Source: Clostridia bacterium (GTDB lineage: Bacteria > Bacillota > Clostridia > Christensenellales > UBA1242). Taken from it: 51,576 nt of DNA. The stretch lies in contig JAGBBH010000079.1 of the NCBI GenBank assembly GCA_017938505.1, positions 1-51,576 of the forward strand. The letters are read 5' to 3'. A program made the position numbers and the translations under genes. The notes under the pieces are model-generated. The model ran no database searches and had not been told where the DNA came from. It worked only from the letters and a program-made list of their open reading frames with translations. This document shows positions 1-51,576 of this stretch, one piece after another. How positions within the stretch are numbered: the stretch's first letter is position 1; each line of letters opens with the position of its first letter.

Positions 1-70
1 CAAAAGAAGCAAAAATCCACACTCTTTCTCCTCAGAATCGACTTATCCCCGCCAATTTAGAAAGCACAAA

Positions 71-454
71 TCAAAATAATCCACAACCATTTCTCTTATA
101 TAACCCCATAAGATAATATTCTGAAACGAGTTTAATAATTTCAGCCGTTGTAGGTTTATGCCCAGACTTAAAGACTTCCATACCAAAGAGGTCATTGACT
201 GAATTAAACCCTTTTTGATTATATGTAAAAGAAATTGCATTTTGAATGTTCGCTTCCACCCTAAACGCGCTTTTTGCATTGCAAACTTTTGCAACCTTTT
301 CAAACAGTTTATTTAAGTTGTAAACCAACATAGGTTCTTCAACAACCATTTCAATTGCAACAGACAAGTAAGAAAAACCAATTAAGTCGCATTTTATGCC
401 AATTCTAATCAATGTCAATCTCACAACCTTTGAAACTTCGTTCAATTCTCCCAT
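71..454 (-). CDS. Stand-alone Spo0A C-terminal (effector/DNA-binding) domain-like protein, 127 aa
   Basis: The ORF has GGAGG 4 nt before the ATG. It aligns by eye over its whole length with the Spo0A effector domain (IGI..IGFSYL..AIEMV...SAFRVE.NIQNAI....G..SVNDLFG.....HKPT.AE.I). There is no receiver domain. Confidence 0.7.
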   Translation of the reverse strand: MGELNEVSKVVRLTLIRIGIKCDLIGFSYLSVAIEMVVEEPMLVYNLNKLFEKVAKVCNAKSAFRVEANIQNAISFTYNQKGFNSVNDLFGMEVFKSGHKPTTAEIIKLVSEYYLMGLYKRNGCGLF

Positions 455-666
455 ATATCCTCCGACACAATTTATGCTTCATTTGAAGTTTAGCACATTT
501 ACGGCACAAAATCAAACATTTTTTCAAAATTTTACAAAATTTTATAAAATTATCTTTTTCTAGCATTTTAATGTCATAAATGCCTTTAAAAATCGACATA
601 ATTAACAAAAACCACCAAAATTCGGACAACAAACAACCATAACCAAAACAATTTCATTTTAAAAAG

Positions 667-695
667 TTGCAAAAAAAAGAAAGATGTAGTAAAAT
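667..695 (+). promoter_or_regulatory. Sigma-70-type promoter for tRNA-Ser
   Basis: TTGCAA (667-672), a 17-nt spacer, then TAAAAT (690-695). The -10 box ends 13 nt before the tRNA 5' end. Confidence 0.45.
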
Positions 696-708
696 AAGGT
701 CGTTTAAT

Positions 709-799
709 GGAAATGTACCGAAGAGGTCGCACCGGGACGCACTCGAAATGCGTTTGTCGAGCAATCGGCACGTGGGTTCGAATCCCACCATTTCCGCCA
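709..799 (+). tRNA. tRNA-Ser (anticodon CGA), type II with long variable arm, CCA encoded
   Basis: 91 nt. The acceptor stem is GGAAATG/CATTTCC and the D stem is 3 bp. The anticodon stem is ACGCA/TGCGT with loop CTCGAAA. The T arm is GTGGG-TTCGAAT-CCCAC. The discriminator is G, followed by CCA. Confidence 0.9.
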
Positions 800-862
800 A
801 GTGGGATTGAGTTAAACTCTAATAACGTTGACTGAAAGTCGCTTTTTAACAAAGGAGACAAA

Positions 863-1558
863 ATGCAAGAAAACACAAAAATACTTATTGACAGAATAGA
901 TTCTCTTACAAAATTATGTGATAATGATAAATTTGGAGATGCATACGCAAAAATAGTCTTCGAAGTCGAACAGCTATGTATCGCTATTGCAGGAAATGAG
1001 TCCTTAGAATATGAGGAATTCTCATCTATAGTAAATTCTAGAATTGCAGGCTCTACACAAGTAGCATATCTTAGAGGTGTTTTAGGAGCATTAAGAAATA
1101 GAATTGTAATTGAAGGGATAAAGACCACTAATACATTTAATTGGGACAACCTATTACATCCCATTGTTTATAAAACTTCTTTCAAAAAGTTGCTGGATGG
1201 TTATTATTCTGATGCTGTTGATTCTGCAATTAAAGAAATGAATTTTAAGGCAAAAAATCTGTATAAAAAATATAAAGGAAAAGAACTTGATGGGGCAGAT
1301 TTATTTGCAAATATTTTTAATAACGATAAAGATAAAACGTTGTTAATGGCGGGTGGCAAATTAGAAAGTCAAAGTAATAAGGATGAACAAGAAGGGTATA
1401 GATTTCTTTTTATGGGATTATGGAAAGGACTTAGAAATCCAAACGCTCATACAAACATGTCAATTACAAAACAACAAGCAATCGAAAGGCTTATATTTAT
1501 AAGTATGTTAATGTATAAATTTGAAGAATGTATTAAAAATTCTGGATTAATCGAATAA
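863..1558 (+). CDS. HEPN-type protein of the TIGR02391 / Hypoth_Ymh / Abi_C-like family, 231 aa
   Basis: AAAGGAG RBS. The C-terminal half matches the family pattern (LDGADLF..F....DEQEGYRFLFMGLWKGLRNPNAH....IT.QQAIERL...SML) and contains the Rx4H motif RNPNAH. I recognise no family for the helical N-terminal ~110 aa. Confidence 0.7.
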   Translation: MQENTKILIDRIDSLTKLCDNDKFGDAYAKIVFEVEQLCIAIAGNESLEYEEFSSIVNSRIAGSTQVAYLRGVLGALRNRIVIEGIKTTNTFNWDNLLHPIVYKTSFKKLLDGYYSDAVDSAIKEMNFKAKNLYKKYKGKELDGADLFANIFNNDKDKTLLMAGGKLESQSNKDEQEGYRFLFMGLWKGLRNPNAHTNMSITKQQAIERLIFISMLMYKFEECIKNSGLIE

Positions 1559-1573
1559 AATAAGGAGATAAAA

Positions 1574-2458
1574 ATGGCTGAATTAAAATTATTTAAATTA
1601 AATAACGAAGTTAAGGAATTAAAATCAAGTAGTGCCACTATTGAAAAAGAATTACAAAACATTATTGAAAAGAACATGTTTGAGTTCTTTGGTGTAAGAT
1701 TCTTGCAAAGCGAATATCGAATTGACAATGGAAGAATGGATTCTATTGGAATTGATGAAAATAACTGCCCTGTTATTTTCGAATATAAATGCCACTCAAA
1801 TGAGAATGTAATCAATCAGGGATTATTTTATTTGAATTGGTTACTTGAACACAAAGCCAACTTTAAATTGTTAGTCATTGAAAAACTGGGTATTAAAGCG
1901 GCTGAAGAAATAGATTGGTCAATGCCAAGGGTTATTTGTATTGCAGGAGATTTCAATAAATATGATGAAGAAGCAATAAAGCAAATAAATAGAAATGTAT
2001 CTTTAATCCGATACAAAAAATTTGAAAACGATTTATTATTATTCGAACTTTTAAACACTAATACAGTTGCTCCATTACAAGATGAAAAAGAAGTTTCTAA
2101 AAAACAATTAAACAAAACATTCTCAGAACAATACAAATCAGCACCTGAAAAATTAAAAAAAATATATGACAATCTTAAGGATTACATATTCTCTTTAGGT
2201 GATGACATCTCTGAAAACACTTTGGTTTTATATACTGCATTTAAAAAAATCAAAAACTTTGTTACTGTGGAAATATATCAGACAAAGATTCTTATCAATT
2301 TTAGACTAAACCCTGATAACTATGAATTAACAGAATCTTTAAGAGATGTAAGAAACATTGGGCATTGGGGTTGTGGAGATTTGCAATTAACTATCAAATC
2401 CGAAGAAGAAGCCGAATTGGCAAAAAATTTAATCAAAGATGCGTACGAGATGAATTAA
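1574..2458 (+). CDS. NucS/DUF91-like PD-(D/E)xK endonuclease with DUF5655-like C-terminal domain, 294 aa
   Basis: The ORF starts 16 nt after the previous stop and has an AAGGAG RBS. GRMDSIGIDENNCPVIFEYK....NQGLFYLNWL gives the D...ExK plus QxxxY nuclease signature. The C-terminal ~120 aa resembles DUF5655; this is recalled, not searched. Confidence 0.65.
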   Translation: MAELKLFKLNNEVKELKSSSATIEKELQNIIEKNMFEFFGVRFLQSEYRIDNGRMDSIGIDENNCPVIFEYKCHSNENVINQGLFYLNWLLEHKANFKLLVIEKLGIKAAEEIDWSMPRVICIAGDFNKYDEEAIKQINRNVSLIRYKKFENDLLLFELLNTNTVAPLQDEKEVSKKQLNKTFSEQYKSAPEKLKKIYDNLKDYIFSLGDDISENTLVLYTAFKKIKNFVTVEIYQTKILINFRLNPDNYELTESLRDVRNIGHWGCGDLQLTIKSEEEAELAKNLIKDAYEMN

Positions 2459-2600
2459 AAAATGTAAATTTCCTAAGCAAAATGCTTGAGTAAAAAACAA
2501 ATATCTATTACTATGTAATAAATAAAAATATGGCTATGGTGCGTTCAACTGAGGTTCAACTCGTGCCGCCAAAAATACATATTAAGAGGGAGATATTTTT

Positions 2601-3227
2601 ATGGACTACATCAGAGTTTCGGCTTCATATCTTTTTAATATTAAAATAGACAATAAATACTTGCTTGTAAAAAGCGAAAGAAGAAATCAGTTTCAACCCA
2701 TAGGCGGTTGTTATAAATACTTCCCAGAAGCAGAAAAGTTTTTATCGTCCATTGGGGCAACGCCTGAAAAAAAATCTAATGGAATAGGCAGTTTAATGGA
2801 TTTAAGATTGATAATTCCACAACAACAACTTGATTCTTTTATTAAGTGGTTTACTAGCGGAGAAAATAGAGAAACAACTTATGATAGAGAATTTAACGAA
2901 GAACTTATTTCGTTAATACCAAAAGAAAAACAACAATTATTTAATATAATTCAAGCGAAAAAACAAAACAGTGGTTCATTTGATATATTTTTCGATAAAG
3001 AAAAAAACCTAAAGTCAATAAAACCAATGGATATCATTTCTATAGCCTTATCGTCTGAACAAAAATGTGTTATATCTGATGTTTGTAAACATAACCCAAA
3101 TTTGCTAATAGTAACAAAAGAAGATATTTTAAATGGTTACACAACTTTAAAGGACAACACGAAAGTGAAAATTGGTGAACACACTAGAAATATATTAAAA
3201 TTACCCATTCAAACCAAGGAACTATAA
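2601..3227 (+). CDS. NUDIX-fold protein, resembles the SMODS-associated NUDIX family, 208 aa
   Basis: GAGGGAG RBS. The pattern FQPIGGCYKY ... DLRLII....L..FIKWFTSGENRE...DREFNEEL fits a split Nudix box (G...RE.xEE). The family assignment is from memory of the pattern only. Confidence 0.45.
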   Translation: MDYIRVSASYLFNIKIDNKYLLVKSERRNQFQPIGGCYKYFPEAEKFLSSIGATPEKKSNGIGSLMDLRLIIPQQQLDSFIKWFTSGENRETTYDREFNEELISLIPKEKQQLFNIIQAKKQNSGSFDIFFDKEKNLKSIKPMDIISIALSSEQKCVISDVCKHNPNLLIVTKEDILNGYTTLKDNTKVKIGEHTRNILKLPIQTKEL

Positions 3228-3462
3228 ATTTATTAATAATTTTAATTCGCCTAGCACAAATAAATGTTTTTGCGTTAGTGTCGAAGCCCCATATCTCGCC
3301 AATCAATCTACAAATCAATAATTGCTTGTTTTTTATATAAAAACTAGCGATTATGCTTGCTAGGACATAATAAAATTTTTGACAACCTCTCGTTTTTGAA
3401 ATTGTAGTCTAAAAACATCTTAAACAAGGTTATTTACAAACAATACCAACATTTTAATTTTC

Positions 3463-3471
3463 TGATATAAT
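3463..3471 (+). promoter_or_regulatory. Extended -10 promoter (TGaTATAAT) for the PHP gene
   Basis: TG at 3463-3464 and TATAAT at 3466-3471, 22 nt upstream of the ATG at 3494. An AGGAGAA RBS lies in between. Confidence 0.4.
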
Positions 3472-3493
3472 ATAGAAACATTAGGAGAATATA

Positions 3494-4408
3494 ATGGAAG
3501 AATTTTGTGATATGCATATACACACAAACCACTCTGACGGCAACCTGTCAGGCAGTGAATTGTTGCAATATGCCGCAAGGCGTGAACTAAAAAAACTGTC
3601 AATAACCGATCACGACTGCGTTGATTTTTATCTAGATGAAAAAATTGTAGATAGGTTAAAAGATTTTGACTATGTAACAGGGTGCGAATTTGTCTGCTCT
3701 TATGGCAATGTCCCAATAGAAATACTAGGCTATGGCATTGATGTCATAGGTGCAAAAGAATATCTAAACATTTATGGAATAAATGAAAACAAGATAGAAA
3801 AATATAGAAGCGACCACACGCCTAAAGTCTTTGCAAAATACGGAATCATTCTAGACTACGACCCTAAAAGCATAGACTTTACACAAAAATGCCCTATGGT
3901 GCTTGAACAATTGTATGAATCTGTTTTGCGAAATCAAGAAGCAGTAAATTTTCTGGAAAAAGAAAACCCTAGATTGCTACAAAGCGTATCAACATTTTTA
4001 AGAGAAGGATTAAACAACCCGGCATCTAAAATTTTTATTGCTCCACACACTTTGTATCCTTCTTATGACAAAATAACAACTCTTATCAAAAAACTAGGTG
4101 GGATTTCTTTCCTTGCTCACCCATATCAATATGGAGATAATATGGAAAGAGTGCTAGAGGGCACAAAGAATTCTGTAAACGGCATAGAGTGCTACCACTA
4201 TACAACAACAGAAAAAGCCCAAACGGAATACTTAAAGAGCTTTTGCGAAAAGAACGGCCTAATGATATCTGGCGGCAGCGATTTTCATATAAAAGACCCA
4301 ATGGGCAAAGACTTGTTAAACAAGCTAAATGTCCCTGCTCAATATTTTGACAAAATAAAAACAAGGGTTAAAACAATAACAAAAACCAATCTGGCGAAAA
4401 ACTTTTAA
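3494..4408 (+). CDS. PHP-domain metal-dependent phosphoesterase, 304 aa
   Basis: The N-terminal DMHIHTNHSDG motif is followed by ITDHD, and later by FLAHP and GGSDFH motifs typical of the PHP family. Confidence 0.8.
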   Translation: MEEFCDMHIHTNHSDGNLSGSELLQYAARRELKKLSITDHDCVDFYLDEKIVDRLKDFDYVTGCEFVCSYGNVPIEILGYGIDVIGAKEYLNIYGINENKIEKYRSDHTPKVFAKYGIILDYDPKSIDFTQKCPMVLEQLYESVLRNQEAVNFLEKENPRLLQSVSTFLREGLNNPASKIFIAPHTLYPSYDKITTLIKKLGGISFLAHPYQYGDNMERVLEGTKNSVNGIECYHYTTTEKAQTEYLKSFCEKNGLMISGGSDFHIKDPMGKDLLNKLNVPAQYFDKIKTRVKTITKTNLAKNF

Positions 4409-4531
4409 AGAATAAAACAAAATACTCAGTTGACCACCAGATATTCTATTGCGGCTTAAATTGTGCTCTAGCATTTTTGTTGTTTAACAAATTTTTAAAT
4501 AATTTATATCACACATTTAGGAGAATTAGAA

Positions 4532-5248
4532 ATGAGTTTAAAGGTTTTTGGCGGTGTTCATTGGTTATATTTGGCAATAACATTGACATTAAGTGCAGTT
4601 GGTCTGTTTTGTGCAAAAAAATTTGCAAAATCAGAAAAAAGCCAAAAGATAGTTTTAAAATGCATTGCAGGAATGTTATTAATTTGGATTTTGATTAACA
4701 GATTGTCGCAAGTGTTTAGATATTCAGAAGTTAGATGGAATCAAATTATACCTGACAGTTTCTGCGGAATGACAAGTCTTGTTTTGTCATTATCAGTTCT
4801 TCTCGGCAAAAAAGACAATCCTGTATTGCACTTCACTTGGTTCTTGGCAATCGTAGGAGATGTCATTACTCTTGCTTATCCAACATTCCTTGACCAAGGT
4901 TCGTCTGTGTTCTATTTGCCAACAATCTCAGGCCTTTTGCACCACAGTTTGTCTTTGGTAATGGTTGTCTCCCTCTTGCTTTTTAACCAAATTCACATAA
5001 CATACAAAAAATGGTATTGTTCTTTGTTTGGATTTACAGCATATTTCACTGTTGGTGCCTTTCAAATGTCAGTGTTTGGTTTTGGTGATGCTTTCCACAT
5101 TGTCGAACCGATGCTTTCAGGCACCCCACTGACCGCTTGGGTGATTGCCCCAATATACATAGTCGGCTACGGTTCGGTGTTGCTAGCAATTGAATTAATC
5201 CGCAGACATAAAACAAAAAAGCAACAAAACAGCATTGAAACAACCTAA
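4532..5248 (+). CDS. Multi-pass integral membrane protein (possibly TIGR02206/YwaF-like), 238 aa
   Basis: AGGAGAA RBS and at least 6 hydrophobic segments. The N-terminal F..VHWLYL pattern is reminiscent of the YwaF family, but this is weak. Confidence 0.55.
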   Translation: MSLKVFGGVHWLYLAITLTLSAVGLFCAKKFAKSEKSQKIVLKCIAGMLLIWILINRLSQVFRYSEVRWNQIIPDSFCGMTSLVLSLSVLLGKKDNPVLHFTWFLAIVGDVITLAYPTFLDQGSSVFYLPTISGLLHHSLSLVMVVSLLLFNQIHITYKKWYCSLFGFTAYFTVGAFQMSVFGFGDAFHIVEPMLSGTPLTAWVIAPIYIVGYGSVLLAIELIRRHKTKKQQNSIETT

Positions 5249-5263
5249 TCATATCCAAAAAAG

Positions 5264-5290
5264 ACCCGCATCTCACTTGCGAGTTTTTTT
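5264..5290 (+). terminator. Rho-independent terminator
   Basis: Stem ACCCGCA/TGCGAGT (7 bp, one mismatch), 7-nt loop, then T7. Confidence 0.5.
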
Positions 5291-5511
5291 GTTTGTCATC
5301 AAACTTTCCTTTCTAACCAACTTTAATATTTGCACAGGGGCAAAGGCCTCCTAAAAAACATCTTACCATTCAACAATTGCCAATCACAATAAAATTGTTG
5401 ATTTGTTTTACAAATCTAGAACAACTAACTTTATCCCCCATAAGAACTACTTTTAAAAACAACAAAGCATCCTTTAAATCCAGTTTTTGACTTGCTAGCC
5501 ATTTATGTTTT

Positions 5512-5520
5512 TGTTATAAT
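5512..5520 (+). promoter_or_regulatory. Extended -10 promoter (TGtTATAAT)
   Basis: TG at 5512-5513 and TATAAT at 5515-5520, 18 nt upstream of the ATG at 5539. An AAGGAGA RBS lies in between. Confidence 0.4.
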
Positions 5521-5538
5521 AGAACAAAGGAGATAACA

Positions 5539-6645
5539 ATGAATAAAACTTTTGACAAAGAAAGAGAACTAACCTCTTGGTGTGAGTTGATTTTTAAATA
5601 TACGAAAGAAAGAGTTGAAAACGACAGTGTTGCCACAAGATGGATTTTTGATAGAGCAACCCACGATGAATGGGTTTTGGCATTATTTCCTAAACATTTT
5701 GCAAGTGTTAATGCTTACAACCAATTCTTTGAACTAACGGGGCAAGACATTCGAGAATTCAATTGGAACAGCACTGTAACGACTAAAGACAAACAAACTA
5801 TAATCGTTCACCAATTTTTCGTTGACGAGCATCTCACAACCGCCCACGATTTTAAATATGAACTGATTGAATTGTTTAATCAAGGAAATTTGTCCGTTGA
5901 CAAAATCAAAGAACTAATTTCAATGCAAAGATTGTGCTGGATAACAAAAGAAGAAAACAATAAATTGACACAATCTGGGTTTAAAAATCATAGGAAAAAT
6001 CCACTTGACGCTTACCAAACCTGTGGCATAGAAATTTATGATAAAGACAACTGTGATTTAAACATAATGATTCCAACATCACGCAAAACAAATTCTCCAC
6101 ATTTAGAATCAAGCAACCAAATCTTAAAAAACATTCAGAATTTTCTCAACACCCACAAAATTAATGATATGACTTACAATTTAAATTCCTATGCAGGTTC
6201 AAGTTATGCTTGGATATTGAAATTTAACGATTATATGATAAATGTGAGAGTCAAAAAAGAACGATTAAAAGATATTTGTTTATACATTTCTGGCAAAGAT
6301 GCAAAAAGAAAATTTCAAACCTTAAAATCCAAACAACATCAAATTGAATCAGAACTTGGTTATACCCTCGCCTGGGACGAAAACAAAGACAAACAAGCGA
6401 CACGAATAGGTCGATTCTTTAAAAATGCAGACTTATCAACAACCTTTGAACTCTCTCACAAAGATATATGTTTTGATTTCAATGTTGAAGACTGTGAATA
6501 TGCGAAAAAAGTTGCTCAAGAACTGGTCAACTTTGTCAATGTCTTCTGCTCCTATTTTGTTTTTGCAGACAAAGCAGAAGGTTCTAGAAAAAGAAAAATT
6601 CGCAAAAAAAACATTGAAAACTTTTTCTCCGATGAAGAAATATAA
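5539..6645 (+). CDS. Hypothetical protein with unassigned N-terminal domain and DUF4268-like C-terminal region, 368 aa
   Basis: Good RBS and a strong terminator downstream. The C-terminal LKSKQHQIESELGYTLAWDENKDKQATRIGRFF...EDCEYAKKVAQELVNFVNVF fits the DUF4268 pattern (IE.elG..L.W......sRI). I recognise no family for the N-terminal ~200 aa. Confidence 0.6.
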   Translation: MNKTFDKERELTSWCELIFKYTKERVENDSVATRWIFDRATHDEWVLALFPKHFASVNAYNQFFELTGQDIREFNWNSTVTTKDKQTIIVHQFFVDEHLTTAHDFKYELIELFNQGNLSVDKIKELISMQRLCWITKEENNKLTQSGFKNHRKNPLDAYQTCGIEIYDKDNCDLNIMIPTSRKTNSPHLESSNQILKNIQNFLNTHKINDMTYNLNSYAGSSYAWILKFNDYMINVRVKKERLKDICLYISGKDAKRKFQTLKSKQHQIESELGYTLAWDENKDKQATRIGRFFKNADLSTTFELSHKDICFDFNVEDCEYAKKVAQELVNFVNVFCSYFVFADKAEGSRKRKIRKKNIENFFSDEEI

Positions 6646-6687
6646 ATAAAAAACTCCAACATAAATAATCAATCCACTTTCTAATTT

Positions 6688-6722
6688 AACCACATTAACC
6701 GTAATGTGGTTTCTTTTTTTTG
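6688..6722 (+). terminator. Rho-independent terminator
   Basis: Perfect 9-bp stem AACCACATT/AATGTGGTT with a 6-nt loop, followed by TCTTTTTTTTT. Confidence 0.8.
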
Positions 6723-6832
6723 TTTAGTTTTCTTTTTCATACAATTCCAGCAATCAGTTTTTCTAAAACCTAGAATTTTATAATCTAAATAAGAAACATT
6801 CAATGCTTTACACATAAATCTTTATCAATCAT

Positions 6833-6861
6833 TTGTTCAAGTTGAACAAAATATGTATAAT
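6833..6861 (+). promoter_or_regulatory. Putative promoter of the helicase gene (possible leaderless transcript)
   Basis: TTGTTC (6833-6838), a 17-nt spacer, then TATAAT (6856-6861). The second ATG (6868) lies 6 nt after the -10 box. Neither ATG has a Shine-Dalgarno sequence in front. Confidence 0.35.
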
Positions 6862-9468
6862 AAAAATATGAACGATTTTAATTCAATAAATTTTTTAGGA
6901 ACTTTTAGAAGTTATCAACAAAGAGTGCTAGATGCAAGCGATAAATATTTGCGTAACAACAAAATCCACATTGTCGCCGCACCCGGCAGCGGCAAAACAA
7001 TTTTAGGTTTGGAACTTATCAGAAGATTAAACTCGCCTTGCCTTGTCTTGTCGCCAACAAACACAATTCGTTATCAATGGGGAGACCGCTTTGAAAAAAT
7101 GTTCTTGCCAAAAGGGGCAAATGTAGATGACTATGTTTCTTTTGACCTGTTCAATGTCAAACCAATACCCTCAATCCCATACCAAGCCTTACATTCTGCA
7201 ATATATAAAATTGCATATATTGATGACGATAAACAAAAAATCGACTACTCTGATATCGACCTGTTTAAGTTGGTAAACGACTATGGAATCAAAACAATTT
7301 GCGTTGATGAAGCACACCACTTACAAAACAAATGGCAAAAAGCATTGGAGATTTTCATTGGCGGACTGAAAAAAGATGTAAAAATAATCGCACTCACAGC
7401 AACACCACCTTATGATGCCTCAAAACAAGAATGGAACAGATACATAAAAATTTGTGGCGAAATTGATGAGGAGATTTTTGTTACAGAACTGGTCAAAGAA
7501 AAGAACTTATGCCCTCATCAAGATTATGTTTACCTTAACTATCCAACTGAAGAAGAAAGCAATTTAATAAATAAGTATAAAACCACAATATTAAATTGCT
7601 TAAAATCTCTTAAAGAACTGAATTTCTTTGACAAAATATCAAAAAAGGTTTTCAGTTTGATTGCTTCAAACAGAAGCGAAATTTTAGATGAAAGCGACCA
7701 GTATCTAACAATTTTTACTTTGCTTGACAACATAGGAATTGAATATAACAAAAACAAACTCAAAAAATTCTTTGGGGTCAAAGTTGCTCCGCAGACCATA
7801 ACCTCATTTGAAATTGCTTTAAATCTCTTGCTTGACAATGAATTTATTCTTTCAAAACAAGAAAAAAACAAGATTCTATTGCATTTGAAAAAATTTGGAC
7901 TGATTGAAAAAAACAAAGCACACCTTCAAAACAACGCAAAAATCGAAAAAACTCTTATGCTTTCATTGGGAAAACTCGACAGCATAACAAAAATTGTTGC
8001 TGCTGAAAGCGAAAACTTAAAAACTGATTTGCGAATGTTGATTCTAACAGACTTCATTCAAAAATCAACTCTTCAAAAAATCGGAACCTCTGATTTTTTC
8101 AAAGAAATAAGCGTTGTAAGCATTTTTGAAACTATCAGACGAAAAAACAGTAACCTCAAACTTGCAATTTTAAGCGGTTCTCTTGTTGTTCTTCCTACAG
8201 AACTAAAAGACGACATAAAACTTCTTTTAGGTGAAAAGGCGGAAAAAGTAACAACAAAACAAATCAATTCAACCCCTTACAGCGAATTCGTTTTCAATTT
8301 AAGCAATAAAGAAAAAGTTTCCGTTGTCGGTTCCCTGTTCGAAAAAGGCAAAGTAAATCTCATTGTTGGCACCAAATCTTTGCTTGGCGAAGGTTGGGAT
8401 TCCCCTTGCATCAATTCGTTGATTATGGCAAGTTTTGTTGGCAGCTTTATGCTCTCAAATCAGATGCGAGGCAGAGCAATCAGAACACACAGTGCAAACC
8501 CAAACAAAACCGCAAACATTTGGCATTTGGTAACACTTGAACCTAAAGATGGAGCCTCAAAAGAAGTTTTTTGCGATGAAGAAACATCTTCAGATTATAA
8601 AACCCTCAAAAGAAGGTTTTCCTGTTTTGTTGGTCCAAATTACACAACAAACAACATTGAAAGTGGAATAGAAAGGTTGACAATTTTGCAAGACTATTAC
8701 ACACAAGAGAGTGCAAAAAAAATAAACAAAAATATGGAAAACTTGGCAACAGACCGAAAAACAATGACAAACAAATGGATTCAAGACAAGGGTTCTGACA
8801 TTATGTATATGCAAAGCACTGTTCCGTTTGGCAGAACACCAAAGGTTCTAGGTGCACTTGAATTGTTTAAAAGCCTCTTTCTCTTGCTTTTAAATGTTGC
8901 ACTTGTCGAAACAATCATAAGATATTTACCAAAAACATTAATCATACTTCCACTCGTAATGCTGTCTGCATTTATGTTCGCAATCTTTTCATTAAAATTT
9001 TTCAAGTTTATCAAATTTTCATTTGCAAAACCATTTATCAAATCTTTATCCAAAGACCTTCTTCATCTTCTGAAAGCCCTCAAACATTTGCCAGCGGAAG
9101 GGAAATTGCTTGTTGAAAAAAATAAAAGCGGAGTTTCCGTAGTTTTAAAAGTTGACAACATAAAGCAACAAAAACTGTTTTTAAACACTCTTCAAGAACT
9201 GCTTTCTCCAACACAAAAACCAAGATATATTATTTGTTCAACATTCTTATGGCGCTTGATTTTTAGATATTCATATAATGTTCCGAACCTTGTGGCCCAA
9301 AACAAAAATCTAGCGACTTTCGCTAGAAAGAGACTACACACATTGTCCCCTTCAAAATTGATATATGCAAATGACAGAAGAAAAAGAAATGATGTTTACA
9401 AATGCATCACTCAAAATTATCTAAAAAGTTCAAGCAAGCCAATAATAAACAAACAAACATCAATCTAA
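6853..9468 (+). CDS. Superfamily-2 (ResIII/XPB-Rad25-like, COG1061-type) DEAH helicase with C-terminal TM hairpin and extra domain, 871 aa (866 aa if it starts at 6868)
   Basis: Helicase motifs are present: RSYQ; motif I AAPGSGKT; Ia LSPTNTIRYQW; II VDEAHH; III LTATP. The C-lobe has LIVGTKSLLGEGWDSP and motif VI QMRGRAIR. Two hydrophobic segments lie at aa ~667-717 (nt ~8851-9003). They are followed by ~150 aa that I cannot assign. Confidence 0.8.
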   Translation: MYNKNMNDFNSINFLGTFRSYQQRVLDASDKYLRNNKIHIVAAPGSGKTILGLELIRRLNSPCLVLSPTNTIRYQWGDRFEKMFLPKGANVDDYVSFDLFNVKPIPSIPYQALHSAIYKIAYIDDDKQKIDYSDIDLFKLVNDYGIKTICVDEAHHLQNKWQKALEIFIGGLKKDVKIIALTATPPYDASKQEWNRYIKICGEIDEEIFVTELVKEKNLCPHQDYVYLNYPTEEESNLINKYKTTILNCLKSLKELNFFDKISKKVFSLIASNRSEILDESDQYLTIFTLLDNIGIEYNKNKLKKFFGVKVAPQTITSFEIALNLLLDNEFILSKQEKNKILLHLKKFGLIEKNKAHLQNNAKIEKTLMLSLGKLDSITKIVAAESENLKTDLRMLILTDFIQKSTLQKIGTSDFFKEISVVSIFETIRRKNSNLKLAILSGSLVVLPTELKDDIKLLLGEKAEKVTTKQINSTPYSEFVFNLSNKEKVSVVGSLFEKGKVNLIVGTKSLLGEGWDSPCINSLIMASFVGSFMLSNQMRGRAIRTHSANPNKTANIWHLVTLEPKDGASKEVFCDEETSSDYKTLKRRFSCFVGPNYTTNNIESGIERLTILQDYYTQESAKKINKNMENLATDRKTMTNKWIQDKGSDIMYMQSTVPFGRTPKVLGALELFKSLFLLLLNVALVETIIRYLPKTLIILPLVMLSAFMFAIFSLKFFKFIKFSFAKPFIKSLSKDLLHLLKALKHLPAEGKLLVEKNKSGVSVVLKVDNIKQQKLFLNTLQELLSPTQKPRYIICSTFLWRLIFRYSYNVPNLVAQNKNLATFARKRLHTLSPSKLIYANDRRKRNDVYKCITQNYLKSSSKPIINKQTSI

Positions 9469-9539
9469 TCTTCTCTTTGCGGATAAACCTTTCGCAACTT
9501 CACCTCCTCTTGCAATTGTTTTGCAATTATCACAAATAA

Positions 9540-9586
9540 AACAACTCAAATTAAATGCCAAAGATTTAAATCGAGTTGTTTTTTTA
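9540..9586 (+). terminator. Rho-independent terminator of the helicase gene
   Basis: 17-nt arms AACAACTCAAATTAAAT / ATTTAAATCGAGTTGTT pair at 15 of 17 positions, with a 7-nt loop and a T-run after. Confidence 0.7.
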
Positions 9587-9587
9587 T

Positions 9588-9616
9588 TTGATTTTTCAAG
9601 GCAAATAATTTATAAT
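9588..9616 (+). promoter_or_regulatory. Promoter of the HD-domain gene
   Basis: TTGATT (9588-9593), a 17-nt spacer, then TATAAT (9611-9616). An AGGAGG RBS precedes the ATG at 9641. Confidence 0.5.
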
Positions 9617-9640
9617 TCAATCAAGAAAAGGAGGATAAGA

Positions 9641-10303
9641 ATGAAATTAGATTTTGTTAGAAAACCAATAAAAAAATATATACAGGAAGAAATAAAACCT
9701 CTCTACAAAACCTTCGACAAAGCACACAATCTTTCACACTTTAAATTCGTAACGGAAAATTGCATAACTTATGCACAAGAACTTATCAATCAAGGATACG
9801 ACATTAATCTTGAAATTGCCTATCTAGTTGGAGCCCTACACGACATAGGAATTGTCCACGGACGAGAGGGACACGCAAAAAATTCAGCAAATATGGTAAG
9901 ACTCGACAAAACACTTCCATCATTTTTCTCTCGCAAAGAAATTGAACTGATTGCTGAAGCAGTCGAAGACCATTCTTCACACTTGTCTTACGAACCTCGT
10001 AGCATTTATGGAAAAATTGTTGCAGATGCCGACAGAAACAACACGACATATTTAGTTTTCTCAAGACCAATCAAATTTGGTTTAAAACACGAAACATTTA
10101 GGACAAGACAAGGCCACATCGACAGAGTTTACGAATTCGTTCAAGATAAATTTGGCAGAAATGGTTATGTAAAATATTGGCTCAACATTCCACAAACAAC
10201 ACAATCTCAACAAGAGGTTTGGAACCTGCTTGACAACGAAGAAAAATGCAAAAGTTACATTGCTGGCATTTTCGACGAACTAACCAAAGGCAAACTTAAT
10301 TAA
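9641..10303 (+). CDS. HD-domain phosphohydrolase, 220 aa
   Basis: The start was moved to the ATG at 9641, which has AAAGGAGG upstream. The longer track ORF would run through a terminator and a promoter. Motifs seen: H (LSHF), HD (GALHDIG), DH (VEDHSSH) and D (ADADR). Confidence 0.75.
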   Translation: MKLDFVRKPIKKYIQEEIKPLYKTFDKAHNLSHFKFVTENCITYAQELINQGYDINLEIAYLVGALHDIGIVHGREGHAKNSANMVRLDKTLPSFFSRKEIELIAEAVEDHSSHLSYEPRSIYGKIVADADRNNTTYLVFSRPIKFGLKHETFRTRQGHIDRVYEFVQDKFGRNGYVKYWLNIPQTTQSQQEVWNLLDNEEKCKSYIAGIFDELTKGKLN

Positions 10304-10357
10304 ATCGACCAAACCTTTTACATCTTTGACAAAATAAAAAAAATTGGAGAAAAAACT

Positions 10358-10834
10358 ATGAAACGCAAAAATATATCAAGCGGAACATATAACCATTGTT
10401 CAAATTGCAAAATTAAAAAGAATTGTTGTTGCGATTTTGATGACGAAATTGACAACATTGTAACAACTGTTGCAGAAAAAGAAAAAATCATAGGAAGACT
10501 TGGAACCTCTGTCGAGAAATATTTTCGTCCTATCAATGAAGAAGCTTTCAACATTTTAAACATAGATTCTGTTTGCCCGTTTTATAAAAACGGTTGTTCA
10601 ATTTATGACATTCGTCCCAGCGATTGCAAATTGTTCCCTTATGACCTAAAGGAAATTGATGGCAAATATTTCTTAATTAAATATAACCTGCCTTGTGGAA
10701 GCAAAAATGTTAATGAAAATGTTGATGCGGTTGTCAAAGAACTGCTTCCTATCATCACAACCTATACAGATAAAAAAATTGAAGAAAAGGTCAACAATCT
10801 TCCTTTTGATATAATTAAAGAAATCAAAATTTAA
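10358..10834 (+). CDS. YkgJ-family Cys-cluster (zinc/iron-chelating) protein, 158 aa
   Basis: N-terminal CSNCKIKKNCCC cluster, then CPFYKNGCSIYDIRPSDCKLFPY. This is typical of the UPF0153/YkgJ family. Confidence 0.65.
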   Translation: MKRKNISSGTYNHCSNCKIKKNCCCDFDDEIDNIVTTVAEKEKIIGRLGTSVEKYFRPINEEAFNILNIDSVCPFYKNGCSIYDIRPSDCKLFPYDLKEIDGKYFLIKYNLPCGSKNVNENVDAVVKELLPIITTYTDKKIEEKVNNLPFDIIKEIKI

Positions 10835-10885
10835 TCAAAAGTTTTCATCAAAACAATAAAAAATTAAATAAAACAATAAAAAAAA

Positions 10886-10916
10886 TCAAAAAATGCATTT
10901 TTAATGCATTTTTTTG
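10886..10916. terminator. Bidirectional terminator between convergent genes
   Basis: Stem AAAATGCA/TGCATTTT is flanked by an A-run upstream and a T-run downstream. It overlaps the last codons of the minus-strand gene. Confidence 0.6.
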
Positions 10917-11434
10917 TTATAATATCGTAAATTTTTTTGAATTTTTTCCAAATATTCTCTTGTTTCGTAAAATGGAATTTTTTTCAATGTTTCTCCATCA
11001 ACACTTAAGTCTTCATCTTTCAACCACTTTGCAACATTTGCTGGACCAGCATTATAGGCACATAATGCAACATCAAAATCTTTAAACTTTTCAATTAAAG
11101 TTACCAAATATGAAGTTCCTATAACTATGTTGTCTTTTGGATTTTTCAAATCAAAACTTTTCATATTCAACTTTTGGGCAACTTCTTGTGCCGTGCTAGG
11201 CAAAACTTGCATAAGCCCAACCGCACCTTTTGCAGATATTGCTTTCTCATTGAAATGACTTTCAACATTTATCACAGACAAAATCTTACTTTTGTCAATA
11301 TCAAATCTCTCGCTTGCAACTTCTACCTCTTGCAGAAATTTTATGGGAAACAGATAACCATAAAAGCAGTTAATACCAAAAACCGTTAAAAACAAAAATG
11401 AAAAAGAGAAAAAAATTGCAAAAAACCACTTCAT
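10901..11434 (-). CDS. Membrane-anchored lytic transglycosylase (SLT domain), 177 aa
   Basis: N-terminal TM segment. The catalytic region reads VESHFNEKAISAKGAVGLMQV, and AYNAGPANV is present. Confidence 0.8.
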   Translation of the reverse strand: MKWFFAIFFSFSFLFLTVFGINCFYGYLFPIKFLQEVEVASERFDIDKSKILSVINVESHFNEKAISAKGAVGLMQVLPSTAQEVAQKLNMKSFDLKNPKDNIVIGTSYLVTLIEKFKDFDVALCAYNAGPANVAKWLKDEDLSVDGETLKKIPFYETREYLEKIQKNLRYYNKKMH

Positions 11435-11500
11435 AGGTCTATTTTATGAAAAAAGAACAAATCTATGCTCTGCCCATTACAAGTATTTAAGGTATATGAT

Positions 11501-11740
11501 TTACAATTTTTCACCCGACAACAAATATAACCCATCAAAATTTCTTAAATTTCCTTGTCTTTCAATCAGTGATTTTATTTTAGGCAAAAAGCCCCTTTGA
11601 AACTTCACTGAAATCCCACAAGCCTTTTTTATGTTCTGAGGAGTGTTTATTATTGCGCAAGGGACATTGTTCTGTTTAAGCAAGTTTGAAAAATTTAAGG
11701 TTGAAAACCTTGAATTAAACACCGCAATTATATACTGCAT
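11501..11740 (-). CDS. DUF3343 (putative Se/S carrier-like) protein, 79 aa
   Basis: GGAGGGG RBS. The pattern IIAVF.S......F..LLK...V.C.IINTP..I..ACGISVKF fits the family. It is divergent from a cysteine desulfurase, which is the usual context. Confidence 0.6.
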   Translation of the reverse strand: MQYIIAVFNSRFSTLNFSNLLKQNNVPCAIINTPQNIKKACGISVKFQRGFLPKIKSLIERQGNLRNFDGLYLLSGEKL

Positions 11741-11815
11741 AACCCCTCCTTATGCACAAAAGTCCTCCAATGTCATTATATTATTAATATAGAAAAATTG
11801 TTTAAAGAGGGATTT

Positions 11816-12961
11816 ATGATTTATTTAGATAATTCAGCAACAACTTTCGTCAAACCAAAAAACATTCAAAGAATAATGAGCAATGCATTAAACATATTCA
11901 CAGCAAACCCCGGAAGAAGCGGGCACAAACAGGCAATTAAAACTGCTCTGGCAGTTGAAAATGTTCGTGAACTTGTAGCAAATTATGTAAACACTTCACC
12001 TGAAAAAATTATTTTTACTCTTAATTGCACAGATGCGTTGAATTCAGCAATTCTGGGAACTCACAAAAAGGGAGGGCATATAGTTTGCACAGTTAACGAG
12101 CACAACTCCGTATTAAGGCCTCTGCAACATTTAAAAGAAATTGATTCTGATTTCTCTTTCACAGTGGCGGAACAATCTAAAAGTGGCGGAATCGTTTGGG
12201 AAGACATAGAAAACTGCTTGCAAGACAACACCTATCTTGTAATTGTCAATCACATTTCAAATGTAAATGGTGACATTGCAGACCTAAAAACAATCGGAAC
12301 AGAATTAAAAAAAAGAAACATTCTTTTTCTGGTTGATGGTGCACAAGGCGGAGGTCATTTTAAATATGATATGCAAGGAATGGGAATAAACCTGCTTGCA
12401 TTTGCAGCACATAAAGGTTTCTATTCCCCACAAGGTATTGGTTGCTTATGTTTGAATGGAGATTTTGAAATTTCTCCAATAAGATTTGGTGGCACAGGAA
12501 CAAACTCTTTGGAACCTACTATGCCAGAAAATTTTCCAGAACGACTCGAAGCAGGCACACTCAACACTCCCGCAATTCTCTGCTTTGGAGAAGGCATAAA
12601 ATTTGTTCAAGAAAATTTCAAACAAATTGAAACCAAGACCGAAGATTTAATAACCTATCTTCATTATGAACTGTCAAAACTGCCCGTCAAAATTTATACA
12701 AAAACAGAAAACACATCTGGTGTTTTTGCGTTCAACATTGCCGACATTCATTCACAAGACATTGCAAGTTATCTTGATGAAAAATGGAACATTTGCGTCC
12801 GAGGGGGCTATCACTGTGCTCCGTTGAAGCACAAATCTCTCAAGACCCTTGACCAAGGAGCTGTGAGAGTTTCCATTTCATTTTTCAACACATATCAAGA
12901 AATTGAAAAATTAATTTTTGCAATAAAACATTATTTGAAGAATGAAATAAAAATAATTTAA
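11816..12961 (+). CDS. Class V aminotransferase / cysteine desulfurase, 381 aa
   Basis: I prefer the start at ATG 11816 (MIYLDNSATT), which has AGAGGGA upstream. A PLP-lysine context is present (AFAAHKGFYSPQGIG), and GGYHCAP lies near the C-terminus. Confidence 0.85.
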   Translation: MIYLDNSATTFVKPKNIQRIMSNALNIFTANPGRSGHKQAIKTALAVENVRELVANYVNTSPEKIIFTLNCTDALNSAILGTHKKGGHIVCTVNEHNSVLRPLQHLKEIDSDFSFTVAEQSKSGGIVWEDIENCLQDNTYLVIVNHISNVNGDIADLKTIGTELKKRNILFLVDGAQGGGHFKYDMQGMGINLLAFAAHKGFYSPQGIGCLCLNGDFEISPIRFGGTGTNSLEPTMPENFPERLEAGTLNTPAILCFGEGIKFVQENFKQIETKTEDLITYLHYELSKLPVKIYTKTENTSGVFAFNIADIHSQDIASYLDEKWNICVRGGYHCAPLKHKSLKTLDQGAVRVSISFFNTYQEIEKLIFAIKHYLKNEIKII

Positions 12962-13030
12962 TTATTAAATTTGCCGTTTTTTTATTATTTATTTTTTAAA
13001 AATTGTTTGTTTTTTTTAATTTTATTTATT

Positions 13031-13084
13031 TTTTTTGAATTTTCTTTGTTTTTTTTGAATTTTCTTTGTTTTTTTGAATTTTTT
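13031..13084. repeat. T-rich 20-nt tandem repeat (2.7 copies)
   Basis: TTTTTTGAATTTTCTTTGTT occurs exactly at 13031-13050 and 13051-13070, with a partial third copy. It sits inside a ~200-nt T-rich intergenic region. Confidence 0.8.
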
Positions 13085-13140
13085 ATCAATTTTAAATTAT
13101 TTTTTTTAATTATTAGTTCTAAACACGCCAAAGCTTTTCA

Positions 13141-13181
13141 ATAAATAAAAAAGGTTTGAAAACATCAAACCTCTATTTTTT
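13141..13181. terminator. Bidirectional rho-independent terminator
   Basis: Perfect 8-bp stem AGGTTTGA/TCAAACCT (13152-13172) with a 5-nt loop. An A-run lies upstream and a T-run downstream. It abuts the TAG stop of the minus-strand gene. Confidence 0.75.
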
Positions 13182-13871
13182 ATTATAAATATATCTTTTA
13201 CAATGCTCGCAAGTGATAAATGGCTGCTCTTTCAATTTTGAAATTGCCGCTTTTGGTTGCTCCATTCTACAATGTCCACAAAAAGCTCCGCTTTCTAAAG
13301 GCACAAAAACAGGAAAAATTTTATCATTTCTCTTTTTCTTATATTCTGCCAACAATTCTTGTTGAACGCTTTTCCCTAATTCTGCAAGCTCTTTTACCAA
13401 CTTTTCTTTTTCTGGGACCAAAACAGAATCTTCTTCAGTTATTTTCTTTTTGCAAACATTATAATCATTTCTGATTTTTTCATAAATATCTTTTGTTTTT
13501 TGATATTCTGTTACGATTCTGTTGATTCTTTCCGCTGCTTTTTGCAAAACCTTTTCCAATATGTTCAAGTTTGAAAATATTTTTGATTTTAAAACCGAAA
13601 TTTTTTCAAGTTCTCCCATAGAAAGACCTTCAATGTCTTTTCCCAAGATTTCTTCCGCTTTTGTCTTGTTGAGTTTATGCTTGCTTTTTATCTCTTCAAT
13701 TTCTGTAAGCAAATGTTCTGCATCTTCTTTAAGTTTCTCTGAAATTCTCTTGCTATTTTCAGCCTGAACCCTTAAAGCTTCTGCTTTTTTCTTATATGCC
13801 CCATTCGACATTTTTTGTTCAATTTTATAAAGTTGTTCGTCAAATTTTTGATATTTCAATAAATTTTCCAT
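13173..13871 (-). CDS. Coiled-coil protein with C4 zinc-ribbon (DUF164/COG1579 type), 232 aa
   Basis: A long K/E-rich coiled coil is followed by CGHC....(x17)....CEHC at the C-terminus. Confidence 0.7.
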   Translation of the reverse strand: MENLLKYQKFDEQLYKIEQKMSNGAYKKKAEALRVQAENSKRISEKLKEDAEHLLTEIEEIKSKHKLNKTKAEEILGKDIEGLSMGELEKISVLKSKIFSNLNILEKVLQKAAERINRIVTEYQKTKDIYEKIRNDYNVCKKKITEEDSVLVPEKEKLVKELAELGKSVQQELLAEYKKKRNDKIFPVFVPLESGAFCGHCRMEQPKAAISKLKEQPFITCEHCKRYIYNKK

Positions 13872-13923
13872 TATTATTGCTCCCTATCTATTTTATTTTA
13901 TAAACCTTTAAAAAGACCACAAA

Positions 13924-14997
13924 TTATTCCACAAAATCCGCAAGTTTTTTCAATCTGTTTGGATGCTTCAATTTTCTAAGCGCCTTTGCTTCAATTTGTC
14001 TGATTCTTTCTCTTGTAACAGAGAATTCTCTGCCAACTTCTTCCAAAGTTTTTTGACGACCATCGAGAAGTCCATATCTTTGTCTAATAACTTCTTGTTC
14101 TCTTGGTGTAAGGGTGTCAATTACTGCTAAAAGTTGCTCTCTCAACAGTGTTTGTGTCGCACTCTCAATTGGAGACTTTGCACTTTCATCAACAATAACA
14201 TCGGCCATTTTTCCGTCGTCTTCTTCTCCCATTGGAGTTTCAAGCGAGATTGGGTCTTGTGCAGTTCTTTGAATTTCCATAACTTTTGCAACAGAAAGGT
14301 CCATTTCTTTTGCAATTTCTTCAATTGTTGGTTCTCTGCCCAAGCGTTGCATAAGAACTCTTACAACCTTAACATATTTGTTGATTGTTTCTACCATATG
14401 AACAGGAATTCTGATTGTTCTTGATTGGTCAGCCATTGCTCTTGTAATTGCTTGTCTAATCCACCAAGTCGCATAAGTTGAAAATTTAAATCCTTTCGTG
14501 TAATCAAATTTGTCAACTGCCCTCAAAAGTCCCATATTTCCTTCTTGAATAAGGTCAAGGAATGACATTGAGGTTTTTCCGACATATTTTTTTGCAACAC
14601 TAACAACCAAACGCAAGTTTGCTTCACAAAGCACTGATTTTGCATATTGGTCGCCTTGCATTGCTCTTTTTGCCAAATCTCTTTCTTCATCAGCACTGAG
14701 AAGGGGAACTTTTCCAATGTCTTTCAAATACATCTTGACAGGGTCATCAACACTTACCGACATAACAATGTCAGAAAAGTTGTCTTTATATAAATCTTCA
14801 TCATTTGTCTTGATGATTTTGATTCCCCTTTTGTTTAAAAGTTCCAAGAACTTTTCAACATTTGACGCATTCTCACCAACCTTAAGCAAAGGGAAATAAA
14901 TTTCATCTTCGCTGATTGACCCTTTTTTCATTGCAAGCGCCTGCAATTTATCATATACCAATTTGATTTTTGCCAAATCTTGTTTATCTTCTGACAT
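13924..14997 (-). CDS. rpoD: RNA polymerase primary sigma factor
   Basis: Region 2 reads [13 protein letters not shown], region 3 is present, and region 4 reads [27 protein letters not shown]. It overlaps the dnaG stop by 14 nt, as in the classic dnaG-rpoD operon. Confidence 0.95.
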
Positions 14998-16753
14998 TGA
15001 ATTCCTCCAAACTTTTATTTTTTAACTGAATAGCAACTTTTCCAAGTTCTCTTGCAATTTCTGCACGCCTTGTTAAATCCGCACAGTTTCTATATTCTTC
15101 ATTGAGTTTTTCTTGTTTTTTTCTCAATTTTGCTTCTGCCAATTTCCAGACACATTCTCTGAAATATTTTTCCGCATCCTTTTCAAACTCAACAAAATTG
15201 AAATTTAAAATATCCATCAAAAATTTGTCTTCACTTGCGCCTTCAAAATCAAAAATCGCAGACAAAGGAAGATTTTTATCAATTATTTCCAAATAAGAAG
15301 CAAATTCTTCCAACAACTTTGCATAATCAATCCGCAAATCTTTCCATTCTTTTTTGTGAAGAAGCGTAGCCAAAATAAATTTACTTGCTTTCTCATCGCC
15401 CTTTTCTTGTTCTTTTGGAGCAGGCAATGGTTGCTCCTTAATCACAACTTTTTGCGGGGTTGATGAAATATCTCTCCTAAGCACATCAATTGGAATTTTT
15501 GTTAAATCTCTAACAATTTCCAAATAAGGTTCATAAAGCGTAGGACTCTCTAGTCGTTTAATTTGCGCCAACACCTCTTTAACAAATTTGTTCTTTTCTT
15601 CAGGGACATTTAAGTTGTGCCTAGATTTATAATAATCAATCAAAAATTGCATGTAAGGTTTTGCATTATCAATCATTTCCTGCAATTTTTCTTTTCCGTA
15701 AATGTTTAAAATTTCATCAGGGTCTTTTCCTTCTGGCAAAGCAACAATCTTCAAATCCACATTTTCATCTCTAAACATTTCAATTGCTCTGAGAGTTGCT
15801 TTCGTTCCAGCCCCATCGCCATCAAAACAAACCACGATTTTGTCGCAATATCTCTTAAGTTCTGTAACATGGTCTTTCGTAAGAGCAGTTCCCATACACG
15901 CAACGGTAGATTTAAATCCACCCTTGTGCATTGCAATGACATCCATTTGCCCTTCAACAAGAATTATCTTGTCAAGCAAATGTTGTTGTTTTTGTGCTTT
16001 TAAGATGTTAATTCCAAAAACCACCTTTCCCTTTTGGAAAACCATAGTTTCAGCCGTGTTTAAATATTTTGCAAAATCAGTTTTTTCAAGTGCCCTAGCA
16101 CTGAACCCTATACATTCATTAAACGAATTAAAAATAGGGAACACCAGTCTTCCCGCAAGAACATCATAAATGCGGTTATTTTTTTTAGCACAAACACCAG
16201 CATCAAGCATATCTTTTTCAGAAAAGCCTTTGGCCCTTAAATATTGCACAAGTTCAGTCCAGTTTTTAGAATAACCAATCTTAAAGTCTTCAAGTTCTCG
16301 CCTTGTAAACCTTCTCATCTTTATGTAGTCTTGTGCAGGCTTTGCTTCCGTGCTGTAGAGGTTTTCAATGTAATGCTTGTAAGTATATTCCAATACAGAC
16401 AACACTCTTTCTTTTGTCTTTTTAACTTCTTGATGTTTTTGTGAAGATTGAAATTCTGGAAGTTGCATTCCGACCTTGTCCGCCAAAAGTTTGACCGCAT
16501 CCATAAATTCGATATTTTCCATCTTCTGCACAAATTTAATAACATCTCCAGATTCTTTGCAACCAAAACAATGATAAACCCCATCTTCGCCATTTAAAGA
16601 AAACGAAGGTGTTTTTTCATTATGAAAAGGACAGCAAGCCCAATATCTGCTACCCTTTTGTTGCAGTTGAAGATAGTTTGAGGCAATTGAAATGAGGTCA
16701 TTCTTACGCTTCAATTCCACAAGCCACTCAACAGGAAAACCTTTATTTTGCAA
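14984..16753 (-). CDS. dnaG: DNA primase
   Basis: The zinc-binding motif is [14 protein letters not shown]...YHCFGC. The TOPRIM region reads LVEGQMDVI ... [11 protein letters not shown] start preceded by GGGAG. Confidence 0.95.
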
Positions 16754-16894
16754 ATCAAAACTCCCAAAAAGTGTTATTTGAAAGTATTATACAACAAAAA
16801 AACGCAATAACCTCATATTTACCGCAAAATAATTATAAAAAAATGACTAAACTTAAAAAATTTGGGAATAATAGTTACTTTATCAGAAGGAAAT

Positions 16895-16928
16895 GTCAAA
16901 AAAAAACACCGAACCCTCGGTGTTTTTT
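16895..16928. terminator. Bidirectional terminator downstream of the LRR gene
   Basis: Stem AACACCGA/TCGGTGTT (8 bp) with a 4-nt loop, flanked by an A-run and a T-run. Confidence 0.7.
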
Positions 16929-16993
16929 CAATTATATATTATCTTTCAATGTTTTTAATTTAGGTCTTCAACATTAACTAACAAGACAAATGC

Positions 16994-19900
16994 TTATTTG
17001 TTCATTCTGCCAACAAAACGACCAGTCTTCTTTTTGCGGTAGAACCAAACAAATGCCACCACTCCAAAAATTGCAACCGCACCAGACCCGAAAGCAATAA
17101 CGACATTTTCATTACCCTGTCCTTCGCTTGCACTTTCCGCAGGCGCCGCCTTATATGTAAAATATCCAGGACTGCCCGCAGCATCAATCCTCGCATATGT
17201 CGCATCTGTGTAACTTGAATTAAATGCAGTTCCATTTCCACCAACTAAGGCTTTAGTAGATTGAAACATCTGTATTGATTCTGTAACGGCAGAAATCGAC
17301 CATTTGTCAGAGACATATATTGTTCTTAAAGACGAACAACCAGAAAACATATATCGCATATTTGCAACATTTGAAGTATCAAAATTTGACAAATCTAAAC
17401 TTGTTAAAGATGAACAAAAATTAAACATATAACCCATATATGTAACATTTGAAGTATCAAAATTTGACAAATCTAAACTTGTAAATCTATAGCAACCAGA
17501 AAACATACTTCTCATGTCTGTAACTTTTGAAGTGTCCCATCCTGATAAATCCAAACTTGTAAGTTCCATCTTTCCCATAGCAGCTCCAAATACAGTGACC
17601 ATATTTATCACATTTGAAGTGTCAAAGTTAGAAACATCTAAACTTGTTAGTTTTACACAATTACTAAACATAAGACTTATATCTATCGCTTTAGAAGTGT
17701 CAAAATTAGAAACATCTAAACTTGTTAAACTTTGGCAATTATAAAACATTGAAGACATGTCTATTACATTTGAGGTGTCAAAGTTAGAAACATCTAAACT
17801 TGTTAACTTTTGGCAACTATAGAACATTCCATACATATCTGTTACATTTGAAGTATCAAAACTAGATATATCAAGACTTGTCATTGACTTGCAATACATA
17901 AACATATGTTTCATATTTGTAACTTTAGAAGTATTAAAAGTTGACAAGTTTAAACTAGTTAAAGCATGTTGAAGCCCCAAAATTGATGTTGTAGAAGAAG
18001 TTGCCGCAAACATAAATTCCATATTCGTAGCGTTTGAAGTATCAAAATTGTAAAACTCAATTGCCGTTACCGCCCAAAAAGCGTATAAAGCATAAGAAGC
18101 GTCAACAAGTGCCATTTTCTTGTTTGAAAGCACATAGACCGTTGTGCATCCAGCCCCATAGATTTTTGCCATACCGCTTTCATCTGCAGTCGCATCAACA
18201 CCTGCCAACCCAGAAATAACATTTTCCCCATCTACATAATAAACTTCTTCAGCAGTTTTGTTTCCATTTTCATTGCGATAAAAATCAAACACGATTTTTT
18301 GTGCAGCCTTATCTACCGTCGTATATTCACTCACATTCTTCATAAGCGCATTTAGTTCTTTCCCTGCTTTAAGAAAAACAGGATACTTGTCTGCAATATC
18401 TGTAAAATATCCAGGAAGACCATCTTTGCCGTCAATCCTCGCATAACTCGCGTCTGTGTAACTATCACTATATGTCGTCCCATTTCCACCAACCAAGGCA
18501 AAGCAAGCATCAAACATTCCGTACGAACTCGTAACAGCAGAAGTTGTCCACTTATCCGAAACATAAACAGTTTCCAACAAACAACTATATCCAAACATAT
18601 AGTCCATATCACAAACATTTGAAGTATCAATCCCCGACAAATCTAATTCTGGGACATTCAAATCCGAGTTGACATAACAATATTTGATTGCAGATGCAAA
18701 CATAGAATTTAAATTTTTTACTGCTTTTGCCTTAAAACCACTTAAATTAAGTTCCACTGCTGCACCAACATGTCCACCAAACCAACTGAACATATAGGAC
18801 ATATCTTCCACTTTTGTCGCATCCAAATTCGAAAGGTTCGCATAAACTTTATCCCCATACACTTCATCTGCAAAGGATTCAAACATATGAGACATATTAA
18901 TCACATTTGAAGTGTCAAAACTTGAAATATCTGCCACAACATCACCTGAAGCCTCACTCTTACAATTAAACATATAACTCATATTGGTTGTCTTTGAAGT
19001 GTTAAAGTTAAAGAATGACTCTAGTGATTTTATTCCACCAAAATTTTGAAACATATAACTCGCATCTTCATTCATCATCATTTCTTTTGCAGAAAGAACA
19101 TAAACCGTTGCTCTGCCTGCGTTATAAATCAACGCCTCTCCATTCCCTCCAGCGGTTGCGTCAACCCCTGTCATTCCAGAGATAACATTCGTTCCGTTCA
19201 CATAATAAACTTTCGCTTGTGTTGTGTTTCCGCTTGAATCACGATAATAATCAAACACAATCTTTTGCACAGTCCTATTTGAAGTCGAATATGATGAAGC
19301 ATTTTTCATAAGGGCATTTAGTTCTTGCCCAGTTTTGAGAGCGACCTTATACTTTTCCGCAACATCGGTAAAATATCCAGGAAGACCATCTTTGCCGTCA
19401 ATCCTCGCATATGTTTTGTCTTTGTAACTTGAACTATATTTTGTTCCATTTCCACCAACCAAGGCAGAGCAACCATTAAACATATATGTTGAACTCGTAA
19501 CTGCAGAAGTCGTCCACTTGTCTGAAACATATACAGTTTTTAGATATCGACAATTTTGAAACATATATGTCATATTTGTAACTTTTGAGGTATCAAAACT
19601 TGATAAATCCAAACTTAAATTTGTTGCACTATATCCGCAAGATTGAAACATATATCTCGTATATGTTACACTTGATGTGTCAAAACTTGACAAATTCAAA
19701 CTTAAACTTGTTGCACTATATCCGCAACATGAAAACATAGACCCCATATCTATAACTTTTGCTGTATTAAAACTTGACAAATCCAAACTTAAATTTGTTG
19801 CACTATATCCACAATAATAAAACATAGACGACATATTTGTTACACTTGATGTATCGAAACTTGACAAGTCCAAAGTAAAATTGCTTGCACTATATCCACA

Positions 19901-21667
19901 ATATGAAAACATATTTGACATATTTGTTACACTTGATGTATTGAAATGCGAAATATCCAGTATAAAGTTTGAACTATTATATCCACAACATACAAACATA
20001 CCTTCCATACTGGTTACACTTGATGTATCAAAACTTGATAGGTCTAACTCAAAACTTGTTGCACTATATCCGCAATATAAAAACATAGACGACATATCTG
20101 TTACACTTGAAGTGTCGAAACTTGTCAAATCTAAATTGAAACTTGTTGTCCACTCACCACAAGAAGTAAACATATTTGACATATTTGTAACGCTTGATGT
20201 GTCCCAACCCGAAAGATTTAAACTACCTCCAAACCGCCAACCGCTAAACATCTTTGTCATATTTGTCATACCTGAAACATTCCAACTAGATAAGTCGAGT
20301 TGATTGATGCCACAATTTCCAAACATCTCCTGCACCGAGGCTTTCACAGTCCAGCCAGAAAAGTCTAATGAATTTAACAACACAGTACTACCAAACATAT
20401 AGTCCATCGTCGTTACTTTTTCAACATTCCAATTTGAAACATTAAGGCCTACAAGGTTTCTTGAACCAAAAAACATACCACTCATATCAGTTACATTTGA
20501 GGTGTCAAAACTTGTTAAATCCAAATTAAGCGACGGATTCTCGTTGTCATATTCGCCACAATAAGCAAACATATATGACATATTTGTCGTTTGTGAAGTG
20601 ATAAGGTTGTTAAAGACCGCAGAACCCAACCAATAAAAACCATAGAATGTGTAAGACAAATCTCTCGCCGTTATTTCGCTTAATGACAAAACATAAATTG
20701 TCGAAGTCCCCGCACCATACAGCATTATTTTTCCCGCCTCATCAACATCAACAGGAGTCCCCGACAATCCAGCAATAAGGTTTGTTCCATTTGGAGCATA
20801 CTGTCCTGATGCTGTGTAATAATCAAAAATAATTGAAGTTGTTACCGAATTTTTGACTGTATAATCATCAGCATTTTTCATAAGCGCATTGAGTTGTTGT
20901 CCTGTCTTCAAATATGCAACATTTGCTGGTGCAAGCACTGAATAAGAAAGTCTAACCCCGCAAGATGAGGTGAGATATCTGTTTCTTGCAATGCCTGTGC
21001 TTGTTATGTATGTTGCGTTGTTGATCGTTGTCAAATCTCTTGTCCAATAGTCGCAATATTGCGTGTTAGAAATTCCTGCCATCATACAAACCAAATCGCT
21101 TGCATACGCAACCTTGCTCGTGAAGTTTTCATTAAGTTCATCTTGCGAAACTTGATAAACTCCTGTTGTGGTTATGTTTTCAGATTTCACTGCAATGTTT
21201 GTTCCGTCTGCGTTGAAATAGTCAAACTCTCTTTCAACCTCTGCGGCAAAATTAATTTGACAAGATTCATTTCCAAAGTTCGTGTTATATGCCAAATATT
21301 GTGCACTGTCAGAATATTTCCAGCCTTCGCTTACACTTCCACTTGCAATTGCACCCCAGTCCAAAACCACATCTGAAACCGCTGTCTTTACAACATCTTC
21401 AGTTCTTGAACTTGGAATAATGCTGTCCCTTTCACTTTCTGCAACTCCAAAATCACTCAATCGCCAGCGGATTGGTTCCAACTTATACCAATAAAAACTG
21501 CCAGCAACAAAATTTACACTCGTTCCATCCAATGAAACAGAAACACTCTTTGGTGCTGTCAGTTTTAAATATTCTTCATCGTTATATGTATATACCCCAT
21601 ACAAATTTCCAGCAACAGTCAAAGAATATTGCACAGAAAGTCCTGCAGAGTTTAATGTTGTGTTCAA
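16994..21667 (-). CDS. Giant BspA/DUF285-type leucine-rich-repeat surface protein with C-terminal TM anchor, 1557 aa as tracked
   Basis: There are dozens of 24-26-aa repeats of the form L.LS.FDTS.VT.M..MF..C. Three modules each start with LK(T/A)G.ELNALMKN and end with YVSDKW..SAVT....MF......LVGGNGT....SY.D..YARID...(L)PGYFT. The C-terminal hydrophobic segment VVIAFGSGAVAIFGVVAFVWF is followed by YRKKK. The tracked TTG start has no RBS or signal peptide. The same frame stays open upstream to 21865. Confidence 0.85.
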   Translation of the reverse strand: MNTTLNSAGLSVQYSLTVAGNLYGVYTYNDEEYLKLTAPKSVSVSLDGTSVNFVAGSFYWYKLEPIRWRLSDFGVAESERDSIIPSSRTEDVVKTAVSDVVLDWGAIASGSVSEGWKYSDSAQYLAYNTNFGNESCQINFAAEVEREFDYFNADGTNIAVKSENITTTGVYQVSQDELNENFTSKVAYASDLVCMMAGISNTQYCDYWTRDLTTINNATYITSTGIARNRYLTSSCGVRLSYSVLAPANVAYLKTGQQLNALMKNADDYTVKNSVTTSIIFDYYTASGQYAPNGTNLIAGLSGTPVDVDEAGKIMLYGAGTSTIYVLSLSEITARDLSYTFYGFYWLGSAVFNNLITSQTTNMSYMFAYCGEYDNENPSLNLDLTSFDTSNVTDMSGMFFGSRNLVGLNVSNWNVEKVTTMDYMFGSTVLLNSLDFSGWTVKASVQEMFGNCGINQLDLSSWNVSGMTNMTKMFSGWRFGGSLNLSGWDTSSVTNMSNMFTSCGEWTTSFNLDLTSFDTSSVTDMSSMFLYCGYSATSFELDLSSFDTSSVTSMEGMFVCCGYNSSNFILDISHFNTSSVTNMSNMFSYCGYSASNFTLDLSSFDTSSVTNMSSMFYYCGYSATNLSLDLSSFNTAKVIDMGSMFSCCGYSATSLSLNLSSFDTSSVTYTRYMFQSCGYSATNLSLDLSSFDTSKVTNMTYMFQNCRYLKTVYVSDKWTTSAVTSSTYMFNGCSALVGGNGTKYSSSYKDKTYARIDGKDGLPGYFTDVAEKYKVALKTGQELNALMKNASSYSTSNRTVQKIVFDYYRDSSGNTTQAKVYYVNGTNVISGMTGVDATAGGNGEALIYNAGRATVYVLSAKEMMMNEDASYMFQNFGGIKSLESFFNFNTSKTTNMSYMFNCKSEASGDVVADISSFDTSNVINMSHMFESFADEVYGDKVYANLSNLDATKVEDMSYMFSWFGGHVGAAVELNLSGFKAKAVKNLNSMFASAIKYCYVNSDLNVPELDLSGIDTSNVCDMDYMFGYSCLLETVYVSDKWTTSAVTSSYGMFDACFALVGGNGTTYSDSYTDASYARIDGKDGLPGYFTDIADKYPVFLKAGKELNALMKNVSEYTTVDKAAQKIVFDFYRNENGNKTAEEVYYVDGENVISGLAGVDATADESGMAKIYGAGCTTVYVLSNKKMALVDASYALYAFWAVTAIEFYNFDTSNATNMEFMFAATSSTTSILGLQHALTSLNLSTFNTSKVTNMKHMFMYCKSMTSLDISSFDTSNVTDMYGMFYSCQKLTSLDVSNFDTSNVIDMSSMFYNCQSLTSLDVSNFDTSKAIDISLMFSNCVKLTSLDVSNFDTSNVINMVTVFGAAMGKMELTSLDLSGWDTSKVTDMRSMFSGCYRFTSLDLSNFDTSNVTYMGYMFNFCSSLTSLDLSNFDTSNVANMRYMFSGCSSLRTIYVSDKWSISAVTESIQMFQSTKALVGGNGTAFNSSYTDATYARIDAAGSPGYFTYKAAPAESASEGQGNENVVIAFGSGAVAIFGVVAFVWFYRKKKTGRFVGRMNK
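17325..18050 (-). repeat. Array of ~72-75-nt coding repeats (LRR units, module 3)
   Basis: Successive near-identical units encode LTSLD(V/L)SNFDTSNV..M..MF..C. Confidence 0.8.
19538..20620 (-). repeat. Array of ~78-nt coding repeats (LRR units, module 1)
   Basis: About eight highly similar 26-aa units (LDLSSFDTSSVT.MS.MF.YCGYSA(T/S)..S) occupy ~19538-20170. More divergent units continue to ~20620. Confidence 0.8.
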
Positions 21668-21806
21668 CGAATTTCCAACATAACTTTGCGGATAATATCC
21701 ATCTTCAAAATAGAAATATTGCTTGTCGCCATCATATTTAAGTTCAAATCGCCCGCTAGAGGTAGAATTTGCACTTATTTCACTATCTGCATAAGTTCTG
21801 TTTGGG

Positions 21807-21902
21807 TTAGAAAGAGAACCGCAAATACCCCCCCCCCACGCACAGTGAGGTTGTTGCCAAAATTGCTATCAAAAATCCAAAAATATATTTCCTTATCAAC
21901 AC
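21807..21902 (-). CDS. Leader ORF encoding a signal peptide, out of frame with the LRR gene (5' part of a frameshifted/phase-variable gene)
   Basis: AAAGGAAAAAA is followed by GTG at 21902. The product is (M)LIRKYIFGFLIAILATTSLCVGGG, then YLRFSF and a stop. The basic N-region, hydrophobic core and Cys fit a signal or lipoprotein-like peptide. The ORF ends 18 nt after the G10 tract. Confidence 0.6.
   Translation of the reverse strand: MLIRKYIFGFLIAILATTSLCVGGGYLRFSF
21828..21837 (-). repeat. Homopolymer tract, G10 on the coding strand (C10 on +)
   Basis: Ten consecutive C at 21828-21837 in an otherwise AT-rich sequence. The tract lies exactly between the signal-peptide ORF and the open LRR reading frame. 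Confidence 0.95.
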
Positions 21903-21966
21903 TTTTTTCCTTTAAATTTATATTTTGTTTCAATTCCGGCATAAATCAATTGTCTTTTTCTTTTTT

Positions 21967-21995
21967 ATTATATACAAAAACCATCATTTTTCCAA
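21967..21995 (-). promoter_or_regulatory. Putative promoter of the LRR surface protein gene
   Basis: On the minus strand: TTGGAA (21995-21990), a 17-nt spacer, then TATAAT (21972-21967). The -10 box ends 64 nt upstream of the GTG at 21902. Confidence 0.45.
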
Positions 21996-22082
21996 ACAAT
22001 TTAACAAAATTTCTTGAAAACGAACTTAATTGTTCTATTTTATCTCAAACAACTTGTTTTTGCTTAATGCACCCCCACAACC

Positions 22083-22112
22083 CACAACAAAAAAAGGAAG
22101 TTTTCACTTCCT
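22083..22112 (-). terminator. Rho-independent terminator of the CNNM gene
   Basis: Stem AGGAAGT/ACTTCCT (7 bp) with a 4-nt loop overlaps the stop codon. T8 follows on the minus strand. Confidence 0.7.
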
Positions 22113-23470
22113 TATTTTTCTTCTTGTTCGTCTTTGATATAAGAAATTTTTAAGTTGACTTTTCTAATTCTGTGCCCTTCCATTTTTGTGATTGTAAAAA
22201 TCATATTTATCTTGTTTTGCGTTAAATTCCCTTCATCATCAATGAGTTCATCAATCGTAAAATATTCATAGACTTTTTTGTTCTCTGGAATTTCTTCAGA
22301 CAAATCAAACAAAAACGAGTTGATAGTTTGATATGGGTTTTCTGGAACATTTTCAATTTCAAGTCTATCAAAAAGTTCTTCAACTGAAATTTCTGCATCA
22401 ATGGAATATTCATCATCTCCCACTTGTTCAAGAGCAGGTTCTTTTTCATCTTGGTCGGTTTCATCATAAATTTCGCCAACAATCGTTTCAATGCAATCTT
22501 CCATAGTTACAATTCCGGAAACACCTCCGTTTTCATCAATGACCACCGCCAAATGCTTTTTCGCTTTTTGCATATCTTTAATAAGCGTGTCAATATTTGT
22601 GTTTTCCGCTGTAAAAAGAGGTTTCTTCATAAGTTCTGACAAAACTATATTCTTTCCAGAAATCTTCGCATTGAAAAAATCTTTAATGTTCAAAAGACCA
22701 ACAACATTGTCTGTGTTTTCTTTGTAAACTGGAATTCTTGAGTATTGATGCTCTGAAAATGCCTTTTCAATTTCTTCTACGGTTGAATCAACATTCAAAA
22801 AAACAACATCAACTCTATGCGTCATAATATCGTGTGCAGTCGCTTCTTTAATTTTAAAAGTTCCTTGGAGCATATCCGCTTCGTCTTTGTCCAACATTCC
22901 ATCTTCTTCCATTGTGTCAATGATACTTTCAAGTTCATCAACAGTAACATTGTTGGAATTGTCTTTTTTCTTGGTAAACAATTTTTGCAAACCGTAGAAA
23001 CAAATCACAATTGGATAAAGCACTTTCATAAGCACATATATTGGCCCCGCAACTTTAACCGCAAATTTTTCTGGTCTTGCTTTTGCGAGTGCCTTTGGCA
23101 AAATTTCTCCAGTGATCAAAATTACAATTGTCATCACAACCGTGTTGAGAACATTCATCAAAGCAGGATTATGAGAAAGAAACTGCGAAAAAAGAAACGC
23201 ACAGAGTGTGGTTGAAAGAATGTTTACAATGTTATTTCCAACGAGAATTGTAGTCAAACACCTGTCGTAATGCTCTGAAATGTAAAGTGCCTTTCTTGCT
23301 CCTTTGACTTTGTTCTCAGCCATTCCTCTGATTCTAATTAAATTCATAGAGGTAAGTGCTGTTTCGCTTGCCGAAAAAAACGCAGACAAAAGCAAAAGAA
23401 CAACGATAACCGCAATCAATGCGGCGTGAATAGAACTAAAAGTTGCTAAAAGCATACTGGGGTGATACAT
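22112..23470 (-). CDS. CNNM/DUF21-CBS-CorC_HlyC family transporter (hemolysin-family protein), 452 aa
   Basis: The start was moved to ATG 23470 (MYHPS...), which has AAGGAGAA upstream. The N-terminal DUF21 TM domain contains SASETALTS. It is followed by a CBS pair and a C-terminal transporter-associated domain. Confidence 0.85.
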   Translation of the reverse strand: MYHPSMLLATFSSIHAALIAVIVVLLLLSAFFSASETALTSMNLIRIRGMAENKVKGARKALYISEHYDRCLTTILVGNNIVNILSTTLCAFLFSQFLSHNPALMNVLNTVVMTIVILITGEILPKALAKARPEKFAVKVAGPIYVLMKVLYPIVICFYGLQKLFTKKKDNSNNVTVDELESIIDTMEEDGMLDKDEADMLQGTFKIKEATAHDIMTHRVDVVFLNVDSTVEEIEKAFSEHQYSRIPVYKENTDNVVGLLNIKDFFNAKISGKNIVLSELMKKPLFTAENTNIDTLIKDMQKAKKHLAVVIDENGGVSGIVTMEDCIETIVGEIYDETDQDEKEPALEQVGDDEYSIDAEISVEELFDRLEIENVPENPYQTINSFLFDLSEEIPENKKVYEYFTIDELIDDEGNLTQNKINMIFTITKMEGHRIRKVNLKISYIKDEQEEK

Positions 23471-23641
23471 AATTTTCTCCTTATAATCAAAAAAATAATT
23501 CATTTAAATCATCAGTCATTTGAATGTCTTTGCATTAAAAAACAATGTTTACATAACTAATTTATTTAAATTTCTAGTGTATTATATCACAAAACGCAAC
23601 AAATGTAAAGAGTTTTTGTATCAATTCGTTTCTTCGTCCGG

Positions 23642-23670
23642 TTGACAGCAATTTTTCCGTTTGATATAAT
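23642..23670 (+). promoter_or_regulatory. Consensus sigma-70 promoter of the radical SAM gene
   Basis: TTGACA (23642-23647), a 17-nt spacer, then TATAAT (23665-23670) with TG at -15/-14. Confidence 0.6.
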
Positions 23671-23757
23671 TCTCAATATAGACATATATTTTTATCTTTT
23701 TGCAAATTGCAAAATTCAAATTATTAACAAAAACTTTCAAAAAGGAAAATAAAAGAA

Positions 23758-24600
23758 ATGGCTGAACAGTGTAAAATTTGCCCAAGGGGTTGTTTAATAA
23801 ATAGAGAAAATTCAAAGGGGTTTTGCAATGAGTTCAAACAAATCCGCATTTCAAAAATTATAAAAAATTTTATGTGGGAAGAACCTTGCATAACAGGAAA
23901 CAAGGGTGCTTTGGCCATTTTCTTCTCTGGTTGCAACTTAAAATGTGATTATTGCCAAAACTTTCAAATATCACGAGGAGGGGTTGGAGAAGTTTACTCT
24001 ATTGACGAGTTTGTAAATATAATTGAACAAAATCAAGACAACCACTGTTTTATCGACCTAATCACACCAACACATTTCTCTGATCAGTTGCGTCAAGCCT
24101 TTAAAAAGATAAGCAAAAAAATCCCTGTCGTTTGGAACACAAATGGTTATGAATCAACCACTACAATTGAAAATGTTTCTGAGTTTGTTGATGTTTTTTT
24201 AACAGATTTCAAATATTCAGACAATCTCTTGGCCGAAAAATTTTCAAAATGCAAAAACTATTTTGAGGTTTGCCTTGATGCCACAAAAACGATGTGCGCC
24301 CTCAAAACTGACAAATATGAAAACGACTTAATTTCTCAAGGAGTCCTTATTAGACACCTCGTTTTGCCAGGTCTTGTTAAAAATTCTCTCGCAGTGCTGG
24401 ATTGCATAAAAGAAAACTTTCCAGAAAGAAAAATTAGCCTTATGAGCCAATTCACACCCAACGGACAAAGCGAACTAAACAGGCCTCTTAAGGCAATTGA
24501 ATATAAAACCGTTCTTGCCCATGCTGAAAAATTGCAACTAACAAATGGCTATTTTCAAGACTTTTCAAGCGCAAGTTCCAACTACATTCCAAAATTTTAA
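23758..24600 (+). CDS. Radical SAM protein, PflX-like (pyruvate formate-lyase activase homolog, COG1313 type), 280 aa
   Basis: CKICPRGC.INR....G.C, then EEPCITG..GALAIFFSGCNLKCDYCQNFQIS, which contains the CxxxCxxC cluster. Confidence 0.8.
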   Translation: MAEQCKICPRGCLINRENSKGFCNEFKQIRISKIIKNFMWEEPCITGNKGALAIFFSGCNLKCDYCQNFQISRGGVGEVYSIDEFVNIIEQNQDNHCFIDLITPTHFSDQLRQAFKKISKKIPVVWNTNGYESTTTIENVSEFVDVFLTDFKYSDNLLAEKFSKCKNYFEVCLDATKTMCALKTDKYENDLISQGVLIRHLVLPGLVKNSLAVLDCIKENFPERKISLMSQFTPNGQSELNRPLKAIEYKTVLAHAEKLQLTNGYFQDFSSASSNYIPKF

Positions 24601-24714
24601 CAATTTGCTCTTTATAAACCTTGCAAAAACAGAAAATTTCGTCAATTCATTTGACATAATTTTTATAAAATTTTATCATATTAATATAATTAAAATAATT
24701 TTGCGGAGGAATTT

Positions 24715-25008
24715 ATGTCAAAATCATCTAAAAGATACATATTTTTGGCAATCATCTTCAGTTTGGTTACAATTACTTTTACATTGCTTTATCGCTTTAA
24801 GGTTGTAGCAAGAATGGATTTATATTTGGCAGTTACTTATGTTACATACTTCGTTGGAATCGCCTTGCTTTATAATGGCGCATATGTGAGAGAACACGGC
24901 CACACAACATCTACTGGCATCAACTTTGGTTTTGGAATTTTGTTTATCATTGCCTCAACCGTAATGTTGGTTTATGGTTTAGTAACAGGCATAATTCTTT
25001 TGTTTTAA
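24715..25008 (+). CDS. Small membrane protein (3 predicted TM), 97 aa
   Basis: GGAGGAA RBS, three hydrophobic segments, and a terminator downstream. No family recognised. Confidence 0.55.
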   Translation: MSKSSKRYIFLAIIFSLVTITFTLLYRFKVVARMDLYLAVTYVTYFVGIALLYNGAYVREHGHTTSTGINFGFGILFIIASTVMLVYGLVTGIILLF

Positions 25009-25068
25009 ACAACAACCAAATTTTTAAAAACACCAATTAAAAAAACTTTAAATATTCAACAAAAAAAA

Positions 25069-25093
25069 AGACTGAATTTATCAGTCTTTTTTA
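25069..25093. terminator. Bidirectional terminator between convergent genes
   Basis: Stem AGACTGA/TCAGTCT (7 bp) with a 5-nt loop. A9 lies upstream and T6 downstream. Confidence 0.7.
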
Positions 25094-25110
25094 TTTGTTC
25101 TGTTTTGAAA

Positions 25111-27636
25111 CTAATTGCTCAATCTCTTGATTTCATCAAGCAAACTTTCGAGTTTAGAGTTAATTTCTGCAATTTTCTTTTCAGATTCGTGTTTTGCAAT
25201 AACTGCTTGTGCTTCTTTTTGAAGAACATCAATTTGCTCAATGAGTTCTTCTCTTCTTGTTTGCTTGTCATCAACAGATGCCAAATCCATTTCTTTCATT
25301 GCACTTTCAAGTTCTTTGTTCAAAGCCGCCCTCATTTTGTTGAGTTTTGCTTCTTCTTCTGAAAGTTTTTTGTTGATTTCAACAATTGAGTCAAGTTGTT
25401 TTTTTGGTCTTCCTCTGCCTCTTTTTTCTTGAACGACAGACTCTTCGACCTTAACGATTTTCTTTGGTCTGCCAGCTTTTTTCTTTGGCGCCGGCTCTGC
25501 CACTGAAGTTGATTGAACAATCTTTCTTGGTCTGCCAGGACGCTTCTTTGGAGTTTCAGCTGCAACCTCTTGTTTTGGTTCTTCAACCTTTTCTGCAACA
25601 ATCTTTCTTGGACGACCTCTGCCCTTCTTCTCTTCAACTGGAGCTGTTTGAGCTACAATCTTCCTTGGTCTGCCAGCCTTTTTCTTTTCTGCAACTGGTT
25701 CTTCTTGAACAATCTTTCTTGGTCTGCCAGGACGCTTCTTTGGAGTTTCGACCACAACCTCTTGTTTTGGCTCTTCAACTCTCTTTGTTTCTTTTTTAGG
25801 TTCGTCTAAAGAGAATTCTTCAAAACCATCATCTAAATCTAATGTTTGAGCAACTTCTTCAGGTTTAATCTCTTGAGGTTTTTCTTCTGAAACATTTTCT
25901 TCATTATCGCTTGCGTTTGCAAATTCAATTTCGTTGTCTTTATCAACATCTTTAATTATGTTTTCAGCAACCCCATATAAATCATCTTTTTGTGAAACAT
26001 CAGTAATGAAATCAAATTCATCAAAATCTTCAAAATCCACAACCTTCTTTTCTTCTTGTGGTTCAACAGTTTGAGCTTGCAAAATCAAGGTTCCGTCTTG
26101 AGAATAAACATTTCCTTCAGCATCATGGAAGTTTCCTTGTGGGTCATAGTAAGTTCCATTTGGATAAACATAGTTTCCAAGTTCATCATATTGCCCTTCA
26201 GCATTTGAAACATCTTCAACCACTTCGTTTCCTTGAGAGAGTGTTTCCATATTTGCCGCATCAAATTCGCCTTGTGGAACATTTTTAAGTCTAATTTCAA
26301 GTTCTGTGATATATTGCTTGTTTTGTTCGTTTTCTGCTTTCAATGCTTCTATCTTATCATTGAAAACCTTTGCAACAACCTTTTCTGCACTTTGACAGAA
26401 TCTATTAAAGAAGGTTTGATATTCACCAATCATACCGTTTTCAACATCAGCCTTGAATGTTTCCAACTCTTGATTGAGTTTTGCAATTTCTTCTTCGCCC
26501 TCTTTCTTTTCAAGCAAATATTTTGCTCTTTGTTGTTCAAATTCTTGTTCAAGTTGTTCTTGTTTTGCAACTTCTTGTGTTTGTTGCTTACGATAATAGT
26601 TACTTTCAATTCTGTTTGTTGTTTCTTCTTGCATTTGACGAAGTCTAACAATATTTTCTTTAGATGCTTGAATTTTTGTTTGAGAATCTTTTTGGACCAT
26701 ATCAAAGTTCTTTCTTCTCGAATCAAGTTCCGCTTCCAATTGAGAAACCTTAACCAAAATCTTTTCTTTCTTTTTCAAGAACAATTCGCTTTCTCTCATT
26801 GCTCTTTCAAGAACAATTGAGCCATCGACACCTGTTGATGAAAAATCGTAAACCTCGTGATTGATTTGTTCTTCTTTTGCTTTGTTGAACTCTTCCTTTT
26901 CTTTCCTTGCTTTATAATCCAAGAATTCACGAAGAACTGGTTGTCCCTTTTCAATTTCTTCAGGAGTAAACAAAATTTGATAGTCAATATATGTTGGCAA
27001 ATCAAGGCAAGCATTGTCCATAAATCTTCCAAACAAAGACACATTTTGATAAAGCGAATTCAAGATAGCGTTTTTTCTTGCTCTGAGGAATGCTACAAAA
27101 ATTGAAGAAATGATAACAATGAAAATTGGAACCATAATTGAAAGCACAATGCCGTTACCGGTCAAATAGTCAGTAAAGCTCGTAAGCATCAAAATGAACA
27201 TAGCCACAACAAACGCCCAAATGGTTGAAAAAAGTCCAAGGTTCTTTATGTTAGAGTTGTAAGAACTTGTCTTTAAAGGTTTTTCAACAAGGTTATCCGT
27301 TGAAAGATAAGTCGATGGAGCCCCTTCTCTGAACAATATGTATTGTTGCCAATAATAGCACAGCCTCTTTGGCGCTTTGGTTTTGAAAAGAAAGTTAACA
27401 TCTTTGATGTTTTCCTCCGTTACAACCTTTTGGTCAAAAAGCCAATAGTTAATTTTGTCCAAGGCACGATTCAAGGACGCCTCATAGGAAAATGATGATT
27501 TCACAAGGAAGAAAATCACCAATAAGATTTCCACACCAAGTGCGATAATAAATAACATATCAAAACCAATCAAACGAACAAGGTCTGAGAAGAATGATGC
27601 AATACTATCGACAATACTACACATTGTAGAAAACAT
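25111..27636 (-). CDS. Membrane-anchored coiled-coil protein with six C-terminal AT-hook motifs, 841 aa
   Basis: AGGAGG RBS. Three TM segments lie at aa ~24-46, ~133-155 and ~162-186. K/E/Q-rich heptad-like regions span aa ~230-440 and ~760-841, with an acidic linker between. There are six (K/R)n-x-GRP(R/K)K motifs: KKRPGRPRKIV, KKKAGRPRKIV, KKGRGRPRKIV, KKRPGRPRKIV, KKKAGRPKKIV and KRGRGRPKKQL. Confidence 0.8.
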   Translation of the reverse strand: MFSTMCSIVDSIASFFSDLVRLIGFDMLFIIALGVEILLVIFFLVKSSFSYEASLNRALDKINYWLFDQKVVTEENIKDVNFLFKTKAPKRLCYYWQQYILFREGAPSTYLSTDNLVEKPLKTSSYNSNIKNLGLFSTIWAFVVAMFILMLTSFTDYLTGNGIVLSIMVPIFIVIISSIFVAFLRARKNAILNSLYQNVSLFGRFMDNACLDLPTYIDYQILFTPEEIEKGQPVLREFLDYKARKEKEEFNKAKEEQINHEVYDFSSTGVDGSIVLERAMRESELFLKKKEKILVKVSQLEAELDSRRKNFDMVQKDSQTKIQASKENIVRLRQMQEETTNRIESNYYRKQQTQEVAKQEQLEQEFEQQRAKYLLEKKEGEEEIAKLNQELETFKADVENGMIGEYQTFFNRFCQSAEKVVAKVFNDKIEALKAENEQNKQYITELEIRLKNVPQGEFDAANMETLSQGNEVVEDVSNAEGQYDELGNYVYPNGTYYDPQGNFHDAEGNVYSQDGTLILQAQTVEPQEEKKVVDFEDFDEFDFITDVSQKDDLYGVAENIIKDVDKDNEIEFANASDNEENVSEEKPQEIKPEEVAQTLDLDDGFEEFSLDEPKKETKRVEEPKQEVVVETPKKRPGRPRKIVQEEPVAEKKKAGRPRKIVAQTAPVEEKKGRGRPRKIVAEKVEEPKQEVAAETPKKRPGRPRKIVQSTSVAEPAPKKKAGRPKKIVKVEESVVQEKRGRGRPKKQLDSIVEINKKLSEEEAKLNKMRAALNKELESAMKEMDLASVDDKQTRREELIEQIDVLQKEAQAVIAKHESEKKIAEINSKLESLLDEIKRLSN
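25398..25779 (-). repeat. Tandem duplication (~192 nt x2), each copy encoding three AT-hooks
   Basis: VEEPKQEVVVETPKKRPGRPRKIVQ...KKKAGRPRKIV...GRGRPRKIV is followed directly by VEEPKQEVAAETPKKRPGRPRKIVQ...KKKAGRPKKIV...GRGRPKK. Long identical nucleotide stretches are visible, for example around 25511-25556 and 25707-25750. Confidence 0.8.
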
Positions 27637-27658
27637 AATATACCTCCTGTTTGTGAAT

Positions 27659-27667
27659 AGTATAACA
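27659..27667 (-). promoter_or_regulatory. Extended -10 promoter (TGtTATACT) of the AT-hook protein gene
   Basis: The minus strand reads TTGTGTTATACT. The element ends 22 nt upstream of the ATG at 27636, and AGGAGG lies in between. Confidence 0.4.
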
Positions 27668-27941
27668 CAACTAAAAAAATAATTACTAATAATTTTTAAT
27701 ATTTTTTCAAAAATTTTTAAAAATATTTTTTTATCCCTAAATTAAAGAGAAAGAAGCCTATATACAATTCTTGTTTTTTAATTAAAAATATTATATTTTT
27801 TGCATTATTCGGAGCGAAATTTAAAACTTTTCGCTTTATTTATATAAATAAATTATTCTATTAATAATATATCTTTAATATGTCCTTGCTCCTTTTTTTA
27901 AATTGTTAGTTTACATCTTCAAAAACAATAAACAAACAAAT

Positions 27942-27975
27942 AAAAAACAAGGAAGTCAAAACTCCTTGTTTTTTC
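27942..27975. terminator. Bidirectional terminator downstream of addA
   Basis: Stem AACAAGGA/TCCTTGTT (8 bp) with a 9-nt loop, with an A-run and a T-run on either side. Confidence 0.7.
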
Positions 27976-28037
27976 AATCTCGGCAAAAGACCTTCGTCCA
28001 CTTTTTTACACAAACAAATTTAAAAAGCGCATTATTT

Positions 28038-31000
28038 CTATTTTACCTCTATCAACTTACTGTTTTTAAGAGAAAGCAAATATGCATTCTTTACAGGAAG
28101 GTTAAAAAAGTTTTCTAGTGCCCCCTTATAAAGTTTTATTTGCCCCTTGTATGTATTTAACAAATATTCTTCACTGTTTGAATTTGAATATTTATAATCA
28201 ACCAAAACAATCTCATCTTCTTGCACGACAAAAAAGTCAACCACCCCTTGAACAATGACTTCTTCATCAACTTGACAGCCATCTAAAAGATTTGAAAGTT
28301 TGTCTTTCATAATAAATTCTTTTTCTTTAACAACTTTTCCCGTTTCCACAAATTTCTTCAAAAGCAAAATGTTTTTCAAAAGGGTTTCTTTATCTAAAAA
28401 TTCTTCAGCATCTCCCAACAGCTCTTTGTTGTTTTCGAGTTCTGCCAACAACTCTTGCATATTTCCAATTTTTCCAAACGGCAATATCTTCAATGCCAAG
28501 TGGTAAGCATTTCCAATTTCGACACCTGCACCAGAAAAAGATATTTCTTGATTTGAATATTTTTGCAGAATATCTTCTTTGTTCTTGTTATTCAGAGATG
28601 TAACACTTTCTTTCAGTCTAAAATTGTCGCTTTGTTCAAAGTCATATTTAAAATTCAAATATTCTTCCATTTGTTTCACAAGTTTAGGGTCATTTGTAAT
28701 TTTTCCATAAATTTCCTTTGCAACACTTTGCTCTTCTACAACATTCTCAATTTTAACAATCTCAATCGTATCTGTTTCATAAAAGTCTTTTTCAAGAAGC
28801 AGTTCTTTGGCTTTTGGAAGTGCAAAGAATACAAAATCAAAATATGTCTTACAACTCAAAATGTTTTGCTTTTCAAATATTGATTTTTTAAAATCGCCAA
28901 ACAAATATAATCTATTTTTTGCACGAGTTAACGCAACATAAAAAATCATAAGTTCTTCTGCAAATTTTTTTTCTTGTTCTCTCTTGTTGATTGCCTGCAT
29001 CTTAATGGTTACATTTTCTTTGTTTGTCAAACTATCATAATTCTTTACAGAGAAGCCAAACTCCTCATTAATTTCAACATAACCCTTTTTATATGGGTCT
29101 TTCATCAAATCCTTTTCGCACCCAATTAAAAAAACAATTGGATACTCAAGACCTTTGCTGTTGTGAATTGTAGTCAACAAGATTGCATCATCCTCAATTG
29201 TTGATTCAGTAGAAACTGAAATTTGAATATTTGAAAAATAATCAACAAGTCCAGACAAATCGTTGTCAAACCCACTTGCAGAAATTTCTTCCAAAAATTT
29301 GTCAACAAACAGATTTAATTTTTCATTTTGTTCATGCAAATTTAAATAAGCCCTATAATTTGTTTCATTAAAAAATTGCAAAAATGCGTGTTTTATTCCA
29401 AAAAAAACAATATTTTCTTTAAATTTTTCTAAATTTTTATTAAATTTTGAAAAAACTTCGTTTTTGTCTTTTTTGACAAGTTCGCACAAAGTCCCTTTTT
29501 CACCACTTTTTTCATTAGCAATTTTCTCAAACGACATGCCACCCAAAGGAGAAATTAAAACACTTAAAAGAGAAATGTCGTCTTCCATATTTAATGCAAT
29601 TTTAAGGCAATCAACAAGAACCTTGATTTCAGGCTCATCAAACATGTTGTTTTTTGAATTAGAAATCACTGGCACACCATTTTGTTGCAAATAAATTGCA
29701 AGTTCATCAAAAAAATCATCTCTCGTCCTTGCCAAAATTGTTATGTCGCTATATCTACAATCTCTCAAAACACCTTTATCAGATATTTTTGAGGACATAA
29801 CTTCAACAATTCGCCTTTTGACATCTTTTAGTTTCTTCTCAAACTTATTTTTCTTCTTGTTACAGTCTTGCTTCACACTATATAAGTAAGGCAATGGAAT
29901 TTCTTTTTCTTCATCTTCTTCAACCAAATCTATATAAACCGCTTTGGCAGGCTCATCAACAAATTTTGACCGCCCCTCAAGCATAGAAGTTGCCAAATAG
30001 TCAATTCCCGTTGTTTGTTTTGTCATACAAACTTTGCAAACATCATTTACAAAACCAAGAACCTTTTGACTGCTTCTAAAGTTCGACTTCAAACAATTAA
30101 CTTGCGAATCTTCATTTAAAGAAAACTCTTCCATATCTTTTAAAAATATTTCCGCGCTGGCATTTCTAAAACCATAAATTCCTTGCTTTGCATCTCCTAC
30201 CGCAACAAAATTGCAGTTTTTTGCAACATTTTTTACGATTTTTTCTTGAATTTTGTTTGTGTCTTGATATTCATCAATAAAAACATATTTGACAGACGAG
30301 AATAAATTTTCTTTTTCTGACAATTTTTTCATATAAAATTCAAGGTCTGCAAAAGTTAGGACATTTAGATTTCTCTTTATCTTACTTAACTCTTCTTGAT
30401 AAATTCCAAAAAACTTGAGCAACACTTTTTCAAGTTTCGCTTCCTTCTGTTTTTCGACATTCTCCAAGTCGTCAAGTTTCAATTTTTGCAAATCGTCCTT
30501 AACATTGGCTATCATTTTCTTTACGGCTTCAAGTCCTGCGAAAGCCTTTTCGCCAATTTGTTCCTTGTTTGGCCTTCTCGGAAATTTAAACGCTTTAAAC
30601 ATTTCACACATTTCGCCCAATGTTTTAGCACTCAATATTATGTCAGCCTGTTCTTTCAGTGCAAGATAAAAATCAAAAACATTAATTTTTTCACAATCCT
30701 CAAGCGCACATACAATGCGTCTCTTTGAACTTTCAAACAAAAACCCTAAAGCTTTGTTAAAATACACATCACTATCATCTAAATTCTTTTTAACAAACGC
30801 TTCTTTATCTGCAAGCGATTGTAGCAAATTGTCGATTTCAAGAAGTATTTCTCTGATTTTATTTTTATCATTCTTAAAATTTGACAACAAAAACAGACAC
30901 TCTTCTTCATTTGATGCATAAAAAGTCTTTATTGTCTTTTCAAACGCCTCCAAAGAGAGTTTTTGAGAATAATTTTCATCTAAAATCTCAAAACCTGCAG

Positions 31001-31397
31001 ACAAACCAACCAAATTCGCATACTTTTTTAAGCATTTTTCACAAAAAGCATCAATTGTGCAAATATTTGCCGTTGACAGTGCATCAATCTGCTCCAACAC
31101 AAATGCGTCATTGCCTTTGCTTTTTAATTGCTTAAGCAACCTCTCTTTCATCTCCGTTGCTGCAGCTTTTGTAAAAGTTAACACCAATAAATTATTTACA
31201 GAAACATTTCTTTCGCATATAAGGTTTGAAATATACTCTATCATAATATGCGTTTTACCACTTCCTGCTGAAGCACTTACTAGCATATTTTTCTTGGTGT
31301 TTCTTAAAACTTCTTGTTGTTCTTCAATGATTTGCTTCTCTTCTTTTGTTTCTACCACACCAACTTCGACTTTTTGATTTTTCAACTCTTTCATCAT
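28038..31397 (-). CDS. addA: ATP-dependent helicase/nuclease AddAB, subunit A
   Basis: UvrD-type motifs are present: SASAGSGKTH, FIDEYQDTN and a TIHNSKGLEYP-like motif. The C-terminal RecB-type nuclease reads GVVDFF....EIVLVDYKYS. It overlaps addB by 4 nt. Confidence 0.9.
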   Translation of the reverse strand: MMKELKNQKVEVGVVETKEEKQIIEEQQEVLRNTKKNMLVSASAGSGKTHIMIEYISNLICERNVSVNNLLVLTFTKAAATEMKERLLKQLKSKGNDAFVLEQIDALSTANICTIDAFCEKCLKKYANLVGLSAGFEILDENYSQKLSLEAFEKTIKTFYASNEEECLFLLSNFKNDKNKIREILLEIDNLLQSLADKEAFVKKNLDDSDVYFNKALGFLFESSKRRIVCALEDCEKINVFDFYLALKEQADIILSAKTLGEMCEMFKAFKFPRRPNKEQIGEKAFAGLEAVKKMIANVKDDLQKLKLDDLENVEKQKEAKLEKVLLKFFGIYQEELSKIKRNLNVLTFADLEFYMKKLSEKENLFSSVKYVFIDEYQDTNKIQEKIVKNVAKNCNFVAVGDAKQGIYGFRNASAEIFLKDMEEFSLNEDSQVNCLKSNFRSSQKVLGFVNDVCKVCMTKQTTGIDYLATSMLEGRSKFVDEPAKAVYIDLVEEDEEKEIPLPYLYSVKQDCNKKKNKFEKKLKDVKRRIVEVMSSKISDKGVLRDCRYSDITILARTRDDFFDELAIYLQQNGVPVISNSKNNMFDEPEIKVLVDCLKIALNMEDDISLLSVLISPLGGMSFEKIANEKSGEKGTLCELVKKDKNEVFSKFNKNLEKFKENIVFFGIKHAFLQFFNETNYRAYLNLHEQNEKLNLFVDKFLEEISASGFDNDLSGLVDYFSNIQISVSTESTIEDDAILLTTIHNSKGLEYPIVFLIGCEKDLMKDPYKKGYVEINEEFGFSVKNYDSLTNKENVTIKMQAINKREQEKKFAEELMIFYVALTRAKNRLYLFGDFKKSIFEKQNILSCKTYFDFVFFALPKAKELLLEKDFYETDTIEIVKIENVVEEQSVAKEIYGKITNDPKLVKQMEEYLNFKYDFEQSDNFRLKESVTSLNNKNKEDILQKYSNQEISFSGAGVEIGNAYHLALKILPFGKIGNMQELLAELENNKELLGDAEEFLDKETLLKNILLLKKFVETGKVVKEKEFIMKDKLSNLLDGCQVDEEVIVQGVVDFFVVQEDEIVLVDYKYSNSNSEEYLLNTYKGQIKLYKGALENFFNLPVKNAYLLSLKNSKLIEVK

Positions 31398-34300
31398 TTT
31401 TTCCTTTTTAAATTTTCATCATCAACACTTTGCATCTTTCTGACTACCCCACTTTCTCTGTGTTGACAAACCGCCATATAAGGACACCACTTACACATTC
31501 CATCTAAAGGTTTTGCTTCAATATAACCAGACTTAATTTCATCAACAGCAACCTCGGACACCTCTTTTGCATAATCAATTAAATCCTCTAGTTTTTCCGT
31601 CAAACAACTTCCTCTATAACCAAAAGGCTTTTCCTGAGTCGGTTTGTTATGCTGAACTCCAAGGACATCACTTTTAAAACCAATTTCCTCCAAACGATAA
31701 TCCGTTTTCAAAATTGCTTTTTCATCTTTAGTTATTAGTCCATTTAAATGTTTTTTCGCTTCATCTTGCTTGCCATATTTTGTTTGGCAATCAAAATAGA
31801 AAACTCCAGCACAGTCCAATCCTGTTTTTTGTTTTATTGCGCCTGCATATAAAAACAACTGCAATTTCTTGCCATAAAACAAATCTTTTCTAACATTGTC
31901 TGTTTCTCCAGTTTTATAGTCTATAATTCTAAAATAATTATCAGACTTATCTACCCTATCAACAATACCAGAAAGATTTGAATTTGAAAAATAAGGTCCA
32001 AAAACACTTTTTTCAAGCAAAAATGGCCTGAAATCGCTAATTTTTTGCTCATTTTTTGCATTTTTTAGAATTATTTTGCTTTCATTTCTTAAATAATTTA
32101 CAAAATATTTTCTATCAAGAATTTTTTTATCGTAAAATCGATTTGCATATTTACTTACAAACTCATCAACAAAGCCATCTATGTCTAACCGTTCTCGATC
32201 TTCTGTAGAAAAATAGTGTTCCAATAATAAATGTTGAAAACTTCCAAATTGCATTTTTGTCGGTTCAATGTTTTGAAGTTCTTTAACCCCCAAAACATAT
32301 TTTACAAAATGCATAAATGGACACTTAAAATAGGTTTCCAATTGCGACGCAGACACCTTGCTTACTTCAAACAAAGATTGATTTTTCTCTCCTATGGAAA
32401 AATTGGTAAGAGTTTCTCGTTTTGGAACTGAATTGTTTACAAGCACTTTTAATGCATCGGAAAATTTTTGAGCAATTTTGTTTTTTCCTTGCAAATAAGT
32501 ATAGCTTTGCAAAAGATTCTTACTGCCACCAACAAAAAATAACAATCGTTTGAGAAGTTCTTCTTCTGACATACTTTCATCATCACAATCTTCAATTGTC
32601 ATTGAATGAACAACATTTTTTCCAAACATTTTTTGTAAATCTTCAATTATTGATGATTTTTGCATAAGTTGCCCCCCATCTTGCAAAGGGTAACTTACAA
32701 TCAAATTTGAATTCGCGTGTTGAAAGAGTTCAAAAACTTTAAGACGATTTCTTCTGTTAAGAACCTTAATTTCAGGTTCAATCTTTATGTTCAAGGACAA
32801 CTTCTTTATATCTTCGTCATCAATAATTCCAATATCACTTCTATTTTTAGGCAATGCATTTGCCGTTGCCCCCAAAACGCACAATGTGTTAACATCAGAA
32901 AAATAACTGCTTGTCGCATCACCAACAAACACCGCATCAATATATGTAGGAATTGTTTCAACTTTGACCGCTTGCAAAGAAACGGTTAACAATTTTTCAA
33001 AATCAGAAAGTTCAAAAACCTCATCTTTTCCAAGGAGAGAAAGTTTATCAAGAACTCTTTCCACCAGCTCAAACGCTTGAACATTTTCACTTTCTTTTTG
33101 AAAATTATTGCATTTTTTAAGTTTGTTTGACAATAAATCATAATTTTTCTTATTTTTTTTCAATATTTCTTGCAATTTTTCACAATAATTTGAAATTTCT
33201 TTGCATTGCAAAAGATTTTTTATGTCCTCAACAATATCTTTATAATCTGGATTTCTTTCAACAAACTCAACCTCATCTTGCACATTATAATGTCTTATTT
33301 GCGACAAGATTTCCTCTTGAGAATTTTCATTTAAAATTAAAGAATTTGCCAAAAATTGCAAATTTTCTTGCGTAAAACCAATTTTTGAAATGTTTATAAT
33401 CTTCAATAAAAACTTTCCTAAAATTGTTTGCGAAAGGTCTGTTGCATCATCACAGTAAAAGGCTATGTCATATTGTGCAAAGATAGTTTTAATTTCTTCA
33501 TAATAACTTTTGTCCGAAACCGCAATGGCAAAGTTTTTAAATTTTTCTCCACTGAAAATTTGATATCTGATATATTTTGCGACAAACTCAACCTCATCTT
33601 TTTTGTTTTTTGCAATCAGACATTTGAAAAAATCATCTTGCCCGTTCTCTATGTCAAAACCAAAAAGATTTTTGACGATTTTTAACTTGTTTCCAGACAA
33701 CCCACTCTTTGGGTTTACAACCTCAACAACAACCCCATTATCCGCTGCGAATTTTTTTGTTTTTTGAAAAATGTCATCTTCATAAATAAAAGCATTATTT
33801 TGCGAAATTGGTTTTGCATAGCCAATGTATATTTGATTGACATATTTTGCAAGCTGACAGACAAAGGAATTTATTTCAGTTGAAAAACTATCAAAATTTA
33901 CAAAATATAGGTTTGTTTTTGACAAATTTACCTTTTCCTCTAAATTTTCCACAAAAAATTGCAAAAGACGAGATAGGTCAAACTTGCTCTCAAGCAATTG
34001 TTCATATCTCTCATAAATATTTTTTAAGTCAGACATCTTATTGTCTAACAGTTCATCTCCAACACTTTTAATGTGCGATGGCAAAATTTTGCACGCCTTA
34101 AACTGTTTTACAATTTGCAAAATTTGAATACATAAATCAACTCCACACTTTTTGAAGTATTTGAAGTTTGTTTCTTGCTCTTTGATTGCTTTAAATATGC
34201 AAAAAATTTCTTCAATCCCACTCACTCTTTCAAATTGCACATTGTTTCGTTTTAAAAGTTTGCTTGCAAGTCTTGAAATCCCAACAATTTCAGTGTTGAA

Positions 34301-34468
34301 TGTTGCTTTTTGTTTAAGCACATCAAAAACAAGACTTTCTGCCTGCATAGAAAAACTATCTGGAACAACAATCAAGTTTTCCTTGTCAAAATCTTTAAAA
34401 TCTACATATTCAAGCACATTTTTCGCCGCCTCAAATGCCGTGGCCCCCGTTACAATTTTGATTTTCAT
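31394..34468 (-). CDS. addB: ATP-dependent helicase/nuclease AddAB, subunit B (Fe-S type)
   Basis: C-terminal nuclease IIDYKTG. The four-Cys cluster is KCPF ... CKWCPYMAVC. The N-terminal Walker A is degenerate (IVTGATAFEAAK). Gene order is addB then addA. Confidence 0.85.
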   Translation of the reverse strand: MKIKIVTGATAFEAAKNVLEYVDFKDFDKENLIVVPDSFSMQAESLVFDVLKQKATFNTEIVGISRLASKLLKRNNVQFERVSGIEEIFCIFKAIKEQETNFKYFKKCGVDLCIQILQIVKQFKACKILPSHIKSVGDELLDNKMSDLKNIYERYEQLLESKFDLSRLLQFFVENLEEKVNLSKTNLYFVNFDSFSTEINSFVCQLAKYVNQIYIGYAKPISQNNAFIYEDDIFQKTKKFAADNGVVVEVVNPKSGLSGNKLKIVKNLFGFDIENGQDDFFKCLIAKNKKDEVEFVAKYIRYQIFSGEKFKNFAIAVSDKSYYEEIKTIFAQYDIAFYCDDATDLSQTILGKFLLKIINISKIGFTQENLQFLANSLILNENSQEEILSQIRHYNVQDEVEFVERNPDYKDIVEDIKNLLQCKEISNYCEKLQEILKKNKKNYDLLSNKLKKCNNFQKESENVQAFELVERVLDKLSLLGKDEVFELSDFEKLLTVSLQAVKVETIPTYIDAVFVGDATSSYFSDVNTLCVLGATANALPKNRSDIGIIDDEDIKKLSLNIKIEPEIKVLNRRNRLKVFELFQHANSNLIVSYPLQDGGQLMQKSSIIEDLQKMFGKNVVHSMTIEDCDDESMSEEELLKRLLFFVGGSKNLLQSYTYLQGKNKIAQKFSDALKVLVNNSVPKRETLTNFSIGEKNQSLFEVSKVSASQLETYFKCPFMHFVKYVLGVKELQNIEPTKMQFGSFQHLLLEHYFSTEDRERLDIDGFVDEFVSKYANRFYDKKILDRKYFVNYLRNESKIILKNAKNEQKISDFRPFLLEKSVFGPYFSNSNLSGIVDRVDKSDNYFRIIDYKTGETDNVRKDLFYGKKLQLFLYAGAIKQKTGLDCAGVFYFDCQTKYGKQDEAKKHLNGLITKDEKAILKTDYRLEEIGFKSDVLGVQHNKPTQEKPFGYRGSCLTEKLEDLIDYAKEVSEVAVDEIKSGYIEAKPLDGMCKWCPYMAVCQHRESGVVRKMQSVDDENLKRKK

Positions 34469-34474
34469 ATAAAA

Positions 34475-34503
34475 AGTTTATCACATTACATAAAATAAAT
34501 CAA
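34475..34503 (-). promoter_or_regulatory. Putative addB promoter with leaderless geometry
   Basis: On the minus strand: TTGATT (34503-34498), a 17-nt spacer, then TGa-TAAACT (-10 at 34480-34475). Only 6 nt separate it from the ATG at 34468, and there is no Shine-Dalgarno. Confidence 0.35.
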
Positions 34504-34551
34504 TCTATGGTTAGAGAAAACTTACCACCCCTCCATCTTTTGGGATTTCTC

Positions 34552-35298
34552 TCACTCTACTTTTGAAAACTCTTGAACTTTTTTGTTGCCTATTTTCATT
34601 TTTAATTTTCCCAATTTTCTTGAAGAAGTTTGCAAACTCGCTTTTAACAGCAAATTTTCATTTTTAATTTTTTCATATTCTTGCTTTAACCCTTCAATTT
34701 CCAAATTCTTTTTATTTAGTTTTTCCTCAGACTCTCTCAATTTTTCTTCAACTTTTTCTTTTTCATTTTTTTCTTCTTCAATAAAATTCTCAATTGCCGT
34801 TTTCTTTATTAATTTTACAACTCCCATAACAAGACTGTTTAAATCGTTTTCATTGATAATTTTTTCTTTTTTTTGAAAAATCACTATATTTTTTGCATTT
34901 TTTATGGATTTTTTCTTAATATTTTGATATTTATTTTGAAGTCTTGTCATTTTTGACAAATCTCCTTGTGCAAGTTTCTGACAAGCAGCTCTTACAGAAT
35001 AGCCATTTTTTCTTAACATTTCTATTTCTTTTACAAGACTTTCACAATCACCTTTCTCGAATGTTTTAAAATGATTTTTTTTATGCATTTCAAGATTTAT
35101 CCCTAGCCTTTTTTGCCTGCAACCATCTTTAACCAAATTGTCAACTTCCATGTAATAATAATTTCTGACACTGTTTGGTTTTCTTGCATACCTTTGTGCA
35201 TGCAAAACAAATGCTTTTTTTATTCCCTCCTTTCTTTTTTTACACTCCTCAACCTTTGAAAACAAAAACTTTACTTCATCATCATTCCAAATCTTCAT
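34552..35298 (-). CDS. Myb/SANT-like (RsfA-like?) N-terminal domain protein with coiled-coil tail, 248 aa
   Basis: The start was moved to ATG 35298 (MKIWNDDEV...), which has GGAGG upstream. The pattern W.DDE...L...V.......  ..AF...A....R...SVRNYY resembles a Myb-like repeat. The C-terminus is K/E-rich. Confidence 0.5.
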   Translation of the reverse strand: MKIWNDDEVKFLFSKVEECKKRKEGIKKAFVLHAQRYARKPNSVRNYYYMEVDNLVKDGCRQKRLGINLEMHKKNHFKTFEKGDCESLVKEIEMLRKNGYSVRAACQKLAQGDLSKMTRLQNKYQNIKKKSIKNAKNIVIFQKKEKIINENDLNSLVMGVVKLIKKTAIENFIEEEKNEKEKVEEKLRESEEKLNKKNLEIEGLKQEYEKIKNENLLLKASLQTSSRKLGKLKMKIGNKKVQEFSKVE

Positions 35299-35428
35299 AA
35301 TTACCTCCAAAAGCATTTTTGACACTATAAACTTTTCATAACCTGAAAAAAGATAATATAATTTGCAACATTTTGTCAGATATAATTGTTTACAAGCATA
35401 AAACATTTCTCTGTTCATAAAATCTTAT

Positions 35429-36301
35429 ATGAAACATTTCCTTGTGGCAACATATCCTTGCCTTGTCAAAACCATAAACCAACAATTTGAACTTGACCTT
35501 AATGACCAAATTGAAATTGAAAACGAGCAGTTCATTTTTATTTATCCTCTTGATTGTTCAACACTTCCATTTTGTATCAACTTCAACACTTGCAAAGAAA
35601 ATCGTTTTTTTTCGTTTATTAAAAAAAATGAAAAAACTTATATAATTTTAGAAAAACAAAGTTCTTTTTCTGTAACACACAAAGAAATTCTTAAATTTAA
35701 TGATAAAATTTGCACCATTGAAATTAACAATCATAAAATTGCGTTTGAAACAGACAAAAAGAAATGTGAACACTTTTGTTTTCACAGCATACAGAATTAT
35801 AAAGTTTCAAAAATAAAAAACTTTGCTTATCTTCAACTTGAAAATGAATGTTTTCTTTTTTCAATGACAACCGAAAAATTGACACACATTCTAGGAAGTT
35901 CGTTTGATTTGCAGAACGACAAAATCACTTTTGAAAAACATTTTTTTGACAGTCAAGGTAGAACAAAAATACAAAAACTTGAAATTGAAGAGGAAGGAAT
36001 TTTGATGAAAGAAGAAAGAATGATTTATAACAAAAAAACACCCTCTCGCAGAGAGTTTGTTTCTTTTAAGTTCATGGAAAGCATAAGGGCAAAAGATTTT
36101 GATTTTGCACACACATTACTTTGCAAAAAGCTTCAGGAAAGCGTCAACAAAGAAAACCTGCAAACTTTTTTCGGAAACATTTCTTTTTTTGTCTTTCTGG
36201 AAGAAAATCAATTTCTTTGTTTTTCTCAAAACTCAAAAAATTTTGTGTCTTTTGCAGTTGAACACAATGAAATTCAAGACATAACTTTGGACTCCCTATA
36301 A
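35429..36301 (+). CDS. Hypothetical protein, 290 aa
   Basis: Long ORF with no Shine-Dalgarno. TAAAAT lies 5 nt upstream of the ATG, so a leaderless transcript is possible. No family recognised. Confidence 0.45.
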   Translation: MKHFLVATYPCLVKTINQQFELDLNDQIEIENEQFIFIYPLDCSTLPFCINFNTCKENRFFSFIKKNEKTYIILEKQSSFSVTHKEILKFNDKICTIEINNHKIAFETDKKKCEHFCFHSIQNYKVSKIKNFAYLQLENECFLFSMTTEKLTHILGSSFDLQNDKITFEKHFFDSQGRTKIQKLEIEEEGILMKEERMIYNKKTPSRREFVSFKFMESIRAKDFDFAHTLLCKKLQESVNKENLQTFFGNISFFVFLEENQFLCFSQNSKNFVSFAVEHNEIQDITLDSL

Positions 36302-36304
36302 AAA

Positions 36305-37033
36305 TTAAGACAAAATCCCCAGAAGTTTCAATTTTTTGTCAAAGTGGCACTCAAAATTTTTGACAAGAATTTTTAACAATTCAAATTCACTGTTTTGTGC
36401 AAGTTTTATTGTGTCAAGTTTCTCAAATGATGTTTCACTCAAAATTTTCAACGCCGAAAAACAAGCCCCCGACAATTCTTGACTGTCAAAGTTTTTGCAA
36501 TTATTACAAACAATTTCCCCATTTGGAAAATTAATGTAATGCTTCAAAAACGACTTCGACTTGCAACATGTACAGATTTCACTATACAACGGAAAACCTG
36601 AAAGTTTGAACACTTCCAAGAAAAATTTGTTCAAAACATAAAGAGTTTGACACTTTGCAAAACAAATCCGCATCAACGACTTGAGAACAAGCACAAAAAT
36701 CGCCTGAACTTCCTCTAAATTTGAAAAATCGTAAGCATACACCATTTCCAAAATTGAAGTTGCTTCAAAATATTTGTCCACATCTTCTGAAATCTCGTGA
36801 AAAGTTTCCTTTGCCTCAAATGATGTTACAACATATCCAGCCTTGCCTTCTTCAAGAATAAATTCGCCAAAACAAAAAGGACTTTTTGCCAATTTCATCT
36901 TTGCCCCGGCACTTTTAACCCCTCTTAATGTCGCCCAAACTTTCCCTTTTTCAAGAGAAAAAAGAAGAATAGATTTATCCTTCTCTTTCCTGTCGTTTGA
37001 CTTTATTACAATTGCTTGAATTTTCTCCGCCAT
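36305..37033 (-). CDS. recO: DNA repair protein RecO
   Basis: The N-terminal OB-fold pattern is IVIKS.D..E.D..I.LFS.E.GKV.A..RGVK. The C-terminal zinc motif is CTCC....(x n)...CNNC. The ATG overlaps the stop of the upstream yqzL-like ORF. Confidence 0.85.
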   Translation of the reverse strand: MAEKIQAIVIKSNDRKEKDKSILLFSLEKGKVWATLRGVKSAGAKMKLAKSPFCFGEFILEEGKAGYVVTSFEAKETFHEISEDVDKYFEATSILEMVYAYDFSNLEEVQAIFVLVLKSLMRICFAKCQTLYVLNKFFLEVFKLSGFPLYSEICTCCKSKSFLKHYINFPNGEIVCNNCKNFDSQELSGACFSALKILSETSFEKLDTIKLAQNSEFELLKILVKNFECHFDKKLKLLGILS

Positions 37034-37191
37034 TAAATTTCCTTATCTTTTGTTTTTCTAAACTCTTTTTCTCGCACAGCATTTCTCTCTCGAACAATTT
37101 CTTGCACGAGGTAAGGGTTGCCACCAGACAACTTAAACATTTCCCAATTCAATTCTTCGTCGATGTTTTGAAATGTCTTAAACTTTTGCAT
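37033..37191 (-). CDS. YqzL-like small protein, 52 aa
   Basis: The start was moved to ATG 37191, which has AAGGAGG upstream. LNWEMFKLSGGNPYLVQEIVRE resembles the YqzL pattern (W.VF..TGNIDTYLL.KE.E). Its position directly upstream of recO matches Bacillus. Confidence 0.55.
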   Translation of the reverse strand: MQKFKTFQNIDEELNWEMFKLSGGNPYLVQEIVRERNAVREKEFRKTKDKEI

Positions 37192-37317
37192 AGGCACCTC
37201 CTTAATTAATGTGTGCAAAGCACTCACTTATATTCTTATTGTAAATGAAGCAGAAACAAAAAATCAAACAATTTTGAAGAAAAATTTTTTATAGCCTCGA
37301 TTTTTTTGTTAAAGTCC

Positions 37318-37809
37318 CTAAACTCGAACAACATATAAACTTACTAAACTAAATGTAGCATTTTGTTCGCCAAGGTCCACAATTTCTAGTATTGAGCCCT
37401 CCACAATGCCAAATAAAACAGTTTGCGACAGGTTTTTAACCTCTCCACTTTGGCCACTTTGAACCAATCTTGTGCCGGCAATCTCCTGACCATTAAGGCG
37501 AAGCCCAACCGAAATCTCTCCATCTTCTAAAAGTCTTCCTTGTGCAAAATAGGTTATTTGATATGTTCCCGCACTTAAAAGCACTCCGCCAGCTGAAGTC
37601 GAACTAACTCCTGCCCCTTGCGACATAACCGCTACAAGCGGAATGCTTTCATTTTGCGAATAAGTTGCAATTGAGGTGTTGTTAAAAAAACCAAAACTGC
37701 CTTGCACAACAGGATTGACAACTTCATTTTTAGAACATTCCAACCTTTGACAACAAAATATTGGTCTTGGATGATTTCTACAACAACAGTTAACTTTTCT
37801 TTGAGGCAT
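37318..37809 (-). CDS. C1q/TNF-like beta-sandwich protein (BclA C-terminal-domain-like) with Cys-rich N-terminus, 163 aa
   Basis: The start was moved to ATG 37809, which has GGAGAA upstream. The N-terminus reads CCCRNHPRPIFCC. The body matches the BclA-C-like pattern (IPL......G.GV.......VLLSAGTYQITY....... ISVGLRLNGQEIAGT.......LSQTVLF....GSILEIV). Confidence 0.5.
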   Translation of the reverse strand: MPQRKVNCCCRNHPRPIFCCQRLECSKNEVVNPVVQGSFGFFNNTSIATYSQNESIPLVAVMSQGAGVSSTSAGGVLLSAGTYQITYFAQGRLLEDGEISVGLRLNGQEIAGTRLVQSGQSGEVKNLSQTVLFGIVEGSILEIVDLGEQNATFSLVSLYVVRV

Positions 37810-38156
37810 AATATTTCTCCACAGCAATCAAAAGGTTGCCTTATTATATAATACTAGCAATCCAATAATTTTGACACAGTTTTTGAATTTTCAAAATAAG
37901 CACAAATTCTTTATATTTTGACGAAATTCAACATTTTATATAACATAATGTTTATTAGAAGTTAAAATATGGATTTTCTAAGCTGTAATATTTTTTTAAA
38001 GATTTACTGAAAATATATAATTTTAATTGTCTTTTATTCAAATTCTTTGCTATAATAACAGTCGAGATTGCATAGTGTTTATTTTTAAACTTTTCTTTCG
38101 TTGTTTTTAAATTTACACTACTCAAAGCAACCTCTTTTTAAATTTTAGGAGTTGTA

Positions 38157-38984
38157 ATGATAAGAATTTTTGTTGACTCATGTAGCAGTATAAAACAAAC
38201 TGAAAAAGAAAAATATGGAGTTGAAATCATTCCTCTTCGATATTTGATGGGCGAGGTTGAATATAGAGATGACATCGACTTGTCCATTGACGAATTTTAT
38301 AAACTTATGATTGAAGAAAAATTGTTCCCCAAAACCTCGCTGCCAGAACTTTCTGAACTTGAAACAAAGGTTAATTCTTTCACAGAAAATGGTGATGATG
38401 TGCTTATAATCACCCTCTCATCGAACCTTTCAGGAACTTACAGCGCAATCAGCACGCTTTTTGGTGAAAACAAAAAAGTTGCTGTAATAGATTCTCTCAC
38501 AGCTGTTGGAGGTATGAGAATCTTGGTTGAGGAAGCAATCAAAAACAAAGACAAACCCTTGTCGGAGATTGTTGAAATTTTAAATGCTCTCGTTCCAAGA
38601 ATTAAGATTCTTGCAATCCCAGAAACTCTAGCTTATTTGCACAGAGGTGGAAGACTTTCCAAAGCAGACTATTTGCTTGGAAGCATTTTATCAATTAAAC
38701 CCGTCATTTCTCTGCCTAATGGTTCCGTTAAGGTTTTGGCAAAGAAAATTGGACTTAAGGCATCTATGAGTTATATCGCTAATTGTTTAAAAACTATGAA
38801 ATGCGATAAAAACTATCCTATCATTCCAAGTTACACATATAAACCTAACAATCTGGAAAAACTAATTGAAATGACTGACAAAGCATTTCACCCTCAAATG
38901 ACTGAATTTGACAATCTTGACCCAGTTATCGCTTGCCACTGGGGACCAAATGCATTTGGCTATATCTTTGTAAGTAAGGAGTAA
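38157..38984 (+). CDS. DegV family fatty-acid-binding protein, 275 aa
   Basis: Family motifs are I.VDS.S .....I.IPL, TS.P, LSS.LSGTY and RGGRLSKA. Confidence 0.85.
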   Translation: MIRIFVDSCSSIKQTEKEKYGVEIIPLRYLMGEVEYRDDIDLSIDEFYKLMIEEKLFPKTSLPELSELETKVNSFTENGDDVLIITLSSNLSGTYSAISTLFGENKKVAVIDSLTAVGGMRILVEEAIKNKDKPLSEIVEILNALVPRIKILAIPETLAYLHRGGRLSKADYLLGSILSIKPVISLPNGSVKVLAKKIGLKASMSYIANCLKTMKCDKNYPIIPSYTYKPNNLEKLIEMTDKAFHPQMTEFDNLDPVIACHWGPNAFGYIFVSKE

Positions 38985-38991
38985 TTTACCA

Positions 38992-39870
38992 ATGAAAAAA
39001 ATCAGAATTATCACCGATTCTAACTCAGGAATTTCTCAAGCAGAAGCAAAACAACTTGGAATTTTTGTTATCCCTATGCCTTTCACCGTCAATGGAGAGG
39101 AATTTCTGGAAGAAATTTCAATGTCTCAAGAAAAGTTTTATGAACTGCTTGCTCAAAATGCAGATGTAACAACCTCTCAACCATCTCAGTTCTATTTGGA
39201 AGAACTTTGGACAGAAGAACTTAAAAGTTATGATGAAATCCTCTACATACCCATGTCAAGCGGACTGAGTGCAACCTGCGAAAATGCAAAGCGGTATGCG
39301 GAAAATTTTGATGGAAAAGTTTTCGTTGTTGACAACCTGAGAATTTCAATAACACAAAAAGAAAGTGTTATGGAAGCAATTGCATTGCTTAAAATGGGCA
39401 GAACCGCAAGCGAAATCAAGGGCTATTTGGAAAGCACAAAAGACAAAAACTCAATTTACATAACTGTTGGCACTTTGAAATATCTTAAAAAAGGCGGAAG
39501 GATTTCCGCTGCAGCAGCACTCCTTGGTTCAATGCTCAACGCAAAACCAATTCTCAGTTCAAGAGGATTGAAGTTTGAAAAATATGGCCTTGTGCTTGCT
39601 CTTTCACAAGCAAAAAAGAAAATGATTGAAAAAATCAGAAGCGAACTTCAAACTGAATTCAAACAAGAATACGACGAAGGAAGAATGGTTCTTTCAATTG
39701 CACATACAAAAAATGAAAAAGAAGCCGAAAAATTTAAAAACGAAGTCCTTAAAGAATTTCCAAAACTTTCTTTTCACTTCGTTGACCCTCTTTCACTCAG
39801 CGTTGCTTGCCATATTGGTCCTGGTTCGCTGGCACTTGCAATCTCTGTCAATAACTTCCAAACATTATAA
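38992..39870 (+). CDS. DegV family fatty-acid-binding protein (tandem paralog), 292 aa
   Basis: Family motifs are IITDS.SGIS, TSQPS, MSSGLSATC and KKGGRISAAAALLGS. Confidence 0.85.
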   Translation: MKKIRIITDSNSGISQAEAKQLGIFVIPMPFTVNGEEFLEEISMSQEKFYELLAQNADVTTSQPSQFYLEELWTEELKSYDEILYIPMSSGLSATCENAKRYAENFDGKVFVVDNLRISITQKESVMEAIALLKMGRTASEIKGYLESTKDKNSIYITVGTLKYLKKGGRISAAAALLGSMLNAKPILSSRGLKFEKYGLVLALSQAKKKMIEKIRSELQTEFKQEYDEGRMVLSIAHTKNEKEAEKFKNEVLKEFPKLSFHFVDPLSLSVACHIGPGSLALAISVNNFQTL

Positions 39871-39887
39871 ATTTAATAAATTTTTTA

Positions 39888-39918
39888 AAGATGCTTACAA
39901 AAAAGCGTCTTTTTCTTT
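39888..39918 (+). terminator. Rho-independent terminator
   Basis: Stem AAGATGCTT/AAGCGTCTT (9 bp including one G-T pair), followed by TTTTCTTT. Confidence 0.55.
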
Positions 39919-39939
39919 CAATTTGACAATAATTCCCCC

Positions 39940-39968
39940 TTGAATTATCTACAATTGTGTGCTATAAT
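39940..39968 (+). promoter_or_regulatory. Sigma-70 promoter
   Basis: TTGAAT (39940-39945), a 17-nt spacer, then TGc-TATAAT (-10 at 39963-39968). An AGGAGAA RBS precedes the ATG at 40001. Confidence 0.5.
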
Positions 39969-40000
39969 GAAATTAATTATAAAAATTTTAGGAGAATCAA

Positions 40001-41050
40001 ATGGAAATCAGCGTTAGACTTAACGAAGTTAAACTTGCTCGTATGCAAGAAAGTTTATCTGCCCTTCAAAAAAGAGGAATGGGCTTTGCGGGAAAATATA
40101 TTGACCACGAAACATATACAAACAAACATACAAATTCTCACTATGGTTCTAGTTTTGTCGAAAGAGATGTCGCAGACAAACTTGAAAGAATTGCAGTTGA
40201 AACCGAAATTGCAAAAGAATTTGAATTCCTTTCAAGAGATGTTGCCGCTTGTGGAACAGCAAAAGAAATTGAACGACTTCAAATTATGGTAATTGGTGCA
40301 ATTGAAGCCTGTGTTTGCAAAGGTTATTTAGATGTTGCAACAACTCTTGTAAAGAACCTCGCAAACGGAAAATTTGAAAATGAAGAGAATAAAATTGTCG
40401 CAAGAGATGAATTCGTCAGAAGTTTTCTTGAATCAATTGTATATGCTTATGCAAAAATGACCCGACAATGCATTAAGCGTCCTAGCGAAATTGTAACATT
40501 GAGTGGCAGACTTAACTTGCCAGTGTCAGTTAGAAATGTAGAAACCCTCAACAAGAAAACTCGTGAAATTGTTTCAAAGTGGCAAGCACAACACCCTTCT
40601 ACTCGTTCCGTACTTTCAAAAACTGAACTTGATGACATTGAGGCAGGAAAACAACTCTCTCAACTTACGAAAGACAGACTCGAACTTGAAATGCAACTTC
40701 AAGAAGTGATTGACAAGCACACCCCATTTTGCAAAAAAGTTGACAGACTTTTAGGTGATGTTTATTCAGGCTTTTTTGGAGATTCTTTAAGGGGAGATGA
40801 TTTTCTTTACATTCATCTTGCAAAAACTTACAACAACTATATGCAAAGTTCAAACCCTAGAAACACCGCAAACAAAAACAATTCAAACTTAAAGACAATA
40901 AGTGCAAAGCCAAGCTTTGGAGTTTGGTCTGACGCAGATGAAGAAATCAGAAAATATGCGGACAAACAAAGAGTTAAAACAATGCCATTTTCAAACAAGC
41001 CAGAGGATTATTCTAAATTCAACAACTTTGGCAAAGACTTTGAAAAATAG
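40001..41050 (+). CDS. Hypothetical cytoplasmic protein, 349 aa
   Basis: Flanked by a good RBS, a promoter and a strong terminator. No TM segments and no recognisable family. Confidence 0.6.
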   Translation: MEISVRLNEVKLARMQESLSALQKRGMGFAGKYIDHETYTNKHTNSHYGSSFVERDVADKLERIAVETEIAKEFEFLSRDVAACGTAKEIERLQIMVIGAIEACVCKGYLDVATTLVKNLANGKFENEENKIVARDEFVRSFLESIVYAYAKMTRQCIKRPSEIVTLSGRLNLPVSVRNVETLNKKTREIVSKWQAQHPSTRSVLSKTELDDIEAGKQLSQLTKDRLELEMQLQEVIDKHTPFCKKVDRLLGDVYSGFFGDSLRGDDFLYIHLAKTYNNYMQSSNPRNTANKNNSNLKTISAKPSFGVWSDADEEIRKYADKQRVKTMPFSNKPEDYSKFNNFGKDFEK

Positions 41051-41060
41051 AAAAAATTAA

Positions 41061-41098
41061 AAACATTCCCTGTTAATCTTGGGAATGTTTATTTTTTT
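41061..41098 (+). terminator. Rho-independent terminator
   Basis: 10-bp stem AAACATTCCC/GGGAATGTTT with a 10-nt loop, then ATTTTTTT. Confidence 0.8.
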
Positions 41099-41145
41099 AC
41101 AAAGGATATTTTTTATGTAGTGGCAAAAACTGCCACTTAAAAAAC

Positions 41146-41586
41146 TTATTTATAGAACCTAAAACAGAACAAACCCCTCCTGCAACATCTGTTTTTGCAG
41201 TTGCATTGACAGCGGCCTTCATCTTCTTTGCTGTCCCTACATTCGTCTTTGTCAAAAATTTTGTCTTGACACTTTTCTTTCTTTGATTCATAAAATTCTT
41301 TATCTTTGTGGTCGCAACCCCATTTTGGTTGTTTCCCATATTCTTCTTCATCGTGCCATTTCAAATTGCAACAACACTCTCCGCAAAAACCGCAGCAATT
41401 TTTTGATTGTTCTTTTTTGCACTTCTTTTGTTCTTCTTTTCTTCCTTCAAAAAGGTCATTTTCAGAAAAATCTTCTTGCCAACCTCTTTTACAATCTCTG
41501 CAATTGCAGTCATCAAAATTCCACTCTTGTGGAAATCCACAACTATCGCAGCGACACTTTGAAAAATTCTTTTCAAAATCGTTCAT
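41146..41586 (-). CDS. Highly charged Cys-rich protein (22 Cys in 146 aa)
   Basis: The start was moved to ATG 41586, which has AAAGGAGAA upstream. Cys clusters include CRCDSC, CNCRDC, CCGFCGECCC and CQCNCKNRCC, set in a K/E/D-rich background. There is no signal peptide. Confidence 0.55.
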   Translation of the reverse strand: MNDFEKNFSKCRCDSCGFPQEWNFDDCNCRDCKRGWQEDFSENDLFEGRKEEQKKCKKEQSKNCCGFCGECCCNLKWHDEEEYGKQPKWGCDHKDKEFYESKKEKCQDKIFDKDECRDSKEDEGRCQCNCKNRCCRRGLFCFRFYK

Positions 41587-41783
41587 CTTCGTTCTCCTTT
41601 GTAAATGCGAACACAAAAAATTGTGTCCTATTGCATATTATTCATCTTCTGCATATAAGGTTCATTGCAAAAAATTGCCTTATATTTTTTTAAACTTTTA
41701 CAAAACTTTTACATATCAATTATGAAAAATTAATAAATTTGTGATATTATATTATAGATATATCTAAATGTAAGGAGAACTTT

Positions 41784-42455
41784 ATGACAAGTTTGCTTAT
41801 TGTTGAAGATGACGACTCATTAAGACAGTTGACTTGCGACTTTTTTAAAAACAACAACTTTCAAACTGCTCAAGCAAGAAACGGACTTGAAGCACTTGAT
41901 TTGCTAAAAAATAACAGTTACGATTTGATTTTGAGTGATATAATGATGCCTAATCTTGATGGTTTTTCTTTGCTTGAAAAAATTAGAGAAAAAGACAAAC
42001 AAGTTCCTATCGTTTTTATGACAGCAAGAGATGACAAATTTTCAAAACAACTCGGCTACAAACTTGGCGTTGACGACTATGTTGTAAAACCATTTGACCT
42101 TGATGAACTCTTGATGAAAGTTAATGCCATTTTGCGCAGAACCGCAATTAAAGAAAGTCAAAAACTCGTTTGCGGAAATTTGTTGCTTGACAGCATCGAG
42201 CACACTGCTTATCTTGACGGAAATGAATTGGCTCTTACGGTAAGAGAATTTGATTTGCTTTTTAAACTTTTGTCTTATCCAAAAAAGACTTTTACTCGTT
42301 CCCAACTTATGGAAGAATTTTGGGATTATGACTCCTCTGCAACCTCTCGAACCGTTGATGTTTATATGGCAAAACTTCGTGATAAAACCAGCAAATGTGA
42401 TGGTTTTGAAATTGTTACTGTTCACGGACTTGGTTATAAGGCGGTGCTAAAATGA
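41784..42455 (+). CDS. OmpR/PhoB-family response regulator
   Basis: The receiver domain has DD at aa 9-10, D51 in the context LILSDIMMP, and K in VVKPF. The winged-helix C-terminus reads LT.REF.LL..L...TVHGLGYK. Confidence 0.9.
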   Translation: MTSLLIVEDDDSLRQLTCDFFKNNNFQTAQARNGLEALDLLKNNSYDLILSDIMMPNLDGFSLLEKIREKDKQVPIVFMTARDDKFSKQLGYKLGVDDYVVKPFDLDELLMKVNAILRRTAIKESQKLVCGNLLLDSIEHTAYLDGNELALTVREFDLLFKLLSYPKKTFTRSQLMEEFWDYDSSATSRTVDVYMAKLRDKTSKCDGFEIVTVHGLGYKAVLK

Positions 42456-43504
42456 AAAAGAAACACAACAGTTCTATTGGAGCTTCTTTGCTTGGTTTTT
42501 TTCTTTTCTTTGCAACAATCACAATAACTTCCACAGCATCAATTTTTGTATATGACTTAGTAAACAAGGCAAGCAAAGGAAATCTCGTCGCAATCTCATT
42601 CGCCGTTTTAGGAATGATTGTTGTTGGCGCTTTTTTGTGTGTTCTTTGCGATATCGTAAGAAGAAAATATATGGTAGAAAAACCTGCAAAACAAATTTTA
42701 AATGCCACAGACCAAATTGCTTGCGGAAATTTTGATGTTAAACTTATACCACGACACGAATATTTGAAATATGACCAATATGATTTAATCTTTGAAAATA
42801 TAAACACAATGACCGCAGAACTTGCAAAGCAAAAACTTTTACACAACGATTTCATCTCAAATGTTTCTCACGAAATCAAGACCCCGCTGTCAATAATTCA
42901 AAACTATGCACAATCTTTGCAAAATTCAAATTTGTCAAACGAAAAAAAAGAAGAATATTTGCAAGGGCTGATTGCGCAAACAAAAAGGCTTTCAGATTTA
43001 ATTGCCAACATTTTAAAACTCAACAAACTTGAAAACCAGCGACTTATTCCTGAATTTTCAGAGGTAGATTTGGCCGAACTTTTGCGAATTTCAACCCTTT
43101 CATTTGAAAGTTTGTTTGAAAAAAAGAACCTTGAACTGGTTTGCGATATAGATGAAGTTAAAATGCAAACTTCTGCAACTTTGCTTGAAATTGTTTTTAA
43201 TAACCTCATCTCAAACGCAATAAAATTTACTGATAACAAAGGCAAAGTTTCTATAAGTTTGAAAGACGATAAAAACTATGCATACATTTCCGTTTCTGAC
43301 ACAGGTTGTGGAATTTCAAATGAAACAGGAAATCAAATTTTTGACAAATTCTTTCAAGGCGACACCTCTCACTCTGGCGAAGGCAATGGTCTTGGACTTG
43401 CTCTGGTTAAACAGGTCATTGACATATTGGGCGGAGAAATTTCCGTTAAAAGCAAACTTGGAGAAGGGAGCACTTTCACAATTAAACTGAAAAAGGAAAA
43501 ATAA
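42452..43504 (+). CDS. Sensor histidine kinase, intramembrane-sensing type (two TM with ~10-aa loop)
   Basis: The ATGA start overlaps the regulator's stop. H-box FISNVSHEIKTPLS, N-box NLISNAIKFT, G1 DTGCGI, G2 GNGLGLALV. Confidence 0.9.
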   Translation: MKKKHNSSIGASLLGFFLFFATITITSTASIFVYDLVNKASKGNLVAISFAVLGMIVVGAFLCVLCDIVRRKYMVEKPAKQILNATDQIACGNFDVKLIPRHEYLKYDQYDLIFENINTMTAELAKQKLLHNDFISNVSHEIKTPLSIIQNYAQSLQNSNLSNEKKEEYLQGLIAQTKRLSDLIANILKLNKLENQRLIPEFSEVDLAELLRISTLSFESLFEKKNLELVCDIDEVKMQTSATLLEIVFNNLISNAIKFTDNKGKVSISLKDDKNYAYISVSDTGCGISNETGNQIFDKFFQGDTSHSGEGNGLGLALVKQVIDILGGEISVKSKLGEGSTFTIKLKKEK

Positions 43505-43507
43505 ACT

Positions 43508-44404
43508 ATGAACTTTTTCTCAAAAGTTTGGCAAAAACTTAAAACCCCTAAATTGTGGCAACTTGTTTTATTTTATGTTTTCTTTGCAATTCTGATTGCT
43601 GGAACAATTGTCTTGGTTGTGCTTCAACAAAAGCAAACAATTTGGCACTTTATTTTGTATATTTTATCAGCAATTAGCCTTTCCTATTTTGTTTATTCAA
43701 TGATTTATATTTCTCCGACAATAAAAAGGAAAACCCTTGAATTTATGCAACGACACAAATTTACAAATTCTTTGCTGCAAGATTTTGGTTTTCGCACAAT
43801 CGTGTTTTCAACAATTTCTTTCGTCTTAAACCTTGCTTATGTCGCATTTGTCGCAACACTTGCAATTATGACCCGTTCTGCTTGGTATATTGCCATAACT
43901 TTCTATTATTTGGCACTTATCTTAATGAAAGGAAATGTTTTCTATTCCAAAAGAAAACACAACACAGAAAGAAAACAATCTCGTGCCTTTAGGTTTTGCG
44001 GCATTATGTTTATTTTTCTAACCATTGCGCTGTCTGGAATTATTACTCTCATTTATACAACCGAAATGCGTTTTGAATATGCCGGAATTTTGATTTATGC
44101 TGTTGCCGCCTACACATTTTATCGCCTTATTTTGTCTATCATCAACATAATCAAAGCAAAAAAACACGACAACCTCTATGTTCAAAGCATAAGACACATA
44201 AATCTTGCAAGTTCTCTCGTTTCTGTGGTCGTTTTGCAGGTGGCAATGTTTCAAGCATTTTCCCCCGAAAATAACACAAGTTTTGCAAATGCTTTAACTG
44301 GCGCTGTCGTAAGTTTGATTATTTTGACTTTAGGTATTATAATGATAGTGCAAGCAAATAAAAATTTATCAACTATGGAGATTAAAAATGAAGAACAAGA
44401 ATGA
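43508..44404 (+). CDS. Six-TM membrane protein, 298 aa
   Basis: It starts 4 nt after the kinase stop. It has six hydrophobic segments and no recognisable family. Confidence 0.6.
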   Translation: MNFFSKVWQKLKTPKLWQLVLFYVFFAILIAGTIVLVVLQQKQTIWHFILYILSAISLSYFVYSMIYISPTIKRKTLEFMQRHKFTNSLLQDFGFRTIVFSTISFVLNLAYVAFVATLAIMTRSAWYIAITFYYLALILMKGNVFYSKRKHNTERKQSRAFRFCGIMFIFLTIALSGIITLIYTTEMRFEYAGILIYAVAAYTFYRLILSIINIIKAKKHDNLYVQSIRHINLASSLVSVVVLQVAMFQAFSPENNTSFANALTGAVVSLIILTLGIIMIVQANKNLSTMEIKNEEQE

Positions 44405-44786
44405 ATTTGAATTTAAATATGTAGCACCCACTGCAACAGAAAGAAAGGAAATTGAAAGCATAAGAAATTCTTATTCTGCAAAAGCACCTGCCTCAAGCAC
44501 GAAACTTGAACGCTTAAGGAAACTTGACAGCATTGTTAAAAATGTTCCAGTCGCCTTTTCTTTGGCCACTGGAGTTTTCGGTCTTTTGCTTTTTGGCCTT
44601 GGACTTGCAATGGTTTTGGAATGGAATTTGCTTGCTTGGGGAATTGTCGTTGCTTGCATTGGTTGTGTTCCAATGTTTTTGGCATATCCTATCCATATTA
44701 AAATTTTTAAATCTCTCAAGGAAAAACACTCTGAAGAAATTTTGAAATTAAGCGATGAACTTTTAGGGGAAGAAAATGGAAAATAA
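44388..44786 (+). CDS. Small 2-TM hairpin membrane protein, 132 aa
   Basis: It overlaps the upstream gene by 17 nt and has a GGAG RBS. It is homologous by eye to the 47069-47431 product (L.KLD..VK.P..... G..G.L..G.G...AM ... SDELL). Confidence 0.6.
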   Translation: MKNKNEFEFKYVAPTATERKEIESIRNSYSAKAPASSTKLERLRKLDSIVKNVPVAFSLATGVFGLLLFGLGLAMVLEWNLLAWGIVVACIGCVPMFLAYPIHIKIFKSLKEKHSEEILKLSDELLGEENGK

Positions 44787-45312
44787 AGACAAAGACTTTT
44801 TGCATCTATATGTAAAAAGTGGAAAAACAAAAGAAATTATAAAACTTTACAAACTTTTCGGTTGGGAACTTTTAGAACAATCCGACAATAAAAACTATGA
44901 AGATATTGTCGATTTGTCTTTTTCTCGTCCACACCAAATTGCAAACAAAGACGAGCTACAATTATATCAAGTGCATTTGGAAGAAAACTTAAATAACTCC
45001 GCAAGAAACGAAAGACTCAAACATTCTAAAACAACTGCACTTGCTCTTGTTTTTGGTCCCATTGGTCTTGCACTTATAACTCTTGGTTTGTTGTTTTTCC
45101 TCAATGTCTTGCCCGTGCTTGGTCTTGCAGGAGGAATTGTTATGTCTATTGTCGGACTTACTTTGATTGTTATAGGTTCAATTTTCTTGCCAAAGTTATC
45201 TAAAAAGGAAAAGCAAATTTTTCAAGATAAACAAACAAATTTAAATCGCGAACTTATCAAGATTTGCAACAAGGTTCAAAGTCTAGTTGGAGGCGAAGAT
45301 GGAAAAGATTAG
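44776..45312 (+). CDS. Small 2-TM hairpin membrane protein, 178 aa
   Basis: It overlaps the upstream gene by 11 nt. It has a soluble N-terminal domain, then two adjacent TM segments and a short tail. Confidence 0.55.
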   Translation: MENKDKDFLHLYVKSGKTKEIIKLYKLFGWELLEQSDNKNYEDIVDLSFSRPHQIANKDELQLYQVHLEENLNNSARNERLKHSKTTALALVFGPIGLALITLGLLFFLNVLPVLGLAGGIVMSIVGLTLIVIGSIFLPKLSKKEKQIFQDKQTNLNRELIKICNKVQSLVGGEDGKD

Positions 45313-46891
45313 TAATGACAAAAATCGTGGTTATGGCAATCGTATAAAACAAAACGAACACATCTATGCTGTTAAACTCAAAACCGAATCAAACAGTCTT
45401 GGTATTTTAAAAACTCTGCTCGTACTTTCTTTAATCGCACTTCAAGGTTCTGTTTTGATTCTTTCATATCTGTTCTTTTTGCAAGTTTTTCAATGGTATA
45501 TCATTTTTTCAATTTCATTAACATTAATGACTTGCATCTATGTCTTGTCCAGCGATTTTCACGGTCAAGCAAAAGCAACTTGGATTTTCTTTTTGCTTTC
45601 CTGTTTCGGCTTTGGATATGCCTTCTATTTTATGTCCGATAAACATATTCTTTTTGCTCATTCCAAGAAAAAATATAAAACCATTTGGAGCAGAACTGAA
45701 AATCTGCAAAAGCAAATTGATTTGCAATCAATCTCAAACAGTGATGTTAGAACCTCTTGCAACCTGCTCTATAATGCAGGAAAATTCGTTGCACACTCAG
45801 ATTCAAAAACAACCTATTTTTCAAGCGGAGCAAAATTCTTTGATGATATGCTTGAAGCGTTGAAAAAAGCAGAAAAATTCGTTTTCATTGAATATTACAT
45901 CATCTCAACGGGCAGATTGCTTGAAAAGGTTTTGGATATTTTGAAAGAAAAAGCAAAAAATGGCGTTGATGTTAGAATCATTTATGACGATATGGGAAGC
46001 CACGGGACTTTGAAAAGAAAAACAAAAAAAGAAATTGCAAAATCCGGCATCAAGCTTCAAGACTTCAACCGTCTTATACCAATTTTCAACATTGCACTCA
46101 ATCTTAGAGACCACCGCAAGATTGTTGTTATAGACGGAAAAATTTCTTACACTGGCGGAACAAACCTTGCAGATGAATATGTAAATGAAAAGCGTATGCA
46201 CGGTTATTGGAAAGATGAAGGAATTAAAATTGAAGGCCCCGCAACCGACAATCTTACGATAGCGTTTTTAACTCAATGGGAATTTATCACAAAACAACAA
46301 TCAGAGTTTGAAAAATTTATCAACCTTGCAACACCTGTGCAAAGTGATGGGGTTGTTGTGCCTTTCGTAAGTGGTCCGAACTTCAAAACTTCCATTGCTC
46401 AAAACATTTTTGCAAGCGAAATTGCAAATGCAAAAGAGAAACTTTACATTATGACGCCTTATTTCGTTCCAGACGAAACAATTTTAAATCTTCTAAGAAA
46501 CAAAGCGCAAAGTGGCGTTGATGTTAGAATTGTTTTACCTGATGTTCCTGACAAAAAGTTTGTCTATATCGTGTCGAGAAACAACGCAGAAAAACTTATG
46601 AAATATGGCGTAAAAGTTTATACAATGACACACAGTTTTGTCCACAGCAAAATTGTTTATTCTGAAAATTCTGCCGTTGTTGGTTCAATCAATATGGACC
46701 TTCGCAGTTTCTTTCAGCAATTTGAAAGTGCGGTGCTAACAAGTGAAGTTTCAACTCTTAATGAAATTGAAAAAGACTTCAACTTCACTTTCAATCATTC
46801 AAACTTAATTGTTAAGGAAAACAAAAAAAGAAGAAAACTTTCATTCAGACTTCTGGCAGGACTCTTTAACTTGGTATCTCCGTTTATGTAA
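45299..46891 (+). CDS. cls: Cardiolipin synthase (two HKD motifs)
   Basis: I prefer the start at ATG 45299, which has GGAGG upstream. There are two N-terminal TM segments. The HKD motifs are HRKIVVIDGKISYTGGTNLADEY and HSKIVYSENSAVVGSINMDLRS. Confidence 0.9.
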   Translation: MEKISNDKNRGYGNRIKQNEHIYAVKLKTESNSLGILKTLLVLSLIALQGSVLILSYLFFLQVFQWYIIFSISLTLMTCIYVLSSDFHGQAKATWIFFLLSCFGFGYAFYFMSDKHILFAHSKKKYKTIWSRTENLQKQIDLQSISNSDVRTSCNLLYNAGKFVAHSDSKTTYFSSGAKFFDDMLEALKKAEKFVFIEYYIISTGRLLEKVLDILKEKAKNGVDVRIIYDDMGSHGTLKRKTKKEIAKSGIKLQDFNRLIPIFNIALNLRDHRKIVVIDGKISYTGGTNLADEYVNEKRMHGYWKDEGIKIEGPATDNLTIAFLTQWEFITKQQSEFEKFINLATPVQSDGVVVPFVSGPNFKTSIAQNIFASEIANAKEKLYIMTPYFVPDETILNLLRNKAQSGVDVRIVLPDVPDKKFVYIVSRNNAEKLMKYGVKVYTMTHSFVHSKIVYSENSAVVGSINMDLRSFFQQFESAVLTSEVSTLNEIEKDFNFTFNHSNLIVKENKKRRKLSFRLLAGLFNLVSPFM

Positions 46892-46930
46892 ACCTTGTCC
46901 TTAAAACAAACATTTCATAAAACAACAATT

Positions 46931-46960
46931 GGAAACATTATTTGATGTTTCCTTTTTTTT
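46931..46960 (+). terminator. Rho-independent terminator of the TCS-cls operon
   Basis: Stem GGAAACAT/ATGTTTCC (8 bp) with a 6-nt loop, then T8. Confidence 0.8.
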
Positions 46961-47068
46961 GTTTACAATTCTTTAACAAAAAAATTACAAATCACAAAAA
47001 CCTCTTTGATAAAACAGCAATGCTTTTTGCGTATAATAGTTTTATCAAAATAAAGGAGGTAAAACAAA

Positions 47069-47431
47069 TTGACAGACAATTTGCAAAAGATTCAAGTTGA
47101 AAAAATCAAAAATCGTTATACTCACAAAGAAGTTCAAACAACGAAATTTGATGAACTCAAACAGCTTGACAAACAAGTCAAAACCCCAGCAATTGCTTAT
47201 GCCTACACTCGTGGAACAATTGGCACATTAATGCTTGGAACTGGTATGAGTTTGGCAATGAAAGTTATTGGTGAAACAACTGGTTGGCTTATTGGCGGGG
47301 TTGTCATTGGCGTTGTCGGAATGGCAATTATGGCAACGACTCACCTTGTGTTTAATGCAATTATGAAAAAAAGAAAAGCAAAATTTGCTGACACAATAAT
47401 TGCAAAAAGCAATGAACTGTTACAAAATTAG
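47069..47431 (+). CDS. Small 2-TM hairpin membrane protein (paralog of 44388-44786), 120 aa
   Basis: AAGGAGG RBS with a TTG start. It has the same architecture and conserved blocks as the 44388 product. Confidence 0.6.
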   Translation: MTDNLQKIQVEKIKNRYTHKEVQTTKFDELKQLDKQVKTPAIAYAYTRGTIGTLMLGTGMSLAMKVIGETTGWLIGGVVIGVVGMAIMATTHLVFNAIMKKRKAKFADTIIAKSNELLQN

Positions 47432-47509
47432 TTTTTAAATTGTTTTGGAAGTTTTTTCTACCGAAAAATCTTTCTAACAAAATCAAAAAGAATAAAGGAG
47501 AACAAAACT

Positions 47510-47836
47510 ATGGCAGAGAAAAAAGAAAATTTTATGAAGAGAGCCTTCAAGGATATGGCGAAAAGTGCAAAAGCACAAGCAAAAGTTGACAAAGCAAACT
47601 TGCAAGCAGTGAAAGCAGAAAGCAAGGCAAACTTTGAGGAAAACAGAGGGAAAAACACTCTTAAAAGAGCAAAAGAAAACTTCCGTAAATCTATGGAAGA
47701 TGCAAAAATGAGCCCTGCAGAAAGACAAGCTAAAATGCAAGAAGAAAGAGATGTTGCTCTTGCTGATGCACAAAAAAGAGAAGCGGAAGCAAAAGAAAGA
47801 ATTGCAAAAGCAAAAGCATATAGAAAAGATAAATAG
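47510..47836 (+). CDS. Lys/Ala/Glu-rich helical small protein, 108 aa
   Basis: AAAGGAGAA RBS and a terminator directly downstream. The composition is biased, and the antisense ORFs are judged spurious. Confidence 0.5.
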   Translation: MAEKKENFMKRAFKDMAKSAKAQAKVDKANLQAVKAESKANFEENRGKNTLKRAKENFRKSMEDAKMSPAERQAKMQEERDVALADAQKREAEAKERIAKAKAYRKDK

Positions 47837-47845
47837 TTTAACAAA

Positions 47846-47878
47846 AAGCACTTAAAATTCAAAATAAGTGCTTTTTTT
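47846..47878 (+). terminator. Rho-independent terminator
   Basis: Stem AAGCACTTA/TAAGTGCTT (9 bp), then T6. Confidence 0.75.
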
Positions 47879-47989
47879 GTTGCAAATTGACAAAAATTTA
47901 TCGAAAAAAACTAAATTTTGTTTGTTAAACATAACAATATTATGATATTATAATCATAGGTAATCACTTTTTGTTATAAGGAGGTTTAA

Positions 47990-48511
47990 GTGGAAAACGA
48001 ACAAACAACATCTCAAGAAACTCAACAAGAAGAAAATTCACAAAACCAAGTTTTGCCTGAACAACCAAAAAAGTTTGCTCCGCCTGCAGGAATTATGGCT
48101 AAAATCTATTGCAACCACTTTGGCATAATTCTTTCAAATTTGGCAATCGTTGCTTGTTGTTTTGCAGCATTCTCTTTCATTGGTGTTATTTTATCAGCAT
48201 TGCTCCCTGTGTTTTACTACATTTTTCTTCTTGCGCTGACAGTGTTGTCTTGGGGAGCAACATTTGCATACATTCCAAACTTTACATCTTGGTGGCACTT
48301 CGATACAAATATATCGGAAAGTCTCACTTTTGCTTTTGCCAATGCAATTCCATATTTGTCAGCAATTGTTTTTGCATCAGCAATCGCTTCAATTGTTTTG
48401 CTTGTTCTTGACAAAAACAACAGACATTGGGGAAGATTTGCAACATCAATTGTGCTGATGGTAATTTCTGCCTTTATCGTCTTGTTTTGGGCTTTAGGAG
48501 GAACAAAATGA
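47990..48511 (+). CDS. Membrane protein (4 TM), 173 aa
   Basis: AAGGAGG RBS with a GTG start. The N-terminus is Q/E-rich and is followed by four hydrophobic segments. Confidence 0.55.
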   Translation: MENEQTTSQETQQEENSQNQVLPEQPKKFAPPAGIMAKIYCNHFGIILSNLAIVACCFAAFSFIGVILSALLPVFYYIFLLALTVLSWGATFAYIPNFTSWWHFDTNISESLTFAFANAIPYLSAIVFASAIASIVLLVLDKNNRHWGRFATSIVLMVISAFIVLFWALGGTK

Positions 48512-49017
48512 AAAATGTAAATTTAAAAATTAAGGGTATCGGTCGTCTTAAACCTGTCGTTTGTGTAGATGGAAAACAATTAAAATTCAAAAAAAATAAT
48601 TTTGGTTCTTATGAAAAAACCATTTCAACGAACAAAGACAAAATGGAAATTGTTGTTTATAGATATCTTGAAATTAACGGCAGACTGTGGTGGCTGATTT
48701 CAATCTTACAATTCCTCATAAGCATCTTTGGAATTCTTGACACAATGAAAGAAAAAGGTTGCGTAATTATCGACTGCAAATTGCTCGTTGATTTGAACAG
48801 TTCAGAAAATTGCAATATAGACTTGGCTATTGATGAAAATTCCGAAAATGGAAAGGCGGTTAATGTTGCAACTGAACTTGCAGTGGAGGAGATTGTCAAC
48901 CGTTCTTATGTCGATGAAAAAGCAAAAAAACGCTTAAAGATTATGAAGTTTGTCAAACTTTTTGTGTTTATTGCAAGCGTCATCGGCTTAATCTTCTTGA
49001 TTAGAGCATTGGTATAA
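48508..49017 (+). CDS. Membrane protein (2 TM), 169 aa
   Basis: The start was moved to ATG 48508, which has AGGAGGAA upstream and overlaps the previous stop as ATGA. No family recognised. Confidence 0.5.
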   Translation: MKNVNLKIKGIGRLKPVVCVDGKQLKFKKNNFGSYEKTISTNKDKMEIVVYRYLEINGRLWWLISILQFLISIFGILDTMKEKGCVIIDCKLLVDLNSSENCNIDLAIDENSENGKAVNVATELAVEEIVNRSYVDEKAKKRLKIMKFVKLFVFIASVIGLIFLIRALV

Positions 49018-49065
49018 TATAAAATTAATTTCAGTTTAAAACAATAAATTTTTAGGAGAAAAATT

Positions 49066-49554
49066 ATGAAAGTATTTATTAAAAACAAAATTTTTACGAT
49101 TGGTGGAAGTTCTGAAATTTTAGATGAAAATCAACAACCTCTTTACAAGGTTAAGGGAAAAATTTTCAGTCCTACAAAAAAGAAACTCATTTATGACAAA
49201 GAAGGAAAACTTATTTACATTGTCCGAAACAAATTCTGGAAAATGTTTGTTCATAAAGCGTTGATTTTAGATGCAAACAAAAACAAAATTGCAACTGTAA
49301 AAGAAAAATATTTGTCTCTTAGAGGCGTTTATTACATTGAAGATTATCCTGAAGAAATCAAAATCGAAGGAAAATTTTTCAGTTTTGAAAGTGCAATTTT
49401 GAAAAATGGCGAACCTTGTGCAAAAATCAGACGACAACTCAGTCTTTTTAGAGACCGTTTCTCGCTAGAAGCGGAAGAAAAAGATATCCCATTCCTTTGT
49501 GCGTTAACAATTGCGATTGACAACATTACTGACAGGAAGCGTAAAGAAGATTAA
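49066..49554 (+). CDS. LURP-one-related / YxjI-family (tubby C-terminal-like fold) protein, 162 aa
   Basis: AGGAGAA RBS. The pattern MKVFIKNKIFTIGGSSEILDEN..PLYKVKGK......KKLIYD..GK.I..V..K matches the YxjI/DUF567 family. Confidence 0.7.
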   Translation: MKVFIKNKIFTIGGSSEILDENQQPLYKVKGKIFSPTKKKLIYDKEGKLIYIVRNKFWKMFVHKALILDANKNKIATVKEKYLSLRGVYYIEDYPEEIKIEGKFFSFESAILKNGEPCAKIRRQLSLFRDRFSLEAEEKDIPFLCALTIAIDNITDRKRKED

Positions 49555-49637
49555 TAGTGCTACAGTTCACATAATGGAAAACAATATAATTTTAAAACTC
49601 AATCTTTTTTGGTTGGGTTTTTTTTTATGCGAAAAAC

Positions 49638-49667
49638 ATAAAAAAGAAGATGCTTTTCAACATCTTC
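49638..49667 (-). terminator. Rho-independent terminator of aspS-asnS
   Basis: On the minus strand, stem GAAGATG/CATCTTC (7 bp) has an 8-nt loop and is followed by TTTTTTAT. Confidence 0.65.
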
Positions 49668-49713
49668 CGTAAATGAATTAACCTTGAATTGAACCAACTG
49701 TTCTTGGGAAGAA

Positions 49714-51066
49714 TTAAACATCTCTGATGTTTGAAACCCCCGTTAAATACATAACAAGTCTTTCAAAACCAAGACCATAGCCCGAATGAACATTTGTTCC
49801 ATAACGACGAGTGTCAAGATACCAAGAATAATCTTCTTTATTCAAACCGAGTTCTTCAATTCTTTCAACAAGTTTTTCATAGCGTTCTTCTCTTTGACTT
49901 CCACCAATAAGTTCTCCAATTCCAGGAACAAGCAAGTCAACAGCACCAACAGTTTTGCCATCGTCATTTTGACGCATATAAAACGCCTTGATTTCTTTTG
50001 GATAATTCTTCAAGAAAACAGGTTTCTTGTAAACTTCTTCTGTGATATATCTTTCGTGTTCAGATTGCAAGTCAATCCCCCACTTAACAGGATAAACAAA
50101 ACGGTCTTTAACCTTTTCTAAAATTGCAATCGCTTCCGTATAGTCAAGCCTGATAAAATCATTTTCTACAATGTTTTTAAGTCTTTCAAGAAGCCCTGTG
50201 TCAACAAATTTATTCAGGAAAGCAAGTTCGTCAGCACACTCTTGCATTACATAAGATATGACATATTTTATCATCTCTTCTTCGTTGTCCATAAGTCCAT
50301 TAATGTCGCAAAAACAAATTTCTGGTTCCATCATCCAAAACTCTGCCGCATGGCGAGAAGTGTTTGAATTTTCTGCTCTGAAAGTTGGTCCAAAAGTGTA
50401 AGTTTTTCCAAATGCATGAGTCATTGTTTCTTCGTGAAGTTGTCCAGAAACGGTGAGGGAAACTTTTTTGCCAAAGAAGTCCTCTGAATAGTCAACTTTT
50501 CCATCTTTCATTGGGAGTTTGTTCATATCAAGCGTTGTAACCTGGAACATTTCTCCTGCGCCCTCGCAATCGTTTGCTGTGATAATTGGTGTATGCACAT
50601 ATACAAAATTTCTTTCATTGAAAAACTTGTGAATTGCAAATGCCGCAACAGAACGAATTCTAAACACTGCGTTAAACAAATTTCCTCTTGGTCTGATTGT
50701 TGGAATTGTTCGCAAAAACTCCACTGTGTGTCTTTTCTTTTGAAGTGGATAATCTGTTTCGCATGACCCCAAAATCTCAATTTCGGTTGCACTTATCTCA
50801 AATGGTTGTTGTGCTTGTGGCGTGAGAACAACTTTTCCTTTTACACAAAACGATGTCCCAACATTTTCTTTTACAACTTCTTCATAGTTTGCAACATTTT
50901 GTCTTTCAACAACAATTTGCACACTTTTGAAAGCTCCATCATTAAGTTCAACAAACGCAATGTTTTTTGAATCTCTGACTGTTCTTGCCCAACCACACAA
51001 TGTAATTTCCTTGTTCTCAAAATTTGCATAATTTTTATTTAAATCTCTAATTTCAACTCTTTTCAT
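49714..51066 (-). CDS. asnS: Asparagine--tRNA ligase (ends at an in-frame TAA eleven codons before the expected conserved C-terminus)
   Basis: N-terminal OB fold, class IIb motifs and motif 3 GYGLGFERLVMYLTGVSNIRDV. After the TAA, the same frame reads FFPRTVGSIQG then TAA (49678-49713), which matches the conserved IPFPRT tail. Confidence 0.85.
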   Translation of the reverse strand: MKRVEIRDLNKNYANFENKEITLCGWARTVRDSKNIAFVELNDGAFKSVQIVVERQNVANYEEVVKENVGTSFCVKGKVVLTPQAQQPFEISATEIEILGSCETDYPLQKKRHTVEFLRTIPTIRPRGNLFNAVFRIRSVAAFAIHKFFNERNFVYVHTPIITANDCEGAGEMFQVTTLDMNKLPMKDGKVDYSEDFFGKKVSLTVSGQLHEETMTHAFGKTYTFGPTFRAENSNTSRHAAEFWMMEPEICFCDINGLMDNEEEMIKYVISYVMQECADELAFLNKFVDTGLLERLKNIVENDFIRLDYTEAIAILEKVKDRFVYPVKWGIDLQSEHERYITEEVYKKPVFLKNYPKEIKAFYMRQNDDGKTVGAVDLLVPGIGELIGGSQREERYEKLVERIEELGLNKEDYSWYLDTRRYGTNVHSGYGLGFERLVMYLTGVSNIRDV

Positions 51067-51102
51067 TCAATCTTTCCTCTTAATTTTTCTTTGCATTTTT
51101 AA

Positions 51103-51576
51103 CTATGGTGTAAGTCTGTCTGGACCTCTAAACAAGAATTGTGTTTCTTTTAAAGAAGGAAGTCCTAAAAGAAGCATTGTCAATCTATCAACACCAATTG
51201 CAAAGCCTCCGTGTGGTGGAATTCCATATTTAAAGAATTGCAAATAAGTTTCAACATCTTTTGCAAGACCTTTTTCTTCTGCATTTTTGCAAATTTCTTC
51301 ATATCTATGTTCTCTTTGTGCTCCAGAAGTAATTTCAATGCCCTTCCAAATAAGGTCATAACCTTGCAAAATTCCGTTTTCTCTCATATGGTAGAAAGCT
51401 CTCTTTTCTGGCGGATAATCCGTAACAAACAAAAATTCGTGATTAAATTTGTCTTTTGCAAGTCTTTCACAAAGCCTTTCAGCTTCTGTTGTAAGGTCTG
51501 TTTTTTCACATTCAGGAACCTCAAAGCCATATCTTTCTTTTAATTCGTCATAGATATCTCTAAGTTTCATTTGTGG
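51103..51576 (-). CDS. aspS: Aspartate--tRNA ligase, archaeal/type-2 form, C-terminal part (5' end outside the window)
   Basis: Class II motifs are present: QREHRY and motif 3 PPHGGFAIGVDRLTMLLLG. The type-2 ending is F(L)FRGPDRLTP. The frame is open to the window edge. Confidence 0.8.
   Translation of the reverse strand, partial: PQMKLRDIYDELKERYGFEVPECEKTDLTTEAERLCERLAKDKFNHEFLFVTDYPPEKRAFYHMRENGILQGYDLIWKGIEITSGAQREHRYEEICKNAEEKGLAKDVETYLQFFKYGIPPHGGFAIGVDRLTMLLLGLPSLKETQFLFRGPDRLTP

Follow-up and report, generated by a model that had tools for sequence, protein, structure and literature searches.

A Ymh-type HEPN gene and a PDC-S18 gene side by side in a tRNA-adjacent defence islet: probably two independent single-gene modules

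Introduction

In the window (the whole stretch of 51,576 nucleotides analysed here, from a Clostridia bacterium), two neighbouring genes stand directly behind a tRNA-Ser gene, one encoding a HEPN protein (ORF1) and the other a nuclease (ORF2). Do these genes form one defence system, or are they separate modules that happen to be neighbours? An earlier note on this DNA had proposed them as a candidate for a new module, of defence or toxin-antitoxin-like type, that joins HEPN and nuclease. We examined the locus, the two protein families, and the surroundings of their homologues in other genomes.

Results

Organisation of the locus

The features of the locus are collected in Table 1. ORF1 begins 63 nt downstream of the tRNA-Ser gene, as previously noticed, and the ribosome-binding sites are present as described, an AAGGAG lying 7-8 nt 5' of the ATG of each gene. 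The two genes are close and co-oriented, with 15 intergenic nucleotides between them instead of the 16 claimed. Because the gap is this short, the orientation is shared, and neither a terminator nor a convincing promoter was found between them, ORF1 and ORF2 are probably co-transcribed. Adjacency, co-orientation, and likely co-transcription are also what would be expected of a functional pair. The flanking intergenic regions contained no structured RNA or terminator.

The tRNA-Ser gene is the left edge of a variable defence islet, which spans approximately positions 800-10,800 downstream of it. An integrated element at the tRNA was considered and rejected: no duplicated tRNA 3' end (an att site or direct repeat) was found downstream, and the island ORFs scanned included no member of an integrase family. 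No R-M system adjoins the pair in the window, and the islet has no methyltransferase.

Table 1. Features of the locus, in positions of the window and residues of the encoded proteins.
Feature	Positions	Strand	Residues	Basis
tRNA-Ser (anticodon cga)	709-799	+		ARAGORN; Rfam RF00005, 52.9 bits
ORF1, HEPN gene	863-1558	+	231 aa	
Rx4H catalytic motif RNPNAH of the HEPN domain	1433-1450	+	R191-H196	read from sequence
ORF2, nuclease gene	1574-2458	+	294 aa	
NucS/Shedu-like PD-(D/E)xK nuclease domain, N-terminal in ORF2			~24-160	
Nuclease catalytic core of ORF2	1730-1831	+	G53-R54-x-D56 ... E70-Y71-K72 ... Q82-x-x-x-Y86	
Disordered linker of ORF2			162-179	
DUF5655 domain, C-terminal in ORF2	2126-2452	+	185-293	PF18899, 1.5e-12; pLDDT 84-96

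ORF1 is a Ymh/TIGR02391 HEPN protein

Residues 98-224 of ORF1 match the Pfam model PF09509, Hypoth_Ymh (4.9e-24; 84.9 bits, cutoff 25), as well as TIGR02391 (5.9e-15; 55.5 bits, cutoff 39.45), and R191, N192, P193, and H196 of the catalytic motif are invariant in an alignment (A1) of 28 homologues. These matches bear out the earlier identification of a TIGR02391-like HEPN protein with an RNPNAH motif. For the Abi_C-like block claimed together with it, PF14355 had no match in ORF1 at E<=0.1. The AF2 model is all-helical (pLDDT 88.8), a helical N-terminal domain (residues 1-97) preceding the HEPN domain. Foldseek found nothing for this model in the PDB at E<0.1, the HEPN domain of Csm6 appearing only at E ~4, and searching solved structures by sequence gave nothing significant for either ORF1 or ORF2.

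ORF1 resembles its family in being small, with a variable N-terminal domain and a C-terminal HEPN domain that retains the Rx4H motif. The HEPN domain is matched by 1944 representative proteins and residues 1-95 by a handful only; judged by sequence, the N-terminal domain is lineage-specific. It differs from the partner domains of the Ymh family (AbiJ-NTD, AbiTii, and paraMORC), none of which matches residues 1-97. By inference, ORF1 is a putative metal-independent RNase. In phage genomes, no homologue of the HEPN protein was found.

ORF2 is a PDC-S18 protein with a NucS-like nuclease fold

ORF2 matches the PADLOC model PDC-S18 (PDLC04946) end to end (E 4.6e-124, residues 1-293 of 294). The protein that the earlier note had assigned to a new module is, in other words, already catalogued as a single-gene 'phage defence candidate' from the guilt-by-embedding set of Payne et al. 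The PDC sets comprise single- and multi-gene candidates found as genes lodged within Hma, BREX, DISARM, and type I R-M systems, and their authors present them as candidates only (bioRxiv 10.1101/2024.01.29.577857). The match thus gives ORF2 a family name, not a demonstrated function, and its anti-phage role is that of a candidate. None of the papers in the literature searched mentions PDC-S18, and DUF5655 occurs in a single irrelevant one; in phage genomes, PDC-S18 had four weakly informative matches only.

The GRxD, EYK, and QxxxY signature recognised earlier is present. Across 32 homologues with identities as low as 40%, its residues G53, R54, D56, E70, K72, Q82, and Y86 are each kept in 90% or more, and Y71 is invariant. 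The two most divergent homologues of ORF2 (L060 and L061) have lost D56, E70, and K72. Thirteen residues, not twelve, separate D56 from E70, and NucS has the same D-x13-ExK spacing. With the AF2 model of ORF2 (pLDDT 73), Foldseek retrieved NucS/EndoMS (2vld and 5gke; E ~1e-4) and Shedu SduA (E 1.5e-2 to 2.7e-2), which share the PD-(D/E)xK fold of its nuclease domain. The NucS-like fold proposed for ORF2 is supported by the model because of these NucS/EndoMS matches, even though the NucS_C model PF01939 stays below its cutoff (1.3e-3; 19.2 bits, cutoff 24). Membership by sequence in the NucS or Shedu families was rejected: besides the sub-cutoff NucS_C match, ORF2 has no match to SduA_C (DUF4263, PF14082), and hhalign against a Shedu protein gave a probability of 0.3.

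Of the two kinds of C-terminal domain suggested for ORF2, the DUF5655 match is above its cutoff, and DUF4268 resides in another island ORF (5539-6645), to which ORF2 has no sequence relation. Foldseek aligned the modelled C-terminal domain with YjbR (2fki; probability 0.98, TM-score to target 0.51). YjbR has a 'double-wing' DNA-binding fold. From this resemblance, the DUF5655 domain is a candidate DNA-binding or reader domain.

The structural matches and the weak NucS_C score could also mean that ORF2 is a housekeeping mismatch repair endonuclease of the NucS/EndoMS kind, having nothing to do with defence and standing beside a HEPN gene without meaning. The sequence models speak against it, NF003270 (NucS) reaching just 20.9 bits where its cutoff is 216. 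So does the architecture: NucS has its nuclease domain at the C-terminus behind an N-terminal DNA-binding domain, which ORF2 lacks, its nuclease domain being N-terminal and followed by DUF5655. The distribution of the family bears on the same point.

PDC-S18 genes in other genomes

We inspected 55 PDC-S18 loci from GTDB species representatives, each locus from a different species. At least 29 of the 55 have R-M (DpnII-like type II or type I) or BREX surroundings. A D12 MTase lies beside PDC-S18 at 12 loci, seven of which show the full order of D12 MTase, PDC-S18, DpnII/PDDEXK_11 REase, and N6_N4 MTase; at one locus (L021) the MTase stop codon overlaps the PDC-S18 start. About 13 copies are located inside type I R-M and 2 between BrxB and BrxC; on staphylococcal plasmids the gene stands alone. 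Embedding of this kind is how the PDC sets were defined, and the window copy differs from these relatives, being embedded in no R-M or BREX system. Within a DpnII-like R-M cassette that has been transferred widely, PDC-S18 thus has a defined accessory slot, with the Dam-like methylase on one side and the endonuclease on the other.

PDC-S18 proteins are 74-84% identical across phyla, and one copy (L020) resides in a patch of 33-39% GC within a genome of 45-55% GC. The patchy distribution, the plasmid copies, the placement in R-M and BREX operons, the identity across phyla, and this GC patch characterise defence genes carried as mobile cargo rather than a repair gene of the core genome, and we consider the repair reading very unlikely.

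The pair is not kept together

The earlier note had named a lack of linkage between homologues of the two genes in other taxa as one of the findings that would refute a new module. In other taxa they are not conserved as neighbours. No Ymh HEPN gene lies within 6 kb of PDC-S18 at any of the 55 loci, and no PDC-S18 gene lies near the HEPN gene at any of about 70 HEPN loci. The hypothesis of a conserved pair was rejected on the fetched loci in both directions. The 111 non-R-M neighbours of PDC-S18 are heterogeneous in Pfam and PADLOC tallies, with no recurrent HEPN or other partner; BrxA/BrxB, PDC-S01, HTH, and SLFN_AlbA_2 are the most repeated, at 2-3 times each. The ORF1-ORF2 pair recurs only on three contigs, on which ORF1 is identical and the genes follow in the same order. 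The two families differ greatly in size: ORF2 has more than 6,300 homologue clusters at 90% identity, and ORF1 has 30 clusters of full-length homologues. Similarity to other loci at the DNA level does not extend past the gene borders, covering 847-1558 for the HEPN gene and ~1548/1574-2460 for PDC-S18.

Contexts of the HEPN orthologues

Most of the closest HEPN orthologues come from short metagenomic contigs, giving a small sample of about 10 distinct contexts; in the nine other than the window, the neighbours differ. At L001, the HEPN gene follows a type I R-M system and precedes a DUF2971-like membrane protein gene. At L126, it is the last gene, at the 3' end, of a DpnII-like R-M operon whose proteins are 78-93% identical to those of PDC-S18-bearing operons and in which an Mrr_cat gene takes the place of PDC-S18. 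It is followed by Shedu, another PD-(D/E)xK nuclease, at L137 and by a flavin reductase gene at L134, and it is solo at L004, L007, and L138. Attachment to R-M operons agrees with the description of the Ymh HEPN family as 'solos and fusions... in operon with R-M' (Anantharaman et al. 2013, PMC3710099); the window differs in that no R-M system adjoins ORF1. The orthologues directly after R-M operons (L001 and L126) recall the PrrC/RloC-type RNases of type I R-M operons, with which they would share, as an analogy only, the concept of an RNase accompanying R-M as a second line of defence. Unlike those RNases, ORF1 is without an ABC-ATPase domain, and the window is without an R-M system to guard.

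A HEPN toxin ordinarily depends on a partner that neutralises it. The HEPN-MNT (type VII) toxin-antitoxin systems have an adjacent MNT antitoxin, which ORF1 lacks, no nucleotidyltransferase family (MNT) being present in the ORFs between positions 71 and 21,667. This lack and the tight spacing of the genes could suggest a toxin-antitoxin-like module in which ORF2 replaces the classical MNT as the antitoxin or regulator of an RNase toxin. Close HEPN orthologues, however, have no co-oriented gene downstream (L004/L005 and L138) or have unrelated ones, and the HEPN protein is therefore tolerated without ORF2. In the other direction, the thousands of ORF2 homologue clusters exist without an ORF1-type HEPN protein, and the nuclease active site of ORF2 is fully conserved, which is unexpected for a dedicated antitoxin. 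We consider the toxin-antitoxin reading very unlikely.

Comparison with PD-lambda-3

The earlier note had stated that HEPN plus a DNA nuclease is not a named system. Such a system has been named: PD-lambda-3 from E. coli ECOR28 is validated and appears under the label 'Nuclease, HEPN', the A protein being a remote PD-(D/E)xK nuclease and the B protein combining AbiJ_NTD3 with Hypoth_Ymh at 99.9% HHpred probability (Vassallo et al. 2022), and it acts by abortive infection (PMC13190303). Our comparison rests on the PADLOC HMMs and the HHpred table of that paper. PD-lambda-3 unites a restriction-endonuclease-fold PD-(D/E)xK nuclease and a Ymh HEPN protein in one operon. The window pair, probably co-transcribed, resembles it in this combination and could be a system of this type whose nuclease has been swapped for a PDC-S18 one. 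One protein would then sense infection, for example through DNA ends or modified DNA, and the other cleave RNA, or phage nucleic acids would be the target of both. Consistent with this idea are the match of ORF1 to PD-Lambda-3_B (8e-13), the close and co-oriented genes, and the HEPN orthologue that precedes Shedu.

However, only the HEPN half of ORF1 matches PADLOC models, namely positions 143-266 of the 270 in PD-Lambda-3_B, and Aga_HEPN (7e-10). ORF1 has no Pfam match to AbiJ_NTD, and its N-terminal domain appears to differ from the one in the B protein. The nuclease family is different, since neither ORF2 nor the other island ORFs scanned match PD-Lambda-3_A. The gene order is opposite, and the third, beta-propeller protein listed for PD-lambda-3 is absent at the window pair. 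The two families do not co-occur at the 55 and ~70 loci, and homology breaks at the gene borders. PD-(D/E)xK nucleases are also the commonest domain of defence islands, and chance adjacency is to be expected. The window pair is not a PD-lambda-3 member, and a PD-lambda-3-type two-gene system appears unlikely.

A looser version might be drawn by analogy: a modular abortive-infection system made of a HEPN protein and a nuclease, in which the nuclease partner would be freely exchangeable, PDC-S18 here, Shedu at L137, and REases at L126. We regard it as improbable. If it were true, DNA-targeting defence nucleases would have the HEPN RNase coupled to them as their general back-up executioner. PD-lambda-3 and the Shedu neighbour may, at most, reflect a loose functional affinity of ORF1-type HEPN proteins for nucleases.

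Discussion

The evidence points to two independent single-gene defence modules from known defence-associated families that are neighbours in a small islet, a reading to which we assign a probability of about 0.78. The defence context that the earlier note had recognised stands, both genes coming from such families; the new two-gene system it had proposed is not supported, the homologues being unlinked.

With two independent modules, the locus might work as follows. The islet on a low-GC chromosome, downstream of the tRNA-Ser gene, would contain in ORF1 a Ymh-type HEPN protein that acts on its own and is, by inference, a dimeric RNase independent of metal. The N-terminal helical domain of ORF1 probably holds the RNase silent until a phage cue arrives, upon which ORF1 would cut host or phage RNA, leading to abortive infection. 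ORF2 would cut DNA as a PD-(D/E)xK endonuclease of NucS/Shedu type, guided to its target by the YjbR-like DUF5655 domain. Elsewhere, in R-M or BREX operons, PDC-S18 would serve as a second, accessory nuclease, and in orthologous operons an Mrr-type (type IV-like) nuclease can take its slot. Both families would have been shuffled as single-gene cassettes and have landed next to each other here, neither needing the other.

For this genome, the locus adds one Ymh-HEPN gene and one PDC-S18 gene to a tRNA-adjacent islet, which is routine annotation and removes a false lead. Two further observations are mildly useful for the study of defence systems. Because an Mrr-type nuclease fills the same slot in an orthologous DpnII-like R-M cassette, there is a hint that PDC-S18 could be a type IV-like second nuclease, and members of this cassette family can have an ORF1-type HEPN gene as their 3'-most gene. 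Should PDC-S18 prove to be protective, its more than 6,300 homologue clusters (90% identity) would make it a single-gene defence system of very wide distribution.

Gene layout of the locus

The window is a low-GC (~33%) bacterial chromosome segment, whose further core genes include addAB, recO and an iscS/nifS-like gene (table below). The genes for the HEPN protein (ORF1) and the nuclease (ORF2) are co-oriented, separated by 15 nt, and each preceded by an AAGGAG ribosome-binding site. Re-reading of the tRNA-Ser, both ORFs and the ribosome-binding sites confirmed the coordinates, motifs and spacing in the earlier note. Because neither a terminator nor a promoter consensus was found at their junction, the two genes are likely co-transcribed, although a shared transcript does not imply a shared function. 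The remainder of the islet looks defence-like, and no complete named system was matched there. Its NUDIX protein also matches the PADLOC models for the CBASS "2TM effector" and the DRT "RTasNUDIX", and neither a cyclase nor a reverse transcriptase was seen near it.

Features of the window
Feature	Position	Strand	Remarks
Spo0A-type protein	71-454	-	127 aa; sole domain Spo0A C-terminal DNA-binding (PF08769, 5.9e-18), no receiver domain; directly upstream of tRNA-Ser
tRNA-Ser(cga)	709-799		directly upstream of ORF1/ORF2
ORF1	863-1558	+	231 aa
ORF2	1574-2458	+	294 aa
SMODS-associated NUDIX protein	2601-3227		solo; PF18167, 2.3e-44
PHP phosphoesterase	3494-4408		
TMEM164-family membrane protein	4532-5248		
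DUF4268 protein	5539-6645		C-terminus PDC-S11-like
ResIII/DEAD helicase	6853-9468		
HD-domain protein	9521-10303		
CxxCxxCC protein	10358-10834		weak match
rpoD-dnaG	13,924-16,753	-	core genes
DUF285/LRR protein	16994-21667	-	1557 aa; ~10 DUF285 repeats (PF03382, 1.3e-152) and LRR; beside dnaG; putative large surface protein

Identity of the two proteins

Residues 98-224 of ORF1 match Pfam Hypoth_Ymh PF09509 (4.9e-24) and TIGR02391 (5.9e-15), both beyond the curated cutoffs. This match contains the RNPNAH motif (R191-H196), of which the R, N, P and H do not vary among 28 aligned homologues. AF2 confidently predicts an all-helical protein (pLDDT 88.8), but Foldseek found no significant relative in the PDB, so the assignment of ORF1 as a Ymh/TIGR02391 HEPN protein rests on sequence. 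Ymh has been classed as a catalytically competent HEPN family occurring as solos, as fusions and in operons with R-M systems (Anantharaman et al., PMC3710099). When 1.84 billion representatives were scanned in full with HMMER, the HEPN domain was matched by 1944 proteins and residues 1-95 by just a handful; the N-terminal domain is thus a rare, lineage-specific module. Variable N-terminal domains are typical of Abi-type HEPN proteins.

ORF2 matches the PADLOC model of PDC-S18 end to end (4.6e-124). The PDC ("phage defence candidate") families comprise 145 candidate systems obtained from genes lying inside Hma, BREX, DISARM and type I R-M loci (bioRxiv 10.1101/2024.01.29.577857). DUF5655 covers residues 185-293 (1.5e-12), NucS_C is sub-threshold at residues 24-94 (1.3e-3), and the PD-(D/E)xK residues D56, E70 and K72 with Q82xxxY86 are near-invariant among 32 homologues down to 40% identity. 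The domain calls of the earlier note, HEPN and a NucS-like nuclease with DUF5655, were right. D56, E70 and K72 are absent from the two most divergent homologues in the PDC-S18 alignment A3 (L060 and L061; 39-41% identity, Bacilli MAGs), which keep DUF5655 and may be inactivated or repurposed variants. In the AF2 model (pLDDT 73; linker 162-179 disordered), the N-terminal domain resembles NucS/EndoMS (2vld, 5gke; E ~1e-4) and Shedu SduA (8ps5, 8ti9) by Foldseek, and the C-terminal domain YjbR (2fki), 3fov and 3dnx. ORF2 is not a NucS orthologue: none of the family HMMs reached its cutoff, and the N-terminal domain of NucS is missing.

Two separately shuffled cassettes

The earlier note proposed a new two-gene defence or toxin-antitoxin-like module, with genomic linkage as its own refutation test. 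Run both ways, this test gave no support. Scanning one genome per GTDB species yielded 55 PDC-S18 loci with flanks up to 6 kb, none of which contained a Ymh HEPN gene detectable by an HMM made from ORF1 homologues, which picked up HEPN relatives to ~32% identity in other loci. Conversely, PDC-S18 occurred in none of ~70 HEPN loci (60 via a metagenome scan and 10 via exact look-ups). The two genes were found together elsewhere on only three contigs, with identical ORF1 and unchanged gene order, and the families differ greatly in size (>6,300 clusters for ORF2 versus 30 for full-length ORF1). When the first 11 kb of the window was compared by blastn with all fetched loci, homologous stretches began and ended at gene borders (HEPN gene, 847-1558; PDC-S18, ~1548/1574-2460), and none extended across both. 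ORF1 and ORF2 are two separately shuffled cassettes, and we favour their being two independent modules with a probability of about 0.78. A toxin-antitoxin-like pair is scarcely credible. No MNT antitoxin was present among the window ORFs scanned (71-21,667).

The statement that a HEPN and DNA-nuclease pairing is unnamed is contradicted by PD-lambda-3 of E. coli ECOR28, listed as "Nuclease, HEPN", in which A is a remote PD-(D/E)xK protein, B combines AbiJ_NTD3 with Hypoth_Ymh (HHpred 99.9%), and the listing further includes a beta-propeller C protein (PMC9519451 supplement). Its mode of action is abortive infection (PMC13190303). The PD-Lambda-3_B model does match ORF1, but in the HEPN half only (8e-13); ORF2 has no PD-Lambda-3_A match, the two genes come in the opposite order, and their linkage is not conserved. 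The window pair thus falls outside PD-lambda-3, which is its closest named analogue, and a functional pair of that kind is unlikely.

Neighbourhoods of the two families

Recognisable R-M genes adjoin PDC-S18 in at least 29 of the 55 loci. A repair role for ORF2 outside defence seems highly improbable. A D12 (Dam-like) methylase directly precedes PDC-S18 in 12 loci, seven of which show the full order D12 MTase, PDC-S18, DpnII or PDDEXK_11 endonuclease, N6_N4 methylase; in L021 the methylase stop overlaps the PDC-S18 start. PDC-S18 also lies amid hsdM/S/R genes (~13 loci), between hsdS and hsdR on Acinetobacter plasmids, between brxB and brxC (two loci), and alone on staphylococcal plasmids. Identities of 74-84% among PDC-S18 proteins (L011-L033) from MAGs labelled Clostridia, Erysipelotrichales, Paludibacteraceae (contigs of 97-139 kb), Parasutterella and Bifidobacteriaceae (short contigs, where binning errors are possible) suggest recent transfer between phyla in gut communities. 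In an unrelated Clostridia MAG of 45-55% GC (L020, 4919-7488), PDC-S18 also sits ~1 kb downstream of a tRNA-Ser(cga), in a 33-39% GC patch. The gene before it is of the XRE-type HTH kind and runs on the opposite strand; the one after it encodes a DUF6548 protein (1.2e-40) bearing an RNQLSH (Rx4H-like) motif.

The neighbours of ORF1 orthologues (47-68% identity) differ in each locus. The HEPN gene follows a type I R-M system and precedes a DUF2971-like membrane protein (L001), is the final gene of a DpnII-like R-M operon (L126), lies between an upstream AAA_15/AAA_21 ATPase gene and a Shedu SduA gene 76 nt downstream (L137, 2527-4510; 63% identity), precedes a flavin reductase (L134), or has no co-oriented gene downstream (L004, L007, L138). 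Between its first methylase and its endonuclease, the DpnII-like cassette (D12 MTase, REase, N6_N4 MTase) has room for an accessory gene; this slot is filled by PDC-S18 in many genomes (L021, L024, L027, L013, L041) and by an Mrr_cat nuclease in L126. The L126 operon, with the HEPN gene at its 3' end, is orthologous to the PDC-S18-carrying operons (backbone proteins 78-93% identical); both window genes are thus accessory cargo types of one mobile R-M cassette family. The window copies stand without any R-M system.

Proposed functions

ORF1 would act as a stand-alone Abi-type HEPN RNase, with its private N-terminal domain as a probable gate on activity. ORF2 would be a DNA endonuclease aimed by its YjbR-like domain. 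Since an Mrr-type enzyme can take the PDC-S18 slot, it is reasonable to start from the hypothesis that ORF2 has type IV-like (modification-dependent) specificity; its family would serve as a second nuclease beside R-M or BREX systems.

Follow-up and report, generated by a model that had tools for sequence, protein, structure and literature searches.

The locus considered here raises a simple question: is a run of ten consecutive G residues, set between a short leader and the frame of a giant surface-protein gene, a switch, or is it a mistake or a lesion? The run (G10 on the minus strand, C10 on the plus strand, positions 21828 to 21837) encodes the glycines that end a signal peptide, and it is the candidate site of slipped-strand switching. 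It lies in a window, by which we mean the whole stretch of DNA that was analysed, of 51,576 nt at 33% GC. A sequence-only reading of the window had proposed a slipped-strand ON/OFF switch that is OFF in this genome. We arrive at the same reading with a probability of roughly three in four: G10 would be a simple-sequence contingency switch in the 5′ coding region of a giant DUF285/PARCEL (BspA-like) protein. The support comes from the presence of G10 in two assemblies, the junction of the database protein P0034, tracts at homologous positions in relatives, a G8 in contig L007 against G9 in contigs L010 and L011, and bodies that are intact behind OFF tracts.

The leader is a short ORF on the minus strand, from GTG 21902 to a stop at 21809-21807 (21807 to 21902 in all). 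Read from start to stop with the preceding bases, the strand is ...AAAGGAAAAAA GTG TTG ATA AGG AAA TAT ATT TTT GGA TTT TTG ATA GCA ATT TTG GCA ACA ACC TCA CTG TGC GTG GGG GGG GGG TAT TTG CGG TTC TCT TTC TAA, and in this G10 (OFF) state it encodes 31 residues, (M)LIRKYIFGFLIAILATTSLCVGGGYLRFSF. The product consists of a signal-peptide-like leader of 25 residues, MLIRKYIFGFLIAILATTSLCVGGG, and six out-of-frame residues, followed by TAA. A Shine-Dalgarno-like AGGA (21908 to 21911, minus strand) is found 5 nt before GTG 21902 and 8 nt before an alternative start, TTG 21899; the NCBI proteins P0034 and P0122, to which we return below, begin at the position of this TTG (MIRKY...). The original description of a minus-strand ORF that starts at GTG 21902 with a ribosome-binding site is thus accurate in coordinates and translation, and the ORF does cross the ten G residues (21837-21828) and stop 18 nt past them.

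The surface-protein body occupies 16994 to 21827 on the minus strand (1610 codons after the run, plus a stop) and is in frame with the leader only at G9 or G12. Its frame is open from 21865, and the first ATG, GTG or TTG in it is TTG 21667, from which a protein of 1557 aa would be read. The sequence-only reading had described this frame as lacking a start until that TTG, which is confirmed, and had called the TTG unconvincing, a judgement borne out by a family-invariant motif encoded upstream of it. Between the run and TTG 21667 the body frame reads ...YADSEISANSTSSGRFELKYDGDKQYFYFEDGYYPQSYVGNS and contains the motif KQYFYFEDGYYPQSYVG; the pattern KQYFYFxDGxYPQSYVG is invariant in family members that are only 33-40% identical overall. 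Coding therefore begins upstream of the TTG, and the leader must supply the start. Likewise, since the N-terminal domain of the protein begins upstream of TTG 21667, this codon cannot be the true start. The sole start with a ribosome-binding site and hydrophobic leader upstream of the body is in the other frame, before the run.

Editing the run in silico shows what its length decides. With G9 the leader and body form a single ORF of 1635 aa, and with G12 one that is a residue longer (1636 aa), joined as ...SLCVGGG(G)ICGSLSNPNRTYADSEISAN; the fusion that had been claimed for these two lengths is reproduced. With G8, G10, G11 or G13, only 31-42 aa can be read. The run lies within the ORF and its length sets the frame, so that a change of one unit toggles expression of the full-length frame.

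A run of this kind is not expected in such DNA. Contingency loci are marked by homopolymeric G/C tracts of at least about 7-8, lengths at which slippage is frequent and which far exceed what composition predicts. G10 exceeds that length and is the only G/C run of at least 7 in the window, where the next longest is C6; the number of runs of at least 10 expected in the window is 0.002, under iid or first-order Markov models. The earlier remark that the run is conspicuous in AT-rich DNA can accordingly be put in numbers. In the 205 kb of DNA that was fetched, seven of the eight G/C runs of at least 8 sit at a signal-peptide/body junction. Codon usage does not produce the run either: GGG is the rarest glycine codon (14.6% in 12 window genes), and the giant gene writes six of its seven other Gly-Gly pairs with GGT/GGA.

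The protein behind the run is large and repetitive. It matches DUF285 (PF03382) with an E-value of 1.3e-170 and 557.8 bits against a cut-off of 25, in 11 stretches, and the NCBIfam model TIGR02167 (PARCEL repeat-containing surface protein) with an E-value of 2.8e-154 and 499.4 bits against a cut-off of 30, in 19 stretches. Its tandem repeats of about 25-26 residues are, in other words, above the curated cut-offs of both models, and its database homologues carry the name ‘BspA family leucine-rich repeat surface protein’, in keeping with the description of the body as an LRR surface protein. Three DUF285/PARCEL repeat modules, with linker modules between them, extend from 17222 to 20614 (minus strand) and show a 78-87-nt periodicity at the DNA level. 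The N-terminal domain, defined by alignment, comprises about 300 aa (20882 to 21754, minus strand; KQYFYFxDGxYPQSYVG ... EPIRWRVSD ... ASDLVC ... YWTRDL) and belongs to an unannotated family, with no match in Pfam or NCBIfam. An exhaustive profile search returned 421 representatives of it at E<=1e-3, mostly at the C-terminus of other large proteins; an AlphaFold model of the domain (pLDDT 44.7) was unusable. At the other end of the protein, a transmembrane anchor, VVIAFGSGAVAIFGVVAFVWFY (17039 to 17110, minus strand), is followed by a basic tail, RKKKTGRFVGRMNK. Hydrophobic 19-mer windows are found in this anchor and in the leader and nowhere else, which gives the joined protein two hydrophobic segments in all (residues ~5-30 and 1598-1621); the C-terminal anchor that had been claimed for the fused product is the single segment at 1598-1621. 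An LPXTG motif is absent from the C-terminus. Taken together, these features suggest that the joined product would be a secreted, membrane-anchored BspA-like surface protein, with export predicted, and that its role may be adhesin-like.

The leader had been described as of the secretion or lipoprotein type, and only the first half of this description is favoured. The leader is called a signal peptide for its n/h/c pattern and because leaders homologous to it have canonical AxA sites, directly before the Gly run (INA↓GGG and ALA↓GGE); the window leader itself is without a canonical AxA site. Hydropathy in the leader is at its maximum over residues 5-20, and P0034 and P0122 share this leader in conserved form, fused in frame. 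The lipoprotein type was rejected, as neither cysteine sits in a canonical lipobox ([LVI][ASTVI][GAS]C): in ...TSLC and ...GGIC, position -1 is L or I. The leader cysteine is also not conserved among family members. We therefore describe the leader as signal-like, a predicted signal peptide of the SPase-I-like kind.

The in-frame junction that the edit predicts is matched exactly by a database protein. This protein, P0034 (MBP3619117.1, 954 aa, from a MAG labelled Clostridia bacterium), has the N-terminus MIRKYFFGFLIAILAITSLCVGGGICGSLSN (at greater length, MIRKYFFGFLIAILAITSLCVGGGICGSLSNLSITYADSEMSAKSTSSG...) and the junction ...SLCVGGGICGSLSN.... The protein P0122 (MBP3619836.1) has the N-terminus ...SLCVGVGICGCLPNSQKVYADSEISAN and reads ...SLCVGVGICG, in frame and with its Gly run interrupted. 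These in-frame forms were found by a full-length protein search, inspection of N-termini and a cluster look-up; by their accession range they probably come from the same MAG, and the tract sequences of both are deduced from the peptides. For P0034, the tract would be expected to read GTG GGG GGG GGT (G9), and for P0122 it would be a GGGGTGGG-like tract in which one substitution breaks the run. Such an interrupted tract would be stabilised in frame, as a ‘locked-on’ allele.

More distant relatives provide both states at the DNA level. The protein P0022 (1678 aa, ~37% identical) is called from a TTG, without a signal peptide, and its body is intact. Upstream of this body, the contigs L007 and L008 have ATG-MKKLMYAIFVSLISMIVAIPLSINA and then G8, out of frame. 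Adding one G to the G8 of L007 and L008 predicts ...NAGGGLSSAANQNTSYTEEK..., and another protein, P0124 (1725 aa, from JGI), begins MYAIFVSLISMIVAIPLSTNAGGGLSSAANQNTSYTEEK and has the junction ...NAGGGLSSAANQ..., which is the ON product predicted from L007 and L008. The contig that encodes P0124, L010 (242 kb), contains three tandem paralogues with a tract at the homologous position in each. Gene 1 has the tract GGGTGGGGG and is in frame; gene 2 has G8 and is OFF, with an intact ORF of 1676 codons after an edit to G9; gene 3 has G9 and is ON. Here G8 and G9 are found in adjacent paralogues whose leaders differ at 3 sites only. A contig from another JGI sample, L011, is identical to L010 and has G9.

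Two of these contigs bear on whether one gene occurs at two lengths. L008 is 99.94% identical to L010 gene 3, the differences being two substitutions and the tract (G8 versus G9). Since all three differences are the states of the gene-2 leader, L008 may reflect gene conversion or an assembly cross-over, and the G8/G9 pair that it forms with L010 gene 3 is ambiguous, fitting either of these as well as slippage. L007, in comparison, carries G8 at gene 3 between two flanks that are both gene-3-specific, versus G9 in L010 and L011; judged by these flanks, it argues better than L008 that one gene may exist as G8 and G9 in different strains. A DNA alignment places the G10 of the window and the G8 or G9 of L007, L008, L010 and L011 over the same codons, where the signal peptide ends. 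Distant members have GCAGGTGGAGAG (GGE; contig L009), GVG (P0150) or GDG (P0155) at the tract position. The P0127 locus has no homopolymer and does not bear on the comparison. Across the family the tract is thus G8, G9, G10, interrupted or absent. The comparison of tract length at related loci, which had been suggested along with the original proposal, yields a homologous position at which in-frame and out-of-frame lengths (G8, G9, G10) both occur.

One alternative to a switch, named already in the sequence-only reading, is an error in homopolymer length: the true run would be G9, the gene would be intact and constitutive, and the frameshift would be an artefact of assembly or sequencing. Homopolymers are prone to error, and in-frame proteins do exist in relatives. 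Moreover, the assembly of sample SAMN15830132 is interrupted around the tract: contig L005 runs out at window position 21854, contig L012 begins at 21655, and the 198-nt gap between them holds the tract. The reads there were evidently troublesome, and the gap itself is compatible with tract heterogeneity as well as with poor reads and proves neither. An independent assembly of the same species, contig L001 (ENA, sample SAMN15830102), shares the leader and the G10 of the window. It is 99.73% identical to window positions 27423 to 21435 over 5989 nt, with 16 mismatches and no gaps. An error would have had to give the same G10 in both assemblies, 16 substitutions apart. The out-of-frame G8 recurs in other members and studies (L007, L008 and L010 gene 2), and repeated frameshifts at just this site would be needed to explain it as error. 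Short-read consensus errors at 10-nt runs are uncommon. Because the tract recurs in independent assemblies, we consider a length error a highly improbable explanation.

The same samples show that the locus is variable within the species, which sample SAMN15830107 also carries. Past window position 21435, L001 diverges sharply from the window and continues into another body allele, with 96.8% protein identity to MBP3619836.1 (P0122). The window-type allele is also present in sample SAMN15830102 (contig L014); with two body alleles in one sample, the locus is hyper-allelic within the species. Both assemblies that span the tract (the window and L001) have G10, and no G9 or G11 variant of this allele is found among these two. 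JGI metagenomes were scanned with the exact leader/tract pattern, allowing a variable G run, and by protein alignment with the leader and N-terminal domain; neither scan gave a match.

With two of two genomes OFF at the locus, the frameshift might also be a recently fixed, inactivating one, making the gene an ordinary, young pseudogene that does not switch reversibly and happens to lie in a hypervariable surface-protein locus. The locus does change readily, being absent from the related contigs L002 and L003 and represented by divergent alleles within the species, and close to the contig end the L001 copy is interrupted by an in-frame stop. Against this, the window retains an ORF of 1624 codons that has no further lesion, although GC is only 33%. 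The lesion would also have to lie exactly at a selected-looking tract of the rarest glycine codon, at a position that is kept across paralogues in which ON and OFF lengths are both present. The OFF paralogues elsewhere are intact too: beside the 1624 open codons in the window, there are 1676 in the edited L010 gene 2 and 1678 in P0022, and each of these OFF alleles is undamaged apart from its tract. Given the intact 1624-codon body and the family pattern, it is very unlikely that the gene is a plain pseudogene.

That both sampled genomes at the locus have G10 would suit recoding as well. Here G10 is the standing genotype, and a low, constitutive level of full-length protein is made by RNA polymerase slippage or by a +1 slip of tRNA-Gly on GGG GGG. 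The +1 slip from GGG to the overlapping GGG is codon-compatible, and its product would be that of G9, ...CVGGGICGS...; such ‘riboshifting’ was raised by Nouvel et al. for the G10 tract of the Mycoplasma agalactiae P48-like gene (PMC2824730). In programmed frameshifting, the shift site and the out-of-frame layout are kept among orthologues. In this family, however, the DNA of some relatives is itself in frame (G9 in L010 gene 3, likewise in L011) and others are known as in-frame proteins (P0124 and P0034), and the variation of the tract from G8 through G9 and G10 to interrupted or absent runs counter to what a conserved site of programmed shifting would show. Because neither tract length nor frame is conserved in the family, recoding as the main mechanism seems improbable to us. 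It is not exclusive of a DNA switch: a +1 slip of tRNA-Gly on GGG GGG, or slippage of RNA polymerase on G10, may add leakiness to one.

A slipped-strand switch at this locus would work as follows. Translation would start at GTG 21902 or TTG 21899 and produce the signal peptide, the last residues of which, Gly-Gly-Gly, come from the G run; these small residues would belong to the c-region or be the first residues of the mature protein. Slipped-strand mispairing at replication would change the run by one G in either direction. At G9 or G12, the 1610-codon body would follow the leader in frame, and the protein would be displayed by the cell. At G10, as in the window, and at G8 or G11, translation would end after 31-42 codons and the protein would be absent, so that the window represents the putative OFF state. 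Since the predicted cleavage in homologous leaders falls before the Gly run (after INA or ALA), G9 and G12 should both give a functional protein. In relatives with tandem genes, each with a run of its own, a population could express different combinations of them. Slippage at replication, its rate and reversibility, the secretion of the protein and its adhesin-like role are our inferences.

Switches of this general type are well known. Campylobacter jejuni, Neisseria and Haemophilus have poly-G/C contingency loci in surface-structure genes, with switching rates measured experimentally, and repeats in signal-peptide coding regions include the CTCTT repeats of Neisseria opa and the CT repeats of Helicobacter OMP genes. 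The present locus resembles those of C. jejuni, Neisseria and Haemophilus in having an intragenic G/C tract of at least 8 near the 5′ end, translational ON/OFF control and a length-tolerant part of the protein at the tract. In contrast, those organisms are Gram-negative pathogens and the proteins are unrelated.

The arrangement of tract and frames is closest to that of two mycoplasma lipoproteins. In the P48-like lipoprotein of M. agalactiae (MAGa1620), a tract of G10±1 separates the signal peptide from the annotated ORF (Nouvel et al. 2010, PMC2824730), and in P68 of M. bovis, cited in the same paper, the tract varies from G8 to G10 among strains, with G9 giving the full-length protein. As at our locus, poly-G in the 5′ coding sequence parts an intact signal peptide from the frame of a surface-protein body, the genome is low in GC, the host is a ruminant (apparently so for our locus) and phase variation is inferred from strain comparison. 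Those proteins, however, are lipobox lipoproteins of wall-less Mollicutes from unrelated families, whereas here we have a Clostridia-class MAG lineage, an SPase-I-like leader and a 1635-aa PARCEL protein with a C-terminal transmembrane anchor.

The repeat family itself has been linked with contingency tracts before. PARCEL/DUF285 lipoproteins of M. agalactiae (MAG1330, MAG3260) and M. capricolum have homopolymeric or dinucleotide contingency tracts, which in M. capricolum are located 5′ of the PARCEL genes (Roske et al. 2010, PMC2996958). These share with the present gene the repeat family (DUF285 = TIGR02167 = PARCEL) and membership in multi-copy gene families. They are, on the other hand, Mollicutes lipoproteins of a few hundred residues, whereas the Clostridia genes encode 1100-1700 aa with an extra, unannotated N-terminal domain, and the likeness rests on the repeat family. 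In Ca. M. girerdii, metagenome reads served to measure SSR length heterogeneity in BspA-like genes directly, and the consensus was often OFF (Costello et al. 2017, PMC5476646). This case is similar in its BspA-like repertoire, its uncultured, host-associated bacterium, its control of ON and OFF by SSR length and its discovery from metagenomes. It differs in that the repeats there are dinucleotide (e.g. CA10) with heterogeneity measured at the read level, whereas here the repeat is poly-G and known from assemblies.

A search of the literature for poly-G switching in rumen or gut Clostridia found nothing specific, which is weak evidence of absence. Most likely, the mechanism is a textbook one, already put forward for this repeat family in Mycoplasma, and what is new is the Clostridia host. 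What is known of phase variation in gut commensals concerns mostly invertible promoters and methylation, and switches made of simple repeats are known mainly from pathogens and mycoplasmas. Judged by this locus and its relatives, poly-G may toggle giant BspA-like adhesins, sometimes in tandem, in uncultured, low-GC Clostridia that apparently live in the ruminant gut. If this is true, MAG annotation is affected, because such genes are now called as N-terminally truncated and without signal peptides, and so is the reading of strain-level surface diversity from metagenomes.

A bolder extension can be stated, which we hold to be unlikely. The signal peptide and poly-G might together be a conserved, portable 5′ cassette for giant PARCEL adhesins of ruminant-gut Clostridia, with tandem arrays giving combinatorial surface variation in a commensal. 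The likeness to the PARCEL lipoproteins of M. agalactiae, a mycoplasma of ruminants, could then stem not from convergence but from PARCEL genes having moved between gut Firmicutes and mycoplasmas together with their contingency module. In a second twist, G10 would be a stable resting genotype that is expressed via +1 slippage.

The genomic setting, which is chromosomal, gives some indication of how the giant gene is transcribed. Its upstream neighbour is a CNNM/CorC gene, and downstream are dnaG and the gene for the primary sigma factor, with addAB further on. A terminator-like hairpin with a T-run, recognised as an inverted repeat (22094 to 22113, minus strand), lies 3′ of the CNNM/CorC gene, and the giant gene is therefore probably a separate transcription unit. 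The best promoter-like site in the region, TTGGAA-17-TATAAT (21967 to 21995, minus strand; 10/12), is ~65 nt before the start codon; promoter-like sites are as numerous as expected from shuffled sequence, and this one is to be read as a consensus match only. An invertible promoter (inverton) was considered as a different route to ON/OFF expression and rejected: between 21600 and 22200, apart from the corC terminator hairpin, the inverted repeats flanking the promoter are short, AT-rich and attributable to chance, with none that are inverton-like. Rfam has nothing near the locus.

Finally, a search of genome contigs with CorC identified the nearest genome relatives as MAGs labelled Clostridiales bacterium or Clostridia bacterium, with CorC 74% and 69% identical, and a further MAG at 36%. 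In the nearest of these (L002 and L003) the giant gene is absent between corC and dnaG, which makes it a lineage-specific insertion. A G8 that does occur in L003 is unrelated, being in frame within a cupin-like gene. The sample labels (XIEF21-1 and others) suggest metagenomes that we take to be from the ruminant gut.

Alleles of the giant gene, the minus-strand DUF285/PARCEL (BspA-like) surface protein gene, differ within the species. Contig L001, from sample SAMN15830102, matches the window at 99.73% identity as far as a breakpoint at 21435, beyond which it carries a different body allele. That allele (L001:5989-6624; window counterpart 16994-21435) resembles MBP3619836.1, a relative of 1176 aa with an in-frame leader. 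Both body alleles are present in SAMN15830102, the window-type allele being on contig L014. The giant gene is hyper-allelic within a single species, and its constant 5' module joined to a variable body is similar to the arrangement in cassette-type surface antigen families. The L001 copy contains an in-frame stop (L001:6560-6624) that gives a product of 279 aa, and the contig ends 28 nt further on; the stop may reflect either a truncated allele or a contig-end artefact.

In the assembly of a second sample, SAMN15830132, contigs L005 and L012 end on opposite sides of the G10 tract and leave a 198-nt gap (window 21655-21854). The known alleles are identical across this region, and the gap could be due to tract heterogeneity or to poor reads.

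The sister locus is on L010, a 242-kb contig from JGI 3300031555. Here three DUF285 paralogues lie in tandem (L010:1189-15178), each with its own leader and its own tract, which is interrupted in the first gene, G8 in the second and G9 in the third. Genes 2 and 3 share a leader sequence that, along ~340 nt, is identical except in the tract and at three sites, a pattern suggestive of gene conversion of the 5' module. In all of the DNA fetched, the sole G/C run of at least 8 nt away from the leader junction is an in-frame G8 at L003:6217-6224 in a related MAG. The gene that contains it is small and cupin-like (KPGGVFEW) and has no relation to the surface protein family.

The N-terminal domain of the giant protein (~300 aa; window 20882-21754, minus strand) is marked by the motifs EPIRWRVSD, ASDLVC and YWTRDL. 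Its family has 421 representatives and is unannotated; members, including those in P0126-P0130, are mostly C-terminal in large proteins and at times stand alone. AlphaFold confidence for this domain was below what fold assignment needs.

Elsewhere, two samples differ by a 53-nt indel (window ~6403-6422 versus L012:15253-15287) with 17-nt direct repeats (TTAAAGAATCGACCTAT) on both sides, which alters the length of the DUF4268-family ORF 5539-6645 (368 aa in the window, 307 aa as called in L012). An 841-aa ORF (25111-27636, minus strand), conserved in L001 and L005, has no Pfam or NCBIfam matches and contains a 54-nt tandem repeat at 25625-25730. A T-rich tandem array (19-20-nt unit, ~4 copies) occupies intergenic positions 12980-13093, between ORFs 11798-12961 (plus strand) and 13173-13871 (minus strand). 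The sole Rfam or ARAGORN match in the window is a tRNA-Ser (CGA) at 709-799 on the plus strand.

Follow-up and report, generated by a model that had tools for sequence, protein, structure and literature searches.

The gene examined here is an ORF at 25111..27636 on the minus strand of the window (the whole 51.6-kb stretch of DNA that was analysed), with an ATG start, AGGAGG 7 nt ahead of it and a product of 841 aa. By Pfam, addA lies directly upstream and addB upstream of addA, in agreement with the preliminary description, which had placed the gene next to addAB. The features of the locus, with the evidence for the segments of the protein, are as follows.

25111..27636, minus strand: whole gene, encoding a predicted ZorA-fold module, a coiled-coil stalk, β-hairpin repeats, an acidic linker, AT-hooks and C-terminal helices
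27085..27636, minus strand: aa 1–184, putative extracytoplasmic N-terminal helix, TM1, conserved cytoplasmic loop and TM2–TM3 hairpin (Kyte–Doolittle hydropathy, alignments, conservation, ZorA alignment)
26824..27084, minus strand: aa 185–271, membrane-proximal cytoplasmic segment that follows TM3 and is very conserved (alignments, conservation, position inside the ZorA-matched region)
26281..26823, minus strand: aa 272–452, coiled-coil stalk of two long helices (AF2 pLDDT 85–97, periodicity)
26092..26199, minus strand: aa 480–515, conserved Y/D/G/N 7-residue β-hairpin repeats (short strands in AF2, pLDDT about 80; no Pfam family)
25747..26091, minus strand: aa 516–630, D/E-rich linker (mostly disordered; both length and sequence vary)
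25393..25746, minus strand: aa 631–748, six AT-hooks in a 64-aa tandem duplication (disordered, pLDDT below 50)
25114..25392, minus strand: aa 749–841, C-terminal three-helix module (AF2 model, homologue alignments)
25064..25092, both directions: bidirectional terminator-like hairpin, 19 nt past the stop codon of the 841-aa gene
27942..27974, minus strand: terminator-like hairpin downstream of addA, within the 401-nt intergenic region that separates it from the gene
28038–31397, minus strand: addA
31394–34468, minus strand: addB

The gene had been described as monocistronic with its own promoter and terminator. The hairpins after addA and after the stop codon agree with the second part of this, but a consensus scan of the 401-nt gap gave no strong −35/−10 pair, the sole promoter-like element detected there by eye being an extended −10-like TGTTATACT, and the corresponding gap in relatives is short (88–318 nt); monocistronic status is only partly supported, separate termination from addA being apparent in the window and a strong promoter of its own not found.

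Family and gene order

The protein belongs to an unnamed and undescribed family that is maintained throughout a lineage of uncultured gut Clostridia. At 50% identity it comprises 214 clusters, every one of them from uncultured Clostridia, and it is present in 49 species-level genomes. When homologs were surveyed for conserved neighbours the addB–addA–gene order was found to be kept family-wide: in 57 of 58 loci the gene immediately upstream, in the same orientation, is addA, and its adjacency persists in clades at about 30% identity whose remaining neighbours differ. One family member, that at locus L062, is not beside addA. As counterpoints, vertical inheritance within a single order could account for part of the addAB synteny, and in the window a terminator-like hairpin parts addA from the 841-aa gene. 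The neighbours comprise addB, addA, recO and a radical SAM gene, in a housekeeping context that also includes rpoD and dnaG; the Zorya effectors (ZorC/ZorD, ZorE, ZorF/G) are not among them, and patchiness of the defence-island type was not seen. The gene is core and vertically inherited, not island-borne. Judged from the sequences, the family-wide addB–addA–gene order appears to be the strongest contextual clue, one on which the preliminary description did not draw, and more than positional coincidence.

Architecture of the protein

Three TM helices (about aa 27–47, 133–152 and 163–184 by Kyte–Doolittle hydropathy, with which the AF2 helices concur) give the arrangement of TM1, a loop of about 85 aa and TM2–TM3 that had been recognized at the outset. 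Because 12 K/R residues sit in the loop (48–132) and R185, R187 and K188 directly follow TM3, the positive-inside rule would place the N-terminus outside and the C-terminus inside. Conservation in the family is highest in the cytoplasmic loop, in the juxtamembrane segment and along the stalk, and lowest in the TM helices (mean top-residue frequency 0.33–0.37 in the TM regions vs 0.55–0.60 in the cytoplasmic parts), with TM2 the least conserved segment. In the loop E52, P89, W96, R103 and P120 are invariant in the family, and aa 185–271 conserve A209, P214, D218, L222-F223-T224, E227-I228, P233, L235, F265 and G269. The sole conserved residue of the TM region is Pro170 of TM3 (94% of members); positions 137 and 144 of TM2 are Ser/Thr in 61% of members. 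The TM2 string LGLFSTIWAF, previously likened to the TolQ signature, is confined to the close clade and is not found family-wide.

The stalk consists in the AF2 model of helices 272–338 and 342–451, with a conserved hinge motif (EETTNRIESNYYRKQQ, at about aa 337–352) between them. Its hydrophobic periodicity is 3.52 and 3.66–3.70 (power 47–63 vs 18 ± 7 in shuffles), the 3.66–3.70 segment being hendecad-like, of the right-handed type; the helices and this significant periodicity substantiate the long K/E/Q-rich coiled coil reported earlier, at a length of about 180 aa. The D/E-rich spacer was likewise seen, as an acidic stretch at about aa 455–630 that is disordered in the model, and the repeats at aa 480–515 (EGQYDELGNYVYPNGTYYDPQGNFHDAEGNVYSQDG) differ widely in copy number across the family. 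At the other end of the tail, the C-terminal helices (751–787, 790–814 and 819–840 by AF2) form a module that 60 of 114 family representatives have at their very C-terminal end, irrespective of tail type.

Resemblance to ZorA, TolQ and ExbB

The A-subunit fold of the 5:2 motors is chiefly familiar from motility, from energising the envelope and from Zorya defence, and to our knowledge each of the proteins that have it (MotA, PomA, ExbB, TolQ, AglR, GldL and ZorA) operates together with a B subunit. ZorA, which supplies the A subunits of ZorA5B2, the anti-phage motor of Zorya (PDB 8QYD and others), is arranged as an outside N-terminus, TM1, a cytoplasmic domain, TM2–TM3 and a cytoplasmic C-terminal tail (PMC11946911). 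The preliminary description had suggested a MotA/ZorA-like tailed protein, a part that it called weak; as regards the fold, this gained support from a Foldseek structure search with the AF2 model of aa 1–460 (mean pLDDT 90.6). The top four matches were E. coli ZorA entries (E 7.6e-4 to 1.8e-3, probability 1.0) with moderate TM-scores normalised to the target (0.47–0.52). TolQ, Shewanella ZorA and ExbB filled nearly all of the ranks that followed, the TolQ and ExbB matches being weak but recurrent (E 0.14–2, TM-score normalised to the target 0.35–0.49), and an independent full-length model gave the same ranking. All-helical membrane proteins can match by chance, and the TM-scores are only about 0.5.

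At the level of sequence, a HMMER search of 177,635 PDB sequences with the family profile brought ZorA alone near significance (E 0.028–0.22), in an alignment that is colinear over 180 residues (profile 27–207 vs ZorA 21–217) and in which the family-invariant W96/R103-x3-PS-x-Y/V-x-x-P120-L-x-T motif is matched to ZorA. Alignment of the family with ZorA by hhalign gave 70% probability and an E of 4e-5 over 66 columns. The PADLOC ZorA1 profile matched one of 35 members weakly (E 0.019) and did not match the window protein; Pfam MotA_ExbB (PF01618) matched neither the window protein nor any of the 35 diverse members at E up to 10, and none of the profile searches gave similarity to ZorA above a curated threshold. 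The likeness to ZorA, TolQ and ExbB has real support and, although weak by sequence, appears from the models to be the best-supported structural statement about the protein: the first 270 residues or so would be folded, and threaded through the membrane, like the A subunit of 5:2 ion-driven motors, with ZorA the nearest and TolQ/ExbB next. This forms part of our best explanation, to which as a whole we give about an even chance of being correct.

It is unlikely that the likeness is convergent or spurious and the protein a plain three-helix anchor with a helical cytoplasmic insert, that is a simple, perhaps dimeric, membrane-tethered AT-hook protein. Such a reading would fit the sub-threshold sequence matches, TM-scores of about 0.5 with RMSD of 8–17 Å, the presence of long helical proteins such as Vipp1 and F-BAR in the structural match lists and the missing TM2 signature (see below), but it sits poorly with the convergence of 3Di structure search, HMMER profile–sequence search and hhalign on ZorA from very large libraries, with nearly all of the top 50 structural matches coming from one superfamily, with an alignment that runs colinearly from TM1 through the post-TM3 region and includes the family-invariant W96, R103, P107/S108 and P120, and with a topology and tail-after-TM3 architecture identical to those of ZorA.

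The stator-like channel proposed earlier is unsupported as a working motor, because no B subunit is encoded nearby and the TM2 signature is missing. As had been noted for the immediate surroundings, there is no MotB/ExbD/TolR/ZorB-like gene in the 51.6-kb window, and none was found within ±8–10 kb at the 62 loci L001–L062; nor was a conserved small ORF found in the addA–gene gap. In known systems an A gene practically always has its B gene next to it, with strong operon conservation (PMC12505986). ZorB, the partner of ZorA, has a single TM, an essential Asp and a peptidoglycan-binding domain, and the family loci carry no such gene, and no linked ZorC or ZorD. The motif GIIGTFxGL, invariant in TM2 of the ZorA fragments compared, is absent from TM2 of the family, and ZorA Thr147, which together with Ser184 of TM3 contacts ZorB Asp26, has no equivalent: it aligns to A141, where 60% of members have Ala and 18% have Ser/Thr. 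The Zorya-type β-hairpin is missing from the cytoplasmic domain (no strands in the AF2 model of aa 1–460, and a gap of about 17 residues there in hhalign), as is the Ca2+-site insertion (ZorA E86/E89; PMC11946911, PMC12505986). The tail shares with that of ZorA a right-handed-type periodicity of 3.67 in one part but is about 180 aa long vs about 500 aa, and it continues into repeats, acidic linker, hooks and C-terminal module. Finally, this is a core chromosomal gene of monoderm Clostridia, whereas ZorA belongs to mobile defence islands of mostly Gram-negative bacteria, and Zorya is said to be under-represented in monoderm bacteria (PMC11946911). What the two have in common is topology, fold, the W...R-x3-PS...V-x-x-P-L-x-T motif before TM2 and a link to DNA-acting proteins. 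With ExbB and TolQ the family shares three TMs and a large cytoplasmic loop after TM1; unlike them it matches PF01618 in no member examined (0/35), has no ExbD/TolR partner and is least conserved in TM2–TM3, their hallmark, and ExbB and TolQ themselves lack a long tail and a DNA-binding region. Membership of the ZorA or MotA/ExbB families is ruled against by the lack of a linked B subunit, the absent TM2 signature, the low conservation of the TMs and the status of the gene as core.

These differences also make it improbable that the protein is part of a working 5:2 rotary motor, a chromosomal monoderm relative of Zorya whose B subunit is unlinked or goes unrecognised in the pentamer pore. Ion flow would then turn the tail, and the hooks and C-terminal module would catch DNA that is entering or broken and would bring in or switch on AddAB, the functional analogue of ZorC/ZorD, much as in Zorya, where the tail draws a DNA-binding protein and a nuclease to a site near the membrane (PMC11946911). 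The rank of ZorA as best structural and sequence match, the long ZorA-like helical tail with its hendecad-like segment, the conservation of Pro170 and of Ser/Thr at TM2 positions 137 and 144, and the tight linkage to the helicase–nuclease AddAB would all be accommodated, but the missing B gene is hard to reconcile with the near-constant adjacency of A and B genes elsewhere, and the absent TM2 motif, the mostly Ala position at Thr147, the poorly conserved TM helices, the lack of the β-hairpin and a vertically inherited context unlike that of defence islands point the same way. Because no B subunit is linked, the TMs are least conserved and the TM2 signature is missing, the membrane module is most likely a static oligomeric anchor or scaffold and not a proton-driven rotor.

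AT-hooks, basic tails and a proposed tethering of DNA at the membrane

Six GRP[RK]K motifs start at aa 637, 656, 674, 701, 722 and 742, in a region that is disordered (AF2 pLDDT below 50). Two of the six hook cores are the canonical RGRP and four are PGRP or AGRP, and the Pfam AT_hook (PF02178) score of the window protein is 13.1 bits vs a cut-off of 17.4, a match to this family being precomputed for many close homologs. The 64-aa tandem duplication that bears the hooks is evident at the DNA level (25496–25587 vs 25688–25779, 192 nt apart and 87% identical) and would on that basis be recent; motif positions and DNA repeat agree on the six AT-hooks in two tandem 64-aa copies originally described. 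Hooks are carried by all of 120 close homologs (3–8 copies each) and by 52 of 114 distant representatives, and their number across the family is 3–11 despite rapid turnover. Many hookless members have at the hook position Lys-rich histone-H1-like repeats (KKPAxKK, AKKP or SKKT), and one (P0152) family member gives a weak match to Pfam HC2 (PF07382). Of 115 representatives, 69 have a basic 60-aa segment with a net charge of +12 or more, which in most cases follows an acidic one. Since hooks and H1/Hc2-like tails are unrelated and share one position between clades, selection on nucleic-acid binding is suggested, and from the sequences it would be the chemistry of the tail, rather than the motif, that the family conserves.

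About 30% of representatives have neither hooks nor a clearly basic tail, so tethering of DNA cannot be what the family core does in every member; representatives without hooks or basic patch still have the N-terminal module and the stalk, and in many cases the C-terminal module as well. The membrane–DNA tether put forward in the preliminary description is thus sustained in part: a tail predicted to be cytoplasmic, a disordered hook array and the exchange of hooks for H1-like repeats in other clades fit it, and the members without a clearly basic tail speak against it as a general rule. They would suit an EzrA-like membrane coiled-coil scaffold concerned with division, the envelope or membrane organisation, with a core function that needs no DNA-binding array, in which the addAB adjacency reflects inherited gene order only and the basic tail plays an accessory part, as a regulatory linker or one that holds polyanions (RNA, polyphosphate or acidic lipids), or simply offsets the acidic linker, and is not a dedicated DNA tether. 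The conserved loop, juxtamembrane segment and stalk, which suggest protein–protein interactions, and the apparently separate termination of the gene from addA in the window would agree with this. We nevertheless think it unlikely, given the use of AT-hooks and H1/Hc2-like Lys repeats at one position, a hook number held at 3–11 through rapid turnover, an addA adjacency that endures while other neighbours change, and Pfam searches in which neither EzrA nor another scaffold family was matched.

Taking together the architecture, fold similarity, family distribution and synteny observed, we infer with moderate confidence a ZorA-fold membrane anchor, probably pentameric and non-rotating, that tethers DNA and works with AddAB. 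By analogy with the A-subunit fold of the 5:2 motors the protein would probably form a pentamer, and helices 272–451 would bundle as a coiled-coil stalk reaching into the cytoplasm. Past the stalk would come the flexible acidic linker and the disordered array, with six AT-hooks per chain and about 30 per pentamer, whose predicted non-specific binding, in the minor groove of AT-rich DNA, would tie DNA to the membrane. A functional tie to the DNA-repair nuclease AddAB is suggested because the gene directly follows addB–addA in nearly every clade; the protein might bring DNA or DNA ends to the membrane, where they would be end-processed or degraded, or it might bring AddAB itself there. A more specific version, in which the protein is descended from the Zorya sensor or a cousin of it, fixed in the chromosome of these monoderm Clostridia and without a B subunit, and in which the stalk and 30 or so hooks of a ZorA-fold pentamer seize incoming phage or other foreign DNA, or broken chromosome ends, at the membrane and pass them to the co-encoded AddAB, is speculative and has a low probability; if true, it would amount to housekeeping membrane-proximal DNA surveillance that joins the 5:2-motor architecture to RecBCD-type end processing.

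Bacterial membrane–DNA tethers such as Noc, RacA–DivIVA and SpoIIIE/FtsK link the chromosome to the cytoplasmic membrane. The anchor proposed here would resemble them in linking DNA and membrane but has no ParB-like, HTH or FtsK domain, and its principles of anchoring and binding would be entirely different. If it is correct, the A-subunit fold of the 5:2 motors gains a new role, in nucleoid or DNA handling at the membrane, in monoderm bacteria. The family is also a new candidate for membrane–chromosome tethering in abundant, little-studied gut Clostridia, suggests a membrane-located action of AddAB in these organisms, and may offer a simpler system in which to study ZorA-tail function, with the predicted DNA-binding element fused to the tail and not recruited to it.

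AT-hook proteins include eukaryotic HMGA and bacterial examples such as Myxococcus CarD. Like these, the window protein has repeated Lys/Arg-flanked GRP cores in a disordered segment beside an acidic region; unlike them, it carries its hooks on an integral membrane protein, and across the family the array and H1-like Lys repeats can replace one another. Resemblance to the Lys-Ala-Pro tails of H1 and chlamydial Hc2 is limited to hookless members, the window protein being without such repeats, and the family as a whole provides a natural example of an AT-hook/histone-H1-like tail swap at one position.

Architecture of the protein and its N-terminal module

Gene X, the open reading frame under study, lies on the minus strand (25111..27636), begins with ATG preceded by a strong AGGAGG 7 nt 5' of the start codon, and encodes a product of 841 aa. 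All of the elements listed in the preliminary description (reading frame, transmembrane (TM) segments, coiled coil, acidic spacer, AT-hooks and duplication) were recovered where it had placed them. Hydropathy puts the TM segments at about residues 27-47, 133-152 and 163-184, with which two AlphaFold models are concordant. As there are 12 Lys/Arg in loop 48-132 and an RxRK directly past TM3, the positive-inside rule argues for a topology in which the N-terminus would be outside and the loop and the C-terminal 650 residues in the cytoplasm. In the model of aa 1-460, residues 272-338 and 342-451 form long confident helices (the stalk), whose family-averaged hydrophobicity has periods of 3.52 and 3.66-3.70 respectively (power 47-63 versus 18+/-7 for shuffled sequences). 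The remainder of the protein is organized as follows.

Features C-terminal to the stalk (all minus strand)
aa 480-515 (26092-26199): conserved 7-residue Tyr/Asp/Gly/Asn beta-hairpin repeats, from the alignment and the model
aa ~516-630: acidic linker, mostly disordered
aa 631-748: six GRP[RK]K AT-hooks (AlphaFold pLDDT <50), arranged as a 64-aa tandem duplication (DNA copies 25496-25587 and 25688-25779, 87% identity)
aa 749-841: three C-terminal helices, here called the C-terminal module

It had been suggested, as a weak possibility, that the N-terminus resembles MotA, TolQ and ExbB and, loosely, ZorA; a Foldseek search of the PDB agreed with this. The query, the model of aa 1-460 built on a 95-member alignment (mean pLDDT 90.6), placed four Escherichia coli ZorA entries on top (E 7.6e-4 to 1.8e-3, prob 1.0, TM-score normalized to target 0.47-0.52), followed almost entirely by TolQ, ExbB and Shewanella ZorA; the ranking was the same with a shallower full-length model made earlier. 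When the N-terminal 300 residues were made into a HMMER profile, ZorA alone among 177,635 PDB sequences came near significance (E 0.028-0.22), in an alignment that is colinear from TM1 to past TM3 and matches the invariant W96, R103-x3-P107-S108-x-Y110 and V-x-x-P120-L-x-T123 with ZorA '...W...RATAPSASFFSEQQLVDIPLNT'. A word-indexed search with a 110-aa ZorA segment yielded only fragments of 81-188 aa, so that the hhalign comparison with the resulting small profile, which gave 70% probability, spans only the region from before TM2 to TM3. The PADLOC ZorA1 models matched one of 35 members (E 0.019), and a PDB sequence search with the full-length profile returned coiled-coil noise only (e.g. KIF21A, designed helical bundles). 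Topology and overall plan are the same as in the published layout of ZorA, namely TM1, a membrane-proximal cytoplasmic domain, TM2-TM3 and a long helical cytoplasmic tail (PMC11946911). Taken together, these results make it probable that the N-terminal module shares the A-subunit fold of 5:2 ion-driven motors, with ZorA as its nearest counterpart. A convergent or spurious likeness, with which the sub-threshold sequence scores would be compatible, is unlikely given the Foldseek ranking and the colinear alignment. Conservation over 95 diverse members is lowest in the TM helices (mean top-residue frequency 0.33-0.37), where Pro170 (94%) is the sole conserved feature, and highest in the cytoplasmic loop and post-TM3 segment (0.55-0.60).

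Extent of the family and variation of the tail

The full-length protein gave nothing against Pfam, NCBIfam and PADLOC except a sub-threshold AT_hook match. A word-indexed search found 547 relatives, the best 120 of which are full-length, 58-98% identical and all unnamed, and come from 'Candidatus Caccovivens', 'Clostridia bacterium' and similar metagenome-assembled genomes. When clustered at 50% identity, the matches of an exhaustive HMMER search (profile of aa 1-283) form 214 clusters, 187 of them with E<=1e-10; in nearly all of these clusters the whole N-terminal module is matched at the N-terminus of proteins of 650-1400 aa. Family members in the databases are all unnamed hypotheticals, and they come from uncultured organisms. 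Scanning genome contigs by exact peptide patterns recovered close relatives only (62-78% identity), and the taxonomy of the distant clades is no finer than 'Clostridia bacterium'. In one family member (P0222) the stretch from TM2 to the stalk start matches Pfam UPF0242 below the threshold (E 3.6e-7, 30.9 versus 33.5 bits); this chlamydial family of TM plus coiled-coil proteins may be a further remote relative. In another (P0212) the stalk is joined to a DUF1538 membrane domain, perhaps through an error of gene calling or assembly.

AT-hooks are present in 120/120 close homologues (3-8 per protein), which disposes of the concern that they are a strain-specific expansion absent from homologues. 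The 64-aa duplication is not a strain-specific artefact; it is a recent, lineage-specific copy-number change inside a conserved array. Across the wider family hooks occur in 52 of 114 full-length representatives (up to 11 per protein), and many of the hookless ones carry Lys-rich histone-H1-like repeats (KKPAxKK, AKKP, SKKT) at the same position, one of which (P0152) weakly matches Pfam HC2. Of 115 representatives, 69 have a 60-aa window that is strongly basic, in most cases with a strongly acidic one before it. This rules out a basic tail as a universal trait, and about 30% of representatives lack both hooks and a clear basic patch. The C-terminal module, a helical unit of about 88 aa at the extreme C-terminus, occurs in 60/114 representatives from hook-bearing and hookless clades alike. 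From this survey the N-terminal membrane module and the stalk make up the conserved core, to which the C-terminal module often belongs. Stalk and C-terminal module are separated by a fast-evolving disordered linker, predicted from its composition to be a classical DNA-binding-type low-complexity tail in most clades. The 7-residue repeat at the stalk end ('YYDxxGN'), for which short beta-hairpins are predicted, resembles YD repeats and matches no Pfam family. It also occurs in P0173, P0189, P0147, P0160, P0233 and P0252, and some family members have many copies of it.

Linkage to addA and the search for a B subunit

The window is of housekeeping content (rpoD, dnaG, addB, addA, recO, a two-component system and tRNA synthetase genes). 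The position of the gene next to addAB, pointed out in the preliminary description, proved to be a property of the family when homologue neighbourhoods were surveyed: of 58 loci with enough upstream DNA, 57 have addA directly upstream on the same strand, at a distance of 88-318 nt. In L062 the homologue is elsewhere in its genome. The adjacency holds in clades that are about 30% identical in the N-terminal module and whose other neighbours are wholly different (radical SAM/CNNM, Band_7+DUF1858, or TyrS). In the window the addA-X gap is unusually long (401 nt) and a terminator-like hairpin lies 3' of addA, so that gene X may be transcribed alone here; Rfam detected no RNA element in this intergenic region.

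Gene X is a core, vertically inherited gene and not a defence-island gene. It was noted beforehand that no gene for a B subunit, the ZorB/MotB/ExbD/TolR-type partner, is adjacent, and this extends to the whole 51.6-kb window and to 8-10 kb around every locus examined. The addA-X gap has no conserved small ORF, those present either start at Met codons inside addA and merely repeat the AddA C-terminus or lack conservation. A 97-aa protein (24715-25008, plus strand) shares a bidirectional terminator-like hairpin with gene X and has counterparts of 98-99 aa at the same position in close relatives (L001, L002). It belongs to no family, is not MotB/ExbD-like and is not conserved at this position in distant clades; as a B subunit it was rejected, being polytopic, convergent with gene X and kept in close relatives only. 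At sequence level, Pfam MotA_ExbB matches 0/35 members scanned, and the TolQ-like TM2 string to which attention had been drawn is not conserved beyond the close clade. ZorA has an invariant TM2 motif (GIIGTFxGL) and a Zorya-type beta-hairpin and Ca-site insertion, whereas the motif is absent from the family and the insertion from the studied protein; the position of ZorA Thr147, which touches ZorB Asp26 (PMC11946911), is mostly Ala. The lack of a Pfam match, of the TM2 motif, of the insertion and of a B gene, together with vertical inheritance in the core genome, argues that the protein is not a member of ZorA or MotA/ExbB.

A second recurring neighbourhood was seen in several distant clades (L055, L056, L060, L061), where the homologue is followed by a convergent protein of ~230-255 aa (faint PRC-barrel match in L060 and L061, no Pfam match in L055 and L056) and then by Band_7_1 (flotillin/stomatin-like) and DUF1858 genes. 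This neighbourhood might be tied to membrane organization.

Proposed role and other features of the window

From sequence and models, the protein is apparently B-less, is encoded by a core gene and joins the probable 5:2-motor A-subunit fold, closest to ZorA, to predicted DNA-binding tails. The literature searched contained no account of a ZorA-like tailed orphan, of an AT-hook protein anchored in the membrane or of a comparable membrane protein linked to AddAB. Most economically, a ZorA-fold oligomer, probably a pentamer, would serve as membrane anchor, from which the coiled-coil stalk would reach into the cytoplasm and present the flexible AT-hook cluster toward the AT-rich nucleoid (GC about 0.32), so tying DNA to the membrane. 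A possible task of the acidic linker is to shield or regulate the basic array, and partners might bind to the conserved C-terminal module and to the highly conserved stalk. The addBA linkage across the family points to AddAB-dependent processing of DNA ends at the membrane as the likely partner or process, which could be break repair or breakdown of incoming linear DNA. Free drift of the TM helices and the lack of a linked B subunit lead us to prefer a static anchor to a rotor; a genuine motor whose B subunit is encoded elsewhere, a Zorya-like sensor with AddAB as its effector, would fit the fold and the addA linkage and seems improbable. We also doubt that the protein is a scaffold to which the basic tail is accessory, a reading that would suit the members with neither hooks nor basic patch and sits poorly with the two kinds of DNA-binding-type tail at one position in different clades.

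Several other regions of the window deserve mention.

709-10303 (+): tRNA-Ser(CGA), then a gene block of defence/mobile-island type (Hypoth_Ymh, DUF5655, SMODS-associated NUDIX (Sa_NUDIX), PHP, TMEM164, DUF4268, an 871-aa ResIII/SNF2-like helicase and an HD protein), which may be an uncharacterized defence island integrated beside the tRNA
37300-49600 (+): two DegV genes, a response regulator/histidine kinase pair, DUF4271, a holin-like protein, a PLD-type enzyme and a LOR protein; this block resembles a variable insertion; recO and the class II tRNA-synthetase gene are ~12.7 kb apart here and direct neighbours in L001 and L002
16994-21667 (-): 1557-aa protein with ten DUF285 repeats plus LRRs, probably a surface protein; such proteins are common in Mollicutes-like and low-GC Clostridia
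13173-13871 (-): coiled-coil protein of 232 aa with a C4 zinc ribbon (Zn_ribbon_9) at its C-terminus, just downstream of rpoD-dnaG

Chlamydial CT398 (PDB 4ilo), which we believe to belong to the zinc-ribbon family of this 232-aa protein, was among the weak fold matches of the gene X stalk.
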